Shown here in pieces: positions 1 through 64,000 of a stretch of DNA of 64,000 nt. Made by a program: the position numbers and the translations under genes. The DNA comes from Nitrososphaerota archaeon (GTDB taxonomy: Archaea; Thermoproteota; Nitrososphaeria_A; Caldarchaeales; Calditenuaceae), in contig JAWBQR010000002.1 of NCBI GenBank assembly GCA_038845265.1, positions 1 to 64,000 of the forward strand, read 5' to 3'. The notes under the pieces are model-generated. The model had not been told where the DNA came from and did no database searches. It saw only the letters and a list, made by a program, of their open reading frames with translations. Each line of letters opens with the position of its first letter. The first letter of the stretch is position 1.

Positions 1-12
1 ATGTAAATGTTT

Positions 13-420
13 TTACGTGATTCGCGGCCTAAATTTGTATCCATAAATAATTAATCCTGACTGGCCGTCATGTGTTATTTTTCTGACCACAGCCTCAACC
101 TCCATCCCGACCATTAGTTCGTTTGGCTCACAATCCGTTAGCTGTGTTAAGAGCCGTGTGCCATCCTCAAATTCAACAACTCCCACAATATATGGGGTAA
201 ACTCCTCAAAGCCAATCGGTGCCTGCCTGACAACTGTGAAGGATAGTAACTTTCCAATGTGGGGAAGCTGAGATTGACGTAGCCTCGTTGACCTGCATTT
301 TCTACAAATAATCGCCGGCCATTGATGTATAGTTCCACAATTATCGCATCTGTAAACAATTAGTCTATACCTGAACTGTTTCGCACGCCAGTTAGGAGGA
401 ACTCTAATCCTAACCACCAT
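13..420 (-). CDS. DUF35-type Zn-ribbon/OB-fold protein (thiolase/HMG-CoA synthase scaffold)
   Basis: CDNC...CRKC Zn ribbon followed by OB fold (PYIVGVVEF, YGYKFRP); third gene of HMGS-thiolase operon. Confidence 0.9.
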   Translation of the reverse strand: MVVRIRVPPNWRAKQFRYRLIVYRCDNCGTIHQWPAIICRKCRSTRLRQSQLPHIGKLLSFTVVRQAPIGFEEFTPYIVGVVEFEDGTRLLTQLTDCEPNELMVGMEVEAVVRKITHDGQSGLIIYGYKFRPRIT

Positions 421-426
421 AATGTT

Positions 427-1581
427 TCACCTAGCCCTCATGACCGTCGATACTGCAGTAGCGGCCAGCCCGCCTAGCGATAGTGCTACACCGATTTTTG
501 CATTATCGACCTGATTCTTACCAGCCTGACCCACGAGCTGTAGGTAGAGCTCTGCGACTTGATAGACTCCTGTTGCCCCAAATGGATGGCCACGCGCCTT
601 CAAGCCTCCAAATGTGTTTATGGGGAGCTCACCACTTAAAGAGTATTTACCATTCTTCGCATCAATTCCAGCTCTACCTTCTTGGGAATATCCAGTAGAT
701 TCGAGAATTAGTGGTGCGAGTATTGAGTATGAGTCATGTAGCTCAATGATATCTACTTCTCTTCTGTCTATTTTTGCTCTTGTTAGAGAGTCATTAAATG
801 CTATCGAGACGGCGCTTAGTTTTAATGGGTCTTCCCTATCGAATGGTGATACAAAGTCTGTGGACATGGATACCGAGGCTACTTCAATGGCTTCATCTCG
901 ATTTCCCTCGAGGGCATCTTCTCCGCATAGCACTATTGCTGCCGCTCCATCCGCAATAGCGGTGCATTCAAGTCTTCTCAGGGGCTCGGAAACCACGGGC
1001 GAGTTTAAGACGCTCTCAACGGATATCTTGAATTGATACTGGGCGTGAGGGGCGGTTGATGCGTTTTCATGCATTATCACTGGAAACTGAGCGATATTTT
1101 CTTGTGAGACTTCGTATCTTTCCATGTAGTGTCTATATAGAAGGGCTGCGAGGGATGCCTGTGTAAAGCCTTGGTAGCCAGTATATTCATATTTATCAAA
1201 CATTGATGTAATGCTTACTATTTCTTCAGGAAGACCGTCTGAGAGCTTTTCAACACCTATGACGAGAGCGGTTCTTATCATTCCTGAAGAAATCGCTAGG
1301 TAGGCCTCTCTTAGTGCTGCAGCTCCAGACGCATCTGCAGCCTCTATCCTAATGCTTGGAATACCTGTTAATCCAAGATTTTCAGAGGCGAGGGCTCCGA
1401 GCTGTACCTGATGATGTAAGATTTCAGCACATACGTTTCCTATATATATTGCGTCTATTCTTTCTATTGCTGAGTTTTTGATGGCTTCCAGTGCTGCAGT
1501 AGTCATTAAATAATCGATTCCTTTTTCCCAATGTTCCTCGACTTTGACGAGGCCAACCCCTTTTGTAAATACTCGATTCAA
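427..1581 (-). CDS. Thiolase-family protein (archaeal SCP2-like type); catalytic Cys position reads Asp
   Basis: GVEKL, DGAAA, ELHDS and GHPFGATG motifs; EAADASG where EAACASG is expected. Confidence 0.85.
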   Translation of the reverse strand: MNRVFTKGVGLVKVEEHWEKGIDYLMTTAALEAIKNSAIERIDAIYIGNVCAEILHHQVQLGALASENLGLTGIPSIRIEAADASGAAALREAYLAISSGMIRTALVIGVEKLSDGLPEEIVSITSMFDKYEYTGYQGFTQASLAALLYRHYMERYEVSQENIAQFPVIMHENASTAPHAQYQFKISVESVLNSPVVSEPLRRLECTAIADGAAAIVLCGEDALEGNRDEAIEVASVSMSTDFVSPFDREDPLKLSAVSIAFNDSLTRAKIDRREVDIIELHDSYSILAPLILESTGYSQEGRAGIDAKNGKYSLSGELPINTFGGLKARGHPFGATGVYQVAELYLQLVGQAGKNQVDNAKIGVALSLGGLAATAVSTVMRAR

Positions 1582-1584
1582 GCT

Positions 1585-2640
1585 CTACACCCTGATTTTG
1601 TCGCGATGCTTAAGATACCGCGCATAATCAATGTAGGTGGCTCTCTGAATGAATTTTGTGAGTAGCGGTGCCTTGGCCCTCTTATCCTCGATGCCTTCAG
1701 ATACCTTTAGTACAAAAGAATCGCTTCCAGCGCCTGATCCATATGAAGTTATAAGTATTCTCTGTCCTGGTTTTGCCTCGTCTAGTACTTTGACTAGACC
1801 GAGTAATGAGCATGCGGAATAAGTATTACCTATAAAGTTGGATAGCATTCCTGCTTCTATCTTTTGGCTTGGGATTCCAAGCATCTTAGCAGCCACATAA
1901 GGAAACTTAGCGTTTGGTTGATGGAAGACAAAGTAATCAAAATCTGAGAGCTTATAGCCCTCCTCATCGAGTAGCATCTTTACTGCAGAAATTGTATGAT
2001 GAAAATATGCAGGTTCACCGGTAAACCTAGAGGCGTGTACAGGATATCTCTCGTAGTCTCTCCGCCAAAAGTCAGGGGTGTCTGTCACATAGCTTTTGGA
2101 TGCCTCGAACTCTGCGACTACGTTGTTGCCGGACTTCCCTATGACGAAGGCCGCTGCTCCTGCTGCTGCTGTGTATTCTAACGCATCGCCAGGTCTGCCT
2201 TGAGCTGTGTCGGAGCCTATTGCTAGACCGTACTCAATCATTCCAGAGCTTACTAGGCCTATAATCATTTGCATTGCCTCGCTTCCTGCTTTGCAGGCGA
2301 ACTCGAAGTCTGCTGAAAGTATTGAGGGTCCTATACCCAGTGCCTCTGCCACGACTGTTCCTGACGGTTTTACTGCGTAGGGATGAGATTCTGAGCCTAC
2401 GTTTACTGCGCCTATCTTCTTTGGATCTATCTCCGCCCTAGCGATGGCGTACTTAGCGGCCTCTAAAGCCATCGTTATTGTGTCTTCATCAATATTGTTT
2501 ACGGACTTTTCCTTTACGGGTAGCTCCCCCTCGCCTTTTCCCCAAATCCTAGCTATTTCTTCGGACTTTATTCTTAGTTTCGGGATATAGCCGCCATAAC
2601 CGTGAATAGCGATTCCGGAAATTTTGACCAAGGTTCTCAT
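1585..2640 (-). CDS. Hydroxymethylglutaryl-CoA synthase (archaeal)
   Basis: GSESHPYAVKP, EFACKAG (catalytic Cys), FHQPN, GNTYS, SYGSGAG. Confidence 0.95.
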   Translation of the reverse strand: MRTLVKISGIAIHGYGGYIPKLRIKSEEIARIWGKGEGELPVKEKSVNNIDEDTITMALEAAKYAIARAEIDPKKIGAVNVGSESHPYAVKPSGTVVAEALGIGPSILSADFEFACKAGSEAMQMIIGLVSSGMIEYGLAIGSDTAQGRPGDALEYTAAAGAAAFVIGKSGNNVVAEFEASKSYVTDTPDFWRRDYERYPVHASRFTGEPAYFHHTISAVKMLLDEEGYKLSDFDYFVFHQPNAKFPYVAAKMLGIPSQKIEAGMLSNFIGNTYSACSLLGLVKVLDEAKPGQRILITSYGSGAGSDSFVLKVSEGIEDKRAKAPLLTKFIQRATYIDYARYLKHRDKIRV

Positions 2641-2770
2641 CGTGCATTGTTTTTGGCACTATAAAAATTTTGGCTAATACGACATAGACATTTGTCGATG
2701 AAAAATTGGGACCAATTAAAGACAAAGCAAAGTAAATAATATTTAATGAGTTCTAATCAATGTATTCGAT

Positions 2771-3226
2771 ATGTCAATCTATCGGTTGGATAAGAGGGAC
2801 CTTGAGATTTTAAAGGCACTTATGAGGGATGCGCGTAAAAGTTATTCTGAGCTTGCTGAAGAGCTCGGATTGCCAAGGAGTACTGTTCAGGAAAAGGTAA
2901 AAAGAATGTTGGAGAAAGGATACATTAAGAGTTTTACCGCAATTCCTGATTATTCTAAACTCGGAAAACCTGCGACGGCTTTTGTACTCATATCATTCAC
3001 ACCCATGATGGATATTTCTCAGAGAGAACTTGCATCTATGATAGCTAAGATGGAGAATGTGTATGAGGTCCATTTGATAAGTGGTCAATGGGACATGATT
3101 CTAAAGGTACGGGCCGGCTCAACAGAGGAGGTCGGCCGGCTCGTTGTCGATAATCTTAGAGGCATAAAGAACATAAGCAAGACCGAGACCTGTTTTGTGT
3201 TCCATACTGCTAAAGAGATACCATAA
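2771..3226 (+). CDS. Lrp/AsnC family transcriptional regulator
   Basis: LDKRDLEILKAL..DARKSYSELA HTH plus RAM domain (ISGQWD); divergent from HMGS operon. Confidence 0.95.
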   Translation: MSIYRLDKRDLEILKALMRDARKSYSELAEELGLPRSTVQEKVKRMLEKGYIKSFTAIPDYSKLGKPATAFVLISFTPMMDISQRELASMIAKMENVYEVHLISGQWDMILKVRAGSTEEVGRLVVDNLRGIKNISKTETCFVFHTAKEIP

Positions 3227-3248
3227 AGCATCCAGACAATCATCAGGT

Positions 3249-3274
3249 CATCTCTACGTATTGACGTAGATATG
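3249..3274. promoter_or_regulatory. Inverted repeat between lrp and cdvC (operator or terminator candidate)
   Basis: catctctacgt-attg-acgtagatatg, 11-bp arms with one mismatch, ~27 nt upstream of TATA-like gttataaa (3301-3308). Confidence 0.35.
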
Positions 3275-3344
3275 GCTCATGGATTTCCCACCCGATAGGC
3301 GTTATAAACCGCTATTGGATAGCAAGGAATTGGTGGCCGCCTAG

Positions 3345-4454
3345 ATGAGTGAACTCGAAAAGATAGCAATAGCCAAAGCAAGGGAGGCCGTCATGCTGGA
3401 TCAAAGAGGTTCTAAGGCTGAAGCGGTTGCTAAGTATCGCGAAGCTGTACAGATACTTTCACGTTTAATATCCCTTACTGATAGTCCCATTATTAAAGCT
3501 GTTTACAAAGAAAAACTGAGTAAGTACTTAGATAGATTAGCCGAATTAGGCGAGGAAAATTATTCTAAAGAAGGAATGAGTAGGGAAACAAGTTCGAAAT
3601 ATGAGAAGGAAACCCTCACGGTTGAGAGACCTCAAATCACTTGGTCAGACGTGATAGGACTCGATGACGCTAAGCAGGCAATTAGGGAGAGTATTGTGTA
3701 TCCTAGGTTAAGGCCTGACCTATTTCCGCTTGGATGGCCTAACGGGATTCTTCTCTTCGGACCACCAGGCTGCGGTAAGACATTACTTGTAGGTGCTACC
3801 GCAAATGAAATTGATGCGACTCTATATACGCTTGACGCAGCTCAAGTCATGTCAAAATGGCTTGGGGAAAGTGAGAAGAATATTGCAGATCTATTCAATA
3901 AGGCTAGACGTGATGCTTCCACGGGAAAGCCCGTAATAATTTTTATAGACGAAGTTGACTCGCTTGCTACTATGTATCAAGTTGAGGTTGGAGGCGAGGC
4001 TAGGGCTAGGAATCAGCTGCTAAAGGAGATGGACGGTATAGCGTCAAAGAACAGACGGGACTATCTATACGTTATAGCTGCCACAAATAAGCCATGGCTT
4101 CTTGATGAGCCATTTATAAGGCGATTCCAGAAACGTATATACGTCCGTCACCCAGACACCAACACAAGACGACTGATTCTAGAACATTATACAAAGAATC
4201 TTAAGCTTGATAGGGATGTAGACTTGTCTCTCCTCGCAAGCGAGACTGAGGGCTACTCGGCATCCGATCTATATGCCATATGCCTGGATGCCCACATGGC
4301 CACAGTGAGAGAGATGTTTGAGAATGAGTTGAATGAGCCTCGTCCTATAAACTTAGCTGACTTCCGCGCGTCATTAATAAAAAGGAAACCCTCTATAATT
4401 AAGGAGAACCTCAGGAAATACGAAGAATGGTATCAAAGATACGGTGCGGTTTGA
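3345..4454 (+). CDS. cdvC: Vps4/CdvC AAA+ ATPase with N-terminal MIT domain
   Basis: MIT helices, Walker A GPPGCGKT, SKWLGESEK pore loop, Walker B IFIDE, ATNKPW..D...RRF. Confidence 0.92.
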   Translation: MSELEKIAIAKAREAVMLDQRGSKAEAVAKYREAVQILSRLISLTDSPIIKAVYKEKLSKYLDRLAELGEENYSKEGMSRETSSKYEKETLTVERPQITWSDVIGLDDAKQAIRESIVYPRLRPDLFPLGWPNGILLFGPPGCGKTLLVGATANEIDATLYTLDAAQVMSKWLGESEKNIADLFNKARRDASTGKPVIIFIDEVDSLATMYQVEVGGEARARNQLLKEMDGIASKNRRDYLYVIAATNKPWLLDEPFIRRFQKRIYVRHPDTNTRRLILEHYTKNLKLDRDVDLSLLASETEGYSASDLYAICLDAHMATVREMFENELNEPRPINLADFRASLIKRKPSIIKENLRKYEEWYQRYGAV

Positions 4455-4461
4455 TTTCTAT

Positions 4462-5253
4462 TTAGCTGGCTTCCGCCTGGGCCACCTCAATCATCCCTTT
4501 TTCCTGGAGTCCCTGTATCGCTTCTTCTACCTGGTCTTCAGTAAGCCCGAGCGCTAATGAGCATTCCTTGATATCGAATTCTTTATCTGGACTCATTGCA
4601 CTTATGTAAGTGTATACCCTCCTCTCCGCCTCTGTGAGTATCGGCACATCTGGAAAGCTCTCCCTAAGCTTCATCGCAACTATTCTTTTAGCATCCTCGA
4701 AAATCTTTGAGGCTTCATCAGATAATTCAGGAACGGCAATAGGCGACTCCGTTATTTCCGAGCTAGAAGTAGCCATAAAGTTGTCTATTTGTTTAGAGAG
4801 GTCTTCTAGGCTTGAAGCCGCCTCGGGGGCTATCTTTCCCACCTCGCCGACTACTCTTCCTATTATCCCTTTAAGAGATGAGGCTAGTCCTATCACTTCT
4901 GAAAGCTCAGTAAGACTCTCAAGCCTAATCTTAACCTGCTCAAGTATTAGTTTACTGTTCAGTATAATTTTTGCGAGTCTACGCAGCTCGGCTATCTCGT
5001 CTGCGTATAGCTTAGCGTGTGCCTCATCACCTATTACAAGGGCGTCTACACATCTCTCAAAATACTCCTTCCCCCTAGCTTCAAGCTCTCTATATTTATT
5101 CTCCAATCTATGAACATGTGTCGATAAGGCAGTAAGCGACGTGCTCAGTTTTTCTTTAAATTCCTCCGGCTCCATGCCTGTTTTTAGGTTTTTCAATTTA
5201 GCGCCTCCGTTACCCCTTATAATTTTAAAGGGATTAATACGCATGGTTACCAA
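4462..5253 (-). CDS. cdvB: ESCRT-III/CdvB (Snf7) protein with C-terminal winged helix
   Basis: Snf7 core (AKLYADEIAELRR..LEQVKIRLE), MIM2-like RESFPDVP, C-terminal wHTH (LTEAERRVY..LQEKGMIE); convergent with cdvC. Confidence 0.85.
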   Translation of the reverse strand: MVTMRINPFKIIRGNGGAKLKNLKTGMEPEEFKEKLSTSLTALSTHVHRLENKYRELEARGKEYFERCVDALVIGDEAHAKLYADEIAELRRLAKIILNSKLILEQVKIRLESLTELSEVIGLASSLKGIIGRVVGEVGKIAPEAASSLEDLSKQIDNFMATSSSEITESPIAVPELSDEASKIFEDAKRIVAMKLRESFPDVPILTEAERRVYTYISAMSPDKEFDIKECSLALGLTEDQVEEAIQGLQEKGMIEVAQAEAS

Positions 5254-5394
5254 TTAGAATCGCAGGCACTCCTTAATATTGCTCTATCTATGCCTAATTA
5301 TCTAAAGAGTATCACAGTATTTCTGAGCAAATATATTCATCCTTATTGCCATCAGAAAAGGTTTATCCACAGGCTTATAGCTAGATTCTACGGA

Positions 5395-5568
5395 ATGTCA
5401 AGCCGTAAACGCAGAGAAGCACCAATGCCAGCAACCGCAGCCGGATTGCTACGATTCTTCGAGGATGAGAGCAAAGGGATCAAGATACGCCCAGAACTAG
5501 CATTAGGATTAGGACTAGCACTAATGATATTCGTACTAGTCGCGAGATTCCTATTCCCGTTAAGCTAA
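5395..5568 (+). CDS. secG: Protein translocase subunit Sec61beta/SecG
   Basis: MSSRKRREAPMPATAAGLLRFFEDE..IKIRPE + single C-terminal TM; start moved from 5290 to ATG 5395. Confidence 0.93.
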   Translation: MSSRKRREAPMPATAAGLLRFFEDESKGIKIRPELALGLGLALMIFVLVARFLFPLS

Positions 5569-5673
5569 CCGTAGATCCAAGAGACGTAATCCCATAACCA
5601 TAAATTGTTTTGAATTAGAAAAATACCAATATTGAATTTGGGTGACGATTAGTCATTCTAAACTGTTACTGTT

Positions 5674-5814
5674 CTATGCCGTTGGGGTTTCTGCACCAGC
5701 ACCCTCGGCTGGCTTTTCCTCAGGTGCAGGTGCGGGCTTAGCGGCTTTCTTTGCAACCCTGCGTTTCTTTGTTGCTTTCTTCTTTTTCTTTGTTGCTTTC
5801 TTCTTTGCAGGCAT
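5674..5814 (-). CDS. 46-aa Lys/Ala-rich histone H1-tail-like small basic protein (not in ORF track)
   Basis: Hand translation MPAKKKATKKKKKATKKRRVAKKAAKPAPAPEEKPAEGAGAETPTA*; GAGG upstream of ATG; AT-rich promoter-like region. Confidence 0.75.
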   Translation of the reverse strand: MPAKKKATKKKKKATKKRRVAKKAAKPAPAPEEKPAEGAGAETPTA

Positions 5815-6261
5815 GATTCTCTTCCTCACTTATTTATTATGAAAAAGTAAGTATAAGAACATTACGCTCAAAAATGATTGTTATAAGGAAAAAACTAATG
5901 TAGAATTAAAGATGCACTCTATTCTCATACAGAACGAACTAATTGATTAGCTTTGGAGCTGGCATGTTTGCGGCTTAATAGATGTGGTGTGTCCCCGATA
6001 TAAGTGGGTTATAGCCAAGGAAGTTGGAAAGGTACTATAAGCATTATAATGCAGGACGGATTATCGTAAAGTGCGGGCCCCTCAGTTAAGTATCCACGGA
6101 GGCCCTTTACATACGTCTCTTCAACCTAAGACATGAATTCTGATAGGCAATAAATGCGAAGAACCAAGCCGTAATGCTTAAGAATTCATATTTTTCGAAC
6201 AATTATTCTACTTAGATTCTAATTTCAAGAATTTATTGATCCTTACTCATTATTTTACAGC

Positions 6262-8082
6262 ATGTGTGGCATTGTTGGATGTATAGTAGCAAAGGGCGAT
6301 GTGGCGCCAATAATATTTGAAAGTCTAAAAAGACTGGAGTATAGGGGATATGACTCAGCAGGCATAGCCACAATTAGCGACGGAAAGATACTGATAAGAA
6401 AGGATGCTGGGAAGCTCTCAGAGATCGACGCAAGGCTAGACCTAAAGGGATTGCCAGGAAACATTGGCATAGGGCATACTAGATGGGCAACTCACGGCGC
6501 CCCCAGCCAAGTTAATGCTCATCCTCATACAGATGGAAGCGGCACCATAGCGGTTGTCCATAACGGAATAATCGAAAACTTCATGGAGCTTAAACGTGAA
6601 TTGATGGAGCTAAGACATACATTTAAATCCAAGACCGATACCGAGGTCGTTGCACACCTAATTCAGGAAATGATGAGTAAAGGTCTAGACATTCTTCATG
6701 CGACGGCTGAAGCTCTCAAAAAGATTAAGGGCTCATACTCCCTAGCAATTATCCATTCTGGAACACCCGATAGAATAATCCTTGCGAGAAACGAATCACC
6801 ACTAATAATTGGGGTTGGTGAAGGTTTCATGTTCGCTGCTTCTGATGCTGCAGCCTTCTTGCCATACACAAATAAGGCCGTATACCTAGAAAATGGCGAG
6901 ATAGCGGTCCTTAAGCTGGACGGCTATAAGATATACAAGATAGAGGATTTAAGAGCGATAAATAGGGCGGACGTAATTCTCGAATGGACTGTCGAGGAGG
7001 CGCAGAAAGCCGGCTTTCCGCATTATACATTAAAGGAGATACATGAGCAGGGACAGGCCGTCAGAGAGGCTCTTAGAGTGCAGCTTACCTACGCCGACCT
7101 TCTCGTAGAACTTCTTGACAGGGGAAGAGAAATATTCCTGCTGGGTGCTGGAACCTCTTACCATGCCTGCCTTGCTGGGTCATACATATTTTCAAAGCTT
7201 GCCCGGCTATCAGCGTATCCAGTTATCGCTTCAGAATTTGTAGAGAACTATGGCTCATCAATAGGTGTGGATACAGTCATACTTGCGGTTAGCCAATCAG
7301 GTGAGACAATAGATGTGTTAAACGCCTTGGAATACGCTAGGCTCAGGGCGGCGACAATACTGGGGTTAACGAACGTGGTTGGAAGCACCTTGACGAGAAT
7401 TTCTAGAGCATATGTACTTCAGAATAGTGGTCCTGAAATAGGAGTTGCAGCGACAAAAACATTCACGTCTCAGTTAACTGTCCTTACATTACTTGCCCTG
7501 AGGCTCGCCCGTAAGCGGGGGAAAGTCTCCCAAGCAGATATGGATAGCCTTCAAGAAGACCTTTCAGGCCTTCCCCACATTGTCAACCAGGTAATAAAGG
7601 AGTCCGAACCAATCGTAAAGGAAATCGCCAAGCAATTAGTAAGTGCCAAATTGCTCCTATTCCTGGGCCGGGGGATAAGCTACGCTACCGCACTTGAGGG
7701 GAGACTAAAAGTAATGGAGCTTAGTTATATCCCCTGCATAGCTTATCCGGCCGGGGAGAGTAAGCACGGCCCAATCAGCATCGTTGAAGAGGGACTACCT
7801 GTATTCTTCGTAGCACCTAGGGATGAAACACGAAGATACATAATTGGTAATATAATGGAGATGAAGGCCAGAGGTGCGAGAACAATAATTACCGGAGAAA
7901 AAGAGGATCAGGAGCTTCAGGGACTTGCAGATATATATATACCAATGCCGCCGATAAATCCGTTATTATCACCAATACTTTATGCGATTCCTTATCAGTT
8001 ATTGGCTTATTACCTAGCATTAGAGAGAGGGAACGATCCAGACAAGCCGAGAAACCTCGCTAAGAGTGTGACGGTGCTGTAG
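6262..8082 (+). CDS. glmS: Glutamine--fructose-6-phosphate aminotransferase (isomerizing)
   Basis: MCGI start, RLEYRGYDSAG, GHTRWATHG, SQSGET, PRNLAKSVTV. Confidence 0.98.
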   Translation: MCGIVGCIVAKGDVAPIIFESLKRLEYRGYDSAGIATISDGKILIRKDAGKLSEIDARLDLKGLPGNIGIGHTRWATHGAPSQVNAHPHTDGSGTIAVVHNGIIENFMELKRELMELRHTFKSKTDTEVVAHLIQEMMSKGLDILHATAEALKKIKGSYSLAIIHSGTPDRIILARNESPLIIGVGEGFMFAASDAAAFLPYTNKAVYLENGEIAVLKLDGYKIYKIEDLRAINRADVILEWTVEEAQKAGFPHYTLKEIHEQGQAVREALRVQLTYADLLVELLDRGREIFLLGAGTSYHACLAGSYIFSKLARLSAYPVIASEFVENYGSSIGVDTVILAVSQSGETIDVLNALEYARLRAATILGLTNVVGSTLTRISRAYVLQNSGPEIGVAATKTFTSQLTVLTLLALRLARKRGKVSQADMDSLQEDLSGLPHIVNQVIKESEPIVKEIAKQLVSAKLLLFLGRGISYATALEGRLKVMELSYIPCIAYPAGESKHGPISIVEEGLPVFFVAPRDETRRYIIGNIMEMKARGARTIITGEKEDQELQGLADIYIPMPPINPLLSPILYAIPYQLLAYYLALERGNDPDKPRNLAKSVTVL

Positions 8083-8214
8083 CAATACCCGGTATATTAA
8101 GATAAAACCAAGATGAGACTTAGAGATGATATAGATATTCTTAATAGCTCTTGGATGGAATAACTTAAGAAGGAAGAGTTTATTGGTGGCTAGCACAGAG
8201 TAGCGTCGATTAAG

Positions 8215-8865
8215 ATGGCGGTCCTAGATGCCATGCAGACCATACAGATAATCGCAATCTTCGCATCAACAGTGACTGTCATTCTCGCGATATACGCAAT
8301 AATTTTAACAAGCCGCCTGATCAAGGAGGCAAGAACATACATTCTGGCTTCTCAGATAACGCCGATTAAACTAGGGACTAAGAGGGAACCACCATCTATC
8401 CCAGAGACGGAACGCAGCGAGCAGCAGAAAGTTATTGAGGCTCCTGTGAAGCCTATCCAACCAGAGCAGCAAGTGGCAACGCCACCACCCCCTACAGGGG
8501 AGGCCCAACCAGTGTTAGAAGCTCCAAGGCTTGATAAAATAGAAGACATACTCATCGTCTTTGGACTCGAAGGTATAGTGATCTTCGATTCATTAGGGCA
8601 GGTAATCGAGTATGCTGGCAGGGTAGAGCCGGGCAAGGTTGCCGCCATCATGACTGAACTATATAACGTAGTATTAATGAGCGGTGAATCTGCTTCTGGA
8701 ATAACAATATGGGACGGCTCTCAGATAATAATCACTAGCATTGGTAAAATTGACACTAAGACGATTTACCTTTATGCTAAAGCTCCGCTGGAGACTACTA
8801 AAGAAGACATCAATAGACTGACTGAAACTTGTAAGTATCTTTTAGAATCGATGACTAGGAAGTGA
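8215..8865 (+). CDS. Membrane-anchored protein with Pro-rich linker and C-terminal roadblock/LC7-like domain
   Basis: N-terminal TM (IIAIFASTVTVILAIYAIIL), PPPP linker, GLEGIVIFDSLGQVI..KVAAIM roadblock pattern; first gene of 3-gene operon. Confidence 0.6.
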   Translation: MAVLDAMQTIQIIAIFASTVTVILAIYAIILTSRLIKEARTYILASQITPIKLGTKREPPSIPETERSEQQKVIEAPVKPIQPEQQVATPPPPTGEAQPVLEAPRLDKIEDILIVFGLEGIVIFDSLGQVIEYAGRVEPGKVAAIMTELYNVVLMSGESASGITIWDGSQIIITSIGKIDTKTIYLYAKAPLETTKEDINRLTETCKYLLESMTRK

Positions 8866-8874
8866 TGAGCTGTA

Positions 8875-9237
8875 ATGATGGATTATAAGTCACCAGAACT
8901 TCAAGCCCATATTGAAGAAGTAGTTAAGGTTAGTCGAGGATTAATAGACGCTATAATTATTACAAAGCCTGATGGGACACCAGTAGCAAATGTTAACTCG
9001 ATTGATATAAATCCAGACTATCTAGCAGCGGCAATATCTGCTGTATCGGGTGTAATATCCTCAGTGCTTGAGGTCATGGAGATGGGTGACTTTAGAAGAG
9101 CACATGTCGAATTGAAGGATAAACGCTACTTATACGTCGTACCATACAAAGGTGACTATGTTGCACTGATTACTAAGCCAAATCCTAATCTTGGTTTTAT
9201 CGATCTACTGCTCGATATCTATTTTAAGGAGGTATAA
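8875..9237 (+). CDS. Roadblock/LC7 (MglB-like) protein
   Basis: IDAIIITKPDGTPVA..DYLAAAISA..PNLGFI. Confidence 0.9.
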   Translation: MMDYKSPELQAHIEEVVKVSRGLIDAIIITKPDGTPVANVNSIDINPDYLAAAISAVSGVISSVLEVMEMGDFRRAHVELKDKRYLYVVPYKGDYVALITKPNPNLGFIDLLLDIYFKEV

Positions 9238-9240
9238 GAT

Positions 9241-9780
9241 GTGTATAGCTTCAAGATCCTTATCCTTGGGCCTTTTAATGCAGGCAAGACAACGCTTGTG
9301 CAGACACTTTCAGAAATCAGCATGACGACTGAGAGAGAAATAACTAGGCCAGAGGAGAGGGCTAAGAAGACTAAGACAACTGTCGCGATGGACTTCGGCA
9401 TAGTCAACCTAGGTGACGGCTATGTGGTAAGATTATTTGGGACCCCTGGACAGAGGAGATTCTCATTCATGTGGCGAGTCCTAAGTAAGGGCATTCACGG
9501 ATACATACTTATCATTGATTCTACCGATGAGGAGTCAATCATGGAGGCCATCAGGATACACGAAAACTTTAGGGAGGAGCATCGCGATGTACCCTACGTC
9601 ATAGCAGCGAATAAGCAGGATCTACCGGGTGCAATGTCCGCATTAGACATCAGGCTTGCATTAGACGTGCCGGATGAGGTGCCGGTAATACCTACAATAG
9701 CGACGAATCATCAGTCAGCCTGGAACGTATTGAGCACACTGCTTGAACGATGCATAACTAAGTGGAAAATAGTTATTTAG
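9241..9780 (+). CDS. MglA/CvnD-like small GTPase
   Basis: G1 GPFNAGKTT, TTVAMDFG, FGTPGQRRF, G4 NKQD. Confidence 0.92.
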   Translation: MYSFKILILGPFNAGKTTLVQTLSEISMTTEREITRPEERAKKTKTTVAMDFGIVNLGDGYVVRLFGTPGQRRFSFMWRVLSKGIHGYILIIDSTDEESIMEAIRIHENFREEHRDVPYVIAANKQDLPGAMSALDIRLALDVPDEVPVIPTIATNHQSAWNVLSTLLERCITKWKIVI

Positions 9781-9782
9781 GA

Positions 9783-10337
9783 CTAAAACTTAACCCAACT
9801 AAAGACGAGATATCGAACCTTTTCAGCCATGAGGTCAGGAATAGCAATTATGAAGTTTTTCCGAACAGTGGTAGCAAGCCTACCGGCCCTGACGAGCTCG
9901 GTTGCATGAATATAATCATTAATAGTCTTAACCTGAACTATGAATGGTGCATGATCAATTCCCGGTCCATGTTTATAGACTGCAAAATCGCTTCCAAACT
10001 TTATCCCTGGCGTAACTATGAATCCACGCTTTCTTAGATCCTTATAAACTATGTATAGCTCACTGAACCTTGAATAGTATTCTTTTCCGAGGTTTTCTAG
10101 TTCTTCTCTGCTTAGTGCTTTATTATTTTTATAAACGGTCAGCTCACCCTCATCATGTAGGTATAATGCTTCTATGAGGTCCAGTACCAAAGGCTCGTCG
10201 AAGTTTAATTCTTTGGGTTTAGAAATTCCCAGAGGCTTACCATAATAACCTAATGCATATAGTCGCCTAGCATCTTCTTTATTGAAGATTACAATGTTTC
10301 CTTCAACGAACTCGGCCCTCATCACGACTTTTGACAC
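9783..10337 (-). CDS. endA: tRNA-splicing endonuclease
   Basis: LDLIEALYL, VYKDLRKRG, GIKFGSDFAVY, HAPF, RLATTVRK. Confidence 0.95.
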   Translation of the reverse strand: MSKVVMRAEFVEGNIVIFNKEDARRLYALGYYGKPLGISKPKELNFDEPLVLDLIEALYLHDEGELTVYKNNKALSREELENLGKEYYSRFSELYIVYKDLRKRGFIVTPGIKFGSDFAVYKHGPGIDHAPFIVQVKTINDYIHATELVRAGRLATTVRKNFIIAIPDLMAEKVRYLVFSWVKF

Positions 10338-10449
10338 CTAAATTTTATTTATTCTATCTATTCAACATGTAGTTTATCGAAATTAATAGTTAAGCATTAT
10401 TCTTAAACATGCATACTGGGAGTATGATATGACACGACTTGATTAGTGA

Positions 10450-11112
10450 TTACTTTATTTGTGGAAATAATGCCTTTATTATGTTAGTTATTTCTTCAGA
10501 CTTATCAGCAATATCTTCTAACATGTGAGTAATCTCCCTCATCAGTAACAAATGAGGAATAGAGATCTTACTCTGCAGGAGCATGATATCTAATTTTCTG
10601 AACAATTCATCAACTTTGTGTTCTTGCTCTTCAATCTCTATTAGCTTTGAGTAAAGCACTGAAGAGTCAAGCGTAATTGCAAGTATAGCCTCCTTCAGCT
10701 TCTCAACAGTTACGAAGACATTATCAGAAAGCTCTGATAATCGTTGATAAATATTCTCGTCGTGAAAACCTAATTTTTGAAGGCTCAGAAGCCTAAATGC
10801 AGCGCCTTCAGCTTTATCTGAGATTTTATCTAGACAACTTATTAGTCTAATGAAGTCTTCTCTTTCTTGGAGTAGCGAGCCTATCTTCATAATTTGCTCA
10901 CCTGTTGAATGTTTAAGCTTTTTACATTCTTCATCAAGTTTTAAAATCTCGTTATATTTCTGGACTAAGACACTTTCACTCTTTCTATAAGTAACATCCT
11001 CAATCATGAGTGAGAGAATACGCATAACATCCATAATTTTCCGGGCCTGTTCCTGAGTTAGAAGCATGATGGTATTCTCTATATCTTCAATTCTCTGGCG
11101 AGGAAATGCCAT
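10450..11112 (-). CDS. DUF47/PhoU-like phosphate transport regulator
   Basis: REDFIRL..LDKISD, EHKVDEL, LEDIADKSE helical repeats. Confidence 0.8.
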   Translation of the reverse strand: MAFPRQRIEDIENTIMLLTQEQARKIMDVMRILSLMIEDVTYRKSESVLVQKYNEILKLDEECKKLKHSTGEQIMKIGSLLQEREDFIRLISCLDKISDKAEGAAFRLLSLQKLGFHDENIYQRLSELSDNVFVTVEKLKEAILAITLDSSVLYSKLIEIEEQEHKVDELFRKLDIMLLQSKISIPHLLLMREITHMLEDIADKSEEITNIIKALFPQIK

Positions 11113-11174
11113 ATTAGCCCTCCCTTAATTAAATAATATGTCATGAGTTGCTTATATAATTAAACTCTGGGACA

Positions 11175-12638
11175 CTAGCTAATAGAAAGTATGGCTGAGA
11201 GCGTATTTTTGAGTTCAGATACATGTATACGACGTTGAGCCATAGTGTCTCTATCCCGAATGGTTACTGTGTCATCGTTCAATGTCTGATAATCAATAGT
11301 TACGCATACAGGTGTTCCTATCTCATCCATCTTTCTATACCTCCTTCCGATATCTCCTTTCTCATCAAATATGGAGTCAAAGTCTAGCTTTATCATTTCA
11401 TAGATTTTTAATGCCTTCTCCGGCAGTCCGTCCCTAGAGACAAGTGGAAAAACAGCCACCTGAATTGGGGCTAAGAAGTATGGAAGCTTAAGAATCCTCC
11501 TGTTCTGAGTCTCTGAATAGCTATGCTCTATCAATGTATAGAGGCTTCTATCAACCCCCATAGAAAGTTCGAATACGTGAGGTACTATTTTTTCTCCATC
11601 ATCTAGAACCATCAAGTCCTTACCACTTACCTTCATGTGGCCTGATAAATCATAATCTCCTCTATAGTTACATGCGACTAGCTCAACCCATCCTAGAGAT
11701 GTTTCTGCCTCAAGATCCCATGCCTCGATTGCGTAAAATGCTTTTTCTTCCTCATCAAGCTGTCTCAGTCGTAGCCTATTTCTATCTAGACCTATTTTCT
11801 CGTAAAAATGCTGGATTAATGCGAGGTAGTAAGCTGAAAAATAGTTAGATATTACTCCAGTCTCGACGGCTTCACGGCAGGTCATTTCTACGACATCCCT
11901 GCCTTTAGGCATCAGCCTGAGCTTATAATCCGCCATACTCTTGACTTTTTCATACTCATTTGCTTTTTTTGGGTTAAAGAAGACTTCTATCTCTGCTTGA
12001 TAAAACTCTCTTAGACGCATTAAGCTTTGACGTGGAGAGATTTCATTCCTGAAGCTCTTTCCAAACTGGCAGATGGCAAATGGCAGTTTGAGCCCCATAG
12101 TCATATAGATTCGATGAAAATCAACAAATATGCTCTGACAAGTCTCTGGTCTTAGATATGCCTCGTCCTCTGCACCACCGACTCTAACCTGGAACATCAT
12201 GTTAAACCTACCAACCTTCCCCAACTCGCCTCTACATATCGGACAATTAACATTATATTTTCTCAGTAATTCATCAATTTCTTCGTCCCTTACCCTCTCC
12301 GGAACTCTTATGCCTATCTTCTCCTCAATTAGTCTGTCAACTCTATGGAGTGCTCCACATTTTTTGCATCTCGATACTGGATCAGCGAAGCTTTCAAGAT
12401 GTCCTGAAGCTATGAAGACTTGCTTAGCCATTATTTGTGAACCATCTATCTCTATCATGTCGTCTCTTCTTACGAGCTCTCTTCTCCACATCTCTATGAA
12501 CCTGTTTCTGAGTAGAACACCTAGCTTTCCGTACTCCCAGAAGCCTGCAGGTGCGTCGCTGTATATCTCGCAAGATGGAAAGAAGAATCCTCTATTGAGG
12601 AATAGCTTCATCAATTTGTCATAGAGGTTCTCGACCAA
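11175..12638 (-). CDS. glyS: Glycine--tRNA ligase (alpha2, archaeal/eukaryotic type)
   Basis: SGHLESFADP, YLRPETCQ, GKSFRNEISPRQ, DEIGTP anticodon domain. Confidence 0.97.
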   Translation of the reverse strand: MVENLYDKLMKLFLNRGFFFPSCEIYSDAPAGFWEYGKLGVLLRNRFIEMWRRELVRRDDMIEIDGSQIMAKQVFIASGHLESFADPVSRCKKCGALHRVDRLIEEKIGIRVPERVRDEEIDELLRKYNVNCPICRGELGKVGRFNMMFQVRVGGAEDEAYLRPETCQSIFVDFHRIYMTMGLKLPFAICQFGKSFRNEISPRQSLMRLREFYQAEIEVFFNPKKANEYEKVKSMADYKLRLMPKGRDVVEMTCREAVETGVISNYFSAYYLALIQHFYEKIGLDRNRLRLRQLDEEEKAFYAIEAWDLEAETSLGWVELVACNYRGDYDLSGHMKVSGKDLMVLDDGEKIVPHVFELSMGVDRSLYTLIEHSYSETQNRRILKLPYFLAPIQVAVFPLVSRDGLPEKALKIYEMIKLDFDSIFDEKGDIGRRYRKMDEIGTPVCVTIDYQTLNDDTVTIRDRDTMAQRRIHVSELKNTLSAILSIS

Positions 12639-12659
12639 CTTAATACACCCTAGAAATAT

Positions 12660-13412
12660 TTATTGAGATAGTCGTGCACCACAATTTGGGCACTGGCCAC
12701 CCAGCTCAGACCATGCGTCTGCACAGTCCTTATGGAAGAGAGCGCCACATGAGTTACATGCATAGGCGGTCTCTGGAGTTAATTGGTCATAACATATAAC
12801 GCATTGCGAGCCCTCAGGCACGTTCTGAGCAGGAGAATAATTTGGACCAGCAGACACTGCTCCCCCTTCTGTAGGTTGTTCAATACTTACTTGTTCAGTC
12901 TCCTCCGACATAGATTCGAGCTCGTATTGCTGGTACGTAGGTGATCGCCACGCGCCGCCGATCTGCTGCGTCCTTACACTAAGACTCACAAGTCCCGCTA
13001 GGACTGCTGCACCTGCGATTCCAATGCCTGAAAATATAGCGGCGAACAGCCCGATCTCTGGGTTAAAAGTCACATCAAACCGCGGCATCTTAAGCATGTA
13101 TGAATAAATGGGGGATAATATTGCAAGTGAGGCTGAGGCACCTGCAGCTGAAGGAACCACAACCCTGACTATGCTTATTTTCCTTGAGAGTGAGGCCACT
13201 ACTCCAGCTAATCCTGCGAGGGCACCGGCTGCCAAGGAAAGCATTAGGCTCTCATTCAGCCAATACCCTAAAAGTGTCTGTCTTTGAAGTGTATCATATG
13301 TGACTGCAAACCAAGTCAATAGCAATGTTAAGGTATGGAATGCGCCTAAAAGTGATATAAGGGCGCCGACCCTCATGAACCTTGAGAGTGCCTCCGAGAC
13401 AGGTGTAATCAT
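12660..13412 (-). CDS. Four-TM membrane protein with C-terminal C4HC3 RING-like finger
   Basis: Four hydrophobic segments, acidic linker, CVIC-x11-CNSC-x4-H-x2-C-x10-CPNC; start placed at ATG 13412, ~30 nt downstream of TATA-like box at 13441-13450. Confidence 0.8.
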   Translation of the reverse strand: MITPVSEALSRFMRVGALISLLGAFHTLTLLLTWFAVTYDTLQRQTLLGYWLNESLMLSLAAGALAGLAGVVASLSRKISIVRVVVPSAAGASASLAILSPIYSYMLKMPRFDVTFNPEIGLFAAIFSGIGIAGAAVLAGLVSLSVRTQQIGGAWRSPTYQQYELESMSEETEQVSIEQPTEGGAVSAGPNYSPAQNVPEGSQCVICYDQLTPETAYACNSCGALFHKDCADAWSELGGQCPNCGARLSQ

Positions 13413-13556
13413 GCCGTTAAAATCATAAGATGTTTTCCTACTATATAAATTAGCGCCATGAAGGGGCTGAAATACCTCCATTAGAACGTATATGTCTGCA
13501 TAAGATGACCGCAATGCGAAAGTTTATAAGCAAAATTTTCTATCTGTGAAGGAGTA

Positions 13557-14396
13557 ATGAGCCTATTCGGAAAGAAGGGCGAGGAGCTGGGACGCATAAC
13601 CGAGCTCCTTACAGAGCTTATAAATAAACTTGAAGGCATGGAGGGAAGACTTGCGTCCAGAATTATCGAACCACTAGAGGCAGGAATAGTAAGTATAAAG
13701 TCTGACATAGAATCTATGAAGGGGACCCAGCCCTCTGAGTTATTGGCCGAGTTTAGAGACGCTATAAGGGTTTTAAAGCTCTCAGTCTCAACAATCCAGG
13801 CACTTCAGGAACATGAAAGCAACCTGAGAGAGATACTCGAGTTTCAAAATTCACAGGTTGAACAGCTCGAACAAGTAAGGCGGTCAATAGCTGCTGAACG
13901 TGAGGCATTAAAAGAAGAGAAGGAAAAGCTTGAAGAGCTTAAGCACCAAATAGAGATATGGAAACAAGAGCTGGATAAAAAAGAGGCGACTCTTGCAAAC
14001 TATGAACAAGATATCAGGATACTTGAGGAACGTAAGGAAGAACTTGAAAGAAAGATCAAGGAGCTAAACGAGCAGTACGTAGAGCTAATAGAGCAGGCAA
14101 ATAATAGATTAGAAAGGGCCTTCAGAGAGCTGGATCGACGGTTCAAGATAAGAGAGATAAAACTTGAGAGATTATCTAGATTGGAGGAGAGAAAGAGAGA
14201 GGAGATAGCAAGGCTCGAGTTAGAGAAGAAAACTCTTGAAGAGTATAATAAACAATTTACAGAGCTAGTAGAAGAGGTAAAGAAGCTCGAGAAGAAGAAG
14301 GAATTGCTACTTCAGGAGATAAGTAGTCTTGAGGCTGAGAAACATAATCTAGAGAAATTAAAACAAGAACTTAGGAGCAATATACTAAAAGGATAG
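13557..14396 (+). CDS. Long coiled-coil protein, function unknown
   Basis: E/K/L heptad-rich over ~200 aa; MSLFGKK N-terminus; TATA-like tttataag at 13523-13530. Confidence 0.8.
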   Translation: MSLFGKKGEELGRITELLTELINKLEGMEGRLASRIIEPLEAGIVSIKSDIESMKGTQPSELLAEFRDAIRVLKLSVSTIQALQEHESNLREILEFQNSQVEQLEQVRRSIAAEREALKEEKEKLEELKHQIEIWKQELDKKEATLANYEQDIRILEERKEELERKIKELNEQYVELIEQANNRLERAFRELDRRFKIREIKLERLSRLEERKREEIARLELEKKTLEEYNKQFTELVEEVKKLEKKKELLLQEISSLEAEKHNLEKLKQELRSNILKG

Positions 14397-14567
14397 GGAT
14401 AGTATTGATATCTACTCCTCATTTTGCTCTCGCTTGGTCTTAAAGTATCGCAGAGAAACACAGTCTAGAGAAATTAAAACAAGAACTTAGAAGCAATATA
14501 CTAAAAGGATAAGGATAGTATTGATTTCTACACTTCATCTTGCTCTCGCTTGGTCTTAAAGTATCGC
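14334..14567. repeat. Imperfect tandem duplication, period 116 bp, containing both convergent gene ends
   Basis: 14334-14451 aligns without gaps to 14450-14567 with 9 mismatches (hand alignment). Confidence 0.95.
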
Positions 14568-14905
14568 TCCACCAATTCGCTTAGATAGTCTATTGTATCT
14601 GTCTTATCGGAGATCTCATTTAAAATTTCTTCAAGATAGTTAAGTTTTTCATAGAGATTCTTAATTTCTGCTCGGAGCGACTCTATTGCTGATAAAATAT
14701 TTTCGAGGCTCTCGGGTTTTAAGAATTGTCGTGCGGTTTTTTTCTCGAGTGATTCAAGCCTGATATCTTGCTCCATTAATACTTCTGCTATATCTTCAAT
14801 TGCCTTGCTGATGCTGTCATATGTCGGGACCTTTCCGCGAGGAGTATCTACCCAATCAATCTTAATCTCCACTTCATCTACTTCATTCTTATTTTCTCCA
14901 CTCAA
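14528..14905 (-). CDS. Coiled-coil hypothetical protein
   Basis: Heptad pattern; TTG start overlaps the stop of the upstream RING gene (TTGA). Confidence 0.75.
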   Translation of the reverse strand: MSGENKNEVDEVEIKIDWVDTPRGKVPTYDSISKAIEDIAEVLMEQDIRLESLEKKTARQFLKPESLENILSAIESLRAEIKNLYEKLNYLEEILNEISDKTDTIDYLSELVERYFKTKREQDEV

Positions 14906-15108
14906 GCCAAAGCCACCTTACATTTTGGACAAACACCCTTAGTCCCTATAAGGCTTTTGTAGCAGTCTGTGTGAAAGACCGCTCCGCAATTACTGCACCT
15001 ATTGTAATCAGTCCCCTCCTCTATTTCGAGTAGACAGGCATCGCAGGTAAGTATCTCCCAGACCCACTTACCGACCGATATTCCCTGAACAACCTTTATG
15101 CTTCTCAA
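14902..15108 (-). CDS. Stand-alone C4HC3 RING-like zinc-finger protein
   Basis: CDAC-x12-CSNC-x4-H-x2-C-x10-CPKC. Confidence 0.8.
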   Translation of the reverse strand: MRSIKVVQGISVGKWVWEILTCDACLLEIEEGTDYNRCSNCGAVFHTDCYKSLIGTKGVCPKCKVALA

Positions 15109-15218
15109 CGTCTTAACTAGCGTCTCATTGACTATTTAAATTTGCTAAAAGCTCAGGATTTGGATTAAATTAGCAGTTTAGGTTTTTTAATAATCATTAG
15201 CATATACAGAGGGAACAA

Positions 15219-15728
15219 ATGGGTATTTACGCTTTGATGAACTCGATGTGGCGTGAGAAGCCTAGCGAGCTACGAGAACTGCTGCGGCAGCGTAGAATAC
15301 GCTGGAGAAGGGAACCATCAGTCGTCAGGATTGAAAAGCCAATCAGGCTCGATAAAGCGAGGGTGCTTGGCTACAAAGCTAAACAGGGATTTGTAGTCCT
15401 GCGGGTAAGGGTGAGGAGGGGAGGCTTCAGCAAGCCGAGACCAAATAGTGGCAGAAGACCCAAGGCAATAGGTGTTGTCCTACATAAGGTAAACGTGACA
15501 ATGCTAGAAGAAGCAATAAATAGATGTGTCAAGAAGTATCCAAATCTTTACCCACTAGGCGGATACCCGCTGACTTATGATAGTCTATATTACTGGTTCG
15601 AGGTCGTAATGATTGATCCATACCATCCAGCAATTATTTCAGATCCAGAGATAAAAATTCCCGCTCCTCTTAAAAGACGCATCCTAAAAAAGAGGAGCAA
15701 AAGAGAAAAATATTCCTTGGGAAGTTAA
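15219..15728 (+). CDS. rpl15e: 50S ribosomal protein L15e
   Basis: RLDKARVLGYKAKQGFVV, RRGG..RPNSGRRPK, WFEVVMIDP. Confidence 0.97.
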   Translation: MGIYALMNSMWREKPSELRELLRQRRIRWRREPSVVRIEKPIRLDKARVLGYKAKQGFVVLRVRVRRGGFSKPRPNSGRRPKAIGVVLHKVNVTMLEEAINRCVKKYPNLYPLGGYPLTYDSLYYWFEVVMIDPYHPAIISDPEIKIPAPLKRRILKKRSKREKYSLGS

Positions 15729-15771
15729 ATCTCGGCTCTCTGAATATTATTCAGGGTGGCTCGAACTGGCA

Positions 15772-17022
15772 GTGTTTATAGCCTCAGCCACTAGAGGTCT
15801 TGCTAGCTACATTCATTTAGCTAATAGTGTAGTGGAAGAATTGATTAGGAGATGGCCCGTAATTGATTTCTTCCTAGACGGTCAAAGAGCCTCTCTTAAT
15901 GAACTAACACAGCCTTTCCATAAATTTGCAGTTATCGTGTTCCACAGTGGCAGTGATGTTGTAACTATAGGTAAGAATGAAATAGATATCAATCTCGCCC
16001 CCTCAACTGTTCTTAATGACTCCTCACTCATGGACTCGCCCTTCTTCCTCAAGGTCAAGCTAGGCGAAGGAGTCATCAGAGCTAATACTGATAATTTTTC
16101 AACATTTCCACTCTCAGTAGTCTTCAGCGAGCCAATAATTACAGCTAGTTGGAATCAACTTCTCTGTAGTTTTGGGCAAAGATATCGTCTAATCGCTCCA
16201 TCTACAGAATTATTAATCAACAAAGATGGATTAACCGAGATAAGAGAGTTTACATCTATGAACTATATCCATGACCACTCTCCCGAATCGCTATTAAATT
16301 TAATAGATTCTTCGGTTAGGAAAAGCGTTTCTAAAAGGTGTGCTATTCTTTTTTCTGGTGGTCTTGACAGTACTCTTCTACTGAAACTAATCATGGACTC
16401 AGGAAGAAAAGTCCTAGCTATTTCCGTAGGTCTAAATAAGTCACATGACTTAGCATTATCTGAGAAGGTAGCTAAACTAATAGGTGCCGATAGGTTCACA
16501 GTTGAACTATCTCAAGAAAAAATACTGCAAAGCTCAATTCATATTAGGAATATGCTGAGAATTAATGGATTAATGGATACTTCGATTGCAGTCCTCTTCT
16601 ATAACGGTGCCCTTGAGGCGGCAAGTAGTGGTATAAGACAATTAGTTGCTGGTCAGGGCGCAGATGAGCTATTCGGCGGCTATAAAAAATATCTTAGAAT
16701 ATACGAATCTTCAGGGCCAATCAATGTTGAAAAAGTTATGACACAAGATTTAGTGAGCCTTTGGAGAAATGGAATAGTCAGAGACTACTCAGCTACAGCA
16801 CTTGCCGGATGCTTACTCACACTTCCTTACCTTGACCCAGATATAGTTGGTTTTTTAAAATCATTGCCAATTTCAGCCAAAATTAGCCCGCCATTAAGAA
16901 AGTTAATTTTAAGAAAAGTTTGCAGTGCTGCTGGATTGCCTGAGGAAGTATGTATGTATGAGAAGAAGGCCGCTCAATATGGGAGCGGAATTGAGAAGGT
17001 ACTTAGAAAGGCGTATAGATGA
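15772..17022 (+). CDS. Asparagine synthase-like protein (synthetase domain; N-terminal glutaminase not recognisable)
   Basis: FSGGLDS PP-loop, GQGADELFGGY, KKAAQYGSG. Confidence 0.8.
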   Translation: MFIASATRGLASYIHLANSVVEELIRRWPVIDFFLDGQRASLNELTQPFHKFAVIVFHSGSDVVTIGKNEIDINLAPSTVLNDSSLMDSPFFLKVKLGEGVIRANTDNFSTFPLSVVFSEPIITASWNQLLCSFGQRYRLIAPSTELLINKDGLTEIREFTSMNYIHDHSPESLLNLIDSSVRKSVSKRCAILFSGGLDSTLLLKLIMDSGRKVLAISVGLNKSHDLALSEKVAKLIGADRFTVELSQEKILQSSIHIRNMLRINGLMDTSIAVLFYNGALEAASSGIRQLVAGQGADELFGGYKKYLRIYESSGPINVEKVMTQDLVSLWRNGIVRDYSATALAGCLLTLPYLDPDIVGFLKSLPISAKISPPLRKLILRKVCSAAGLPEEVCMYEKKAAQYGSGIEKVLRKAYR

Positions 17023-17058
17023 TACTCTTAATAAAAATTAAAGACACCTTATTTTATC

Positions 17059-17484
17059 TTGAAGCCCCGTGAATTAGAGCTTCCAGCCCTTTTAGAAAGA
17101 TTGATTAATGAACATGACGAGATAAAAAAATCTTTTAGAGAGTTGTCAACATTACTATTCGAGAATAAATTTTTAACTGTAGCAAATAAGCTCGAGGAAC
17201 TTAAACTCATCATTGACCAACATATAATTGATGAAGAGGCAAAAATACTAAAATTTCTTCTGAATACAGTTAGTAAAGAAGAATCATCTCAGGCAATAGC
17301 CATCTTTCAACAACACCGGGAGATTCATCAACTATTAAAGGAGCTACAGGAAAATGTCCAATTATTAAGAAAAGAATCGGCCATAATCAGAGACGAACTA
17401 GAGAATATTATGATGATTCATTTTGAAGCCGAGGAGCATCAAATTTTTCCACCTGTCTTCAAGCTATATAAAAAGGTGCTTTAA
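17059..17484 (+). CDS. Hemerythrin/HHE cation-binding domain protein
   Basis: EH, HxxxEE, QH, HxxxEE..FP pattern. Confidence 0.85.
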   Translation: MKPRELELPALLERLINEHDEIKKSFRELSTLLFENKFLTVANKLEELKLIIDQHIIDEEAKILKFLLNTVSKEESSQAIAIFQQHREIHQLLKELQENVQLLRKESAIIRDELENIMMIHFEAEEHQIFPPVFKLYKKVL

Positions 17485-17544
17485 CTACTAAATGAATGAT
17501 TTATGACATATCTTTAAAAACAAGTACGTAAAATTCATGCCTAG

Positions 17545-18729
17545 ATGACTAGCAAATTCTCTATTACCTTTTCACTGATCGCATTAGTTCTTGTAGTGTT
17601 TATCGCGGTTAATTTAGTACAAGTAGGAAACCAACTCGCAGATCTCCGCTCTTCTTTCTCGACTCAACTTTCATCATTCTCGAGCATTCAGAAAGAGTTA
17701 TCGAGCGTTAGGGCGGAACTGAGCAGAATAGCTCCATCTACATCTACAATCACAATTACTGCGGGGGGTGACTCTACTGGCTGGGTATCCAACATCTATG
17801 AAAGTGTCAAGGACTCAGTAGTAATGATAACTGTAGACACAAGATATGGAACAGCCGTAGGATCAGGCTTCATATACGATGATAAAGGACACATAGTGAC
17901 TAATAATCACGTAGTAGCAGATGGCGTCAAGTTTACAGTATCATTTCTAGATGGAACGGTGCTCAGCGCCACTCTGGTCGGACAGGATCCAGACACAGAT
18001 CTCGCCGTCCTTAAGATTGATCCTAAAGATATCTCATTAAAACCTCTAAGGCTAGGGAACTCAACTAACCTAAAAATAGGTGAGATGATAATTGCAGTTG
18101 GAAACCCGTTTGAGCTCGCGGGATCAGTTACTCTAGGCATAGTAAGTCAGAAGGGAAGATTACTGCCGACTGAACGAGGATACCTTATACCAGGAATTAT
18201 CCAGATAGACGCCGCGATTAATCCAGGTAACTCTGGTGGACCGTTACTGAATTCAAGAGGAGAAGTGGTTGGTGTTACGACTGCTATAGAATCAATGACT
18301 GGAGAATTCTCGGGTATAGGTTACGCAATATCTTCAAATATTGTAGCCAGAGTTGTGCCGGTACTTATTGAGAAGGGTCGCTATCGCCATAGCTATTTAG
18401 GAATAACTGGAATCGAGCTTAACTCAGCCATAGCAGAGGCAATTGGCATTAATGCTAAGCAGGGATTCTTGGTTACGAGTGTTTCTCCAGGTAGTCCTGC
18501 GGCTAATGCGGGTATAAGAGCAGGAAACAGGACAATTACCATTTCTGGACAGAGGATCCCCGTGGGTGGCGATGTGATAGTAGCAATTAATGGCGTCCCA
18601 GTCAAGGGTTTAGACGATATACTCACTTATCTGGTAGAGAAGACAAGCCCAGGCGATAAAATAACCCTTACTGTGATTAGAGATGGAGCAGTCATGGATG
18701 TCTCTGTTACACTTGGAGAGAGACCTTAA
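17545..18729 (+). CDS. HtrA/DegP-like serine protease with PDZ domain, membrane-anchored
   Basis: TNNHVV, DLAVL, INPGNSGGP triad; PDZ; N-terminal TM. Confidence 0.95.
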   Translation: MTSKFSITFSLIALVLVVFIAVNLVQVGNQLADLRSSFSTQLSSFSSIQKELSSVRAELSRIAPSTSTITITAGGDSTGWVSNIYESVKDSVVMITVDTRYGTAVGSGFIYDDKGHIVTNNHVVADGVKFTVSFLDGTVLSATLVGQDPDTDLAVLKIDPKDISLKPLRLGNSTNLKIGEMIIAVGNPFELAGSVTLGIVSQKGRLLPTERGYLIPGIIQIDAAINPGNSGGPLLNSRGEVVGVTTAIESMTGEFSGIGYAISSNIVARVVPVLIEKGRYRHSYLGITGIELNSAIAEAIGINAKQGFLVTSVSPGSPAANAGIRAGNRTITISGQRIPVGGDVIVAINGVPVKGLDDILTYLVEKTSPGDKITLTVIRDGAVMDVSVTLGERP

Positions 18730-18747
18730 AAAATATAAAAATCTTGA

Positions 18748-20910
18748 CTATAATGCTATCAGGCCAACTAGGAACAGCGGGATAAAGACGAGGCTCAACG
18801 TGTTTAGCAGCTTGATAAGTATATGTAGACTCGGTGCATAAGTATCCTTCATCGGGTCTCCCACGGTATCTCCAACAACGGCGGCTTTATGGGAATCTGT
18901 CCCCTTCTTTCCAGTAATCTCTAAGGCCTTCTTAGCATTATCCATCGCTGCTCCTCCGTAGAAACCAACTATGGCAAGAGGTATCGCTGAAACAGTTGCA
19001 CCAATGACTAGTGCGCCCACAGACTTCCAGCCAAAGAGATATCCTATAAGTATCGGTGAGAGTGTTACAGTGAGTGTCGGCGCAATCATAAGACTTAGCG
19101 CTGTCTTGGTAGATATATCAACGCATCTTGCGTAATCAGGCTTTCCATTTCCTTCCAAGAGCCCAGGAATCTCTCTAAACTGTCTTCTAACCTCCTCTAC
19201 TATCTGGTATGCGCCTTGAGCGACAGCCTTCATTGCTTGTCCTGAGAAGAGGAAGGGGATCATCGCGCCGATAAACAGTCCCAAAATAACTGCAGGCGTG
19301 TTTAGCTGTAGCTCTTGGCTGAGGTTGGATATCTGTGTTAGTAGGGACTCGGCCTTATCAAGTGTGAGATGTGTAAGCTCTATTATGCCTGCTTGGTATC
19401 TAGCAACTTCTAGTAGGAATGCCTGGAATAGTAGCAAGGCGGCTAGGGCAGCAGACCCCATAGCGTAGGATTTGGTAAGAGCTTTTGTCGTGTTGCCTAA
19501 TGCATCTAAAGGCTCGAGCCTATCTCTAATTTCTCTTGGAGCATTTGCTAGCTCAGCAATGCCTCCAGCGTTATCAACAATTGGGCCTACACCATCCATA
19601 GTCAGTACAAATCCGGCCGTCGAGAGCAGCCCCATCGTGGCCATTGTTGTGCCATAAATGCCACTCAATAGATTATCTGTCAGACCTGCTTGTTTTCCCC
19701 ACTCAACTCCTAACACATATGAAATTATCAGTGCTACTATCACTGTAATTATTGGTAAGGCAGTAGAGATCATTCCGCTGGAGAGACCGCTTATGACGGT
19801 TATTGCCGGGCCTGACTCGCTGTTCTTTGCTATTAATTTAACATAGCTAGACTTAAGGCTAGTATAGATCTCGCTGTAAAACATGATTAGAATGCCAGTG
19901 ATTAATCCAACTATCATCGCTGCATAGAGTGGTAATCCTGCAGAGCCGAATATGTAGTTAGTTGCAAAGAACATAAGTATCGCAGCTAATATGCTAGTTA
20001 CTATTAGTCCATTCCTCAGAGGTTCGATCGCTTCTTTGAAATTGCTTTGACCAGCTGCCCAGGCTATTCCTCCCAAAGTAGCTATAACTCCAAGCGACCT
20101 AATTATCAGTGGAGTTACGACATAGAGCTCATTGACATGCTTAAAGAGAATTATTGAGACGATGAGTGCAATGATCATTCCTCCGAGGTTCTCGGCGGTC
20201 ACCGATTCGAAGAGGTCGGCACCTCTTCCAGCCTCGTCACCTACGTTATCGCCTACTTGGTCAGCTATAACGGCGGGGTTTCGGGGGTCGTCTTCAGGTA
20301 TACCGGCCTCGATTTTTCCAACTAGGTCCGCACCTATATCTGCGCTTTTAGTATATATTCCTCCTCCCAACTGAGCGAAGAGAGCGGCTAGACTAGCGCC
20401 GAATCCAAAACCTGCCAGTATCCCTGGATCCCTAAAGACGCCGTAAAGGATAGAGAGTCCAAGTAGACTCATAGCGATGACTGCCAGTCCAAGTGCAGAG
20501 CCTCCTAGGGTCGCTATGCGTAATGCTCTGCTCGAACTAATATTGGCGGCATATGTTGTTCTGACATTTGCTCTAGTCGCGGAGTCCATCGCGATATAAG
20601 CAGCAATTAGCGAGAAGGTTACTCCGAGCAGGAAGCTTCCGCCTATTCCAAGTCCGTACATGAATCCACCTATGCTGGGAAATGCGGAGAAAATTCCAAG
20701 TATTAATAAGAATAATAGGACCGAGATTATTCCTATTGTTTTGAACTGTCTCTTTAGATAGGCAGCTGATCCTGCCCTGATGGCTTTCCAGATCTCCTCG
20801 AATTCAGGAGGCCCTATCGGCTTTCGGTTTACTAGTGCAACGAATATCACAGCAGATATCGCACCAAAAAATCCGATTAATGCTGTCAGAATTATTGGGT
20901 CTATCTGCAT
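18748..20910 (-). CDS. hppA: Membrane H+-translocating pyrophosphatase, K+-independent type
   Basis: DIGADLVGKIE, EDDPRN, DNAGGIAE, GNTTKA (Lys = K+-independent signature), GDTVGDPMKD. Confidence 0.95.
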   Translation of the reverse strand: MQIDPIILTALIGFFGAISAVIFVALVNRKPIGPPEFEEIWKAIRAGSAAYLKRQFKTIGIISVLLFLLILGIFSAFPSIGGFMYGLGIGGSFLLGVTFSLIAAYIAMDSATRANVRTTYAANISSSRALRIATLGGSALGLAVIAMSLLGLSILYGVFRDPGILAGFGFGASLAALFAQLGGGIYTKSADIGADLVGKIEAGIPEDDPRNPAVIADQVGDNVGDEAGRGADLFESVTAENLGGMIIALIVSIILFKHVNELYVVTPLIIRSLGVIATLGGIAWAAGQSNFKEAIEPLRNGLIVTSILAAILMFFATNYIFGSAGLPLYAAMIVGLITGILIMFYSEIYTSLKSSYVKLIAKNSESGPAITVISGLSSGMISTALPIITVIVALIISYVLGVEWGKQAGLTDNLLSGIYGTTMATMGLLSTAGFVLTMDGVGPIVDNAGGIAELANAPREIRDRLEPLDALGNTTKALTKSYAMGSAALAALLLFQAFLLEVARYQAGIIELTHLTLDKAESLLTQISNLSQELQLNTPAVILGLFIGAMIPFLFSGQAMKAVAQGAYQIVEEVRRQFREIPGLLEGNGKPDYARCVDISTKTALSLMIAPTLTVTLSPILIGYLFGWKSVGALVIGATVSAIPLAIVGFYGGAAMDNAKKALEITGKKGTDSHKAAVVGDTVGDPMKDTYAPSLHILIKLLNTLSLVFIPLFLVGLIAL

Positions 20911-21001
20911 CTTTTATCACTCGTAAAGGTTTTATTAAATTCACGAATTAAACCTTACTTATGCATGAATGGTTACATTTTAATACAACATTACGCATTT
21001 C

Positions 21002-21976
21002 TTAAATATTCTTTATCATTAAGTCATCAATCTTGTTTTTTGCAACTAATGCGGCGCCCATGAGTGGAGATAACTCGCCATGCTTAGGGGTGATTATTTT
21101 GGGCTTTCTTACACCGAGATAATTATCAATTAATGGTATGACATTATTCTGAAAATATTTGAGATTGTTCAGAACGACGGCTCCTCCTAAGACTAAGACT
21201 TCTGGGTCGTAGCAAGTAATGACTGATGATATTCCAGCAGCATTAAAAGCCGTGACTCTATTTAGAAGCATGACTGCACCCTTATCTCCTAATTCATAGA
21301 GTCTATAAACTCCTTCAGAAGTAAGTCTCTTCTCAAGGACTAACTTTGAGAGCTCATTATCACTGTTAATTACTCCATCGTGCACTAGCTTGGCCGCGTA
21401 TTTTACTAAGTTGGCGGCTGAGCAGTATGCCTCCCAGTGTCCGAGTCCTCCACATCCACACTCCATGTATCCCGTCGGGTCTATCACGATATGTCCTACT
21501 TCTGCAGCATTGCCATCTTTTCCTATCAAGAGCTGGTCATCCACAACTGCGCCTCCCCCTATCCCACTACTTATCGTTATGTATACAAGTGACTTCACTC
21601 CTTCGCTCCTAGCTAACCACCACTCAGCATATGCAGCAGCGTTACAGTCATTAAGTAAATAGTAATCGGCATCAAGCCATTCTTTAAGAATCTTGATTAG
21701 TGGTACATTTTTAGCACCAACAGTAGGTGTCTTCGCTATTACTCCTCGCTTAAAGTCCAGCGGCCCCATCGATGCAATGCTAAAGACTCTGACATTGTTG
21801 ATGTAGTCACACATTATTTTTCTTACGTTTTCAATGATGCTTTCTGGAATTTTTTCCGGCAAAGGTTCTCTCGGCGTTGGAAATATTGATAATTTCAAAA
21901 TGTTTAAGTTTTCATCAAACAATCCTATTCTTATTTTAGATCCTCCAATATCGGCTGCAAGTATAAACTTATCCAC
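21002..21976 (-). CDS. ROK family sugar kinase (glucokinase-like)
   Basis: DIGGS, NDCNAAA, GIGGG, EVGH, CGCG..GHWE. Confidence 0.93.
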   Translation of the reverse strand: MDKFILAADIGGSKIRIGLFDENLNILKLSIFPTPREPLPEKIPESIIENVRKIMCDYINNVRVFSIASMGPLDFKRGVIAKTPTVGAKNVPLIKILKEWLDADYYLLNDCNAAAYAEWWLARSEGVKSLVYITISSGIGGGAVVDDQLLIGKDGNAAEVGHIVIDPTGYMECGCGGLGHWEAYCSAANLVKYAAKLVHDGVINSDNELSKLVLEKRLTSEGVYRLYELGDKGAVMLLNRVTAFNAAGISSVITCYDPEVLVLGGAVVLNNLKYFQNNVIPLIDNYLGVRKPKIITPKHGELSPLMGAALVAKNKIDDLMIKNI

Positions 21977-22024
21977 AATATTTTATTCGCGTTAAACTTG
22001 TTAATATCTTTATATCGATGATTC

Positions 22025-22390
22025 TTAGCCACATGAGTGTTCAATTGATAGTAAGAAAGTCTTTGATCTGTATGTGAATGAAACTGGCTCTTTGTATGGA
22101 TCAATATTGGTTCTTTCCTTTATGAACTTGATTAGTGACAATACGTCATTTCTTTTCAACACGAGTATTTCTGGCTCTGGATGCAAGAATGTATAATCAA
22201 TCGGGAATCTTTTTAGTAGAGTCTCAGATTTGCATATTTTTTCATATGCCCTCTGCACTGCATCTAGTATTCCATATGTTGCTGCCTCGTTATCGCTTAG
22301 TGTGAACTGTGGGTCAACATCTACTGCTCCAACTATCTTGATTCTAATCTGCTCAGGCATTACTGAGACATAGTTTTGCTCGTCAACCAT
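22025..22390 (-). CDS. Hypothetical protein
   Basis: 121-aa ORF filling the gap between ROK and Mo-oxidoreductase genes. Confidence 0.6.
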   Translation of the reverse strand: MVDEQNYVSVMPEQIRIKIVGAVDVDPQFTLSDNEAATYGILDAVQRAYEKICKSETLLKRFPIDYTFLHPEPEILVLKRNDVLSLIKFIKERTNIDPYKEPVSFTYRSKTFLLSIEHSCG

Positions 22391-22461
22391 CAGTAAGAAA
22401 AATAGGTCATCTATATATCAACTATACGTAGGATGACAAAAGTTATGGCTTAGAACTATTA

Positions 22462-23085
22462 ATGGGCATGTGGGGATATATGGCGCAAGTGAAGGACGCA
22501 AATACGCCCCCGGGTCAATACTTTGTAAAAGACTTTATAGTATATGCTGAACTAGGAATACCCCAAATCGATATTGAGCATTATAGACTAAGAATAACAG
22601 GGCTCGTCGAGAGGATAGTTGAGTATAGCTATGACGAGCTTCTGAGGCTTCCACAGATAAGCATAGTCGCTGACTCTCACTGCGTAACTAAGTGGTCTGT
22701 AAAGAATGTCACTTGGGAAGGAGTTCCAATAAAAATACTTGCAGAAAAGGCAGGAGTTAAGCCTACTGCTAAATGGGTGATGTTTCATTGCTTAGATGGC
22801 TACACAACTCCAGTTCCAATAGAGGATGCACTGGTAGATAATGCCATAATAGCGCTCAAGATAAATGGCCGCCCACTTAAGCTTGAAAATGGATGGCCAG
22901 CAAGACCATTTATTCCCCATCTCTATTTATGGAAAAGCGCCAAGTGGTTGAGCGTCATTGAATTCATTGAGAAATATGTGGATGGATACTGGGAAGCTCG
23001 AGGATATCACGAGAGGGGCAATGTATGGCTCGAAGAGCGTTTTAAGAATACTTCCGGAAAGCATCACACACGAAAACCACTATGA
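22462..23085 (+). CDS. Sulfite oxidase-like molybdopterin-binding oxidoreductase
   Basis: PPGQ, HCVTKWS, GWPAR, WKSAKW, GYWE.RGYH. Confidence 0.93.
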
Positions 23086-23141
23086 ATTCTACTCTCTCCG
23101 CAATGCATAAATTAATAAATCAAATTAATATTTAATCAGTC

Positions 23142-24215
23142 ATGATAAGTTTTCAGAAGACAGTTAGGCATGCACGGATATTGAGTCCACTTAAAAATTT
23201 TGCAGAGACTATTATAGAATTCGAATATCGACAGGACCCATTGACCGGTAGAAATACTACAGTGATTAAAGGAATGCTGGAATATATCAAGAGATTCTTG
23301 AAGACAGACGAATCTCTTCTCGACTCCCTAGTCGGGTCCACGAGGATTAACTGTCCGTTCTGTCCAGAAAACATCAAGAGCAAGACTCCAATGTTTACAC
23401 AAGATTTAGTACCCGAGGGAAGAATTGAATATGGAGACGTAATGATCGTGCCAAATCTAGTGGGGCATGCTGAGAGAAGCGTATTAGCTATACTCTCAAA
23501 GGAGCATCACTTAAAGCTAAGTGAATTTACGCCAAAAATATTCCTAGAGGCATTTACGGCCGGACTAATTTATCTGAGGAGGCTCTTTGAGCACGAACCA
23601 AATGAACGATTTCCAGTATTCATAATAAATTATCTGCCTCCGGCCGGCTCGTCGATAGTCCACCCACACATGCAGATACTCGTAAGAGAATCACCGTTTT
23701 TCTTAGTCAAGCTACTACTAGAGAAGAGCGAGGAGTATTATCTCAGATCTGGTAGTAGCTATTGGTCTAATCTGCTTAATATCGAGAAGAGCGGTGAAAG
23801 ATACTTATTTTCTGAGAATGGTGTCGAGTGGATGGTGCCTTTTGCTCCATTAAGAGGTATAGCTGAGGTTCAAGCAATCATACCTGGGCGTTCAAACCTG
23901 CTAGAGTTAAGAAATGAGGAAATTCAAGGAATTGCATCAGGATTATCTAAAATTCTAAAATTTTATCATCATGAATCATTGTTATGCTTTAATGTCATCC
24001 TGATCTCGGGCCCATTAGACAGGCATTTAGAATACTTCGACGTTAACCTCAGAATCATGGCCAGGCCTGGCCTGCAGGGCATTGGCTTTACTGATGCCTG
24101 GGCATTACCGTACTTTTTATGGGACGGAGAGGCAGTAGAAGAGCCTGAGAAGCTAGCAGAACGAATCAAGACGTTTCTCTCCGAGGATGAGAATACACTT
24201 AAATCAGGAATATGA
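23142..24215 (+). CDS. GalT-like HIT-family nucleotidyltransferase
   Basis: RQDPLTG, CPFCP, AGSSIVHPHMQ. Confidence 0.85.
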   Translation: MISFQKTVRHARILSPLKNFAETIIEFEYRQDPLTGRNTTVIKGMLEYIKRFLKTDESLLDSLVGSTRINCPFCPENIKSKTPMFTQDLVPEGRIEYGDVMIVPNLVGHAERSVLAILSKEHHLKLSEFTPKIFLEAFTAGLIYLRRLFEHEPNERFPVFIINYLPPAGSSIVHPHMQILVRESPFFLVKLLLEKSEEYYLRSGSSYWSNLLNIEKSGERYLFSENGVEWMVPFAPLRGIAEVQAIIPGRSNLLELRNEEIQGIASGLSKILKFYHHESLLCFNVILISGPLDRHLEYFDVNLRIMARPGLQGIGFTDAWALPYFLWDGEAVEEPEKLAERIKTFLSEDENTLKSGI

Positions 24216-24454
24216 GTAGGTTTAACAGTATGTCAATGAAGCCTGTCAAGAAGCATAGGGTCCCAATGCATAAGCACTGCCCCATATGTGGCACCTCCAT
24301 GCCTCCTGACGCAGAGTTCTGCTCAGATGAATGTAAGGACAAATACCTACAGAAAATGAAGCGCGATAGAAAGATGAGGATATTTTTCCTGTTATTCTAC
24401 GCAGTAATGATGGCCGTGCTCTTTATCTTCCTTCTCTGGAGGCCTAGTCAATAA
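24212..24454 (+). CDS. DUF2116-like Zn-ribbon membrane protein
   Basis: HKHCPICG..FCSDEC + C-terminal TM. Confidence 0.85.
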   Translation: MSRFNSMSMKPVKKHRVPMHKHCPICGTSMPPDAEFCSDECKDKYLQKMKRDRKMRIFFLLFYAVMMAVLFIFLLWRPSQ

Positions 24455-24499
24455 TTTCAGTGAATAAATATATTGATATTATTGTGCAATGAATTATTG

Positions 24500-25429
24500 A
24501 TGAAGAAAATATCCTTCAGGGACGTGGGTCTAAGATATACCTTTTCACCCAACGTAGAACCTGTAGCAAGAGTAGTACCTGGTGAGTCTCTAGTCTTAGA
24601 AATTCAGGATGCATCTAGTGGACAGGTAAGAAGAAAGGAAGACGTTAGAGATAAATCAAAAATTCCATTTGCCAATCCAGTCGTTGGTCCTATCTATATT
24701 GAGAATGCTGAACCCGGAGACACCGTATCTATATTCATCCAAAATATTAAACCACTAGAAGGTATGGGAGCAGTCTACTTCTTGGACAGTCTTGAATCGT
24801 ATCTCACTGGAGTATCGCTGAGCAAGTTTTTTCAGAATTCATTAAACTTTAAAACGGTAATCTGTGATATAAGGAATGGTTTTGTTGAGTTGCTCGATGG
24901 GATAAAAATTCCTTATAAGCCGATGCTTGGAACGATTGCAGTAGCTCCTCACCCGGAGATTGAATCAATCTCTACATTTAAGAATCCAGGACCGCATGGT
25001 GGAAACATGGATCTCCCCGATATTGGTCCTGGAAGCAGAGTATTTCTACCTGTCTATCACAGTGGTGGACTAGTATATCTTGGCGATGCACATGCGGCAC
25101 AGGGAGACGGTGAAATCTTCGGTGTCGCGATAGAGATGCCTGCAGAAGTAATTGTAAAATTTGAGTTACATAAAGGAAGAAAAATCGAGTGGCCGAGAAT
25201 TGAGACAGACGAGGAATTAATAACTGTAGTTTCAGCCTCGGGTGGAAGAGAAATTAAAGATGCAATCGTTGAGGCCTATTTACAACTTGCCCTTTGGATA
25301 GAGGAGAGATATAATCTTGATAGACACGATACCTTAGTAATACTTGGACAGACTGGAAAGATAAGGATAGGAAATCTCTGGACTGCCGCGGCAAAGATAT
25401 CTAAAAGGTTACTAGACGGCATATATTGA
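24500..25429 (+). CDS. Acetamidase/formamidase family protein
   Basis: NPVVGPIY, HGGNMD, GDAHAAQGDGE; ATG 24500 chosen as start. Confidence 0.92.
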   Translation: MKKISFRDVGLRYTFSPNVEPVARVVPGESLVLEIQDASSGQVRRKEDVRDKSKIPFANPVVGPIYIENAEPGDTVSIFIQNIKPLEGMGAVYFLDSLESYLTGVSLSKFFQNSLNFKTVICDIRNGFVELLDGIKIPYKPMLGTIAVAPHPEIESISTFKNPGPHGGNMDLPDIGPGSRVFLPVYHSGGLVYLGDAHAAQGDGEIFGVAIEMPAEVIVKFELHKGRKIEWPRIETDEELITVVSASGGREIKDAIVEAYLQLALWIEERYNLDRHDTLVILGQTGKIRIGNLWTAAAKISKRLLDGIY

Positions 25430-25500
25430 AGGAATAGGTGAAGAGGTAGAATGTGTGTCAAGAATCAATAAATTAATATTACGATTTTTCTGTATTTTAT

Positions 25501-26016
25501 ATGATGAGCATATCGGATATTATTAGGACCAAGAGGGATGTGAGGGAGTTCAGTGACCGTCCTGTCAGTAGGGAAGATAAATTGGCCATACTTGAGGCTG
25601 CAAGGATGGCTGGCAGCGGCCTTAACAGTCAGCATTGGAGATTCATACTTATTGATGATAAATCAGAGCTTGAGACGCTAGCAAGATTAAGCACCACTGG
25701 AGACTGGATCGCCGGTGCAAACTTTGCAGTTATAATTTTAACTGAAAAGAATAGGCCGTATCACGCATTGGATGCTGGGAGAGCGCTGACAAATATGCAG
25801 CTCGAGGCATGGAGCAGAGGAATAGTTTCCTGCATTTATACTGGTTTTAAGGAGGCCGAGATGAGGAAGAGATACAATATTCCCGACAAATACTCAATAG
25901 ACGTAGTGGTCGGTTTTGGTTATCCGGATAAAAAAATACTGGGGAAGAAGCGTAGAAAACCATTAGAGGAGCTTGCATACAGTAATAAGTTTGGTCAACC
26001 ACTTAACATCAAGTAG
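25501..26016 (+). CDS. Nitroreductase family protein
   Basis: KRDVREF, AARMAGSGLNSQHW, GFGYP. Confidence 0.92.
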   Translation: MMSISDIIRTKRDVREFSDRPVSREDKLAILEAARMAGSGLNSQHWRFILIDDKSELETLARLSTTGDWIAGANFAVIILTEKNRPYHALDAGRALTNMQLEAWSRGIVSCIYTGFKEAEMRKRYNIPDKYSIDVVVGFGYPDKKILGKKRRKPLEELAYSNKFGQPLNIK

Positions 26017-26019
26017 ACA

Positions 26020-27621
26020 ATGCCCAGGGGAAACGATGAAAATACTGATCCGATTAGGGCAAATAAATATTTAGAGGAATTTATTGAGAATCTTAAAACA
26101 AATAATGATTTAGGACGACTAAAGCTTGAACTTGCAAAGGTTCTTAAGATAAAGACTATACCGTCCAACATACAACTGATCAGCGAGCTTAGAAAGAGAG
26201 GAATAGATGATCATTTAGTTTCTAAACTTAGGAAAAAACCGGTGAAAACTAGGGCTGGTGTGACCGTTATTACGGTCGTTGCACCGTTGTTCAACTGTCC
26301 TCATGGAAGATGTATATACTGCCCCGGAGGAGGATCAACAGGTATTCCTCGTAGCTATTCTGGGAAAGAACTCCAGATAATGTCTGCCCGCGAGTTAGAC
26401 TATGACGCCGAGAAACAAGTACAAAGATGTATAGAGAGGCTCACTGCAATGGGGCACTCGGTGGATAAGGTAGAGTTAATAATCATTGGCGGTACCTTCA
26501 CGGCCTCTCCGATAGAATTTCAGAGAGAGATAATTAAGTCGGCCCTAGATGGACTGCATGGACAATCATCCAGTAGTCTCGAAGAGGCGATACACAGAGC
26601 TGAGAAGACGCGTCCATATGTTTCAGGAATAACAATTGAAACAAGGCCAGACTGGGTGTCTGATAAGGAGGCTGATGCTTTATTATCAATGGGGGTTACG
26701 AGGGTCGAACTAGGAGTTCAGGCACTTGACGATGAGATCTACAAAATAATCAATAGAGGCCATACTGTCGATGATGTAGCACGGGCAACGCGAATCCTTA
26801 GGGATCGAGCTTTTAAGATTTGTTATCACTTAATGCCCGGACTGCCAGGCTCTTCGCCGGAAAAAGATATAGAAATGTATAGGCAGGTCTTTAGTGATCC
26901 GCGTTTTAGGCCTGACATGGTTAAGATTTATCCCTTGATGGTATTGCCGGATACTCCTCTTTATGATTTGTGGAAAAGGAGAGAGTATACGTCATATCCA
27001 CTAGAAGTCCTTACAGAAGTTCTGGTAAAATGGCTAGAATTAACGCCTCCATATGTAAGGATTCAGAGAATTAGGAGAGAGATACCTGCAAGTGAAGCTG
27101 TTGACGGAAAATATCCAGGGAACCTCAGAGAATTAGTGGAGCAAGAATTAGAGAGAAGGGGAATGAAATGTAGGTGTATTAGATGTAGAGAAGTAGGAAA
27201 TCCCAAATTGGCAAAACGATTTAGAGAAGTGATGAATAAGATGCGGATATTAGAGACATGGTACGAAACTGATGGGGGACAGGAGGTCTTTATCTCATAC
27301 GAAACCCCTGACAGAGCAGTCCTCTCTGCACTACTCCGTCTCCGTCTTCCGTACAGATCGGCAACTCAACTAACAGAAAATTCAGCGCTTGTAAGGGAGC
27401 TCCATGTTTATGGGCGGATGGTGCCTGTTGGTCATCTTGGTGAAGAGAGAGACGCTTGGCAGCATAGAGGCATAGGTTCAATGTTGCTGAGGAGAGCTGA
27501 GGAAATAGCCATTGAAAATGGCTATAGACGAATTATAGTGATTAGTGGGATAGGAGTAAAACAGTACTATACAAGACATGGATACCATCCTCACGGTCCA
27601 TACATGGCGAAAAATCTATAA
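26020..27621 (+). CDS. elp3: Elp3 tRNA U34 carboxymethyltransferase (radical SAM + KAT)
   Basis: CPHGRCIYCPGG, ETRPD, RELHVYG, QHRGIG, VISGIG. Confidence 0.96.
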   Translation: MPRGNDENTDPIRANKYLEEFIENLKTNNDLGRLKLELAKVLKIKTIPSNIQLISELRKRGIDDHLVSKLRKKPVKTRAGVTVITVVAPLFNCPHGRCIYCPGGGSTGIPRSYSGKELQIMSARELDYDAEKQVQRCIERLTAMGHSVDKVELIIIGGTFTASPIEFQREIIKSALDGLHGQSSSSLEEAIHRAEKTRPYVSGITIETRPDWVSDKEADALLSMGVTRVELGVQALDDEIYKIINRGHTVDDVARATRILRDRAFKICYHLMPGLPGSSPEKDIEMYRQVFSDPRFRPDMVKIYPLMVLPDTPLYDLWKRREYTSYPLEVLTEVLVKWLELTPPYVRIQRIRREIPASEAVDGKYPGNLRELVEQELERRGMKCRCIRCREVGNPKLAKRFREVMNKMRILETWYETDGGQEVFISYETPDRAVLSALLRLRLPYRSATQLTENSALVRELHVYGRMVPVGHLGEERDAWQHRGIGSMLLRRAEEIAIENGYRRIIVISGIGVKQYYTRHGYHPHGPYMAKNL

Positions 27622-27688
27622 CATATCACTCAATCATTTTCCAGCAGTATAGAAATTACGTTTAAATCTATGCTGCATTTGTAGAGAT

Positions 27689-28651
27689 ATGGCTATGAAG
27701 TCTAAGCTAAAGATTTTTCATGCCAGTGATGTACATGGCTCAGAAAAATGCTTTAGAAAATTTCTAAATGTTCCCAAAGTATATGGCGTCGACGTCATAA
27801 TAATGGGGGGAGACATAACGGGAAAGATGCTTGTGCCAATAGTAGAGCAGGGAGATGGCTCATATAAGACGGAGTACATGGGAAGTGATCTTGTATTAAA
27901 ATCTCAAGACGAAGTAGAAAAAATTACAAAACTTATAGCTGATGCAGGCGGATATCCATATATATGCACTGTGGATGAGTATGACAAGCTAAAGAATGAT
28001 CCAGCCTATCTTGACAGAATATTCAAGAATCAGATTGTTAAGAGAGTGGAGGAGTGGGTTAATCTGGCTGAGGAGCGGCTAAAGAGCTCAGGCGTTGAGG
28101 TCTACATAATGCCTGGGAATGATGATTACCCGGAGATTGATGAGGCTTTAAACAAGTCGGAATTCGTCATAAATCCCGATGGAAAACTCGTAGTGATTGG
28201 TGGTAGATATGAGATGATTAGTACTGGATATGTCAATATTACTCCTTGGAAAGCTCCGCGAGATATACCTGATGAGAAGCTTGAAGAAATACTAGAAGGG
28301 CTGGCCACACAGCTAAAGAGGCCAGGCGACTCGATATTTAGTCTACATGCACCACCATATAATACTCCTATTGACCTCGCTCCACTGCTCGATAATACAC
28401 TAAAGCCCGTATTAGCCAGTGGCGAACTAGTTATGACACATGTTGGAAGCATTGCTGTCAGGAAGTTGATAGAAAAGTATCAGCCCCTCCTAGGATTACA
28501 TGGACACATACATGAATCAAAAGGCATGGTCAAGATTGGCAGGACAATTTGTTTAAATGCAGGCAGCGATTATCTTGCAGGAAACCTACAGGGAGCAATA
28601 GTAACATTAGAGGATGGAAAAGTAAAAAGTTATATGTTTACCATTGGATAG
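27689..28651 (+). CDS. Icc-like metallophosphoesterase
   Basis: ASDVHG, GGD, PGNDD, HAPP, GHIHE. Confidence 0.9.
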   Translation: MAMKSKLKIFHASDVHGSEKCFRKFLNVPKVYGVDVIIMGGDITGKMLVPIVEQGDGSYKTEYMGSDLVLKSQDEVEKITKLIADAGGYPYICTVDEYDKLKNDPAYLDRIFKNQIVKRVEEWVNLAEERLKSSGVEVYIMPGNDDYPEIDEALNKSEFVINPDGKLVVIGGRYEMISTGYVNITPWKAPRDIPDEKLEEILEGLATQLKRPGDSIFSLHAPPYNTPIDLAPLLDNTLKPVLASGELVMTHVGSIAVRKLIEKYQPLLGLHGHIHESKGMVKIGRTICLNAGSDYLAGNLQGAIVTLEDGKVKSYMFTIG

Positions 28652-28659
28652 AATTATTA

Positions 28660-29409
28660 TCACCTTAAAGGTTCCTCAGGTATCTCATACCACCTAACTT
28701 TTTCACCAATCTTCGCTCTCATTTTCCACTTCATCGATTTTGGCTCCGCATCAATAACTGATCTAATTTTTTCTATCCTCGAGACAATTGTGTTTCTGTG
28801 CTGCTCGTTGATTGGAGCTTTTTTAGTCCAATCGAGAACTTTGTCAAACGTCATTTTGATCGTCTTTTCTAAGCCCCAATCATTTGAGCAGAGCTTAGCG
28901 ATGTATTTGACATTTATACGATCCTCTTCATCTTTATCGCTGAGCTCATGGTCTATTAATAAGACCGCTAAATCTTTTATGTCTTTTTCAGTTAATTCAA
29001 CTATCTGCAGCTTGGTAAGCAGCAGGTCTGCAAGGGGTATTGTAACATTGTCTATTCTTAATCTCTCTCTTAGATCAATTTTATGACACATCTCGAAGTA
29101 ATCAAGCAGGAAATCAATTCTTGAGCCGTTAGACTCGTCATAATACAGGAGTCTCCTCTCTCCATGTAGTGCGTTGAACCTCTCATGGGGGATATAGCCG
29201 AGATTATTCATGACGTTTTTAATGATTTTTGTCTGCGAACTTAGTCCAAAGAAATCAATGTCGCCGTAAGTTCTCGCAAAGCTTTCATTTATTGCTGATG
29301 GAGAATGATAATAGATTGCGAGTCCTCCTATGAGTCTGATAGTGGCTCCTCTTTTTTCTCCTTCTGCAACGATTTTTAGGGCCTTTTCTAAGTTATCCAT
29401 TCTTCTCAT
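28660..29409 (-). CDS. Pol-beta superfamily nucleotidyltransferase-like protein
   Basis: IGGLA...DID motif, DLLLTKL..KDIKD helix. Confidence 0.7.
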   Translation of the reverse strand: MRRMDNLEKALKIVAEGEKRGATIRLIGGLAIYYHSPSAINESFARTYGDIDFFGLSSQTKIIKNVMNNLGYIPHERFNALHGERRLLYYDESNGSRIDFLLDYFEMCHKIDLRERLRIDNVTIPLADLLLTKLQIVELTEKDIKDLAVLLIDHELSDKDEEDRINVKYIAKLCSNDWGLEKTIKMTFDKVLDWTKKAPINEQHRNTIVSRIEKIRSVIDAEPKSMKWKMRAKIGEKVRWYEIPEEPLR

Positions 29410-29502
29410 GAGTCAATTCCCTAAAGTAATACTAATACATTAATTTTGAGTTATAAATGCATTAAATAATATTTATATTGGGATTAAATTATGTAGGACG
29501 TT

Positions 29503-30630
29503 ATGAAAATTAAGAATGTTCGTTTAATTCCATTAATGACGAAGGAGGAATCCATCTCGGCTGGGCCTGGCGCAGCATTAATCGAGGTTGAGACAGACGA
29601 AGGAATAACAGGTATTGGTGAGACATGTATACATAGTGAGCGTGGAGAAGCAGCGGTAGCAGCTCAGAAAATCGTAGAGGTGGGCTTTAAACCACTACTA
29701 GTTGGTGAAGATCCACTGGATATTCAGAGGCTCTGGCATAAATTATACAGTTATTGTGAATGGTATGGAAGGGCCGGCGTCTCCATTTATGCCCTTAGTG
29801 GAATAGACGTGGCGCTATGGGACATATGTGGAAAGGCATTAGGCGTGCCAATCTACACTCTCTTGGGAGGCAAGTTTAGGGACAAAATACCAGTCTATGC
29901 AAGTCTCTTATTTGATATGGATGATCCTGAAGGCACAGCAAGAATGGGCAAGGAGTATGTGAAGCAAGGATACAAAGCCGTCAAGTATGGATGGGGAAAG
30001 ACGCGTGAACGCGCATTTGGTATGAATCCGGACAAGGACGAAGAAATGATTAGGACTATCCGTGAGGTCCTAGGCCCACAAATACAGATAATGGTCGACG
30101 TTGGTAGGTTCGTTAATCTTACTCCGGCGCAAGCTATCAAGTTAGCCAAAAGGTTAGAGAAATATAATATATTTTGGCTGGAAGAGCCTCTTCCGCCAGA
30201 GGATGTTATAGGTTACAAGCTCCTCTCAAATGCTGTTGATGTATACATAGCTGCAGGTGAGAGTGAGTATAATATTCAAGGCTTTAAGGAATATATTACT
30301 AAAAGAGCGGTCGACATAATTCAGCCTGACGTTACTAAAGCAGGCGGATTAACCATTGTTAGGAAAATAGTAGATTTATGCGAAGCGTGGAATTTGCTTA
30401 TGGTCCCGCATGGATTCAGCTCTGTTGTAAATGTTGCAGCGAATCTACAGCTAGTGGCATCGATGCCTCGCGCATTTATACTTGAGTATAGGCGGACACC
30501 AAGCCCATTAATATCAAGGCTTGCTAAAAAGCCCCTAGTTTACGAGGATGGGCATCTTAAGATACCGAGTGAACCTGGACTAGGAATCGAGATTGATTAC
30601 TCAGTAGTAGAGGAATGTGAGATAAAGTAA
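29503..30630 (+). CDS. Mandelate racemase/muconate lactonizing (enolase superfamily) enzyme
   Basis: GIDVALWD, MVD, WLEEP, AGE, QPD, PH motifs. Confidence 0.93.
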   Translation: MKIKNVRLIPLMTKEESISAGPGAALIEVETDEGITGIGETCIHSERGEAAVAAQKIVEVGFKPLLVGEDPLDIQRLWHKLYSYCEWYGRAGVSIYALSGIDVALWDICGKALGVPIYTLLGGKFRDKIPVYASLLFDMDDPEGTARMGKEYVKQGYKAVKYGWGKTRERAFGMNPDKDEEMIRTIREVLGPQIQIMVDVGRFVNLTPAQAIKLAKRLEKYNIFWLEEPLPPEDVIGYKLLSNAVDVYIAAGESEYNIQGFKEYITKRAVDIIQPDVTKAGGLTIVRKIVDLCEAWNLLMVPHGFSSVVNVAANLQLVASMPRAFILEYRRTPSPLISRLAKKPLVYEDGHLKIPSEPGLGIEIDYSVVEECEIK

Positions 30631-30650
30631 ATTAAAACAAAAATATTTTT

Positions 30651-32261
30651 TTATTCTGGTGGAATGGACTTAAAGATTAGGTCTATATCTATTCCTTGTC
30701 TCTTTCTGATTGCTCTTACTACCCAGTAGAGAACGAAGGGTATCAGGAATGTGAAGATAAGTAGCAGAGTTGATGGTAGTCCCATTCCTAGCTCTGGCGT
30801 AATTGTGAAGAATAGTACTGCTGCTCCATTATAGATGAATCCAAGTATTCCCCCAATAACTATGAGCGGTATCGGGCCTATCTTATATTTATTCGCAGGG
30901 GACAATGACCAGAGTTCCTTCCTAAGTGGTAATAATGCAGCGGAAAGGCAAAGAATAGCTATCGGTATGAGTGTTGTGTCCCATGCTGCTGTGTTAAAGA
31001 ATGCTAGGTACTCGATGAAATATATGAAGAGAACCATGAATATACATGCGACGATCAAATTTATGATGATGCTCCAGATTGGCGTGTGGTATTTATCGCT
31101 TACCTCAGAGACTTTTTCAGGTATTAACCTGTCAAAGGACCATGCGAACCACTCTCTTGTTACTATTAACCAGTTAGCTGGGAAGTATGCTAAGACGCCG
31201 CAAATTGTGCCTATCATGATTATGAATTGAATTACTGGGTTATCTGCAATCATCATTGGTATTAATGTCATTGCGTATGCAGGCATCGCTGGTACTCCTT
31301 CAAAGAATGCAGGGTTATTCGTCAATATCTGGGTCATCGCAACTAGGAAGTCTCTACCAAGCAGTGCCTGTGCCAGGCCGGATGTTAATCCTACAATCAG
31401 TGCAATCAACGTGCTTGGAATCCACATTGATATCAACTGCATCTTTATGTCACTTGCTCTTCTTACCTCGCCTACGGCCCATGAGTTCCAGTAAGTATTG
31501 AATGAACCGGCTGTAAATGCTATTGCAGCCATTATCGGCACAAACGCGTATACTGGTGGGATCATGGCCTCTGGATAGGATGCTCTTGCCTCTGCTAAAA
31601 TGCTGTTGAAGTCTGTGTGTAGATATTTCGGTAAAACTACCTCAAGTTGAGATCTCGAGGTGGTGGCCCAGAGCGCTATTATGATGATGATCGCTATGAA
31701 CATTATTATCGTGATCGGTAACTGGAATGTCCTGACTAGTTTTCTGGTGCCTAGCGCTGCTATAAGGCTCGTAGGGACAAGCATCAGGAAGCCTGCTAGC
31801 ACTGCCCACTCGGGCTGAGCCAAGGCGAAGGCTGCATCTACAAACGCCTTGATGCCTGATGAGACTCCAATAGTGTATAGCCCAGGGATCAACGCCCAAG
31901 TTATCATGAATCCTGGATATAGCGCGAGTGCCATTATCCAGCCAAGCCACATCAGCACCTCAGCCGGCCAACCAATCGCTGGGTGAATGATCCTGCTGTT
32001 AGCTATGTATGGAGCAGCTGAGCGCGGAAACGTTGCGGCTATAAAAGAGTAAGATACGAGTGATCCGAGCATCGTGAATAGCCATCCACCGATGATGGCT
32101 AGCATTACGTCGCCGCCCTTAACTGCAAAGAAGACCCACCAAGGCGTCAGAACTATCGCTGCTAATGGTACTACGCCGTTCATGTTCGTGATAAGATGGT
32201 CGAGAAATCCTATCTCCCTTACAAGGCCAGTTGACTCTCTAACGAAAACTTTACTGGCCAT
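30651..32261 (-). CDS. APC family permease
   Basis: FVRESTGLVREI N-terminus, ~12 TMs, REWFAWSFDR, FKSIPPE C-terminus; start moved to ATG 32261. Confidence 0.9.
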   Translation of the reverse strand: MASKVFVRESTGLVREIGFLDHLITNMNGVVPLAAIVLTPWWVFFAVKGGDVMLAIIGGWLFTMLGSLVSYSFIAATFPRSAAPYIANSRIIHPAIGWPAEVLMWLGWIMALALYPGFMITWALIPGLYTIGVSSGIKAFVDAAFALAQPEWAVLAGFLMLVPTSLIAALGTRKLVRTFQLPITIIMFIAIIIIIALWATTSRSQLEVVLPKYLHTDFNSILAEARASYPEAMIPPVYAFVPIMAAIAFTAGSFNTYWNSWAVGEVRRASDIKMQLISMWIPSTLIALIVGLTSGLAQALLGRDFLVAMTQILTNNPAFFEGVPAMPAYAMTLIPMMIADNPVIQFIIMIGTICGVLAYFPANWLIVTREWFAWSFDRLIPEKVSEVSDKYHTPIWSIIINLIVACIFMVLFIYFIEYLAFFNTAAWDTTLIPIAILCLSAALLPLRKELWSLSPANKYKIGPIPLIVIGGILGFIYNGAAVLFFTITPELGMGLPSTLLLIFTFLIPFVLYWVVRAIRKRQGIDIDLIFKSIPPE

Positions 32262-32370
32262 TTTCACATCAAATTTATCAAATAATGAGTTATATATATG
32301 CATTTCCAAACATATAAATTACTGACAAGACGGATAGTATAATAACTATTTATTAAAATTTTCTATAATT

Positions 32371-33549
32371 TTAGAATGGTTCGACTCTATATTTTTCTAT
32401 TGTTCTTTCATTTAGTTTGAACCCTAGTCCTGGTTTTTTTGGCACTTCTATGTATCCGTCTTTTGGCATTGGTGTTGGTTCTATAAGTTCAGATATTAGT
32501 GGTGAGTAGGGATGGGGACTAGGCATCTCAATGTATGGCATATTTGGTACAACGGCTGCGAGATGAATCTCAGCAGCTACGCCAATCATCCATGCATATG
32601 AATGTGGTATGCAGAGTTTTCCTTTCTCATACGCCATTGAGGCAATTCTAAGCATTTCAGTAATTCCACCCGTTCTAACTGCGCTTGGTTGAACTACATC
32701 GACTTTTCCCTTTTCAATTAATTCTTTAAATTCAAACCGTGTTGTGAAGCCCCCGTCCCCGCAGGCTATACGTGTCTCGACTGAGTCTGCCAGCATTGCG
32801 TATGCCTCTAATGAATCTGGTGGAAGCGGTGCCTCGACGAAGTAGACATTAAATGGCTCGATTGCTTTTATACTGGATAATGCCCTTGTATAATCATTCC
32901 AGATATATTGAACATCTATCATGAGGTCTCGATTGCTGCCAATGGCTTCTCTCGCTGCCTGAACCAACTCAACATCATGCTTTACATCTTTTCTACCGAA
33001 TCCATCCTGACTTTCCTCCATTTTAACTGCTTCGAAACCTGCACCAATTGCGAGTGATAAGTTTCTCTTTACTTCTTCGGGGCTGCTTCCTGAAGGATAA
33101 ACCGTTGCATAGGGCTTTACGCGAAGCTTAGGCCCCATAATGTCTTGGTCCATGCGTGCAACATTACAAGCGCTCCAGATTAGTTCGAAGACGGGTTTTC
33201 CCAAAATTTTTCCTTTAATATCCCATAGCGCTGTGTCGATAGCAGTCATGACAGCTATTCCCGCTCCTCTACGCCCGTATAGCCACATGCTTGCATACAT
33301 TTTATGCCATAGTCTCTCTATATTCATTGGATCTTCACCAAGAAGTACTCTTTCTAATCCACCTTGATAATATCCAGTAATTTCCCATTCTCTTGTCTTT
33401 ATGAACGCCGAGGCAATCATTGCAGGAATTTCTACCTGCCCTATTCCTTCAACTCCTTCGTCAGTATGTACACGTATTATGCATGCACTCTTAACGACCT
33501 CTGCTTCAGGAGCATAGAGAGGTATAACTTCAACCTCAGTTATCTTCAC
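32371..33549 (-). CDS. Second enolase-superfamily (mandelate racemase-like) enzyme
   Basis: AIDTALWD, MID, FVEAP, PHSY, PGLG. Confidence 0.9.
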   Translation of the reverse strand: MKITEVEVIPLYAPEAEVVKSACIIRVHTDEGVEGIGQVEIPAMIASAFIKTREWEITGYYQGGLERVLLGEDPMNIERLWHKMYASMWLYGRRGAGIAVMTAIDTALWDIKGKILGKPVFELIWSACNVARMDQDIMGPKLRVKPYATVYPSGSSPEEVKRNLSLAIGAGFEAVKMEESQDGFGRKDVKHDVELVQAAREAIGSNRDLMIDVQYIWNDYTRALSSIKAIEPFNVYFVEAPLPPDSLEAYAMLADSVETRIACGDGGFTTRFEFKELIEKGKVDVVQPSAVRTGGITEMLRIASMAYEKGKLCIPHSYAWMIGVAAEIHLAAVVPNMPYIEMPSPHPYSPLISELIEPTPMPKDGYIEVPKKPGLGFKLNERTIEKYRVEPF

Positions 33550-33609
33550 AAATATTATGTTAACTTATTCCTTTTTATAAGCCTTAAACAATTTTAAAAT
33601 GATGAATCA

Positions 33610-34350
33610 ATGGAACTGGCTGAAGTTCTCGAGAGAATCATGAACGGTTTGAGTTCCGGCAAAACATTAATAATTGTAGGTAGGATGTATGCTCATTATT
33701 TGGGGAGGTCAACTAGTTGGCTTACGGAAGGAGATAGGCTGCTTATAATCAAGAGCGATAAATCAATTTTACTTCATAGACCAACGGGATACGAGCCCGT
33801 AAATTGGCAGCCGCCAGGAGTAGTAATAAATGCACAAATAACGGAAGAGGGTCTCATACTAGAGTGCAGCCGCAAATCGCCACCAGAAATTCTGAAGATA
33901 ATAATCACCGAAGTTTACTCCGTGGAGTCTTATAAATTGATTGATAAAGGTGAATTTACTATTCACGCGAGAGAAGAAGACATGAAGATGGCCATAATTG
34001 AGTCACCGAGCATCATTGAGCCTGGGTTAAAGATTATCGAGACTGAAAGGAGGATTGGTAATGAATATATTGATGTACTAGCCGTGGACTCAGCTGGACA
34101 AATAGTTATAATTGAGATAAAACGTAGAAGAGCAACGAAACAAGACATAGAACAGATAGCACACTATGCTAGCCTGCTCGAAGAAGAATTAGGAAGGACC
34201 CCCAGAAAGATTCTAGTAGCTCCCTCAATTTCGAAAGAAGCAGCATCACTAGGCATGATCTTAAGAGTAGAGTATAAGTGTTTTTCGCCCAGACTAGCAT
34301 ATGAGATACTTTCAAAAAAGAAAGGATTAGATAAATTCCTTAAAAATTGA
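33610..34350 (+). CDS. nucS: Endonuclease NucS/EndoMS
   Basis: YLGRSTS, PVNWQPPG, IDVLA, EIKR, QIAHY. Confidence 0.95.
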   Translation: MELAEVLERIMNGLSSGKTLIIVGRMYAHYLGRSTSWLTEGDRLLIIKSDKSILLHRPTGYEPVNWQPPGVVINAQITEEGLILECSRKSPPEILKIIITEVYSVESYKLIDKGEFTIHAREEDMKMAIIESPSIIEPGLKIIETERRIGNEYIDVLAVDSAGQIVIIEIKRRRATKQDIEQIAHYASLLEEELGRTPRKILVAPSISKEAASLGMILRVEYKCFSPRLAYEILSKKKGLDKFLKN

Positions 34351-34394
34351 TAATAAAGCTTAATTTAAGCTAACTATCTACTAATGATGGGGGT

Positions 34395-35873
34395 TTGTCC
34401 CATAACTCATCTTCAATCGGGTTTAATCTGATTCAGCAACTAGTCCTAGGGCCTAGGCAGCGTCTCATATTAAGGCTAGGCTTCTTGAGGTGCAGTAAAT
34501 GTAAATCCAGGCCAATAGACATTCTTTTTGATGAGTATTTAGGAAAGCAACATAAGGAATGCATAAAATGCAAATCAGTAGTCTCAATTCTACGTTTTTT
34601 CATTGATTTTTCATTAAAAGTTATGCATATACCAAGTGAGTCTCTTCACAGAGTATTAGATATACCATATTGGAGAAAAGGAATAGTAGCGACAATAAAG
34701 GGACTAGCATACTTCGGTGCAAATAAACCAATCACTACTGGTGCCCCTCTCTTTGTGGTATGGAACTTTACAAATAAATGTAATTTGAGATGTAAGCACT
34801 GCTATCAAAATGCTGGTCACTCTCTCTCAAACGAATTAAATACTAATGAGGCACTAGGAGTGGTGAAGGACCTCTCGAATTCAGACGTTTCATCGATAGC
34901 CTTCTCTGGTGGTGAACCATTACTAAGACTTGACTTCTTTAAAGTTGCTAACTACGCAAAAGATTGCGGAATGTATGTAGCCGTAGCTACAAATGGAACC
35001 TTAATAACTAGCGATATTGCAAAAAAGCTTTCAAAAACGGTCCACTATGTCGAGATAAGTTTAGACGGTGCTACGCCTAGGGTGCATGATGATTTTAGAG
35101 GCGTTTCTGGTAGTTGGGAGAGAGCAATTACCGGAATTAAATACCTCATAAACGAGGGAGTTACCGTTGGAATAGCAACTACTGCGACTAAAAACAACGT
35201 CGACGAAATGCATAGAATAATTGACTTAGCCGAACAGTTAGATGCAGATTACTTCATATGCTTTAATTTTATCCCCACAGGTAGGGGTCAAAAAATAATA
35301 CATTCAGATCTTTCTCCCCTCGAACGTGAGGAACTGCTTCGAAGTCTTTATAGACGACTAATTCTTAACATGATAAACAAGAAGAAGACTCAGATCTATA
35401 GTACGGCTCCCCAATTTGCTAGGGTTGGATTAGAGATGCAAAGACAAATTATAAATGAATTATGTCTGGGTCTTTCTGGATTTCAGCCGATTATACCTGC
35501 ATCACATTATGCCAATCTTCCTGGATTGACCCCTGCTTTAGCTGAATTCATAGGTGGATGTGGTGCAGGGCGTGTCTATGCTGCCATAAGTCCTGAGGGA
35601 GACGTATATCCCTGTGTATTCATGCCTATAAAGCTAGGCAGCCTCAGAAAACATAGATTTGAGCACATCTGGTTATACTCACCAGTTCTAAACGAGTTAA
35701 GGGATAGGAATAATTTGAAGGGTGGTTGTAGTATTTGTCCATACAAGTATGTATGTGGAGGCTGCAGGGCAAGGGCTTATGGATATTTCGGAGACTACCT
35801 CATGCATGATCCAGGATGCATCAGGAGAATAATCGCGGATAAATTCCAACAACTGCAAATGATAAAATCATGA
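34395..35873 (+). CDS. Radical SAM/SPASM protein with N-terminal Cys-containing extension
   Basis: CNLRCKHC, SGGEP, GCGAG..YPC..CSIC..CGGCRARAY. Confidence 0.92.
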   Translation: MSHNSSSIGFNLIQQLVLGPRQRLILRLGFLRCSKCKSRPIDILFDEYLGKQHKECIKCKSVVSILRFFIDFSLKVMHIPSESLHRVLDIPYWRKGIVATIKGLAYFGANKPITTGAPLFVVWNFTNKCNLRCKHCYQNAGHSLSNELNTNEALGVVKDLSNSDVSSIAFSGGEPLLRLDFFKVANYAKDCGMYVAVATNGTLITSDIAKKLSKTVHYVEISLDGATPRVHDDFRGVSGSWERAITGIKYLINEGVTVGIATTATKNNVDEMHRIIDLAEQLDADYFICFNFIPTGRGQKIIHSDLSPLEREELLRSLYRRLILNMINKKKTQIYSTAPQFARVGLEMQRQIINELCLGLSGFQPIIPASHYANLPGLTPALAEFIGGCGAGRVYAAISPEGDVYPCVFMPIKLGSLRKHRFEHIWLYSPVLNELRDRNNLKGGCSICPYKYVCGGCRARAYGYFGDYLMHDPGCIRRIIADKFQQLQMIKS

Positions 35874-35889
35874 ATAAATTAAGGACCAA

Positions 35890-37122
35890 TTAGAATAGCA
35901 TGGCCTTCCCTTCCAATATTATGTCAGTTATCCTTGTTATGTTCTTTAACTCAGTAAGCAATATTTCAGAAACCTCATATTTTATTGCTGAGTTGATCTG
36001 TCGAGATGGGATATACTGTATTGAAATTGAGAGAGGTCGGTCAATTCTTCTTCCAATCTGTGAGAGTAGCCTCACGTAGATCTCTTCAAATGCTCCGGTC
36101 TCTCTATAGATTTTATCAGCTATCCTGAATGCTATAACATTGTATATCTTTCCGACATGCGATATTGCGTTTTTACCCGCTGTAGCCTCTAGTGACATTT
36201 GTCTATTCGGAGTTATTAGTCCGGACGCCCTATTACCCCTGCCGGTATTCCCATCGTCTCCATGCTCGGCAGATGTTCCAGTAACAGTAAGATATATCGA
36301 ACTATTCTCTGGGTCTCCTTCCACAATCTTGTCTGCAGTGTTAACATACACATCGACCGGGCAATTTTCAACGAGTTTAGCGGCTAAATCTGAGACTCTA
36401 TCAGCTATCTCCTCTTTTACAGATATGTAGTGGTCAAGGTCTGGTGTCAGGTGTGAGACTATTCCGTCAGCGATAGTCAGTACAATCTTGTCTTTCATTC
36501 TTATGCCCATGACTTTACAGTCTTCTCCGCTTTCTTGAATAATGCTTTTGAATCTCTGCGAGTTGATTAGTCGTTCTGTCTCTAGGACTAGCTTCTCTAG
36601 TGGAGTAAATGGTGCATATCCTACGCCGAATGAGGTATCATTAGATAATGGTATTTCTGTCTCGGCCTCTACCACGTTAATTAAGTCTTCACTTCCTTGT
36701 CTAATTTTATAATCAATGACGACATGCCTATCCGGGTCTAAGAACCTGAAGTTTTTCCTTATGAAGTTTTTCACGGCTTCTTGAACTATTCTTCCTATAG
36801 GGACTTCGTGTTTTTCACCATGTGCATTTACATGAAGAGTCGCGCGTCCGGCAATTAGTATGTATATTGGCTCGTCAACAGTCCCTCCACCCAATCTCGG
36901 CGTAGCTTTTCCACCCACCAAGAGTCCTTTGTCGAGGTTGTGATGAAGAATTCTGCCAAATTTCTCGATGTAGTATTTTGATAGTGCAACGCTTGATGCT
37001 TCACAGGCTGCATCGATCATGTAGTCTGGATGACCGAGACCCTTTCTCTCGACTATCTCAACTGCATGTTTATAGACTGGAACCCCTCTTATTCGCTCGA
37101 ATATTATCTTCGTTTTCTGCAT
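35890..37122 (-). CDS. mat: S-adenosylmethionine synthetase (archaeal)
   Basis: ERKGLGHPD, HHNLDK, NDTSFG, GRGNR, HVGKIYN. Confidence 0.97.
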   Translation of the reverse strand: MQKTKIIFERIRGVPVYKHAVEIVERKGLGHPDYMIDAACEASSVALSKYYIEKFGRILHHNLDKGLLVGGKATPRLGGGTVDEPIYILIAGRATLHVNAHGEKHEVPIGRIVQEAVKNFIRKNFRFLDPDRHVVIDYKIRQGSEDLINVVEAETEIPLSNDTSFGVGYAPFTPLEKLVLETERLINSQRFKSIIQESGEDCKVMGIRMKDKIVLTIADGIVSHLTPDLDHYISVKEEIADRVSDLAAKLVENCPVDVYVNTADKIVEGDPENSSIYLTVTGTSAEHGDDGNTGRGNRASGLITPNRQMSLEATAGKNAISHVGKIYNVIAFRIADKIYRETGAFEEIYVRLLSQIGRRIDRPLSISIQYIPSRQINSAIKYEVSEILLTELKNITRITDIILEGKAMLF

Positions 37123-37193
37123 ATCTTATCCTTCAGTGGGCATATCAAGGCAGTATTTAAGAGCATTTCAAATTTTAACACTCTGAAAAGGTG

Positions 37194-37436
37194 TTACTCC
37201 GAGTACTCGAGCTGTATGTACATTATGTTGTTTCCTCTTATGAGTATATAGGGATAGTTTGCTCTTCTGTCATTGTTGTAAAATTCCGTCGCCTTCTCGA
37301 GCACTAAATTCATGTAGTTATCAGTCTCGAGCATGACGCCACTATATGCCACCTCATTCTTCAAAGTGACCTTTATGGGCTTATCGATGTATTTCTTAAT
37401 CAATGTAAGAGGCTTTACTCCGAATTCATTGCTCAA
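37194..37436 (-). CDS. Sm-like (LSm/SmAP) protein
   Basis: Sm1 G..D.YMNLVL, Sm2 IRGNNI. Confidence 0.93.
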   Translation of the reverse strand: MSNEFGVKPLTLIKKYIDKPIKVTLKNEVAYSGVMLETDNYMNLVLEKATEFYNNDRRANYPYILIRGNNIMYIQLEYSE

Positions 37437-37479
37437 CTTGTTATTCAGATATTGCTCTGAATAACGCTAATTTAAGCAT

Positions 37480-38124
37480 TTACTTGAAGATCCTAGAGGC
37501 TAGGTCTGGAGATACTTCAAGCTCGCTGAAGCATAGTCCGCAGATATATATGTTATCGCCCAGCTTTGCCGCCTTAGCTAGATTGCCTCCACATACAGGA
37601 CAGGCTTTTTCAGGATTGCTTTCTATCTCAAGCCTGGCTCCACACTTAGTACAATTTGTTGATCCTAGGGGTAGCGTCTCTCCGCAAGAAAGACAAATAA
37701 TCGTCGTTCCTGCGGTTTTAACCTTGATTAGAGAAGCTTCTTTCTTAACACCCTGCTCCTGTAATTCTCTTTTATTTTGAGGCGTTCTGGCTGGGCTCTC
37801 GGATTCTACACCTAAACTTCTAGATAATTCTTCTTCAACTTCATGGTTGTCGACTCCAGTAATTTCGAGTTCTCTCATTTGTGTCTGTAATTCTGCCTGC
37901 CTAATCATCTCCTTAACGCCATCTCTGAAGACCATAAGCCCACTAATAGTTACGGGAGCACCACAGATGGCAAGCAGTAGATAGAGAGGAATCTCTGGAA
38001 AAATTTCTTGGCTAAGAATAGGGCCTATTCCTTGCTCAGCTACGGCCATGTATATAAGTGTAGGGATCAACGTAATACCTAGCCCTAATCCAGAAATTAA
38101 GAGTCCAAGCGTGGTCTTAGCCAG
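37480..38124 (-). CDS. Two-TM membrane protein with tandem Zn ribbons; probable CTG start
   Basis: CLSC/CTKC/CPVC/CGLC; frame stays open upstream of 38070 through a hydrophobic helix to CTG codons at 38124/38127 after GGGTGA. Confidence 0.7.
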   Translation of the reverse strand: MAKTTLGLLISGLGLGITLIPTLIYMAVAEQGIGPILSQEIFPEIPLYLLLAICGAPVTISGLMVFRDGVKEMIRQAELQTQMRELEITGVDNHEVEEELSRSLGVESESPARTPQNKRELQEQGVKKEASLIKVKTAGTTIICLSCGETLPLGSTNCTKCGARLEIESNPEKACPVCGGNLAKAAKLGDNIYICGLCFSELEVSPDLASRIFK

Positions 38125-38212
38125 CAGTCTTCTTCACCCTCTTAATTCCAGTATTAGTAAATATTAAAGTATATTTCATAATTCATCTAGCCTTGAAAAT
38201 CGCTTCAGAAAT

Positions 38213-39103
38213 TCATCGCTTCCTGTACTCTCTAAGCTTGTTAGTAAGCACTTCAAAATATTTGTCTCTATTAATAATTAAGTGATGTCTTTTCACGAAG
38301 AAGTCAATTATATTTGATAAATCGCGCACTAAATATCTCTCAGCCATTCTATGTGTAGGTCTCACCCATTGCGGCCAATCAATTATAACTATCTCATCAT
38401 TATTCTTTAGCAAGACGTTGTAAGCGCTTAGATCGCAATGTATTACCCCAGCCTCTAATGCCATCTCAATCGAATTTATTATGGACTCGAAAATTCTCAT
38501 CGGCCTTTCTAATTTTTTAATCTTAGGTAATGGGTCACCTTCAATCAGAGACGTAACGATTACGTGTCTATTCCTAGATATTGGCAGCGGAGAAGGAACG
38601 TTGTTTAAAGATAAAATCTTGAGAGCTTCTATCTCTTTTGCAGCCGTTCTTTTTGATGCTTCTAGATAACTCGGATGAGTAATTACCTCATCCCTAAACC
38701 GCACATACTTCTTCATGCTCGGACTCCCAATTCGATAAAACTTCACAGCAACTACATTCTTCTCAGAGGTCATACCGACGTAGATCTCTGCCTCTTTCCC
38801 AATTCCTATCTTTGAGCCGATGAAGCTCAAGATTCCTCTTCTTGATAAGGCGATAAGAGCGAGCGTATCTAACCCATTAAAATTTAACGTGAAACCCTTT
38901 TCTCTCCCTTTGGGTGCCCATATAAGATGCTTAGAGTGTAGTTCGTCAATAAGCTTACTAATATATTCCCTAGACTTATTAGTCTTTCTTGCTATTTGCT
39001 CTATGGAGACGATATATTTTGAACGCATAAAGTCCTCTATAGTCCTTAGTATCATTACGTGGTCATCAGTCATCTCTGCGACAAAGCTAGCAATCTCTCT
39101 CAA
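38213..39103 (-). CDS. rio2: RIO2-type serine/threonine kinase
   Basis: N-terminal wHTH, GIGKEA, VKF, IHCDLSAYNV, IDWPQ. Confidence 0.93.
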   Translation of the reverse strand: MREIASFVAEMTDDHVMILRTIEDFMRSKYIVSIEQIARKTNKSREYISKLIDELHSKHLIWAPKGREKGFTLNFNGLDTLALIALSRRGILSFIGSKIGIGKEAEIYVGMTSEKNVVAVKFYRIGSPSMKKYVRFRDEVITHPSYLEASKRTAAKEIEALKILSLNNVPSPLPISRNRHVIVTSLIEGDPLPKIKKLERPMRIFESIINSIEMALEAGVIHCDLSAYNVLLKNNDEIVIIDWPQWVRPTHRMAERYLVRDLSNIIDFFVKRHHLIINRDKYFEVLTNKLREYRKR

Positions 39104-39149
39104 GAACGTAATCTATTAATAAGTGAGGCATTTATTATTATTTTTTGGT

Positions 39150-42100
39150 TTATTTTGCAAGACAAATTATTGCATAATTATCATTAATTTTCCATTCTTT
39201 AATGTATCCCATGTCTGGACTAGGGGGCTCTCTTAAGAAAGTAAGTCTCGTCCTAGTTTCTTCCTCTATGTAGTCTGTCATCTGCCTGATATAGTCACTA
39301 ACTGTTGGTGAGTCAAGATAAATCATGCATTGAGCCTCCTGTGTTATTTCGAGTTTTAGCTCTTTCCTCATTACCTGTATACGTCTTATTAATTCATTGG
39401 ATATTGATACAGCTCTCAACCTTTGATCTTCTCTTAGATCGATGTATACCTTTCCAAACTTTCCCTCTCCCATTACTAAATATTCAGGAAGACTCTCAGT
39501 AAACACTACGTCACCTTCTTCTAATTCAAAGACCGACTTATCAGGTAAGACTAGCTCATACTTCTTGCCCGACTCAAATGTGTCTGAAACTTCTCGAGGC
39601 TTTAAATTCTTTAGAGCCTCAATTACTAGTGGCAAACGTTTACCAGCCTTAGGGCCAAGTCTTGAAAGAACAGGCTCAACCTTAATGACTGTCTCCACTG
39701 GTATCTTAGATGGCTCTAATATTTCTAAAGAAAAGCAGTTTATTTGTCGCATTAGGTAATTCCTGAACTTCTCGCAAGCCTCCTTAACCCTATACGTGTT
39801 AGGAGAAATTATCACTCTTAATACTGGCCACCTTAATTTTCTTTTGCCACGCTGCCTAGCATTTAGCGATGCCGTTATGATATCTTCTACTATCTGCATC
39901 GCGTCCTCCAGTTCCTGGTCAATTAACCTATCGTCTGGCCTAGGCCATTTGTTAAAATTAACGCTTTCAGGAAGACTCTTTGACCTGAGAAGTTGATAAA
40001 GATATTCAGAGATGTATGGAGCGAATATTGAAAGTACAATTAAGTAACGTATAATAACGTAATATAGCGCAGCATATGATGCTAACTTCTGAAACGTTCG
40101 CTCCTCGGCCCAGAATCTTCTCCTCACAGCTCTTACATATGTTCTGCTAAGATCTTCCGATGCGAATTTCAAAATCGCCCTTGCAGCTTCATGAAACTCA
40201 AATCTTTCGATAGCCCCTGTTATGTATCTTATAAGTGAATTTATACGAGAAACAAGCCATCTATCTTCAGGCTCAGCATAAGGAAGCATCGCTTCTAGTC
40301 CTTCTCTCTCCGGATCATATCTGTCCAGATCGAAGTAAGTCTTGGCAAATGATACAACGTTCCAGAGTATGTTGAGTGTTGACTCTACCTGCCTGACTTC
40401 CTCAGGATCAAAGTTAATTGAGTCCCAAGGCTGAGCCTTGGAGAGTATGTAGAGCCTAAGATTATCTACACCCCACCTCTCAAAGGCCTCTGAAGCCCAT
40501 ATGACGTTTCCTCTGCTCTTTGACATCTTTTTTCCCTCCTTATCAAGAACATGTCCCTGATTAAGCACAACCTTATACGGTGCCTTCTCAAACATCAATG
40601 CAGACGTAAAAAGTAAAGTGTAAAACCAACCACGGGTCTGGTCTATCGCCTCAGTGATGAAGTCATAGGGAAAGAGACGCTCAAAGAGCTTCTTGTCAGA
40701 TAAATAATCAATACTGGCGAAATGTGCCACACCTGAGTCAAGCCAAGTATCTAGGACGAAGGGCTCTCGCTTCATCTCTCCGCCGCACTCTTTGCATCTA
40801 AAGATGAATTGATCTATCCAAGGCCTATGAAGCCTAATTACGGGTGGCTTGACGTCAGCTTGCAATAACTCTTCTTTTGAACCTACAACCTTGATGGCCC
40901 CGCACTTCTCACATGTCCAGACGTTGAGAGGTGTCCCCCAAATTTTTGTCCTAGAAATGCACCAGTCCTCAGCATTCTGCAGCCACTCCCCAAATCTACT
41001 CTCGCCGGCCCAAGGAGGATACCACTTCACCTTCGAGTTCTCTTCTATCATTATCTTCTTGATTCTATCAACTTTGAGAAACCACTGCCTACTGGATAGG
41101 TAGATGAGTGGCGTGCCGCATCTCCAGCAGTGGGGATAGCTATGTATGATTCTATCCTCATGAAATAGTAGTCCTTTACTTCTCAAGATATCGAGTATGA
41201 TTATTGATGCTTCTTTGTGGTATAGATCCTTAAGGTTGCCTGCCTCTTGCGTGAAGTATCCTGACTGATTTATTGGGCATAGGACTGGAAGTCCATATAT
41301 CCGGCCAAGCTCGAAGTCCTCGGGCCCATGTCCAGGCGCTATATGTACTAGCCCAGTCCCTTCTTCCATCGATACGAATTCTGCCGGAAGAACAGTGTGT
41401 GCTGGCTCGAGATGTGTACCATGTATTGATACCTCCTCAGCGAGTGGATGAATATATCTTAGGCCGACCAGTTCATCTCCTGAAAGTCTTCTAACTATTT
41501 GGTAATTCTTCCCAGTTATTGTAGTAACTTTTTCGAGGAGCTTTGCAGCTACGATTAGCCGCTCTCCATCGATGAGGACTTCAAGGTATTCTTCGTCTGG
41601 GTGGACGGCGACAGCTTCATTTGCGGGTAGGGTCCATGGAGTTGTTGTCCAGACAAGTAGGCTTGCATCACGGTCAGCCAGCTTGAACTTAACGTATATG
41701 GAGTAGTCTTCGATTTCTTCGTATCCTTGGGCGAGTTCGTGGGATGATAGTGGTGTCTCGCAGCGTGGGCATACCGGTACTACCTTGTAGCTTAGGGTTA
41801 GGTCGCCTTCTTGGTATGCTTTTTTGAGGAGGTGCCAGACGTGTTCCATGTATCTTTCTTTTCTTGTTTCGTAGGCGTTGTCGTAGTCTAGCCATAGGGC
41901 GAGTCTTTCTGAGTCTTTTCTCCATTTCTCGATGTAGTAATCGACGAGTTTGTTTGCTTCTTCGACGAATTTTTCGAGTCCTATTTTTTCTTCTATGTCT
42001 CGTTTTGTGAGTTTTTGGGTGCCGAGTTGTTCCATTAGTCTTTTTTCTACTTCTATCTCTGTTGGGAGTCCTTGGCAGTCCCATCCTGCTCTTCTCCAGA

Positions 42101-42332
42101 CGTTCATTCCTTTGAGGGTTTGGTATCTGAGTACGAGGTCTTTGTAGATTCGTCCTCGGGCGTGTCCTATGTGCATGTAGCCGTTTACTGTTGGTGGGCC
42201 TTCTAGGAATGCGTATGTTGGTCCGTTGGGGTTCATTTGGCGGAATCGTTCTGGTATTTTGTTTTCTTTCCAGAATTTTTCTACTTCTGTTTCTACGTGT
42301 TTGTGGTTGTATGTTGGTGGTAGGGCGTACAT
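39150..42332 (-). CDS. ileS: Isoleucine--tRNA ligase
   Basis: GPP..HIGH, WTTTPWTLP, DQTRGWFY, KMSKS. Confidence 0.98.
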   Translation of the reverse strand: MYALPPTYNHKHVETEVEKFWKENKIPERFRQMNPNGPTYAFLEGPPTVNGYMHIGHARGRIYKDLVLRYQTLKGMNVWRRAGWDCQGLPTEIEVEKRLMEQLGTQKLTKRDIEEKIGLEKFVEEANKLVDYYIEKWRKDSERLALWLDYDNAYETRKERYMEHVWHLLKKAYQEGDLTLSYKVVPVCPRCETPLSSHELAQGYEEIEDYSIYVKFKLADRDASLLVWTTTPWTLPANEAVAVHPDEEYLEVLIDGERLIVAAKLLEKVTTITGKNYQIVRRLSGDELVGLRYIHPLAEEVSIHGTHLEPAHTVLPAEFVSMEEGTGLVHIAPGHGPEDFELGRIYGLPVLCPINQSGYFTQEAGNLKDLYHKEASIIILDILRSKGLLFHEDRIIHSYPHCWRCGTPLIYLSSRQWFLKVDRIKKIMIEENSKVKWYPPWAGESRFGEWLQNAEDWCISRTKIWGTPLNVWTCEKCGAIKVVGSKEELLQADVKPPVIRLHRPWIDQFIFRCKECGGEMKREPFVLDTWLDSGVAHFASIDYLSDKKLFERLFPYDFITEAIDQTRGWFYTLLFTSALMFEKAPYKVVLNQGHVLDKEGKKMSKSRGNVIWASEAFERWGVDNLRLYILSKAQPWDSINFDPEEVRQVESTLNILWNVVSFAKTYFDLDRYDPEREGLEAMLPYAEPEDRWLVSRINSLIRYITGAIERFEFHEAARAILKFASEDLSRTYVRAVRRRFWAEERTFQKLASYAALYYVIIRYLIVLSIFAPYISEYLYQLLRSKSLPESVNFNKWPRPDDRLIDQELEDAMQIVEDIITASLNARQRGKRKLRWPVLRVIISPNTYRVKEACEKFRNYLMRQINCFSLEILEPSKIPVETVIKVEPVLSRLGPKAGKRLPLVIEALKNLKPREVSDTFESGKKYELVLPDKSVFELEEGDVVFTESLPEYLVMGEGKFGKVYIDLREDQRLRAVSISNELIRRIQVMRKELKLEITQEAQCMIYLDSPTVSDYIRQMTDYIEEETRTRLTFLREPPSPDMGYIKEWKINDNYAIICLAK

Positions 42333-42434
42333 TTTTTGCTATTTTTCTTTTTATGGTCTGCGTATTTTAGGGTTTTTTGTGGTTTAGGAGGTGGGTGCTA
42401 GAGGGTTAAATGTGGGGTTTGTTTGGTTTTGTTT

Positions 42435-43220
42435 ATGGTTGTTGTGGGGGTTATTGGGGGTTCTGGTGTTTATAGTGTTGATATGCTGAGCGGTGTGCGG
42501 CAGGAGAAGGTTTTTACGCCTTTTGGTGCTCCGAGCTCTTTGTTGACGGTGGGTGAGTTTGGTGGTCGTCGTGTTGTTTTTCTTCCTCGGCATGGTGTTG
42601 GGCATTCTGTTCCGCCTCATATGATTAATTATCGGGCGAATGTCTGGGCTCTTCGTGAGCTTGGGGTCGAGCGTGTCTTGGCGCCTAGTGCTGTTGGTAG
42701 TCTGAGGGACGAGTTTAGGCCGGGTGAGCTTGTATTGCCTGACCAGTTTATTGACCGGACTTGGGGTAGGCCTGGTACGTTTTATGATGGTGGCCGTGTG
42801 GCGCATATCTCGATGGCTGATCCATTTTGTCCTGAGTTGATGGATGTTGTTTATGACGTGGCTGTGGGTCTTGGATTACCTATTCATCGTGGTGGGACTT
42901 ATGTCTGTATTCAGGGGCCGAGGTTTTCGACGAGGGCTGAGTCAAAGATGTTCCGGATGTGGGGTGGCGACATTATTGGTATGACGCTTGTGCCTGAGGT
43001 GAATCTTGCGAGGGAGGCCGGGATGTGTTACTTGACTATCGCGATGGTTACGGATTATGACTGCTGGAAGGAGGGTTGGAGAGTGACTGCTGAGGAGGTT
43101 GTGAGGACGATGGCAAGTAATGTCGAGAAAGTGCAGAAGCTTTTAGCGAAGGTGATTCCGTCTATTCCTGAGAAGCGTGGGTGTAGGTGTGGTGAATACA
43201 TTAATGAGGCTCTTCTCTGA
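42435..43220 (+). CDS. mtnP: 5'-methylthioadenosine phosphorylase
   Basis: GVIGGSG, PRHG, NYRAN, GPRFSTRAES, GMT, VTDYD; ATG at 42435. Confidence 0.95.
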   Translation: MVVVGVIGGSGVYSVDMLSGVRQEKVFTPFGAPSSLLTVGEFGGRRVVFLPRHGVGHSVPPHMINYRANVWALRELGVERVLAPSAVGSLRDEFRPGELVLPDQFIDRTWGRPGTFYDGGRVAHISMADPFCPELMDVVYDVAVGLGLPIHRGGTYVCIQGPRFSTRAESKMFRMWGGDIIGMTLVPEVNLAREAGMCYLTIAMVTDYDCWKEGWRVTAEEVVRTMASNVEKVQKLLAKVIPSIPEKRGCRCGEYINEALL

Positions 43221-43638
43221 GGAGTGTTAAGAATCTGGGATTTTCTGCAAAATTGCTTAACAATCTGGGTTCTATTCTTTATGGATTCAGCTAGGTTTTC
43301 TGCCTTGTCTTTTATGTGGGTGGACTTTTCATAACTATGGTTTTTCTTATTCCTCACCGACATAATATTATTCCAAATTGATGAATATAATCTTGCTGAC
43401 ATAATTAATTATGTCTCAGACGATTTTTATCTGGTCTCATTGTATCTTTGAATGAAGCTAATCTATAGAGTCTTCAAAGAGTATTTATTATGTCTTTAGC
43501 TTTCTGCAAGTTGAGAGGCATAATAATCGATATAGCATATTGTTCCGAATGCCACTAACTAGCGCGTAATTAAACCATTTTTAGATATACTGAAAGTTTT
43601 TATATAATTATTGATTGAAAAAACTACTATTTACGGAA

Positions 43639-44601
43639 TCATCGTGTTACATGCGTTCCTGCTTTTCCATTTATGGCATCTATTAATTGGTTTAGGTCCG
43701 CTATTATGGCTTCTTCTCCACCATTCTCGATGAATCTTACTGCCGCTATTATTTTTGGCAACATGCTTCCTTCAGCGAAGTGTCCTTCTTTAATGTATTG
43801 CTTAAGCTCCTCGACGCGTATTTTTTCGATCTTCTTTTGATTTTGCTTCCCGAAGTTGAGGTATGCTGCATCTATATCTGTCAGAATAACAAATTTGTCA
43901 GCTCTAACCAGTGAGGCGAGCCTCTCGCCTGCTAGGTCCTTGTCTATTACAGCATCAACACCCTTTAGTCCTTCATCGGTCTCAATGACTGGTATGCCGC
44001 CGCCTCCACACGCCACTACTACAAATCCAGTCTCTACTAGTCTCTTTATTGCGTCTCCCTCAATTATCTCTTTCGGGTCGGGTGATGGAACGACTCTTCT
44101 CCATCCACCTCTCGCCTTATCTTCCTTAAACACGTATTCTGGATGCTCCTTTTTTATCTCCTCCATCTCTTCTTTAGCGTAGAATGGGCCGACTGGCTTC
44201 GTTGGGTTCTTGAATGCTGGGTCTTCGCGATCTACTAGAACTCTTGTAACTACGGATACTACGCCCTTATTTATTGCTCTCTTTCTAAACTCATTTCCCA
44301 ATGCTTGTTGGATCATGTATCCAATGAATCCTTGAGTCTCAGACCCACAGACGTCCATAGGGAAGGCCGGAATCTCATAGACCTTCTTACCTGCTTCGTG
44401 TCTAAGGATAGTCGCTCCTACTTGAGGACCGTTTCCATGCGTGATAACAATCTTGTAATTCTTCTCGACTAAGTCCGCTAATATTTTTGCGGTTTTCCTG
44501 ACATTTTCATACTGTTCTTCAAAGCTGCCATCTTGTCCCCGTCTAAGAAGAGCATTACCTCCTAAAGCTATAACTACGAGTTTTTCGGTCCCACTTCTCA
44601 T
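43639..44601 (-). CDS. arcC: Carbamate kinase
   Basis: ALGGNAL, THGNGPQVG, RRVVPSP, AVIDKD, GSMLPK. Confidence 0.97.
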   Translation of the reverse strand: MRSGTEKLVVIALGGNALLRRGQDGSFEEQYENVRKTAKILADLVEKNYKIVITHGNGPQVGATILRHEAGKKVYEIPAFPMDVCGSETQGFIGYMIQQALGNEFRKRAINKGVVSVVTRVLVDREDPAFKNPTKPVGPFYAKEEMEEIKKEHPEYVFKEDKARGGWRRVVPSPDPKEIIEGDAIKRLVETGFVVVACGGGGIPVIETDEGLKGVDAVIDKDLAGERLASLVRADKFVILTDIDAAYLNFGKQNQKKIEKIRVEELKQYIKEGHFAEGSMLPKIIAAVRFIENGGEEAIIADLNQLIDAINGKAGTHVTR

Positions 44602-44715
44602 ATTGTATTACTTAAAAGTGCTGAAATTTATAACTAATGATGTGGTTTAAGTGTTGTTTTTTACTACATTTATTAAAATTTATATTATACATCAGATCAA
44701 TTTAACCGAGGCTTC

Positions 44716-45768
44716 ATGAGTGTTCCATCTTATGTCGGATCTATGAAAGGTAAGGACTTCATTAATACAAATGACTTTACACAGGAGGAGATACATGCAA
44801 TAATTAAGGCTGCCATGGATTTGAGGGAGAAGTATTGGTCAAGAGTCCCGACGAACTATCTGCAAGGAAAAACACTATTTATGCTGTTCTACAATAGGTC
44901 TCTGAGGACTAGGAATTCTTTCGAGGCAGGGATGCATCAGCTTGGAGGACACGCTCACTTCCTCAGCCCACAGGATGTATATACTCCTACCCTTCCAGAA
45001 GACATGATACCTTATCAGACTGAAGCTATAGCAGATGTGGCCCGCGTCCTAAGCAGGTATGGAGACGCCATCGCTATTAGGATTTATGGCGATGCCGCTA
45101 AATGGGTCATAGGCAGGGGAAATAGAGTGATACAGGAGTTTGCTAAGTGGAGCACTATTCCTGTATTAAACATGGAGGATGACATCTACCATCCATTTCA
45201 AGCACTAGCAGACATGATGGCGATTATGCAGGTGGCTCCAAAGCCTAAGGGAAAGAAGTTCGTCGTATCCTATGCTTATTCAGGTGGGCTTAAACCACTT
45301 GCTGTCCCTCAGAGCTGCGTCTTAATAGGGACGCAGTTTGGAATGGACGTAGTGCTGGCACATCCTCCCGGATTTGAGTTAGAAGACCATGTCATAAAGG
45401 CTGCTAAAGAGAACGCCGACAGGTATGGCGGAAGCTTCACGGTAGTAAACGACATGAAGGAGGCTTTCAGGGATGCTGACTTTGTGTATCCAAAGGCATG
45501 GTCTCCGAAGAGGTTCTTCCCACCCTACAACTCCAAGGTGGATAAGGAAGGCGCCATGGAGTATCAGAACAGATTCAAGGACTGGATCTGTACCCAGGAA
45601 TTGATGGATTTAACGAATAAGGGTAAATACATGCATTGCGGGCCTGCTGACAGAGGCCAAGAGGTCGTTGACGAAGTAATAGATAATCCTAACTACTCTC
45701 TTTACTTTGAGCAGGCTGAGAATAGGCTGCACGTCCAGAAGGCCGTAATGAGCATGGTCATGGGGTAG
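44716..45768 (+). CDS. Carbamoyltransferase, non-canonical (YgeW/AOTCase-like)
   Basis: SLRT, HPFQ, SYAYSGGLKPLAVPQS loop, HCGP instead of HCLP, QAENR. Confidence 0.85.
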   Translation: MSVPSYVGSMKGKDFINTNDFTQEEIHAIIKAAMDLREKYWSRVPTNYLQGKTLFMLFYNRSLRTRNSFEAGMHQLGGHAHFLSPQDVYTPTLPEDMIPYQTEAIADVARVLSRYGDAIAIRIYGDAAKWVIGRGNRVIQEFAKWSTIPVLNMEDDIYHPFQALADMMAIMQVAPKPKGKKFVVSYAYSGGLKPLAVPQSCVLIGTQFGMDVVLAHPPGFELEDHVIKAAKENADRYGGSFTVVNDMKEAFRDADFVYPKAWSPKRFFPPYNSKVDKEGAMEYQNRFKDWICTQELMDLTNKGKYMHCGPADRGQEVVDEVIDNPNYSLYFEQAENRLHVQKAVMSMVMG

Positions 45769-45780
45769 AGAGGTTCGGAA

Positions 45781-46827
45781 TTGCCGAGAGTAGTTGTGCC
45801 ACCTGCTGCAAAATCGATACTTGACGCGATCGGAAACACGCCGCTGGTAAGGCTCAGCAGAATACCCAGCAGTGAGGGAATCAAGAGTAACATCTGGTGC
45901 AAGCTTGAGTACTTCAACCCAAGTGGGAGTCTTAAGGACAGACCATATCGAGAGATGATACTGAACGCGATCAAGAGAGGCGACCTAAAGCCGGGAATGG
46001 AGATAATCGAAGTATCGACAGGGAACGCGGGAATAGCATGCACATTCATCGGGACCCTACTCGGCTACAAGGTGACCATAGTCATGCCTGAGGGAATGAG
46101 TGAGGAGAGGAAAAAGCTTATCAGGGGTCTCGGCGGAGAAATAATATTCACGCCTGGAGCAGAGAGCGACGTAGACCTAAGCATAGAGAAGGCTAAGAAA
46201 CTCATAGAAGAGAACCCGGGAAAATACTGGATGCCTAATCAATACGACAACCCAGACAACATTGCGGCTCACTACAGGACCACCGGGCCAGAAATCTGGA
46301 GACAGCTTAAGGGAAAGGTAGATGCATTCGTAGCCACCCAGGGAACTGGGGGAACCATAAGTGGTGTTGGGAGATACTTAAAAAAGATGAGAAAAGGTGT
46401 CAAGATTTATGCAGGCGAGCCGACCGAGGCCCCGATGCTCGCTTATGGCAAGTGGGGCTCCCATAGAATCGAGGGCATAGGAGACGGATTCGTCCCTAAA
46501 AACCTAGACCTAAGCATACTCACTGGAGTAATATTGGTAAGGTCCGACGAGGCAATAGAGATGACGAAGAGGCTGATAAGAGAGGAAGGAATATTCTGCG
46601 GAATCTCCTCCGGAGCAAACGTCGTCATGGCAATAAAGCTCGCAAAGAAGCATCCAGAACTAAAAAACATCGTAGCAATGATCAATGATAATGGATATAG
46701 ATACTTCTCTACCGCGGTCTTCGGCGTCGAGAAGGAGATCAGCATACCTGAGCGCGAACACCCAATGGACGAATACACCCGAAAACAGCTCGAGATCCAT
46801 CAGCCCAGATGGGAGATAATCGAGTAG
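45781..46827 (+). CDS. Cysteine synthase-like PLP enzyme (fold type II)
   Basis: GNTPL, PSGSLKDR, EVSTGNAG, GTGGT, IEGIG. Confidence 0.9.
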   Translation: MPRVVVPPAAKSILDAIGNTPLVRLSRIPSSEGIKSNIWCKLEYFNPSGSLKDRPYREMILNAIKRGDLKPGMEIIEVSTGNAGIACTFIGTLLGYKVTIVMPEGMSEERKKLIRGLGGEIIFTPGAESDVDLSIEKAKKLIEENPGKYWMPNQYDNPDNIAAHYRTTGPEIWRQLKGKVDAFVATQGTGGTISGVGRYLKKMRKGVKIYAGEPTEAPMLAYGKWGSHRIEGIGDGFVPKNLDLSILTGVILVRSDEAIEMTKRLIREEGIFCGISSGANVVMAIKLAKKHPELKNIVAMINDNGYRYFSTAVFGVEKEISIPEREHPMDEYTRKQLEIHQPRWEIIE

Positions 46828-46870
46828 CAATCATTTTCAACGCTTAAGACAAACCCGAGGGTAATTATTT

Positions 46871-48124
46871 ATGAACAATGAATTTCTCGAGAGGCTTATC
46901 TGCTCTAAGTGCGGAAGGGAATACTCGCCAGAGTCAAATCCACTTATGTGCATCAACAAGGATAAAGGGAGACTGGACATCGTTTACAACTACTCTGCAG
47001 TTTCTCAGAGACTGACAAGGGACGAGCTTGGAAGGAGGGAGACCAGCGGTGTCTGGCGGTACTGGGAGCTCCTACCAGTCAGCAAGGAATACGCGGTATC
47101 CCTCGGCGAAGGCAATACACCACTCATCAAGGCGGAGAGACTCGCAGAGAAGCTCAGAACCAAGAAGCTATACCTAAAAGACGAGACAAGAAACCCCTCC
47201 TCCTCATTCAAGGACAGAGCCATGACCATAGGCGTGAGCAAGGCGGTCGAGATGAGGGCAGACACCGTGGTAACCGCGTCGAGCGGAAACGCAGCCGCAG
47301 CCCTCGCTGCCTACGCTGCGAGAAGTGGATTAAGATGCGTCGCATTTGTCCCCGAAGATGTTGCCGCCGGAAAAGTATCGCAGCTACTTCTTTACGGCGC
47401 AAGGGTCTTCAGGGTCAAGCAGGTCGAGGAGGGAGTGGACCCAACTGTCCAACTAATGATCCTTACTCACGAGAAGCTAAACTGGTATACTTGCCCAAGC
47501 TTCGGGCCATTCAATCCCTACCAAGTAGAGGGACCGAAGACGATGCTATACGAGATAGTCGAGCAGCTGGGCTGGAGAATACCAGACTTCATCTTCGTAC
47601 CAACAGGGTCAGGATGCCTAATCACGGGGCTATGGAAGGCATGCATGGACCTGAAGAATATTGGACTCATGGATGAGTATCCTAGGCTAGTCTTGGTTCA
47701 GCCGACTGGAAACATGCCTCTTGTCGATGCGCTTAAGCGAGGACTCTCCTTCTCAGAGATAAGGCCCACGCCATATCCACACTCAGTTGCTTCGGGTCTC
47801 CTCGACCCCTACCCATGGGACGGAGACCTAGCCCTCGAGGCTGTTAGGAAGACTGGTGGTGCAGGCGTAGCAGTATCTGACGAGGAGATAATGAATGCCG
47901 TCAAGATGCTCGCGGGACTCGAGGGAGTCTTCGCCGAGCCCTCAGGCGCAGCGGGGCTTGCAGCCCTATTAAGGCTGCTCGACGAGGGAGTAGTTTCACC
48001 TAGTGATGAATCAGTCGTCCTAGTGACTGGGTCGGGCTTGAAGGAGCCGGAGAAGATCGTAAGGCTGTATCCTGAGACCCCGCTGATTGAGCCTAGCCTT
48101 GAGGAGGTCCTTAAGCGTATATAG
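46871..48124 (+). CDS. Threonine synthase-like PLP enzyme
   Basis: GEGNTPL, NPSSSFKDR, ASSGNA, TGSGLK. Confidence 0.88.
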   Translation: MNNEFLERLICSKCGREYSPESNPLMCINKDKGRLDIVYNYSAVSQRLTRDELGRRETSGVWRYWELLPVSKEYAVSLGEGNTPLIKAERLAEKLRTKKLYLKDETRNPSSSFKDRAMTIGVSKAVEMRADTVVTASSGNAAAALAAYAARSGLRCVAFVPEDVAAGKVSQLLLYGARVFRVKQVEEGVDPTVQLMILTHEKLNWYTCPSFGPFNPYQVEGPKTMLYEIVEQLGWRIPDFIFVPTGSGCLITGLWKACMDLKNIGLMDEYPRLVLVQPTGNMPLVDALKRGLSFSEIRPTPYPHSVASGLLDPYPWDGDLALEAVRKTGGAGVAVSDEEIMNAVKMLAGLEGVFAEPSGAAGLAALLRLLDEGVVSPSDESVVLVTGSGLKEPEKIVRLYPETPLIEPSLEEVLKRI

Positions 48125-48829
48125 TTACCACTCGCTGTGGACGAGTTTGCTGAATAAGCCTACTTTGCTAATGTTTAGTCTCATTGCGAGGATAGTCTCA
48201 GCGAGCTTTACACCGGCCTTGACGGGGTCTATTACTGGCATATCCAATTTTTTTGAAAGCTTTTCATCATAACCGGCTAGGCCAGCGCATCCAAGTATCA
48301 AGACCTCTGCGCCCCTACTTCTTGCTCTCTCTCCTGCCTCCACTAAGGGCTTTAGAACTTCTTCTTCACTCATTCTGTCTACATCGACTACTGATAATTT
48401 CATAGATTCTATTGATGCGAGCCTCTTCTCCAATCCGTACCTAAAGACCATGTTTTCCATCAGTGGGATTGCCTTTTCTGAGACGGCTAGTATCGAGTAC
48501 TTCCAGCCAAGGGCTAATGCCATTAGTATTGAGCTCTCACCTATGCCCAGTACCGGTATGTCTAGAATCTCTCTCAATGCATACATTCCTGGGTCGTCGA
48601 AACATGCTATTACTACGGCGTCAATTTTTCCTAGGCTTGGACGTATGACCTCCCTGATAATATTGATGGTTGAGGTCGCTTCATCCATGAAGGACTCTAT
48701 TGCCTCTGGCCCAGATTCAGGATTCTTCACAATTACTTCAACATCCTTAGATGCTGCCTGTCTTGCACTTTTCTCTATCATATACGTCATGTGTCGCGAT
48801 GTGTTTGGATTTACTAACAAAATTTTCAT
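48125..48829 (-). CDS. Hydantoin/allantoin racemase (Asp/Glu racemase family)
   Basis: VNPNTS, IACFDDPG, ILGCAG, PVIDP. Confidence 0.9.
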   Translation of the reverse strand: MKILLVNPNTSRHMTYMIEKSARQAASKDVEVIVKNPESGPEAIESFMDEATSTINIIREVIRPSLGKIDAVVIACFDDPGMYALREILDIPVLGIGESSILMALALGWKYSILAVSEKAIPLMENMVFRYGLEKRLASIESMKLSVVDVDRMSEEEVLKPLVEAGERARSRGAEVLILGCAGLAGYDEKLSKKLDMPVIDPVKAGVKLAETILAMRLNISKVGLFSKLVHSEW

Positions 48830-48888
48830 ATAAAAAAATTTATATCTTAGGTAAATAAATCTTTTTCGAGAATAATCAATTATGGTGA

Positions 48889-50244
48889 ATGTCTATGTCT
48901 TTAACATACATAAAGAATGGTAATGTTATAACAAGGTACGGATTGATTAAGGGTGGAAGCATTCTTATTTCTGATGAGAGGATAGCGGCAATAGTCAAAG
49001 GCGAAATCCCAGTTCAGGCAGACATAGTCATAGACGCGGACTCAAAGCTAATCTTACCAGGAGCCATAGATGTGCATCCCCATATAGATGATCCAAACTT
49101 CTTTGAGGGCAGAGAAGATTTCGAGACTGGTACGAGATCTGCGATAGTGGGTGGAGTTACCTCAATGGTTGAAATGCCCACTTGGAATCCAGTCCTAGAA
49201 AAATCAGTCATAGAGAATAAGATTGATAGAGGGAAGAGAATGAGCTATATTGACTTTAAGCTTCATGCTGGAAATGTCCGAGAAATATTAGACGAATCTG
49301 TCGTTAATGAACTCGAGAAGCTTGGAGTAATGTCTTATAAGACATTCACCTGCGATCCATACCTCTGTACAGACTATGTGATTCATGAAAACTTTAGAAA
49401 GTATGCTGATAGTGGGATAATATTCATGTTTCATGCAGAGAATAATGAGATTTTGAATGGTGTTAAGAAGGAGTTTGATGATAAAAAGATGAAGTCAGCG
49501 CGCTATCATCACTTGACTAGGCCATCGATCGCCGAGGTAGAGGCTGTAAATAGGATTCTCTTATTGGCCGAAAAGACTAATGCACAGATATATTTCGTTC
49601 ATATTAGTCTAGGCGAGTCTGTAAGGCTGATTAATGAGGCCAAGACGAGGAATGTTAAGGTCAAACTAGAGACGTGCCCCCACTATCTCTACTTTACTGA
49701 TAAGGACATGGAGAGGCTAGGGCCATACCTCAAGGTGAACCCCCCGGTCAGGACCGAAGATGATAGGAAAGCATTGATCAACTATCTAAATGCCGGCGTA
49801 GTAGACATAATTGCTAGTGATCATTATCCCACCTTCAAAGATGAGAGAGAGCCAGGATGGGAAGATATGGATAGAGTGAGGTCGGGGCTTCCTGGAATAG
49901 GAACGCTTTATCAATCAATAATCAACCTAATGCTAAATAATATTCTTAAGCCTGAGGTAGTTGTTAAAGTCCTTTCTGAGAATCCTGCTGAGATATTTAA
50001 GATCTCTGACAGAAAGGGCGGAATAGCTGTTGGAAAGGACGCGGACCTAGTTATACTTGATCCTAAAAGAGAGGTTCGAGTTACTCCGGAGAAATTCTTA
50101 ATCCATAGTGGCTGGACTCCCCTTGATGGAAGAGTATTCAAAGGCTATATAGAGAAGGTCATACTTAGGGGAGAAGTCGTAGTAGAAGACTATGAAATCA
50201 AAGCGAGAAAACCTGCAAAATATATAGGGACAGCCTTGTCTTAG
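48889..50244 (+). CDS. Cyclic amidohydrolase (allantoinase/hydantoinase/dihydropyrimidinase family)
   Basis: PGAIDVHPH, HAEN, ETCPHYL, KVNPP, ASDH. Confidence 0.9.
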   Translation: MSMSLTYIKNGNVITRYGLIKGGSILISDERIAAIVKGEIPVQADIVIDADSKLILPGAIDVHPHIDDPNFFEGREDFETGTRSAIVGGVTSMVEMPTWNPVLEKSVIENKIDRGKRMSYIDFKLHAGNVREILDESVVNELEKLGVMSYKTFTCDPYLCTDYVIHENFRKYADSGIIFMFHAENNEILNGVKKEFDDKKMKSARYHHLTRPSIAEVEAVNRILLLAEKTNAQIYFVHISLGESVRLINEAKTRNVKVKLETCPHYLYFTDKDMERLGPYLKVNPPVRTEDDRKALINYLNAGVVDIIASDHYPTFKDEREPGWEDMDRVRSGLPGIGTLYQSIINLMLNNILKPEVVVKVLSENPAEIFKISDRKGGIAVGKDADLVILDPKREVRVTPEKFLIHSGWTPLDGRVFKGYIEKVILRGEVVVEDYEIKARKPAKYIGTALS

Positions 50245-51980
50245 GATACTTCGATACTATTCATGAATTCATCGACAGTTAAGATATCGCCCGGCATGCC
50301 ATACTCGCGTAGAGATTGCGACAAAAGTGTTACCTGAGTCGGTCTGACAAAGGTCTTTTTGAGTACCTCAGTATTGCTGAGCACCTCGTTTGTCGGGCCA
50401 TCTAGTAAGATCTTCCCCTCGGCCAATGCGATTGTCCTCCTAGCCCACCTAGCGACAATCCACATCTCATGAGTAATGATTATAATCGTATGTCCCATCT
50501 CGTTCAGCCTTTGTAGGAAGTTCATCACGTCTATGCTTTGAGGCGTGTCCTGACCTGTGGTCGGCTCATCAACGATAAGTACGTCGGGCTTCATGGCTAA
50601 AACCGATGCTACGGCAATCCTCTGCCTCATGCCCTTACTCATTAGGAATGGATGCTCGTCTAAGATGTCTTCCGGAACCCCAGTTATCTTTATACTTTCA
50701 CGGATCCTTTGCTCTATCTCTTCTTCCTTAACTAGTCCAAATGACAACAAGTTCCTTAGGCCGAACTCAAGCTCCTTTCTGATCGTATCATTAAAGATCT
50801 GATGGTCAGGGTTCTGGAACACGTATCCAACCTTGGATATTAGCCTCGGCGTCGGAGTTACCCTAGTATCCATGCCAAAAATCTTAACCGACCCAGACGT
50901 AGGTTTATAAATTCCAGCTATGAGCTTCGAGAGTGTCGTCTTCCCAGAACCATTTTGACCAATTAGCGCTATGAACTCTCCCTTCCTAATCTTAAGGTCT
51001 AATCCTCTCAGAGCAACTGTTCCATCTGGATAGACATAATGTAAATTATCAACTTCTACTGCAGTTTCATCTCCTAAATGAGCCGGAGGCATCCGAGTGT
51101 CCGTCCGCTTCTTATTAGGCATTATCCTTCTCTCACTGAATAATCTCGCTAAGGACTCTACTGCCTCCTCGAGGCTCAGCGTTATATTTCCAAGTAGGTT
51201 ACGCTTCTTTAGGTATCCCGAAATAGCGCAGACATCCGGCACCCTCACTCCATTCTCGATCAAGAAGTCAGGGTCTGAGAAGAACTTCTCAGTCGGAGCA
51301 TCTAGAAGGATCTCGCCATCCTTTAAAAGAATGAATCTATCCGCAATTCTAGCAAGCTCCTCCAAATGATGCTCAACGACAATAATTGTCTCTACGAGTC
51401 TCTGCCTCTTCATGGATGTGATAATTTCCATGATCTCGTCCTTTCCTATCGGATCGAGCATAGAGGTGGGCTCGTCAAGCACCATAACTTTCGGACTCAT
51501 AGCCAAGGTAGCGGCCAATGCAGTTCTCTGTTTTTGGCCCCCTGAGAGCTCGACAGGGTCCTTCATCCTGAATTCCGATAGGCGCGTCATCTCCAACGCC
51601 CATGAAACCTTGTCCCTCACCTCTTCAGGCCGGTATCCTAAGTTCTGAGGACCAAAAGCAACCTCTTCATCGACTCTCGAAAGAAGGAACTGAGTCTCAG
51701 GATCCTGGAAGGTCATGCCGACAAATGCGCAGAGCGCCGCCACCTCAGTCGACGCAGTATCTTGGCCTAGAACCCTGACTCTTCCCTTCATTGCGCCCCT
51801 TTGTGAATGAGGAATAAGACCATTAAACGTAGATACTAATGATGATTTTCCCGAATCATTAGGCCCGGTTATTACTACGAACTCCTCGGGATTTATCTTG
51901 AGATTTATTCCTTTTAGGACCCAGTCCTTAGAATACTCGTATCTCCACCATAAATCCTCAATCTCTATGACGGGCTCCAT
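50241..51980 (-). CDS. ECF transporter fused A-A' ATPase
   Basis: Two ABC domains: GPNDSGKS/LSGGQ/DEPT and GQNGSGKT/MSKG/DEPT; FQDP and FQNP Q-loops. Confidence 0.92.
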   Translation of the reverse strand: MEPVIEIEDLWWRYEYSKDWVLKGINLKINPEEFVVITGPNDSGKSSLVSTFNGLIPHSQRGAMKGRVRVLGQDTASTEVAALCAFVGMTFQDPETQFLLSRVDEEVAFGPQNLGYRPEEVRDKVSWALEMTRLSEFRMKDPVELSGGQKQRTALAATLAMSPKVMVLDEPTSMLDPIGKDEIMEIITSMKRQRLVETIIVVEHHLEELARIADRFILLKDGEILLDAPTEKFFSDPDFLIENGVRVPDVCAISGYLKKRNLLGNITLSLEEAVESLARLFSERRIMPNKKRTDTRMPPAHLGDETAVEVDNLHYVYPDGTVALRGLDLKIRKGEFIALIGQNGSGKTTLSKLIAGIYKPTSGSVKIFGMDTRVTPTPRLISKVGYVFQNPDHQIFNDTIRKELEFGLRNLLSFGLVKEEEIEQRIRESIKITGVPEDILDEHPFLMSKGMRQRIAVASVLAMKPDVLIVDEPTTGQDTPQSIDVMNFLQRLNEMGHTIIIITHEMWIVARWARRTIALAEGKILLDGPTNEVLSNTEVLKKTFVRPTQVTLLSQSLREYGMPGDILTVDEFMNSIEVS

Positions 51981-51997
51981 TCAGACACCTCTCCCCC

Positions 51998-52870
51998 CTA
52001 CATGAACGGATTTGCAACTAAGCCATAAAACCTGGCGACTAATAAGCCTATAAACGCCAATACGAGCGTGACTATTATCACAGTGTCCGAGCCAGAGTAT
52101 CTCCAATAATACTTACCAACGTAGCTTTCTTTAAGCATCGCCTTCTCCTCGAGCAACTTTATCTTGAGTGGAGCCTTAAACGCCCTAGACTCCATCGTAA
52201 CTCCAGCATCAATCGCCTTCTTTATAGTAATAGCCACGAGAGGTATTAAGTAGTATCCGAATACGAATGGTCTCCTCCAGAGTGGCTGGGACTTAATATC
52301 TAGGCCTCTTGCCTTTTGAGCATCTTGAATCGTATTGAAGTCCGAGTCAAACATCCCTATGAACCTGAACGCCATCGTGAGATAGGTCCTAGCTACGTAC
52401 GATATATTCATCTTCTCAAAGGCACTCATAAGGTCCGACGTCGTTGTTATCGAGAGCCACAACAGCATGGCACTGACCAGGGCAAACATTCTGACATAAA
52501 CCATGACGCCGAATCCAAGCGCCTGACTATAAACCTCGACGGGACCTATAGTGGCTATGACGGTCGGAGACGGACCTGCTACCGACCTCCCAAAAAAGAT
52601 CACCGAGACAAATATGAAGAGTGCCAGAGTCATGAGGACCTTAAAGTATTTCTCGACATGCATAAGAGTTGCTTTAAATATCTTCATCAAAATTATATTG
52701 AAGAAGCCGAATAATGCATTATAAATTGGATTATCAATTATTATTGGATAGGCATTAAAAAATAAGAGGATTAAGATCTTAGTGATAGGGCTCATCCTAT
52801 TGGCGATAGACCTTGCATCAACGTATGAAAAAAAGGTTCTATATCTAGTAGCTATCTGCTGAGCACTCAC
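51998..52870 (-). CDS. ECF transporter T component
   Basis: MAFRFI, AQKARG, MESRAF motifs. Confidence 0.9.
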   Translation of the reverse strand: MSAQQIATRYRTFFSYVDARSIANRMSPITKILILLFFNAYPIIIDNPIYNALFGFFNIILMKIFKATLMHVEKYFKVLMTLALFIFVSVIFFGRSVAGPSPTVIATIGPVEVYSQALGFGVMVYVRMFALVSAMLLWLSITTTSDLMSAFEKMNISYVARTYLTMAFRFIGMFDSDFNTIQDAQKARGLDIKSQPLWRRPFVFGYYLIPLVAITIKKAIDAGVTMESRAFKAPLKIKLLEEKAMLKESYVGKYYWRYSGSDTVIIVTLVLAFIGLLVARFYGLVANPFM

Positions 52871-52874
52871 CTGG

Positions 52875-53462
52875 TTACCACCAATCTGGGAATACGTAGA
52901 CCCGTGTCCTCTTGACGTATGGAGTAGCGATCTTCAGTATTAGACTCCCAAAGACTATCGCGGGCCAAGTGTTACCGATGAACCAGCCTGCCCAGAAGAG
53001 TGGCTGTGCCTCCCAGGTAAATAGTCCCCATAGTACAAAAGCAGTGGTTCCGAGAGTTGCACCAATTGCGTTCTGCAGGACACAACCTATCAATATCCAT
53101 GCGAGCCAGTCCTTCCTAGTCTTTAGCTCTGGGTTAAGCTTGAACCTTCTGAATACCCATGCCACGGTCCATGCTTGGAAGAAGTTTGCAGGGATCAGTG
53201 TGGCTGCTACATACATGGGGATTGCCTCCCCGATGGCGTCAGATATTATCGGGAAGAGAAACGCGACGATGACCCCCCACATACCGAACCATATTCCACC
53301 TATAGCCTGTAGAGCCATGGCGGGCCAGAACCCTGAGACGTAACCTCCTATCGGTAGCGACATACTACCATATGCACCAACGACAATGCAGATTCCGGTC
53401 CAAGCAGCTAAGATGCTGCCCATAGTCGCGGCCGTCCTTTTTGGACGATAAACCTCGGTCAT
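52875..53462 (-). CDS. Probable ECF substrate-specific (S) component
   Basis: ~6 TM, Trp/Gly-rich (FWPAMALQAIGGIWFG); ATG 53462 follows GAGGTGA; co-oriented with T and A-A'. Confidence 0.75.
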   Translation of the reverse strand: MTEVYRPKRTAATMGSILAAWTGICIVVGAYGSMSLPIGGYVSGFWPAMALQAIGGIWFGMWGVIVAFLFPIISDAIGEAIPMYVAATLIPANFFQAWTVAWVFRRFKLNPELKTRKDWLAWILIGCVLQNAIGATLGTTAFVLWGLFTWEAQPLFWAGWFIGNTWPAIVFGSLILKIATPYVKRTRVYVFPDWW

Positions 53463-53472
53463 GTCATTCACC

Positions 53473-53592
53473 TCATATCTTTCCATAGTAGATAAATATT
53501 AGTATTATGCCTACTATCAAGATAATCAGCGAGATCGCCAGCAATGCAGAATCGCTTAATCCAATTTTCTTTTTTTCTATTATTTTTTTCAT
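53473..53592 (-). CDS. 39-aa single-TM microprotein heading the ECF operon (not in ORF track)
   Basis: MKKIIEKKKIGLSDSALLAISLIILIVGIILIFIYYGKI*; GAGGCGA before ATG; TATA-like box ~53619-53629; stop codon overlaps the SD of the S gene. Confidence 0.7.
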   Translation of the reverse strand: MKKIIEKKKIGLSDSALLAISLIILIVGIILIFIYYGKI

Positions 53593-53687
53593 ATCGCCTC
53601 GAAAAATACAAGTTAGGGATATATATAAACATTATGTTAAAAAATTAATTAATTGTAGATAATTCTTCTCTCAATCTTTGTTAGTAT

Positions 53688-54725
53688 CTACCTGTATAGT
53701 TGTTCACTCATGGTGACTGCCATAACTGCTGATTTAACGTACAGGCCGTTCTCGGCTTGTTCATATATGACTGAGCGGGGGCCATCCATTACTTCGTCTG
53801 TCGCCTCCTGTCCGCGAAGAACTGGAAGCACATGAGTCACTATGCCTTTCTTATCCATTAGGTCCGTGAGTTCTTGGGTTAAGATCCAATTTTTGTATTG
53901 ATTGTGAATTTGTATCTCCTTCTCGACTCCGAATTTTGATGCTCCGACTTTTAGGAGTTCCCAGCTAGCCCAGCTTCTCGGGAAGACTACATGAGCTCCC
54001 TCAATTGCGGATTTGAGGTCTGTTGTTTCCTCAAAGGCTCCGCCACTTCTATCTGCATTTTCTTTTGCTATCTTGGCTATTTCAGGATCTATGTTAAATC
54101 CAGGTGGATGAGCTACTACGACATCCATTCCGAACCTCGTCATAATGAGCGCCTCTTCCTGTATGCTGCATAGTCCTCTGAGTTTTGAGGCATATCCCCA
54201 CATGATTACGTACTTCTTTCTCTTAATGTCTCCAAGTTTTTCACGTACGGTCATGAGGTCCTGCATGCCTTGAGTTGGATGAAATGAGCAGCAACCCATG
54301 TCAATTACTGGAATCTCTGCATGTTTTGCATATTCCATTACTGTTGCTCTTCCGAGACCATATTTATAATCTATCGCGTCGTCTAAACATCTGACACCCA
54401 TGCCATGTCCATATCTTTCATACATCTTAGCGACGTCTTTAACAGCCTCTCCGAAGCCGACTCTCAGCGTCGAGACATCTATATATGTTCCATGTCCTCC
54501 GAGCAAGCTTGCTCCAGACTCGAATGCCGCCCTAGTCCTAGTTGATGGCGCATAAAATATGGCGAAGAAGCTTTTTCCTTCAAGTAGTTTTGGAAGAGGT
54601 TCTCTTTTACGATATTTTTCTTTAAGTTCTTTTGCTAGTTTTAATGTCTCTTCTATCTCCTCTATACTCCAATCTTGAGTAGATATCAGGTCTCGGCCGT
54701 ATAAATTAACGCTTATGCTGACCAT
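53688..54725 (-). CDS. Second carbamoyltransferase, non-canonical
   Basis: STRT, FHPTQ, MWGYASKLRG loop, HVLP, QAENG. Confidence 0.85.
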   Translation of the reverse strand: MVSISVNLYGRDLISTQDWSIEEIEETLKLAKELKEKYRKREPLPKLLEGKSFFAIFYAPSTRTRAAFESGASLLGGHGTYIDVSTLRVGFGEAVKDVAKMYERYGHGMGVRCLDDAIDYKYGLGRATVMEYAKHAEIPVIDMGCCSFHPTQGMQDLMTVREKLGDIKRKKYVIMWGYASKLRGLCSIQEEALIMTRFGMDVVVAHPPGFNIDPEIAKIAKENADRSGGAFEETTDLKSAIEGAHVVFPRSWASWELLKVGASKFGVEKEIQIHNQYKNWILTQELTDLMDKKGIVTHVLPVLRGQEATDEVMDGPRSVIYEQAENGLYVKSAVMAVTMSEQLYR

Positions 54726-54750
54726 GTTAAAGCGCTATCTTAAGATTTAT

Positions 54751-55536
54751 TTAAAGATTTCTAATGACAATATTTAGTTGTTTTTTCTTTATTCCGCTTG
54801 GTGGGTTATTGTTTGTTGTGGCGTCTATGAATTCTATTTCCGGCCTGATTGTTGTGAGCCATGAGAGAAGTTTTTGAGCATAGCTTAGTTTTTTCTTCTT
54901 TGCTTTTAGCCATTCTTGAGTTATGTTTTTTGATTTTTTTGAGCGTTGCCCTATTCTGCACGTTAGGCACATCCCAATTGTTATTATCTTTGTTGCTCCT
55001 AAGCCTGCTGCTATGAATACTGCTCTGTCACCGTCTGTGAATCCACCGAAGTTGTGGATGTGTCCCTTTGGCTCGGATTGGCATGTGGCTTCGATTCGCT
55101 CGTTGAAGAGCTTTCCTATATCGGCGACTTTTGGAATATTGTCGCCATGTGCATGGATGATTAGTACAGCCCCTCTGCTCCATGCATCGAGTAATTCTTC
55201 CATCTTACCGTCCATATCTGTCACTACTATGTCTGGAGTTAGTCCAGCCTCAAGTAGGGCTCCTGTGGCGCTGTCAGCAGAGAAAATGACATATTTATCT
55301 CTATGACCGAGCTCTAAGAGTTGTTTTGCCTCCTCGTCTATGGAATCCGATGCGCCTGCGACGACTACAGTGCCCCGACCCGAGACTAATCTCCTCAGTG
55401 ATGGTATAAGGCACGGCCTATCATTCATCTGGCTCGCAAGTATCGAGGATGCCTCGGAATCCTTCTCAACGCTATATCCGAAGTCTTCTACGATTATTCT
55501 GTACCACTCGTACCAGCCACTCGGCGTCTCAGCCAT
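54751..55536 (-). CDS. mptE: 6-hydroxymethyl-7,8-dihydropterin pyrophosphokinase
   Basis: VVTDMDG, HAHGDN, NFGGFTDGDRA, KKKKL. Confidence 0.9.
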   Translation of the reverse strand: MAETPSGWYEWYRIIVEDFGYSVEKDSEASSILASQMNDRPCLIPSLRRLVSGRGTVVVAGASDSIDEEAKQLLELGHRDKYVIFSADSATGALLEAGLTPDIVVTDMDGKMEELLDAWSRGAVLIIHAHGDNIPKVADIGKLFNERIEATCQSEPKGHIHNFGGFTDGDRAVFIAAGLGATKIITIGMCLTCRIGQRSKKSKNITQEWLKAKKKKLSYAQKLLSWLTTIRPEIEFIDATTNNNPPSGIKKKQLNIVIRNL

Positions 55537-56434
55537 GATTTTTCCTGATTTCTCCGAGCGTTGTTTTTAGTGTAGCGGCAAAGTCATGATTATGAATGCT
55601 CTCGATGCTTTTTACGACGATTTTTACCTCGGTGTTTGGGCTCAGGTTTGGGAAGCTCTCAGCGATTCTCTGGGCTATTATTCTGACTGCGTCCTCTACG
55701 AAGACGGGATTCCTAACCGCGTCTAGGACTAGATATGCCTCATCGGCGCGCTTCAGTAGCTCGTAGGTAGGCGCGCTTAGAGATGCTCTGACAATGTCGC
55801 CAAGGCCGATTAGGCAGGCCGACTCGTCACCGACGAGTTTCAGGTCTACGGAGGCATATGTCCGCTGCATATGAGTCGCGATTGGGGTGTCCCTCGGTGC
55901 CTGCTTTTCTTGGCTCCATATCTTTCTTATCATCTCCTGTGCGCATGGGCATGCAGTAATGCCTGAGACTGTTACGCCTATATGTCTGCGGGATGATATT
56001 GTGCCGTCTTTTCTCCAGCCGGTTGCTCCGGCCCTAATCTTGAATCTTTCCAGCGAGTCTTTCTTCGTAATTGGTGATTTCACTGTCCTGTAGAGGTCGG
56101 CCTTGAAGTTTCCTTCAGCCCAGTCTGAGTATTGATGCTTCTCCAGAAGCTTCTCAACTATGTATTTTGAGAGGTCTTCGAGCCTTGCTGTTTTCCATGC
56201 AGCGGTCGATAAAACTTCATAGATTGATTCGTAGCTTCTGCTTGCATGTATGCCACGTTGGTCCGCTGGTAGGTTAACGAAGACGCTGAAGACAGAGTTT
56301 TGCAATACATAGCCATCTAGCCTACCCACAACTCCGAGCGGTATCCTAACGTTTATCAATCCAACCCTGTTTATTCCCAGCCTTATTCTGGGACGCTCTG
56401 ACTGGACGTCCGGCAGATCAATAAACATATCCAT
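55529..56434 (-). CDS. mptA: GTP cyclohydrolase MptA/FolE2
   Basis: PDVQ, GIHASR, TACPCA, THMQR, FVEDAVR, ESIH. Confidence 0.92.
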   Translation of the reverse strand: MDMFIDLPDVQSERPRIRLGINRVGLINVRIPLGVVGRLDGYVLQNSVFSVFVNLPADQRGIHASRSYESIYEVLSTAAWKTARLEDLSKYIVEKLLEKHQYSDWAEGNFKADLYRTVKSPITKKDSLERFKIRAGATGWRKDGTISSRRHIGVTVSGITACPCAQEMIRKIWSQEKQAPRDTPIATHMQRTYASVDLKLVGDESACLIGLGDIVRASLSAPTYELLKRADEAYLVLDAVRNPVFVEDAVRIIAQRIAESFPNLSPNTEVKIVVKSIESIHNHDFAATLKTTLGEIRKNHG

Positions 56435-56491
56435 CTGTTATTCAGATATCTCGTTCTAATAAATTGCTTTGACTTTCTCAGAAAGCGGAGT

Positions 56492-57784
56492 CTATGGATA
56501 GATCCTCGTCGTTGTCCTGGGGAATAGACATGCGGCCCTGACATGCGGAAGATCCAGTATCCATTTTAGTATTCTTTCGATCCCCATTCCGAATCCAACA
56601 TGAGGCACTGAGCCAAACTTCCTAAGGTCTATGTACCATCCATAGTCATCGGGGTTGAGCTGGAACTCGCGTATCCTCTGGATGAGCTCATCATAGTCAT
56701 GTATCCTGACTCCTCCGCCGACTATCTCTCCGTTTCCACGAGGCGCAAGCAAGTCAGCGCTCAGCGTAACCCTCGGGTCCGAGGGATCCAATCGGTGATA
56801 GAATGCCTTTACTTCTCTTGGAAAATGCGTGAGGAAGACCGGTCTATCGAACTGTGAAGAGATTATCCGCTCCTCATCGGCGCCTATGTCGATTCCCCAG
56901 TCAGCGTCTAGGCCGTGTTCCCTCAGGATCCCCAGTGCTTCCTCATACCTTATCCTGTAGAAAGGCTTCTCCACCTCCTCTGTCCTGATCTTCTTTCCAA
57001 GCACCCTGAGCTCTTTCTCTGAGACCTCCGCCGTCCTGAGCACGACATAGCTGACTAGGTCCTCAATCACATTCATTAATGTCTCTATGTCTGCAAAGGC
57101 GATCTCTGCCTCGACGTGCCAGAACTCTGTGAGGTGCCTCGTCGTCCTGCTCTTCTCGGCCCTGAAGCTCGGCTGGACACTGTAGACCTTCTCGAGACTA
57201 TAGATGGCTGCCTCCTGATAGAACTGGACACTCTGGGTCAAGTATGCCTTCGACCCAAAGTAGTTAACCTCGAAGAGCGTAGCGCCCCCCTCGACCGCCG
57301 CGGTAATAATTGTTGGGCAATCAACCTCGTAGAAGCCCCTAGACCTGAAATACTCATGGACAGCGCCGATTAGGTTAGAGCGGATCCTCAGGAGAGCGGT
57401 AACCTTGGGGCTCCGGATATACAGATGCCTATAGTCATAGAGAGTCTTTGTGCCTACGCCCTTCCTGAGCGGATAGTCCTCGAGAGACTCGCCGACGACG
57501 TCCAGCCTCTTGCATCTAACCTCGACTCCGCCCGGCGCCCTCGGGTCATGAACCACAACTCCCCAGACCTTGACTGCAGACTCCTTCTTTATGCTCGAGG
57601 CCTTTCTGAGCGAGTCTTCATCAGCTACGCCGCCCTTGACCGCTACTTGGACTACGCCGCTCGAGTCCCTGAGGTCGATGAAGACGAGCTTGCCATGGCT
57701 CCTCCTATTCCTGACCCAGCCCCAGACCTCCACCTCTTCACCATCACTGCACTTATGGAGCTCCTCGGCCCTCCTCCTCATCAC
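56492..57784 (-). CDS. asnS: Asparagine--tRNA ligase
   Basis: OB anticodon domain, EGGATLF, FRAEKSRTTRHLTEFW, GSVPH.GFGMGIER. Confidence 0.85.
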   Translation of the reverse strand: MMRRRAEELHKCSDGEEVEVWGWVRNRRSHGKLVFIDLRDSSGVVQVAVKGGVADEDSLRKASSIKKESAVKVWGVVVHDPRAPGGVEVRCKRLDVVGESLEDYPLRKGVGTKTLYDYRHLYIRSPKVTALLRIRSNLIGAVHEYFRSRGFYEVDCPTIITAAVEGGATLFEVNYFGSKAYLTQSVQFYQEAAIYSLEKVYSVQPSFRAEKSRTTRHLTEFWHVEAEIAFADIETLMNVIEDLVSYVVLRTAEVSEKELRVLGKKIRTEEVEKPFYRIRYEEALGILREHGLDADWGIDIGADEERIISSQFDRPVFLTHFPREVKAFYHRLDPSDPRVTLSADLLAPRGNGEIVGGGVRIHDYDELIQRIREFQLNPDDYGWYIDLRKFGSVPHVGFGMGIERILKWILDLPHVRAACLFPRTTTRIYP

Positions 57785-57853
57785 AATGAATGAAATACAC
57801 GCCTATATATTAGGAAGGAGCCATGTGTCCATAATCACAATAATTGACTCCGA

Positions 57854-59539
57854 CTATGGGAGCCCCGCCCCAAGCGAGGCTGAGAGTGCGTATCTAGAGT
57901 ATCTTGCAAGTATTCCAGACGTGTACCGTGGGCTTGGGGGAGCCCAGCTCTTCAGTCTCTTTTGAAGTTCCTCCACTGATACCTCGGCTTCGAGCCTGCC
58001 ATTAACTGCATCTATCAATATTGTGTCGCCATTCCTTAGCGCTGCGATAGGTCCTCCTACAGCCGCCTCTGGAGAGACATGTCCAACCATAAGTCCACGC
58101 GTCGCTCCAGAGAACCTGCCATCAGTTATGAGTGCCACGCTCTCTCCAAGTCCCTGACCGACTATGGCGGCCGTGACTGCAAGCATCTCTCTCATTCCCG
58201 GCCCGCCCCTGGGCCCCTCATACCGAATGACAACTACGTCTCCAGCCTCAATCTCCCTGTTCATCACGGCCCGGAACGCTTCCTCCTCAGATTCATAAAT
58301 CTTTGCGGGGCCCTTATGGATGAGGTTCTTCACTCCGCTTATCTTTGTGACAGCTCCTTCAGGCGCAATATTTCCCCTCAAGACAACTATTGAGCCTCGC
58401 CTCGATATTGGGTCGGCCGGGTCTTTGACGACCTGGCTCATCCTAGGCGTGGGTGGTTCATAGTTCCTCAAGTTCTCACCGACGGTCTTCCCAGTCACAG
58501 TCAATGCCTCTCCATACATGAGTCCCATCTCGAGTAGCTTCTTCATCACGAGCGGAACGCCGCCAGCCCTGTCTAGGTCCTCTACAGCATATCTGCCGCC
58601 GGGAATGAGGTCAACAAAGTAGGGCGTCTTCTTGCTGACCCTATCAAAGTCGTCAAGCGTGAGCTTAACCCCTGCCTCTCTCGCAATCGCCAATAGATGT
58701 AAAACGGCGTTGGTTGAGCCGCCCATCGCGGCGTCGACAGCTATGGCATTCATGAATGCCTCATAACTCATGATTTCTCTTGCCTTCAGCCCAGTCTCTA
58801 CTAGCTCCATGAGTGTCAGTCCAGTCCTATAGGCCGCGTCCAGCCTCTTCGAGTCTACTGCAGGTATTGTTGAGGCTCCAGGAATCGTTAATCCAAGAGC
58901 TTCTGCAACTATCGCCATCGTGTTGGCCGTGTAGAGTCCTGCGCATGACCCTGGCCCGGGACATGCATACATCTCAACCATTCTAAGCTCCTCGAATGTT
59001 ATTTTACCCGCCGAGTATTGCCCAACCGCCTCGAACACATCTCCAGTGCTTAGTCTCTTATCCCCTAGCCTGCCTATGCACATCGGGCCACCGTTCAGGA
59101 ATATTGATGGTAAATTGAGCCTCGCCATTGCCATGAGCATTCCGGGCTCAATCTTGTCGCAACTTGCCAGTCCTACAAATGCATCGAAGCAGTGAGCCTG
59201 CATCATCGTTTCTATACTGTCGGCAACTATTTCTCGACTGGCTAAGCTGAATTTCATCCCTTCATGCCCCATGGCTAAGCCGTCACATACAGCAATTGTG
59301 TTGAACTCTAGTGGTACTCCATCTCGGGTCCTTATACCTTCTTTAATCTTCTTTGCAACTCTATCCAGATGCATGTGTCCTGGCACGACTTCGTTCCACG
59401 AATTCGCTATAGCCACTATTGGCTTGCCAAAATCATGATCTGTCAGCCCGATTGCCCTCAGTAGTGCTCTGTGAGGAGCGCGTTCCACTCCCTCAGTAAT
59501 TACGGAGCTTCTACGCCTTAACTTTCCTGTCCCAGGCAT
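57854..59539 (-). CDS. ilvD: Dihydroxy-acid dehydratase
   Basis: [33 protein letters not shown]. Confidence 0.97.
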
Positions 59540-59636
59540 TTCTTGATACTCTCGATTAGCGGCGCAAATTAAGCCTTTCGATCAGATTAGACTAATGAGA
59601 TGTCGACGCTGTTTTAATAACTCCATGGTCCGACGC

Positions 59637-61070
59637 TCAGCTCATTAGCTGAACAATTCTTATTGTGTGAATTGGCTTGTCAAGAAGTCCATACGTCAGA
59701 ATCAATGTATCTCCCCTTATTACGAGGTTCTGTTCTTTAAGTCTCTGCTCAAGTTCTTTGAGTCCGTCTTCGTATTCTTTTGATTCTACATGTATTGGCT
59801 CAACCCCCCAAAGCAATAACAGTCTACGAATGGTTCTAGGATCATTGCTGGCTGCGAATACTTGGACTCGTGGCTTGAACCTTGAGATTCTCCTAGCAGT
59901 GTTGCCTTTCTTTGTATATATCCCGATCTTTGCATTAAGTGTCTCTGATAGTTCTACCACTCCTAAGGCAAATCTATCCACTACCTGTCCTTCTGAGAGC
60001 TCGCGTTTAACATTTACATTCTTCTCATAAGTCTCTATGATTCTTTTAAGCCATTTTACGGACTCTACTGGATAGTCACCAATGGCTGTTTCACCTGTCA
60101 ACATCAGTACGTCTACTCCGTCGATTACACAATTCATAACGTCCACAATCTCGCTTCGAGAAGGCACAGGCTCAGAGACCATTGAGCCTAGCAACTGTGT
60201 TGCAACAATAACTGGTCTGCCAGTATTCGTTACAGTTTTGACTATCTTCTCCTGTAGCAGTGGTACCTCCTCGAGGGGGAACTGCATCCCTAGGTCTCCA
60301 CGGGCTACAAGCACTGCGTCTGATGCTTTAGCTATCTCCTCAACATTAGCTACGGCTGAGACCGTCTCTATCTTCGCTATTAGTCCCATCTCTGAGCCAT
60401 TCTTCTCGAGAAATTCCCTTACAGCAATTACGTCGAGCGGGGAGGTTACGAAGCTCAGTCCTAAAAAATCAGCACCTAGTCTAATCGCATCTATTATTTG
60501 TTCTCTACAATGATGGAGATAGTTCGATATGAGTATCTCCTTCTCTCTAATGACGAGTGATTTTCCCTTCGTGATAATTAATTTGTTCAATGCTTGAACC
60601 AATATTCTCTCATCGTCCTTCTTCAGAACTTTCATCAAGCCGCGCCCATCATCAGTAACAAGTATGTCATTTTCTGAAATCTTTTCAAAGAATTCAGAGC
60701 TATCGATTGATGGTTCTTCATTTCCTGAATTATTATGCTTCACTATATGAAAGGTTTGTCCCGCTAAGTATGTCTTTGCTTTATCGGGTGATGCGAAGCG
60801 AATTGAGAGTCCTCGGAGGTCTGCAATTAATACGCAGTCAACTCCGATGTTATTTGAGACGTCTCTGAGATTCTCAGCCCATATCTTCCAGAGCTTAAAT
60901 TCTCCATGACTAAAATTAATTCTGAAAATCCTGCAACCTAACTTAACTAGTTGATTGACTGTATCCCAATCTCCTGATGATGGTCCAAGCGTACAGGCAA
61001 TCTTTGTCCTCAAGCCATTGAAAAATACCTTATACTGCCAATTAGCCCTTTCCCTAGTATAGATAAGCAA
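59637..61070 (-). CDS. pyk: Pyruvate kinase (true start probably TTG 61013)
   Basis: TKIACTLGP, RINFSHG, AKIE, VARGDLG, ATQ, MLTGETA. Confidence 0.96.
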   Translation of the reverse strand: MLIYTRERANWQYKVFFNGLRTKIACTLGPSSGDWDTVNQLVKLGCRIFRINFSHGEFKLWKIWAENLRDVSNNIGVDCVLIADLRGLSIRFASPDKAKTYLAGQTFHIVKHNNSGNEEPSIDSSEFFEKISENDILVTDDGRGLMKVLKKDDERILVQALNKLIITKGKSLVIREKEILISNYLHHCREQIIDAIRLGADFLGLSFVTSPLDVIAVREFLEKNGSEMGLIAKIETVSAVANVEEIAKASDAVLVARGDLGMQFPLEEVPLLQEKIVKTVTNTGRPVIVATQLLGSMVSEPVPSRSEIVDVMNCVIDGVDVLMLTGETAIGDYPVESVKWLKRIIETYEKNVNVKRELSEGQVVDRFALGVVELSETLNAKIGIYTKKGNTARRISRFKPRVQVFAASNDPRTIRRLLLLWGVEPIHVESKEYEDGLKELEQRLKEQNLVIRGDTLILTYGLLDKPIHTIRIVQLMS

Positions 61071-61097
61071 GTTGTATGTTAATCTTGGGAATTTTTG

Positions 61098-61448
61098 CTA
61101 GCTTACTGGTGAGCCTACATCGATTGGTGTTTCAGGCGCTATCGGCACTATCTTTTCATCACTAGCGACTGCGGCAAGAATCATGCAGTCAGACAGCAGC
61201 CCCCTCATCTTCCTAGGCTTAAGATTCACGACGAAGACATACTCCTTGTCCAGAAAATGTTCAGGACTATATAAATGTCCAAGCCCAGTAATGGCTTGTT
61301 TCTTAAAATCTTTGAAATCTACTTCGAGTCTGATTAGCCTATCAGTTCCTGGAACTCTTTCCGCCCTCACAACCTTGCCTATACGCATGTCTATTCGCTT
61401 AAACTCCGAGATATCTATCTCTGAGAACTCGACCACCCCACTAAACAA
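61098..61448 (-). CDS. tRNA-binding OB protein (Trbp111/CsaA/MetRS C-terminal-like)
   Basis: DMRIGKV, VVNLKPRKMRG. Confidence 0.9.
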   Translation of the reverse strand: MFSGVVEFSEIDISEFKRIDMRIGKVVRAERVPGTDRLIRLEVDFKDFKKQAITGLGHLYSPEHFLDKEYVFVVNLKPRKMRGLLSDCMILAAVASDEKIVPIAPETPIDVGSPVS

Positions 61449-61558
61449 TGAATCATGCAGTATTTGTAATTAACGTTACGCTATTCTCGAAAGAATTAGA
61501 ACAGTTCTAGAATCAATAAGTATAAACTCTGCTAATTACATTAAATTATTGAAGAAAT

Positions 61559-61633
61559 ATGGCGGCAAAGAAGTCAAAGAAATCGAAGGCAAAAAAGAAG
61601 TCTAAGAGTAAGTCAAGTAAACGCGCATGTTAG
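61559..61633 (+). CDS. 24-aa Lys/Ser-rich micropeptide (not in ORF track)
   Basis: MAAKKSKKSKAKKKSKSKSSKRAC*; TATA-like tataaa at 61521-61526; stop 4 nt from the convergent gene's stop. Confidence 0.55.
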   Translation: MAAKKSKKSKAKKKSKSKSSKRAC

Positions 61634-61637
61634 GAGC

Positions 61638-62198
61638 CTAGCTCCTCCAAGAAAAGAGCGGTTCATGCCTTCTAGCTGATTGTGCTTTTTCTTCCTCAGT
61701 AAAAATACTAATAGCTATAGATGAAATTATTGGAAAACCGAAGAGGGCAGGTATCTCAAGCGGCCTCAAGTAGAGCATCATTGTATAGATCCTGTCAAGC
61801 TCGAGCATCCATGCATGATTCGGAGAGAGAACTGGGATTAACTGAAGCCCAATCAGTTGCCAACCGACAAATATGAAGGATGAACCGATGAAGGATGCCG
61901 CAATAGCTCCCCCCATGCTCCTAGCGAGGAGCCCGGCGACTGCTCCACCTAGAACCAAAATCAGTATGGGCCAGAAGCCCGCTCCAGATGAGATTGTAAA
62001 CGTACCACCATTAATGACTATCTGTTCGCCCATAAGACTAGAGACAGGAGAGATAAAGTACGTCAAGGCCTTGTAAATCTCACCTATTACTGCGAGCTGT
62101 ACATTCCTCACTGGCAACTGAGTACCAGCAGAAAGATATGAACCTGCACCAATAATTATTGCTATGAATGTAGCTGCTCCCCTAACGGTTCCGCTCAT
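61638..62198 (-). CDS. Hypothetical membrane protein (~4 TM)
   Basis: Hydrophobic Gly/Ala-rich helices. Confidence 0.7.
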   Translation of the reverse strand: MSGTVRGAATFIAIIIGAGSYLSAGTQLPVRNVQLAVIGEIYKALTYFISPVSSLMGEQIVINGGTFTISSGAGFWPILILVLGGAVAGLLARSMGGAIAASFIGSSFIFVGWQLIGLQLIPVLSPNHAWMLELDRIYTMMLYLRPLEIPALFGFPIISSIAISIFTEEEKAQSARRHEPLFSWRS

Positions 62199-62314
62199 TT
62201 ATAAATTGCAGGCTTTTCTTCCTAATATCTCTAATAATGTCTCGATACTTTCTGAATTCTCTTAGAATTTCCTACGTATAGCTATGGATAATACAGAAAA
62301 GTATCGATTTCTCG

Positions 62315-62512
62315 CTAGATTATTGCGGGCTTGACGTATTTTGTCGGGTCGACTGGCTTCTTCTTCCTCGGAGAGTTCCTTAGAAGTATACCACAGTAAG
62401 GACATCTGACACTGTCAGTCAGGTGGTATGTCCGGCATCTGCTGCAATACTTATAGCCAGCGGCATAACTCCTCCTTGCAGATATCTTCTGAACAAGTAC
62501 CTGCTTTGACAT
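62315..62512 (-). CDS. Small basic Zn-finger protein
   Basis: YCSRC-x9-CPYCG..LR..PRKK. Confidence 0.75.
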   Translation of the reverse strand: MSKQVLVQKISARRSYAAGYKYCSRCRTYHLTDSVRCPYCGILLRNSPRKKKPVDPTKYVKPAII

Positions 62513-62611
62513 TCATTAATTCACCTCTTTGCATTTAATAGATGCTTCACAGCTGATATAAGCATTATGCATAAATAGTATATACGTGACATATATTTAC
62601 AGAACTAAGAA

Positions 62612-63652
62612 ATGCATGTAAGGAAGCTTCAAAAACTAGGGACGACGACGATAGTCGTCTCTCTACCTAGGAGATGGGTCAAGGAGAAGGGCCTAAAACA
62701 GGGAGACGTAGTCTACATCGAGGAGGGAATAGACAGCATTACACTCCACACCACCAATAGGGCACAACAAACATTCAAAGTAACAATAAACGCCGAGATA
62801 GAGCCAAACCCTGAGTCCTTGGCCAGACTAGTGACAGCCAGCTATCTCCAGGGATATGACGAGGTAAGAATCATCTCGCAGTCAGGTCTCCTCCAGGAAC
62901 AGATAGATGAGATACTGGCCGCGTTAGAGCGACTTCCAGGCTTCGAGGTCCTAGAACAGACGCCCAACCGCCTAACGATACAGAGCATAGTTGACCCTGC
63001 AAGATTTACGGTTGACTCAATAATGAAGAGAATGCAAGTCATGATCTCCTCGATGATTAACTCTTCTATAGACGCGGTAATTGAGGGTATGCCGGAGAAG
63101 GCCGCAGAGGTCTCAAGGGTCGAAAACAAAGTAGACGAGCTCTACTTCCTCGTCGTTAGACAGCTCCTCCTAGCAATGAGAAATCCAAGCCTGGCCAAGA
63201 TAATAGGTATAGACTCCGTGCCAGCTGTGACTGGATACAGACTGGTCTCAAAAGCACTCGAGGAGATAGGAGACTACGCATTAGCAATCTCGAAGGAGAG
63301 CCTAAACATCAAGCGGCGGGGAAGAACCATAGACAAAGAAATACTCACACAGATAATGACGATAGGCGAAGAAGTCTCAACAATATTCGGAATTGCAGTG
63401 AATGCATTCCTGACACTTGACTTCAAGTTGATCAACTCTGTCTTCCAAGAGTTGCCGCCACTATCTGAGAAGATAGTCAGACTTGAATCCGAATTGCTGG
63501 ATAAAATCAAGGACCCACAGACAGTGATTTCATTTAGGCTAGTTATGAGGTACATATCTGAGATGCTTGACCAGTGTAGAATCATTGCTGAAGTCTCGGT
63601 CAATAAGTTCGTCAGGATTAACTCAAGGATCTGCGTGACTGAGGTTTCGTAG
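62612..63652 (+). CDS. AbrB-PhoU phosphate uptake regulator
   Basis: RKLQ..VSLP..WV AbrB domain followed by PhoU repeats (VDELY, LEEIGDY). Confidence 0.92.
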   Translation: MHVRKLQKLGTTTIVVSLPRRWVKEKGLKQGDVVYIEEGIDSITLHTTNRAQQTFKVTINAEIEPNPESLARLVTASYLQGYDEVRIISQSGLLQEQIDEILAALERLPGFEVLEQTPNRLTIQSIVDPARFTVDSIMKRMQVMISSMINSSIDAVIEGMPEKAAEVSRVENKVDELYFLVVRQLLLAMRNPSLAKIIGIDSVPAVTGYRLVSKALEEIGDYALAISKESLNIKRRGRTIDKEILTQIMTIGEEVSTIFGIAVNAFLTLDFKLINSVFQELPPLSEKIVRLESELLDKIKDPQTVISFRLVMRYISEMLDQCRIIAEVSVNKFVRINSRICVTEVS

Positions 63653-64000
63653 ACAACATGATTAGTCCCGACACTATGCATAGCATCATTGATAAGGTAA
63701 TCATTCCTGAGGCTCCGTAATTATCTGCAACTACTCCCGCAACTACCGGCGCTATTAGGAAGCCGGTTCCTATGTAGAATTCGTATCTGCTTATGAGTAG
63801 GACCGTGTCTCCGCCGATGCTGTTAGTCATGTAGAGGTACGTCAGAGAGTTGAATAGGCTTACCAGCATACCAAGCATGAGGAGCGAGAGGGGCAGCAAT
63901 GCCTGTATCTCCAACCTAACCAGCATCATGAGTGGCAAAACAGAGCAGAACGTCGTTACAGAAATATTGCCTAGCGTAGGCTGTATCTTAGCCCTGCTTA
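63618..64000 (-). CDS. MFS transporter, C-terminal part (runs off window)
   Basis: Frame open to the window edge; TM helices with GFLIAPVVAGVVADNYG. Confidence 0.7.
   Translation of the reverse strand, partial: SRAKIQPTLGNISVTTFCSVLPLMMLVRLEIQALLPLSLLMLGMLVSLFNSLTYLYMTNSIGGDTVLLISRYEFYIGTGFLIAPVVAGVVADNYGASGMITLSMMLCIVSGLIMLSTKPQSRRSLS

Follow-up and report, generated by a model that had tools for sequence, protein, structure and literature searches.

On balance, we favour reading a ten-gene island in an archaeal contig as a catabolic, energy-conserving module that works through substrate-level phosphorylation and forms the lower half in an archaeal version of reductive urate (2,8-dioxopurine) purine degradation. 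As a lower-half salvage module, it would probably import a hydantoin-type ureide and convert it to carbamoyl phosphate and then ATP, twice per substrate. The island occupies positions 43639-54725 of the window, by which we mean the whole stretch of 64,000 nt that was analysed (contig JAWBQR010000002.1, assembly GCA_038845265.1). Its proteins were compared with Pfam, with NCBIfam models and their cut-offs and with solved relatives, and were studied by alignment and tree (Table 1).

Table 1. Genes of the island, with positions in the window and family assignments
Gene product	Position	Strand	Family evidence
Carbamate kinase (CK)	43639-44601	-	TIGR00746 arcC equivalog, 431.8 bits (cut-off 358)
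Carbamoyltransferase 1 (CT1)	44716-45768	+	PF02729 + PF00185
CysK-family PLP (fold type II) enzyme	45781-46827	+	PF00291; TIGR01139 365.5 bits (cut-off 351)
ThrC-family PLP enzyme, Cys-rich N-terminus	46871-48124	+	PF00291; NF006050 338.5 bits (cut-off 303)
Asp/Glu/hydantoin-family racemase	48125-48829	-	PF01177, 185 bits
Cyclic amidohydrolase, hydantoinase-like	48889-50244	+	PF01979
Fused ECF A-A' ATPase	50241-51980	-	TIGR04520 452.6 bits, TIGR04521 450.7 bits
ECF T component	51998-52870	-	PF02361, 67.6 bits
Putative ECF S component, membrane protein, 203 aa	52875-53486	-	ESM Atlas feature search
Carbamoyltransferase 2 (CT2)	53688-54725	-	PF02729 + PF00185

A preliminary description had claimed ten contiguous genes, and all ten open reading frames were recovered; the motifs it quoted were located in the translations, namely SLRT, HCGP and YAYSGGLKPLAVPQ in CT1 and STRT and HVLP in CT2. 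The carbamate kinase is 45% identical to E. coli YqeA. The further statement that the island is free of arginine and agmatine deiminases can be extended for the former, whose family (PF02274) has no match in the whole genome (93.3% complete), but not for the latter, as an agmatine-deiminase-family gene paired with a CN-hydrolase lies about 46 kb off on the same contig, outside the window.

Neither of the two carbamoyltransferases is ArgF or PyrB, and both group with YgeW. Four carbamoyltransferase genes are present in the genome, among them a canonical ArgF (with STRTR, HPCQ, DVFVSMG and HCMP) and a separate PyrB, and CT1 and CT2 are therefore surplus copies. Both missed every cut-off of the NCBIfam models for OTCase, AOTCase, PTCase, YgeW and ATCase: the top match of CT1 was AOTCase (281.1 bits, 7 bits under the cut-off of 288), the YgeW model gave CT1 164 bits (cut-off 500), and the PTCase model (cut-off 500) stayed far below with 213 bits for CT1 and 183 bits for CT2. 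The closest solved relatives are AOTCase 3m5c for CT1 (211 bits) and Pyrococcus OTCase 1pvv for CT2 (168 bits). In the alignment, CT1 has extended 80s and 120s loops, a YgeW-type KPLAVPQ loop and HCGP, and CT2 has an extended 120s loop and HVLP; the DxxxSMG motif of OTCases is absent from both, being replaced by PKAW in CT1 and PRSW in CT2. CT1, CT2 and E. coli YgeW have in common the extended 120s loop, a loop of the same length and (Y/F)P(K/R)xW where OTCases have DxxxSMG, and CT1 and YgeW also share KPL(A/S)VPQ. The likeness to YgeW noted earlier for the CT1 loop was thus confirmed, with E. coli K-12 YgeW ...YSPSYGKPLSVPQ aligning opposite CT1 ...YAYSGGL-KPLAVPQ. Judged by its sequence, CT1 is a knotted-type (AOTCase/YgeW-like) transcarbamylase. 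A tree of 52 sequences, built without AOTCase, SOTCase, PTCase and ureidoglycine-CTase references, placed CT1, CT2 and E. coli YgeW in one clade (support 99/96) separate from ArgF/ArgI (97/89), with support of 98/92 for the CT1 clade and 100/100 for the CT2 clade; CT2 is sister to YgeW at 93/82, subject to a long-branch caveat. By the YgeW clade, the lack of DxxxSMG, the separate ArgF and PyrB and the missed cut-offs, CT1 and CT2 are not the ordinary ornithine carbamoyltransferases that the preliminary description had named as a refutation.

The core of the island is a conserved unit, which in other archaea is associated with genes of purine catabolism. We compared 80 archaeal CT1 loci (Caldarchaeales, Nitrososphaerales, Bathyarchaeia, Hadarchaeota, Desulfurococcales and others), with neighbour labels taken from one representative per cluster. 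ThrC-like genes accompany CT1 at 43 of the 80 loci, CT2 at 41, CysK-like genes at 37, always directly after CT1, and CK at 34. Further neighbours are the XDH subunits (FAD 29/80, 2Fe-2S 27/80, Mo 25/80), SsnA-like (20/80), adenine deaminase (16/80), UacX-like (9/80) and HyuA-like genes (6/80); 35 of the 80 loci have XDH-Mo, an SsnA-like or a UacX-like gene, and five of the 50 loci of at least 15 kb are without any such neighbour. The UacX-like genes are PydA/PreA homologs. In Desulfurococcales, the genes run on a single strand in the order CT2-CT1-CK-SsnA-like-UacX-like-ThrC, so that the ThrC-like gene directly follows the SsnA-like and UacX-like genes, and the most complete locus (L034) combines HyuA-like, adenine deaminase, GuaD-like, CT2, CT1, CK, SsnA-like, UacX-like, CysK, ThrC and YgeY-like genes. 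The neighbours XDH, SsnA-like, PydA/UacX-like and adenine deaminase characterise the reductive urate (2,8-dioxopurine) pathway of bacteria, among whose enzymes PMC12507026 describes XDH, SsnA, PydA/UacX-type enzymes, HyuA and adenine deaminase. Co-localisation of the island in relatives applies to the core CT1-CysK-ThrC-CK-CT2 but not to the racemase and ECF S and T genes.

Among 401 genomes of the phylum, CT1 occurs in 42 and CT2 in 39, and all 39 also carry CT1, even where the genes lie far apart. CysK-like orthologs (E<=1e-90) were found in 25 of the 401 genomes, 24 of them CT1 genomes. The co-occurrence of CT1 and CT2 is tight, with counts that overstate independence because the compared genomes are related. 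The two enzymes might nevertheless work in parallel on one ureide each (purine- versus pyrimidine-derived, such as N-carbamoyl-beta-alanine or carbamoyl-aspartate, or else citrulline or carbamoylputrescine) and share one carbamate kinase. Their identity is only about 40%, and the 80s loop, the proline loop and the positions equivalent to E144/K252 differ between them; the kinship of UacX-like genes with PydA/PreA and the ability of the amidohydrolase family to open dihydropyrimidines as well would fit a pyrimidine branch, a catabolic beta-alanine transcarbamylase has been speculated about (PMC4581275), and the genome holds the agmatine-deiminase-family gene. Independent pathways would, however, be expected to assort more freely than 39/39 CT2 genomes with CT1 and 39/42 CT1 genomes with CT2, the agmatine deiminase has its own CN-hydrolase partner, arginine deiminase is absent and the PTCase scores are low. 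We regard parallel ureides as decidedly unlikely.

Biosynthetic roles are possible for the two PLP enzymes because both pass curated synthase models, their nearest solved relatives are ordinary synthases (cysteine synthases at about 270 bits for the CysK-like enzyme, threonine synthase 2zsj at 216 bits for the ThrC-like enzyme), and the genome offers no better CysK candidate than the CysK-like gene. Five ThrC paralogs are encoded in the genome, including the island's, and two others outscore it on TIGR00260. These matches, together with the near miss of CT1 on the AOTCase model and public records that label CT1 relatives ornithine or N-acetylornithine carbamoyltransferase, would suit a chance cluster of housekeeping genes comprising an arginine-pathway OTCase/AOTCase, a cysteine synthase, a threonine synthase and an anabolic carbamate kinase. 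We consider such a cluster highly improbable, as canonical ArgF and PyrB are encoded elsewhere, CT1 and CT2 lack DxxxSMG, four more ThrC paralogs are available, the neighbours are catabolic purine genes, and the occurrence of CT1, CT2 and the CysK subfamily across the 401 genomes does not follow the pattern of housekeeping genes.

The racemase, the amidohydrolase and the ECF genes are specific to particular lineages. Among the 80 CT1 loci, the racemase was found only in that of a 92%-identical relative (L001), and ECF S and T genes only there and in one Bathyarchaeia locus. Among solved relatives, the racemase is closest to 3qvj (“putative hydantoin racemase”, 125 bits) and 5lfd (“allantoin racemase”, 117 bits), with which both Cys-containing stretches align, and 2eq5, a hydantoin racemase from Pyrococcus, reaches 61 bits. 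The amidohydrolase is closest to L-hydantoinase 1gkr (223 bits) and D-hydantoinase 1nfg (200 bits), followed by allantoinase (168 bits), with matching HxH, Lys, His, His and Asp positions. Its nearest homolog in the 401 genomes (about 40-41%, genome G399) lies between CT1 and CT2 orthologs in the same order as in the window, adjoined by UacX-like, SsnA/GuaD-like and ThrC genes. The 203-aa membrane protein has no Pfam match and falls with clusters of “putative ECF transporter S component” in the ESM Atlas feature search (score 0.97). At locus L074, an ECF T ortholog (44%) stands beside CT2-CK-CT1 and an ECF S ortholog (66%) adjoins CT2, all next to glycerate kinase-like, enolase and glycolate-oxidase-like (GlcD/E/F-like) genes. 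As weak evidence, RNA-library contigs from two runs of one study are at least 95% alike to CT1, CysK, racemase, amidohydrolase, ECF and CT2.

The clustering of a racemase, an enzyme nearest L- and D-hydantoinases and a transporter, with no N-carbamoylase found in the island by Pfam or NCBIfam, recalls the general “hydantoinase process”, in which the substrates would be hydantoins of ordinary amino acids, the carbamoyltransferases would take the place of the N-carbamoylase and the amino acids set free would be handled by the PLP enzymes. This is very unlikely, as the racemase and ECF genes stand outside the conserved unit, the core is associated with genes for XDH, adenine deaminase and SsnA-like and UacX-like proteins, and mono-ureido substrates hardly explain two carbamoyltransferases.

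The genome containing the window is without xanthine dehydrogenase, SsnA and the reductase. XDH (PF02738) has no match in this genome (93% complete) or in that of L001, the SsnA family has only weak matches (166 and 165 bits, respectively, against a cut-off of 444), and the sole DHO_dh match above the Pfam cut-off in each is taken to be PyrD. At 93% completeness the upper pathway could be unassembled; if it is lacking, the substrate must come from outside. The absence of the reductive upper pathway also suits imported allantoin (5-ureidohydantoin), on which an allantoin racemase, the amidohydrolase, giving allantoate (diureidoacetate), and the two carbamoyltransferases would act to yield two carbamoyl phosphates, glyoxylate and ammonia, with the PLP enzymes peripheral. 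The racemase lies nearer to 3qvj and 5lfd than to 2eq5, the gene neighbours at L074 would fit a route from allantoate to glyoxylate, a Rubrobacter carbamoyltransferase with carbamate kinase and allantoinase offers a precedent (PMC4016543), and 2,3-diureidopropionate is described in PMC12990295 as resembling allantoic acid in structure. The amidohydrolase, however, is closer to hydantoinases than to allantoinases and its nearest homolog adjoins UacX-like and SsnA/GuaD-like genes; the CysK-like and ThrC-like genes belong to a conserved, co-inherited core, and what they would do with a C2 product is not obvious; and the SsnA-like and UacX-like neighbours of the core elsewhere mark the reductive, not the oxidative, route. 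We judge allantoin to be a serious but rather unlikely candidate for the substrate.

In bacteria, HyuA opens the ring of ureidomethyl-hydantoin to 2,3-diureidopropionate, YgeW removes one ureido group with phosphate, and YgeW with the kinase YqeA yields ATP, as described in PMC12507026 and in a preprint (10.1101/2025.04.24.650524). For the archaeal reductive-urate module, we infer the substrate, the reaction direction, the sequence in which the carbamoyltransferases act, the two-ATP yield, the roles of the PLP enzymes and the terminal lyase as follows. The ECF transporter (S, T and A-A') would import a 5-substituted hydantoin-type ureide, most likely 5-ureidomethyl-hydantoin or its relative 5-ureido-dihydrouracil, set free by purine-degrading neighbours. 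The racemase would interconvert the C5 enantiomers of the imported hydantoin, and the amidohydrolase, as a HyuA analogue, would open the ring to 2,3-diureidopropionate. CT1 and CT2 would each remove one ureido group by phosphorolysis, and from the two carbamoyl phosphates and ADP the carbamate kinase would make two ATP and carbamate. The ThrC-like enzyme, the CysK-like enzyme or both may then turn 2,3-diaminopropionate into pyruvate and ammonia, or carry out a beta-replacement, and this removal would pull the unfavourable phosphorolysis forward. The ThrC-like enzyme may functionally replace the 2,3-diaminopropionate ammonia-lyase YgeX, of which the E. coli form has no counterpart in 94 archaeal loci; for the CysK-like enzyme, beta-elimination or beta-replacement on the de-carbamoylated amino acid is proposed. 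The earlier suggestion that the second carbamoyltransferase replaces YgeY agrees with the presence of a YgeY counterpart in only 2 of the 94 loci, but L034 has a YgeY-like hydrolase plus both carbamoyltransferases, and such a replacement is therefore not universal.

Sequence comparison supports the ureide/hydantoin catabolic reading of the preliminary description: neither of the outcomes that it had named as refutations was observed, and the purine-pathway neighbours in other archaea agree with it. The island in this hot-spring archaeon seems to be an archaeal version of a bacterial pathway whose description dates only from 2025.

The ten genes at 43639–54725 proved to be ten ORFs with hardly any gaps between them, as the preliminary description had claimed, and their families were assigned with Pfam and NCBIfam. 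The coordinates suggest the following transcription units: the carbamate kinase gene (CK), CT1–CysK–ThrC (intergenic gaps of 12 and 43 bp), the racemase, the amidohydrolase and CT2–EcfS–EcfT–EcfA, where CT1 and CT2 denote the two carbamoyltransferases, CysK-like and ThrC-like the two fold-type-II PLP enzymes, and Ecf the parts of an ECF importer.

Genes of the island with their positions in the window and strand
Gene	Position	Strand
CK (carbamate kinase)	43639-44601	-
CT1 (carbamoyltransferase)	44716-45768	+
CysK-like	45781-46827	+
ThrC-like	46871-48124	+
Racemase	48125-48829	-
Amidohydrolase	48889-50244	+
EcfA-A'	50241-51980	-
EcfT	51998-52870	-
Putative EcfS	52875-53486	-
CT2 (carbamoyltransferase)	53688-54725	-

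The island is flanked by housekeeping genes (IleRS, MTA phosphorylase, MptE, MptA, AspRS and IlvD), the MTA phosphorylase being recognised by NF006334 with 385 bits against a cut-off of 382. This gene (42423–43220) adjoins CK, and a 43% identical relative adjoins CT1 in the Korarchaeia-like locus L077, maybe by chance. At the other edge, MptE and MptA (54751–56434), archaea-typical genes of pterin biosynthesis, are the immediate upstream neighbours of CT2 and share its strand; the gap between MptE and CT2 is 25 bp, and transcription reading through into the island is possible.

The genome assembly, 93.3% complete, comprises 34 contigs totalling 1.37 Mb. A protein filed under Nezhaarchaeales is 98% identical to CT1, and near-identical island DNA is present in hot-spring metagenome runs of several studies. 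RNA contigs from two metatranscriptome libraries of one study (at least 95% identity) cover CT1, CysK, the racemase, the amidohydrolase, ECF genes and CT2 and are absent from the flank at 42000–43500, uncovered parts carrying no weight. They fit transcription of the island and provide a weak hint of it, given that DNA carry-over is possible and that contig depth cannot rank the genes. The same-genus genome G339 gave no match to CT1, CT2, the CysK-like protein or the amidohydrolase. The reading that the island is absent there was rejected: one contig (C3, locus L144) ends inside a CK homologue (81% identical) just after the MTA phosphorylase gene, another (C58, locus L143) starts at MptE, and because the contigs break exactly at both island edges, the island site is an assembly gap. 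Between MTA phosphorylase and CK this genome carries an additional stretch of about 1 kb containing two small ORFs, which may reflect strain heterogeneity at the site.

Four carbamoyltransferase-family genes are present in the genome that holds the window. One of them (C5:53191-54081, C numbers denoting contigs of this genome) encodes a canonical OTCase (STRTR, HPCQ, DVFVSMG, HCMP) separate from CT1 and CT2, and another (C2:125474-126391) shows the ATCase pattern and adjoins a dihydroorotase-like gene. CT1 and CT2 are about 41% identical to each other. Both contain the two domains (PF02729 and PF00185) and carry the SxRT, HPxQ and HxLP motifs that mark the Asp/Orn transcarbamylase superfamily (PMC4581275), reading SLRT, HPFQ and HCGP (Leu to Gly) in CT1 and STRT, HPTQ and HVLP in CT2, and both remain below every curated NCBIfam cut-off (for YgeW, those of TIGR03316 and NF005538). 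The best solved relatives are AOTCase (211 bits) and Pyrococcus OTCase (205 bits) for CT1, and Pyrococcus OTCase (168 bits) and AOTCase (157 bits) for CT2.

Scores of CT1 and CT2 against curated NCBIfam transcarbamylase models (bits)
Model	Cut-off	CT1	CT2
AOTCase (NF003384)	288	281.1	205
OTCase (TIGR00658)	280.85	228.6	207.7
PTCase (TIGR04384)	500	213	182.8
YgeW (TIGR03316)	500	163.9	139.9

We aligned 28 CT1 and 17 CT2 sequences with YgeW, ArgI and PyrB of E. coli and with the ArgF and PyrB of the window's own genome. At the OTCase DxxxSMG position, where ArgF/ArgI read D(V)(F/W)VSMG, CT1 has YPKAWSP and CT2 has FPRSWAS, the pattern (Y/F)P(K/R)xW being common to CT1, CT2 and YgeW. These three also share a long 120s loop, and an extended 120s loop together with a proline-rich loop marks the knotted transcarbamylases (Shi et al. 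review, PMC4581275). The loop likeness between CT1 and YgeW given in the preliminary description is borne out by the alignment (...GGL-KPLAVPQ in CT1, ...SYGKPLSVPQ in YgeW); the 'proline-rich' loop of CT1, KPLAVPQ, has two prolines, and that of CT2 has the same length without prolines. The YgeW-specific inserts of the 120s and 240s regions and the C-terminal extension are absent from CT1 and CT2 in this alignment.

The Xanthomonas AOTCase is both the best solved relative and the best NCBIfam model of CT1. The two share extended 80s and 120s loops, the 80s loop of CT1 being nine residues longer and AOTCase-like, and the equivalents of E144 and K252 are kept in CT1. In contrast, the HCLP of AOTCase reads HCGP in CT1 and its W77 reads Tyr, and CT1 stands in a context of catabolic purine genes and carbamate kinase, not in that of arginine synthesis, for which the genome encodes a canonical ArgF. 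Public records label CT1 relatives as ornithine or N-acetylornithine carbamoyltransferases, which is probably wrong.

A tree of 52 rows and 358 columns (IQ-TREE) recovered CT1 (support 98/92), CT2 (100/100) and the ArgF group (97/89) as separate groups, with CT1 and CT2 outside the ArgF clade. YgeW is their nearest relative among the tree references (CT1+CT2+YgeW, 99/96), at 34% identity to CT1 and 29% to CT2. Within this group YgeW joins CT2 (93/82, with a long-branch warning for YgeW), yet has its loop motif in common with CT1. AOTCase, SOTCase, PTCase and ureidoglycine-CTase have no rows in the tree, and placement relative to them rests on HMM scores and solved-structure comparisons. CT1 and CT2 are neither the OTCase nor the ATCase of this genome.

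A scan of one genome per species yielded 211 stretches encoding a CT1 relative, of which the best 80 (55–92% identity) were kept; they derive from Caldarchaeales, Nitrososphaerales, Bathyarchaeia, Hadarchaeota, Desulfurococcales, a Korarchaeia-like genome and others. When the window's proteins were compared with these best 80 of 211 loci by tblastn, CT2, CK and the CysK-like and ThrC-like proteins recurred widely, EcfS and EcfT were found in L001 (the 92% identical relative) and L074 (a Bathyarchaeia locus), and a racemase match and a close amidohydrolase were found only in L001. The co-location postulated for related genomes thus holds for the core of CT2, CK, CysK-like and ThrC-like genes around CT1, and fails for the racemase, the close amidohydrolase and the ECF genes, which are nearly confined to L001. 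In a second comparison all ORFs of the loci were grouped by single-linkage clustering (at least 42% identity and at least 70% cover), and names were given from the Pfam and NCBIfam matches of a single representative of each cluster.

Families recurring beside CT1 in the best 80 of 211 CT1 loci
Family	Loci
ThrC-like	43/80
CT2	41/80
CysK-like	37/80
CK	34/80
XDH FAD subunit	29/80
2Fe-2S subunit	27/80
XDH Mo subunit	25/80
SsnA-like (best model SsnA, 373 bits, cut-off 444)	20/80
Adenine deaminase	16/80
PydA/PreA-like with 4Fe-4S (UacX-like)	9/80
HyuA-like	6/80
GuaD-like	6/80

Among the best 80 of 211 loci, 35 contain an XDH Mo subunit, an SsnA-like or a UacX-like gene, and 49 contain at least one purine marker. 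Fifty of the 80 are at least 15 kb long, with CT2 in 34, ThrC in 34, CK in 29 and CysK in 28 of them; five (L022, L049, L067, L079 and L080) have none of these neighbours. The typical gene order in Caldarchaeales is CT1–CysK–(V4R)–ThrC–CK, followed by an opposite-strand CT2 and after it by XDH subunits and an SsnA-like gene, and in Desulfurococcales CT2–CT1–CK–SsnA-like–UacX-like–ThrC. The fullest locus, L034, holds HyuA-like, adenine deaminase, GuaD-like, CT2, CT1, CK, SsnA-like, UacX-like, CysK and ThrC genes, the run ending with a YgeY-like M20 gene (34% identity, 199 bits). A locus filed under a Methylomirabilota bacterium (L041) has archaeal-type GuaD-like, CT2, CK and CT1 genes (CT1 at 75%), for which mis-binning or transfer is possible.

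At the level of genomes, we sampled 401 members of the phylum, whose relatedness makes the counts non-independent. CT1 (E<=1e-100) was present in 42 of the 401; CT2 (E<=1e-88) occurs in 40, a number that falls to 39 once G351 is set aside, where the match is a CT1 gene hit across families. All 39 CT2 genomes contain CT1, and the two genes still co-occur in several complete genomes in which they lie tens to hundreds of kilobases apart. This pattern argues that CT1 and CT2 function as a pair, and their near-obligate co-occurrence weakens the alternative of parallel use, by which each enzyme would act on a different ureide.

The CysK-like subfamily (E<=1e-90) occurs in 25 of the 401 genomes, 24 of which have CT1. 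Both PLP enzymes pass curated cut-offs, for cysteine synthase and threonine synthase, respectively; the near-confinement of the CysK-like protein to CT1 genomes argues against a housekeeping cysteine synthase, despite its passing that model. The ThrC-like protein has four paralogs elsewhere in the genome. All five threonine-synthase-family genes of this 1.37-Mb genome (C4:69219-70400, C10:35340-36551, C6:96837-98171, C11:16772-17884 and window 46871-48124) have a Cys-rich N-terminal stretch and pass some curated 'threonine synthase' model, and most of them presumably have another function. That the island serves housekeeping biosynthesis is a reading against which the evidence speaks on several counts, namely the patchy range (42, 39 and 25 of the 401 genomes for CT1, CT2 and CysK-like), the separate ArgF and PyrB of this genome and the catabolic nature of the neighbouring genes.

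The families assembled around the archaeal core are those of the reductive urate pathway, whose elucidation dates from 2025 and is confined to gut bacteria. XdhD reduces urate in E. coli and C. difficile, YgfK or the PydA homologue UacX performs the dearomatisation, SsnA opens the ring to give ureidomethyl-hydantoin, and HyuA converts this to 2,3-diureidopropionate; one ureido group is removed by YgeW with phosphate or by the hydrolase UacY, the other by YgeY, and YgeX turns 2,3-diaminopropionate into pyruvate (Li et al, 2025, PMC12507026). Phosphorolysis by YgeW is described there as the unfavourable direction of a reversible reaction. ATP is obtained from 2,3-diureidopropionate via YgeW and the kinase YqeA, and the cut is placed at the 3-ureido group (Liu et al. 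preprint), whereas a commentary lists cleavage order and stereochemistry as open questions (PMC12990295). The bacterial genes are xdhD-ygfM, ygfK, ssnA, hyuA, ygeW, yqeA, ygeY as well as ygeX for E. coli, with UacX and UacY in the C. difficile variant.

Archaeal neighbourhoods share with this pathway the XDH, SsnA-like, UacX-like, HyuA-like, YgeW-related CTase and CK families. Common to the pathway and the island itself are a hydantoinase-type cyclic amidohydrolase (27% identity to E. coli HyuA), a YgeW-related carbamoyltransferase, a carbamate kinase (45% identity to YqeA) and a terminal fold-type-II PLP enzyme. The archaeal core differs in having two CTases, as against one in the bacterial pathway, and in its lower end: searched with the E. 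coli proteins, 92 of 94 archaeal loci lack a YgeY-type hydrolase (two have a counterpart) and none of the 94 has a YgeX counterpart, CysK- and ThrC-family enzymes being present instead. In the island itself the stated lack of a YgeY-like hydrolase was borne out, and a YgeX-like enzyme is absent as well. The proposal that CT2 always stands in for YgeY is weakened by L034, which has both CTases and a YgeY-like gene.

The window's genome further differs in its upper pathway. XDH, SsnA-like and UacX-like genes adjoin the same core in other archaea, whereas no XdhD-type molybdenum enzyme, YgfK/UacX reductase or SsnA was found in the window or its genome. PF02738 (XDH) had no match in this genome (93% complete) or in that of L001, and SsnA was not found in either, the best SsnA-model scores being 166 and 165 bits against a cut-off of 444. 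In each of the two genomes a single DHO_dh match exceeded the Pfam cut-off, and we take it to be PyrD. The sole SsnA/GuaD-family amidohydrolase of the window's genome (C6:77304-79744) adjoins a Bmp-family (nucleoside-type) ABC binding protein, and it fits chlorohydrolase or deoxyadenosine deaminase models best, none of them reaching the cut-off; an M20 gene (C2:74156-75289) scores as ArgE/DapE type. Because the upper pathway was not found and the core is accompanied here by a racemase, an amidohydrolase and an importer of the ECF type, both the racemase and the importer being additions relative to the urate pathway, we interpret the island as the lower half of the pathway, supplied by import.

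The importer was recognised by TIGR04520 and TIGR04521 (A and A') and PF02361 (T). The 203-aa membrane protein is a putative S component by its position in the cluster and a high ESM Atlas feature score, the Atlas label being generic; Pfam and NCBIfam were uninformative for it, with a single histidine-kinase line (23 bits, cut-off 1200) that is noise. Two further ECF modules are encoded in the genome (C3:78741-81870 and C4:34507-36841), one S component of which is 25% identical to that of the island.

L- and D-hydantoinases (223 and 200 bits) are the nearest solved relatives of the amidohydrolase, ahead of allantoinases (168 bits), and TIGR00857 is the sole subfamily-level model whose cut-off it reached. 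Its metal-ligand positions, which we take to be HxH, a carboxylated Lys, two His and an Asp, align with those of the L-hydantoinase 1gkr. A locus search with the amidohydrolase alone returned the near relative only. Its nearest homologue among the 401 genomes (41%, in G399) lies between CT1 and CT2 orthologues in the same order, at a locus that also has a UacX-like gene (52% to the Desulfurococcales type), an SsnA/GuaD-like gene and a ThrC orthologue. This locus (L116, G399:C1:37100-57000) contains, at about 11850-19230, two aldehyde:ferredoxin-oxidoreductase-family genes, each after a 4Fe-4S gene, which are interleaved with the UacX-like and SsnA/GuaD-like genes beside CT1–Amh–CT2 (Amh, the amidohydrolase), and two MoeA genes are close by; the part of xanthine dehydrogenase may be played at this locus by an AOR-type enzyme.

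The racemase (PF01177, 185 bits) is closest to 3qvj, a 'putative hydantoin racemase' (125 bits), and 5lfd, an 'allantoin racemase' (117 bits). Its stretches VIACFDDPG and LGCAGLA fall opposite the Cys-containing segments of both structures, and the aligned cysteines are presumably the catalytic pair. These solved relatives of the racemase favour the main alternative, that the substrate is allantoin or allantoate, as does the context of L074, where CT2–CK–CT1 adjoins the same ECF module (S 66%, T 44%, A 55%) and glycerate kinase-like, enolase and GlcD/E/F-like genes follow. Against allantoin stand the hydantoinase-like affinity of the amidohydrolase and the conservation of the PLP genes in the core. 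The window's genome contains genes related to the glycerate kinase-like, GlcD-like and enolase genes of L074, which neither helps nor hurts this alternative. In L074 the full run (9097-18270) continues from the GlcD/F/E-like genes to lipoate ligase and GcvH, and hints at glyoxylate or glycine as an end-product in that lineage.

A precedent for allantoin is provided by Rubrobacter, in which a 'pseudo-ATCase', carbamate kinase and allantoinase likewise yield ATP from a purine-derived di-ureido acid, and Nocardioides has two adjacent carbamoyltransferase genes (a pseudo-ATCase and a YgeW homologue) beside xdhABC and hyuA, a pair to which Barba et al (2013) gave no function (PMC4016543). Both systems are bacterial, that of Rubrobacter being tied to the oxidative route with uricase, and their pseudo-ATCases belong to the ATCase branch (PMC4581275), whereas CT1 and CT2 fall on the YgeW side of our tree, away from PyrB.

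General utilisation of hydantoins is a further rival. Hyu systems (racemase, hydantoinase, N-carbamoylase and permease) and the island have in common a racemase, a hydantoinase-like enzyme and an adjacent transporter. The N-carbamoylase has no counterpart in the island, where CTases that would act phosphorolytically and a kinase are found instead, and the transporter is of the ECF type; hyu permeases usually belong to another family. Arginine and agmatine deiminase pathways resemble the proposed island in passing from a ureido compound and phosphate to carbamoyl phosphate and on to ATP via carbamate kinase, but CT1 and CT2 fail the OTCase and PTCase models. The lack of deiminases claimed in the preliminary description stands for arginine deiminase, which the genome does not encode, and has to be amended for agmatine deiminase, since a gene of that family lies outside the window, 46 kb from the island, where it overlaps the start of a CN-hydrolase gene (C2 ~100899-102785). 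This pair is a hydrolytic putrescine route. A deiminase pathway was ruled out on both counts, with no ADI in the genome and the agmatine deiminase having its own CN-hydrolase.

In the lower-half module, the imported compound would be ureidomethyl-hydantoin or 5-ureido-dihydrouracil, either of which would fit the C3 logic and the PLP enzymes. Each CTase would then phosphorolyse one of the two ureido groups. ATP arises from carbamoyl phosphate through carbamate kinase, and the yield would be two ATP per substrate before transport costs, ECF import itself costing ATP. Transcarbamylase reactions are reversible and phosphorolysis is unfavourable; by removing the diamino acid, the PLP enzymes would draw the equilibrium forward, leaving pyruvate as the carbon product.

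The chemistry and most of the families are already known from bacteria; new are the dual CTases, which represent two new transcarbamylase subfamilies, the replacement of YgeY and YgeX, the occurrence in archaea and a truncated form supplied by an importer. The word 'archaea' does not occur in the main texts of PMC12507026, the Liu et al. preprint or the commentary PMC12990295, though the supplementary cluster tables of the first two may list archaeal or two-CTase clusters, and neither an archaeal form of the pathway nor a two-CTase scheme is described in the titles and abstracts searched.

Taken as a whole, we put forward tentatively, as a reading that falls somewhat short of an even chance, that an undescribed purine/ureide fermentation operates in many anaerobic and thermophilic archaea (Caldarchaeales, Desulfurococcales, Bathyarchaeia, Hadarchaeota, non-ammonia-oxidising Nitrososphaerales and Nezhaarchaeales). 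Two YgeW-related CTases would phosphorolyse both ureido groups of 2,3-diureidopropionate, for two ATP per molecule as against one in bacteria, and ThrC-/CysK-family enzymes would have been recruited as terminal removers of diaminopropionate. In the hot-spring archaeon studied here the module would have been cut loose from purine oxidation and would receive its substrate through a new ECF importer and a racemase, so that the organism would live partly on intermediates leaked by neighbours. The truncated, importer-fed form suggests feeding on intermediates of other organisms' pathways, and cross-feeding is possible.

Two position-specific CTases and a racemase would be good tools for the question of cleavage order and stereochemistry that the commentary leaves open (PMC12990295), and a second carbamoyltransferase in place of a hydrolase would be a more energy-efficient design. 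If true, uncultured archaea from hot springs, sediments and soils widely possess a related pathway, which would offer them a route from nucleic-acid debris to ATP and pyruvate.
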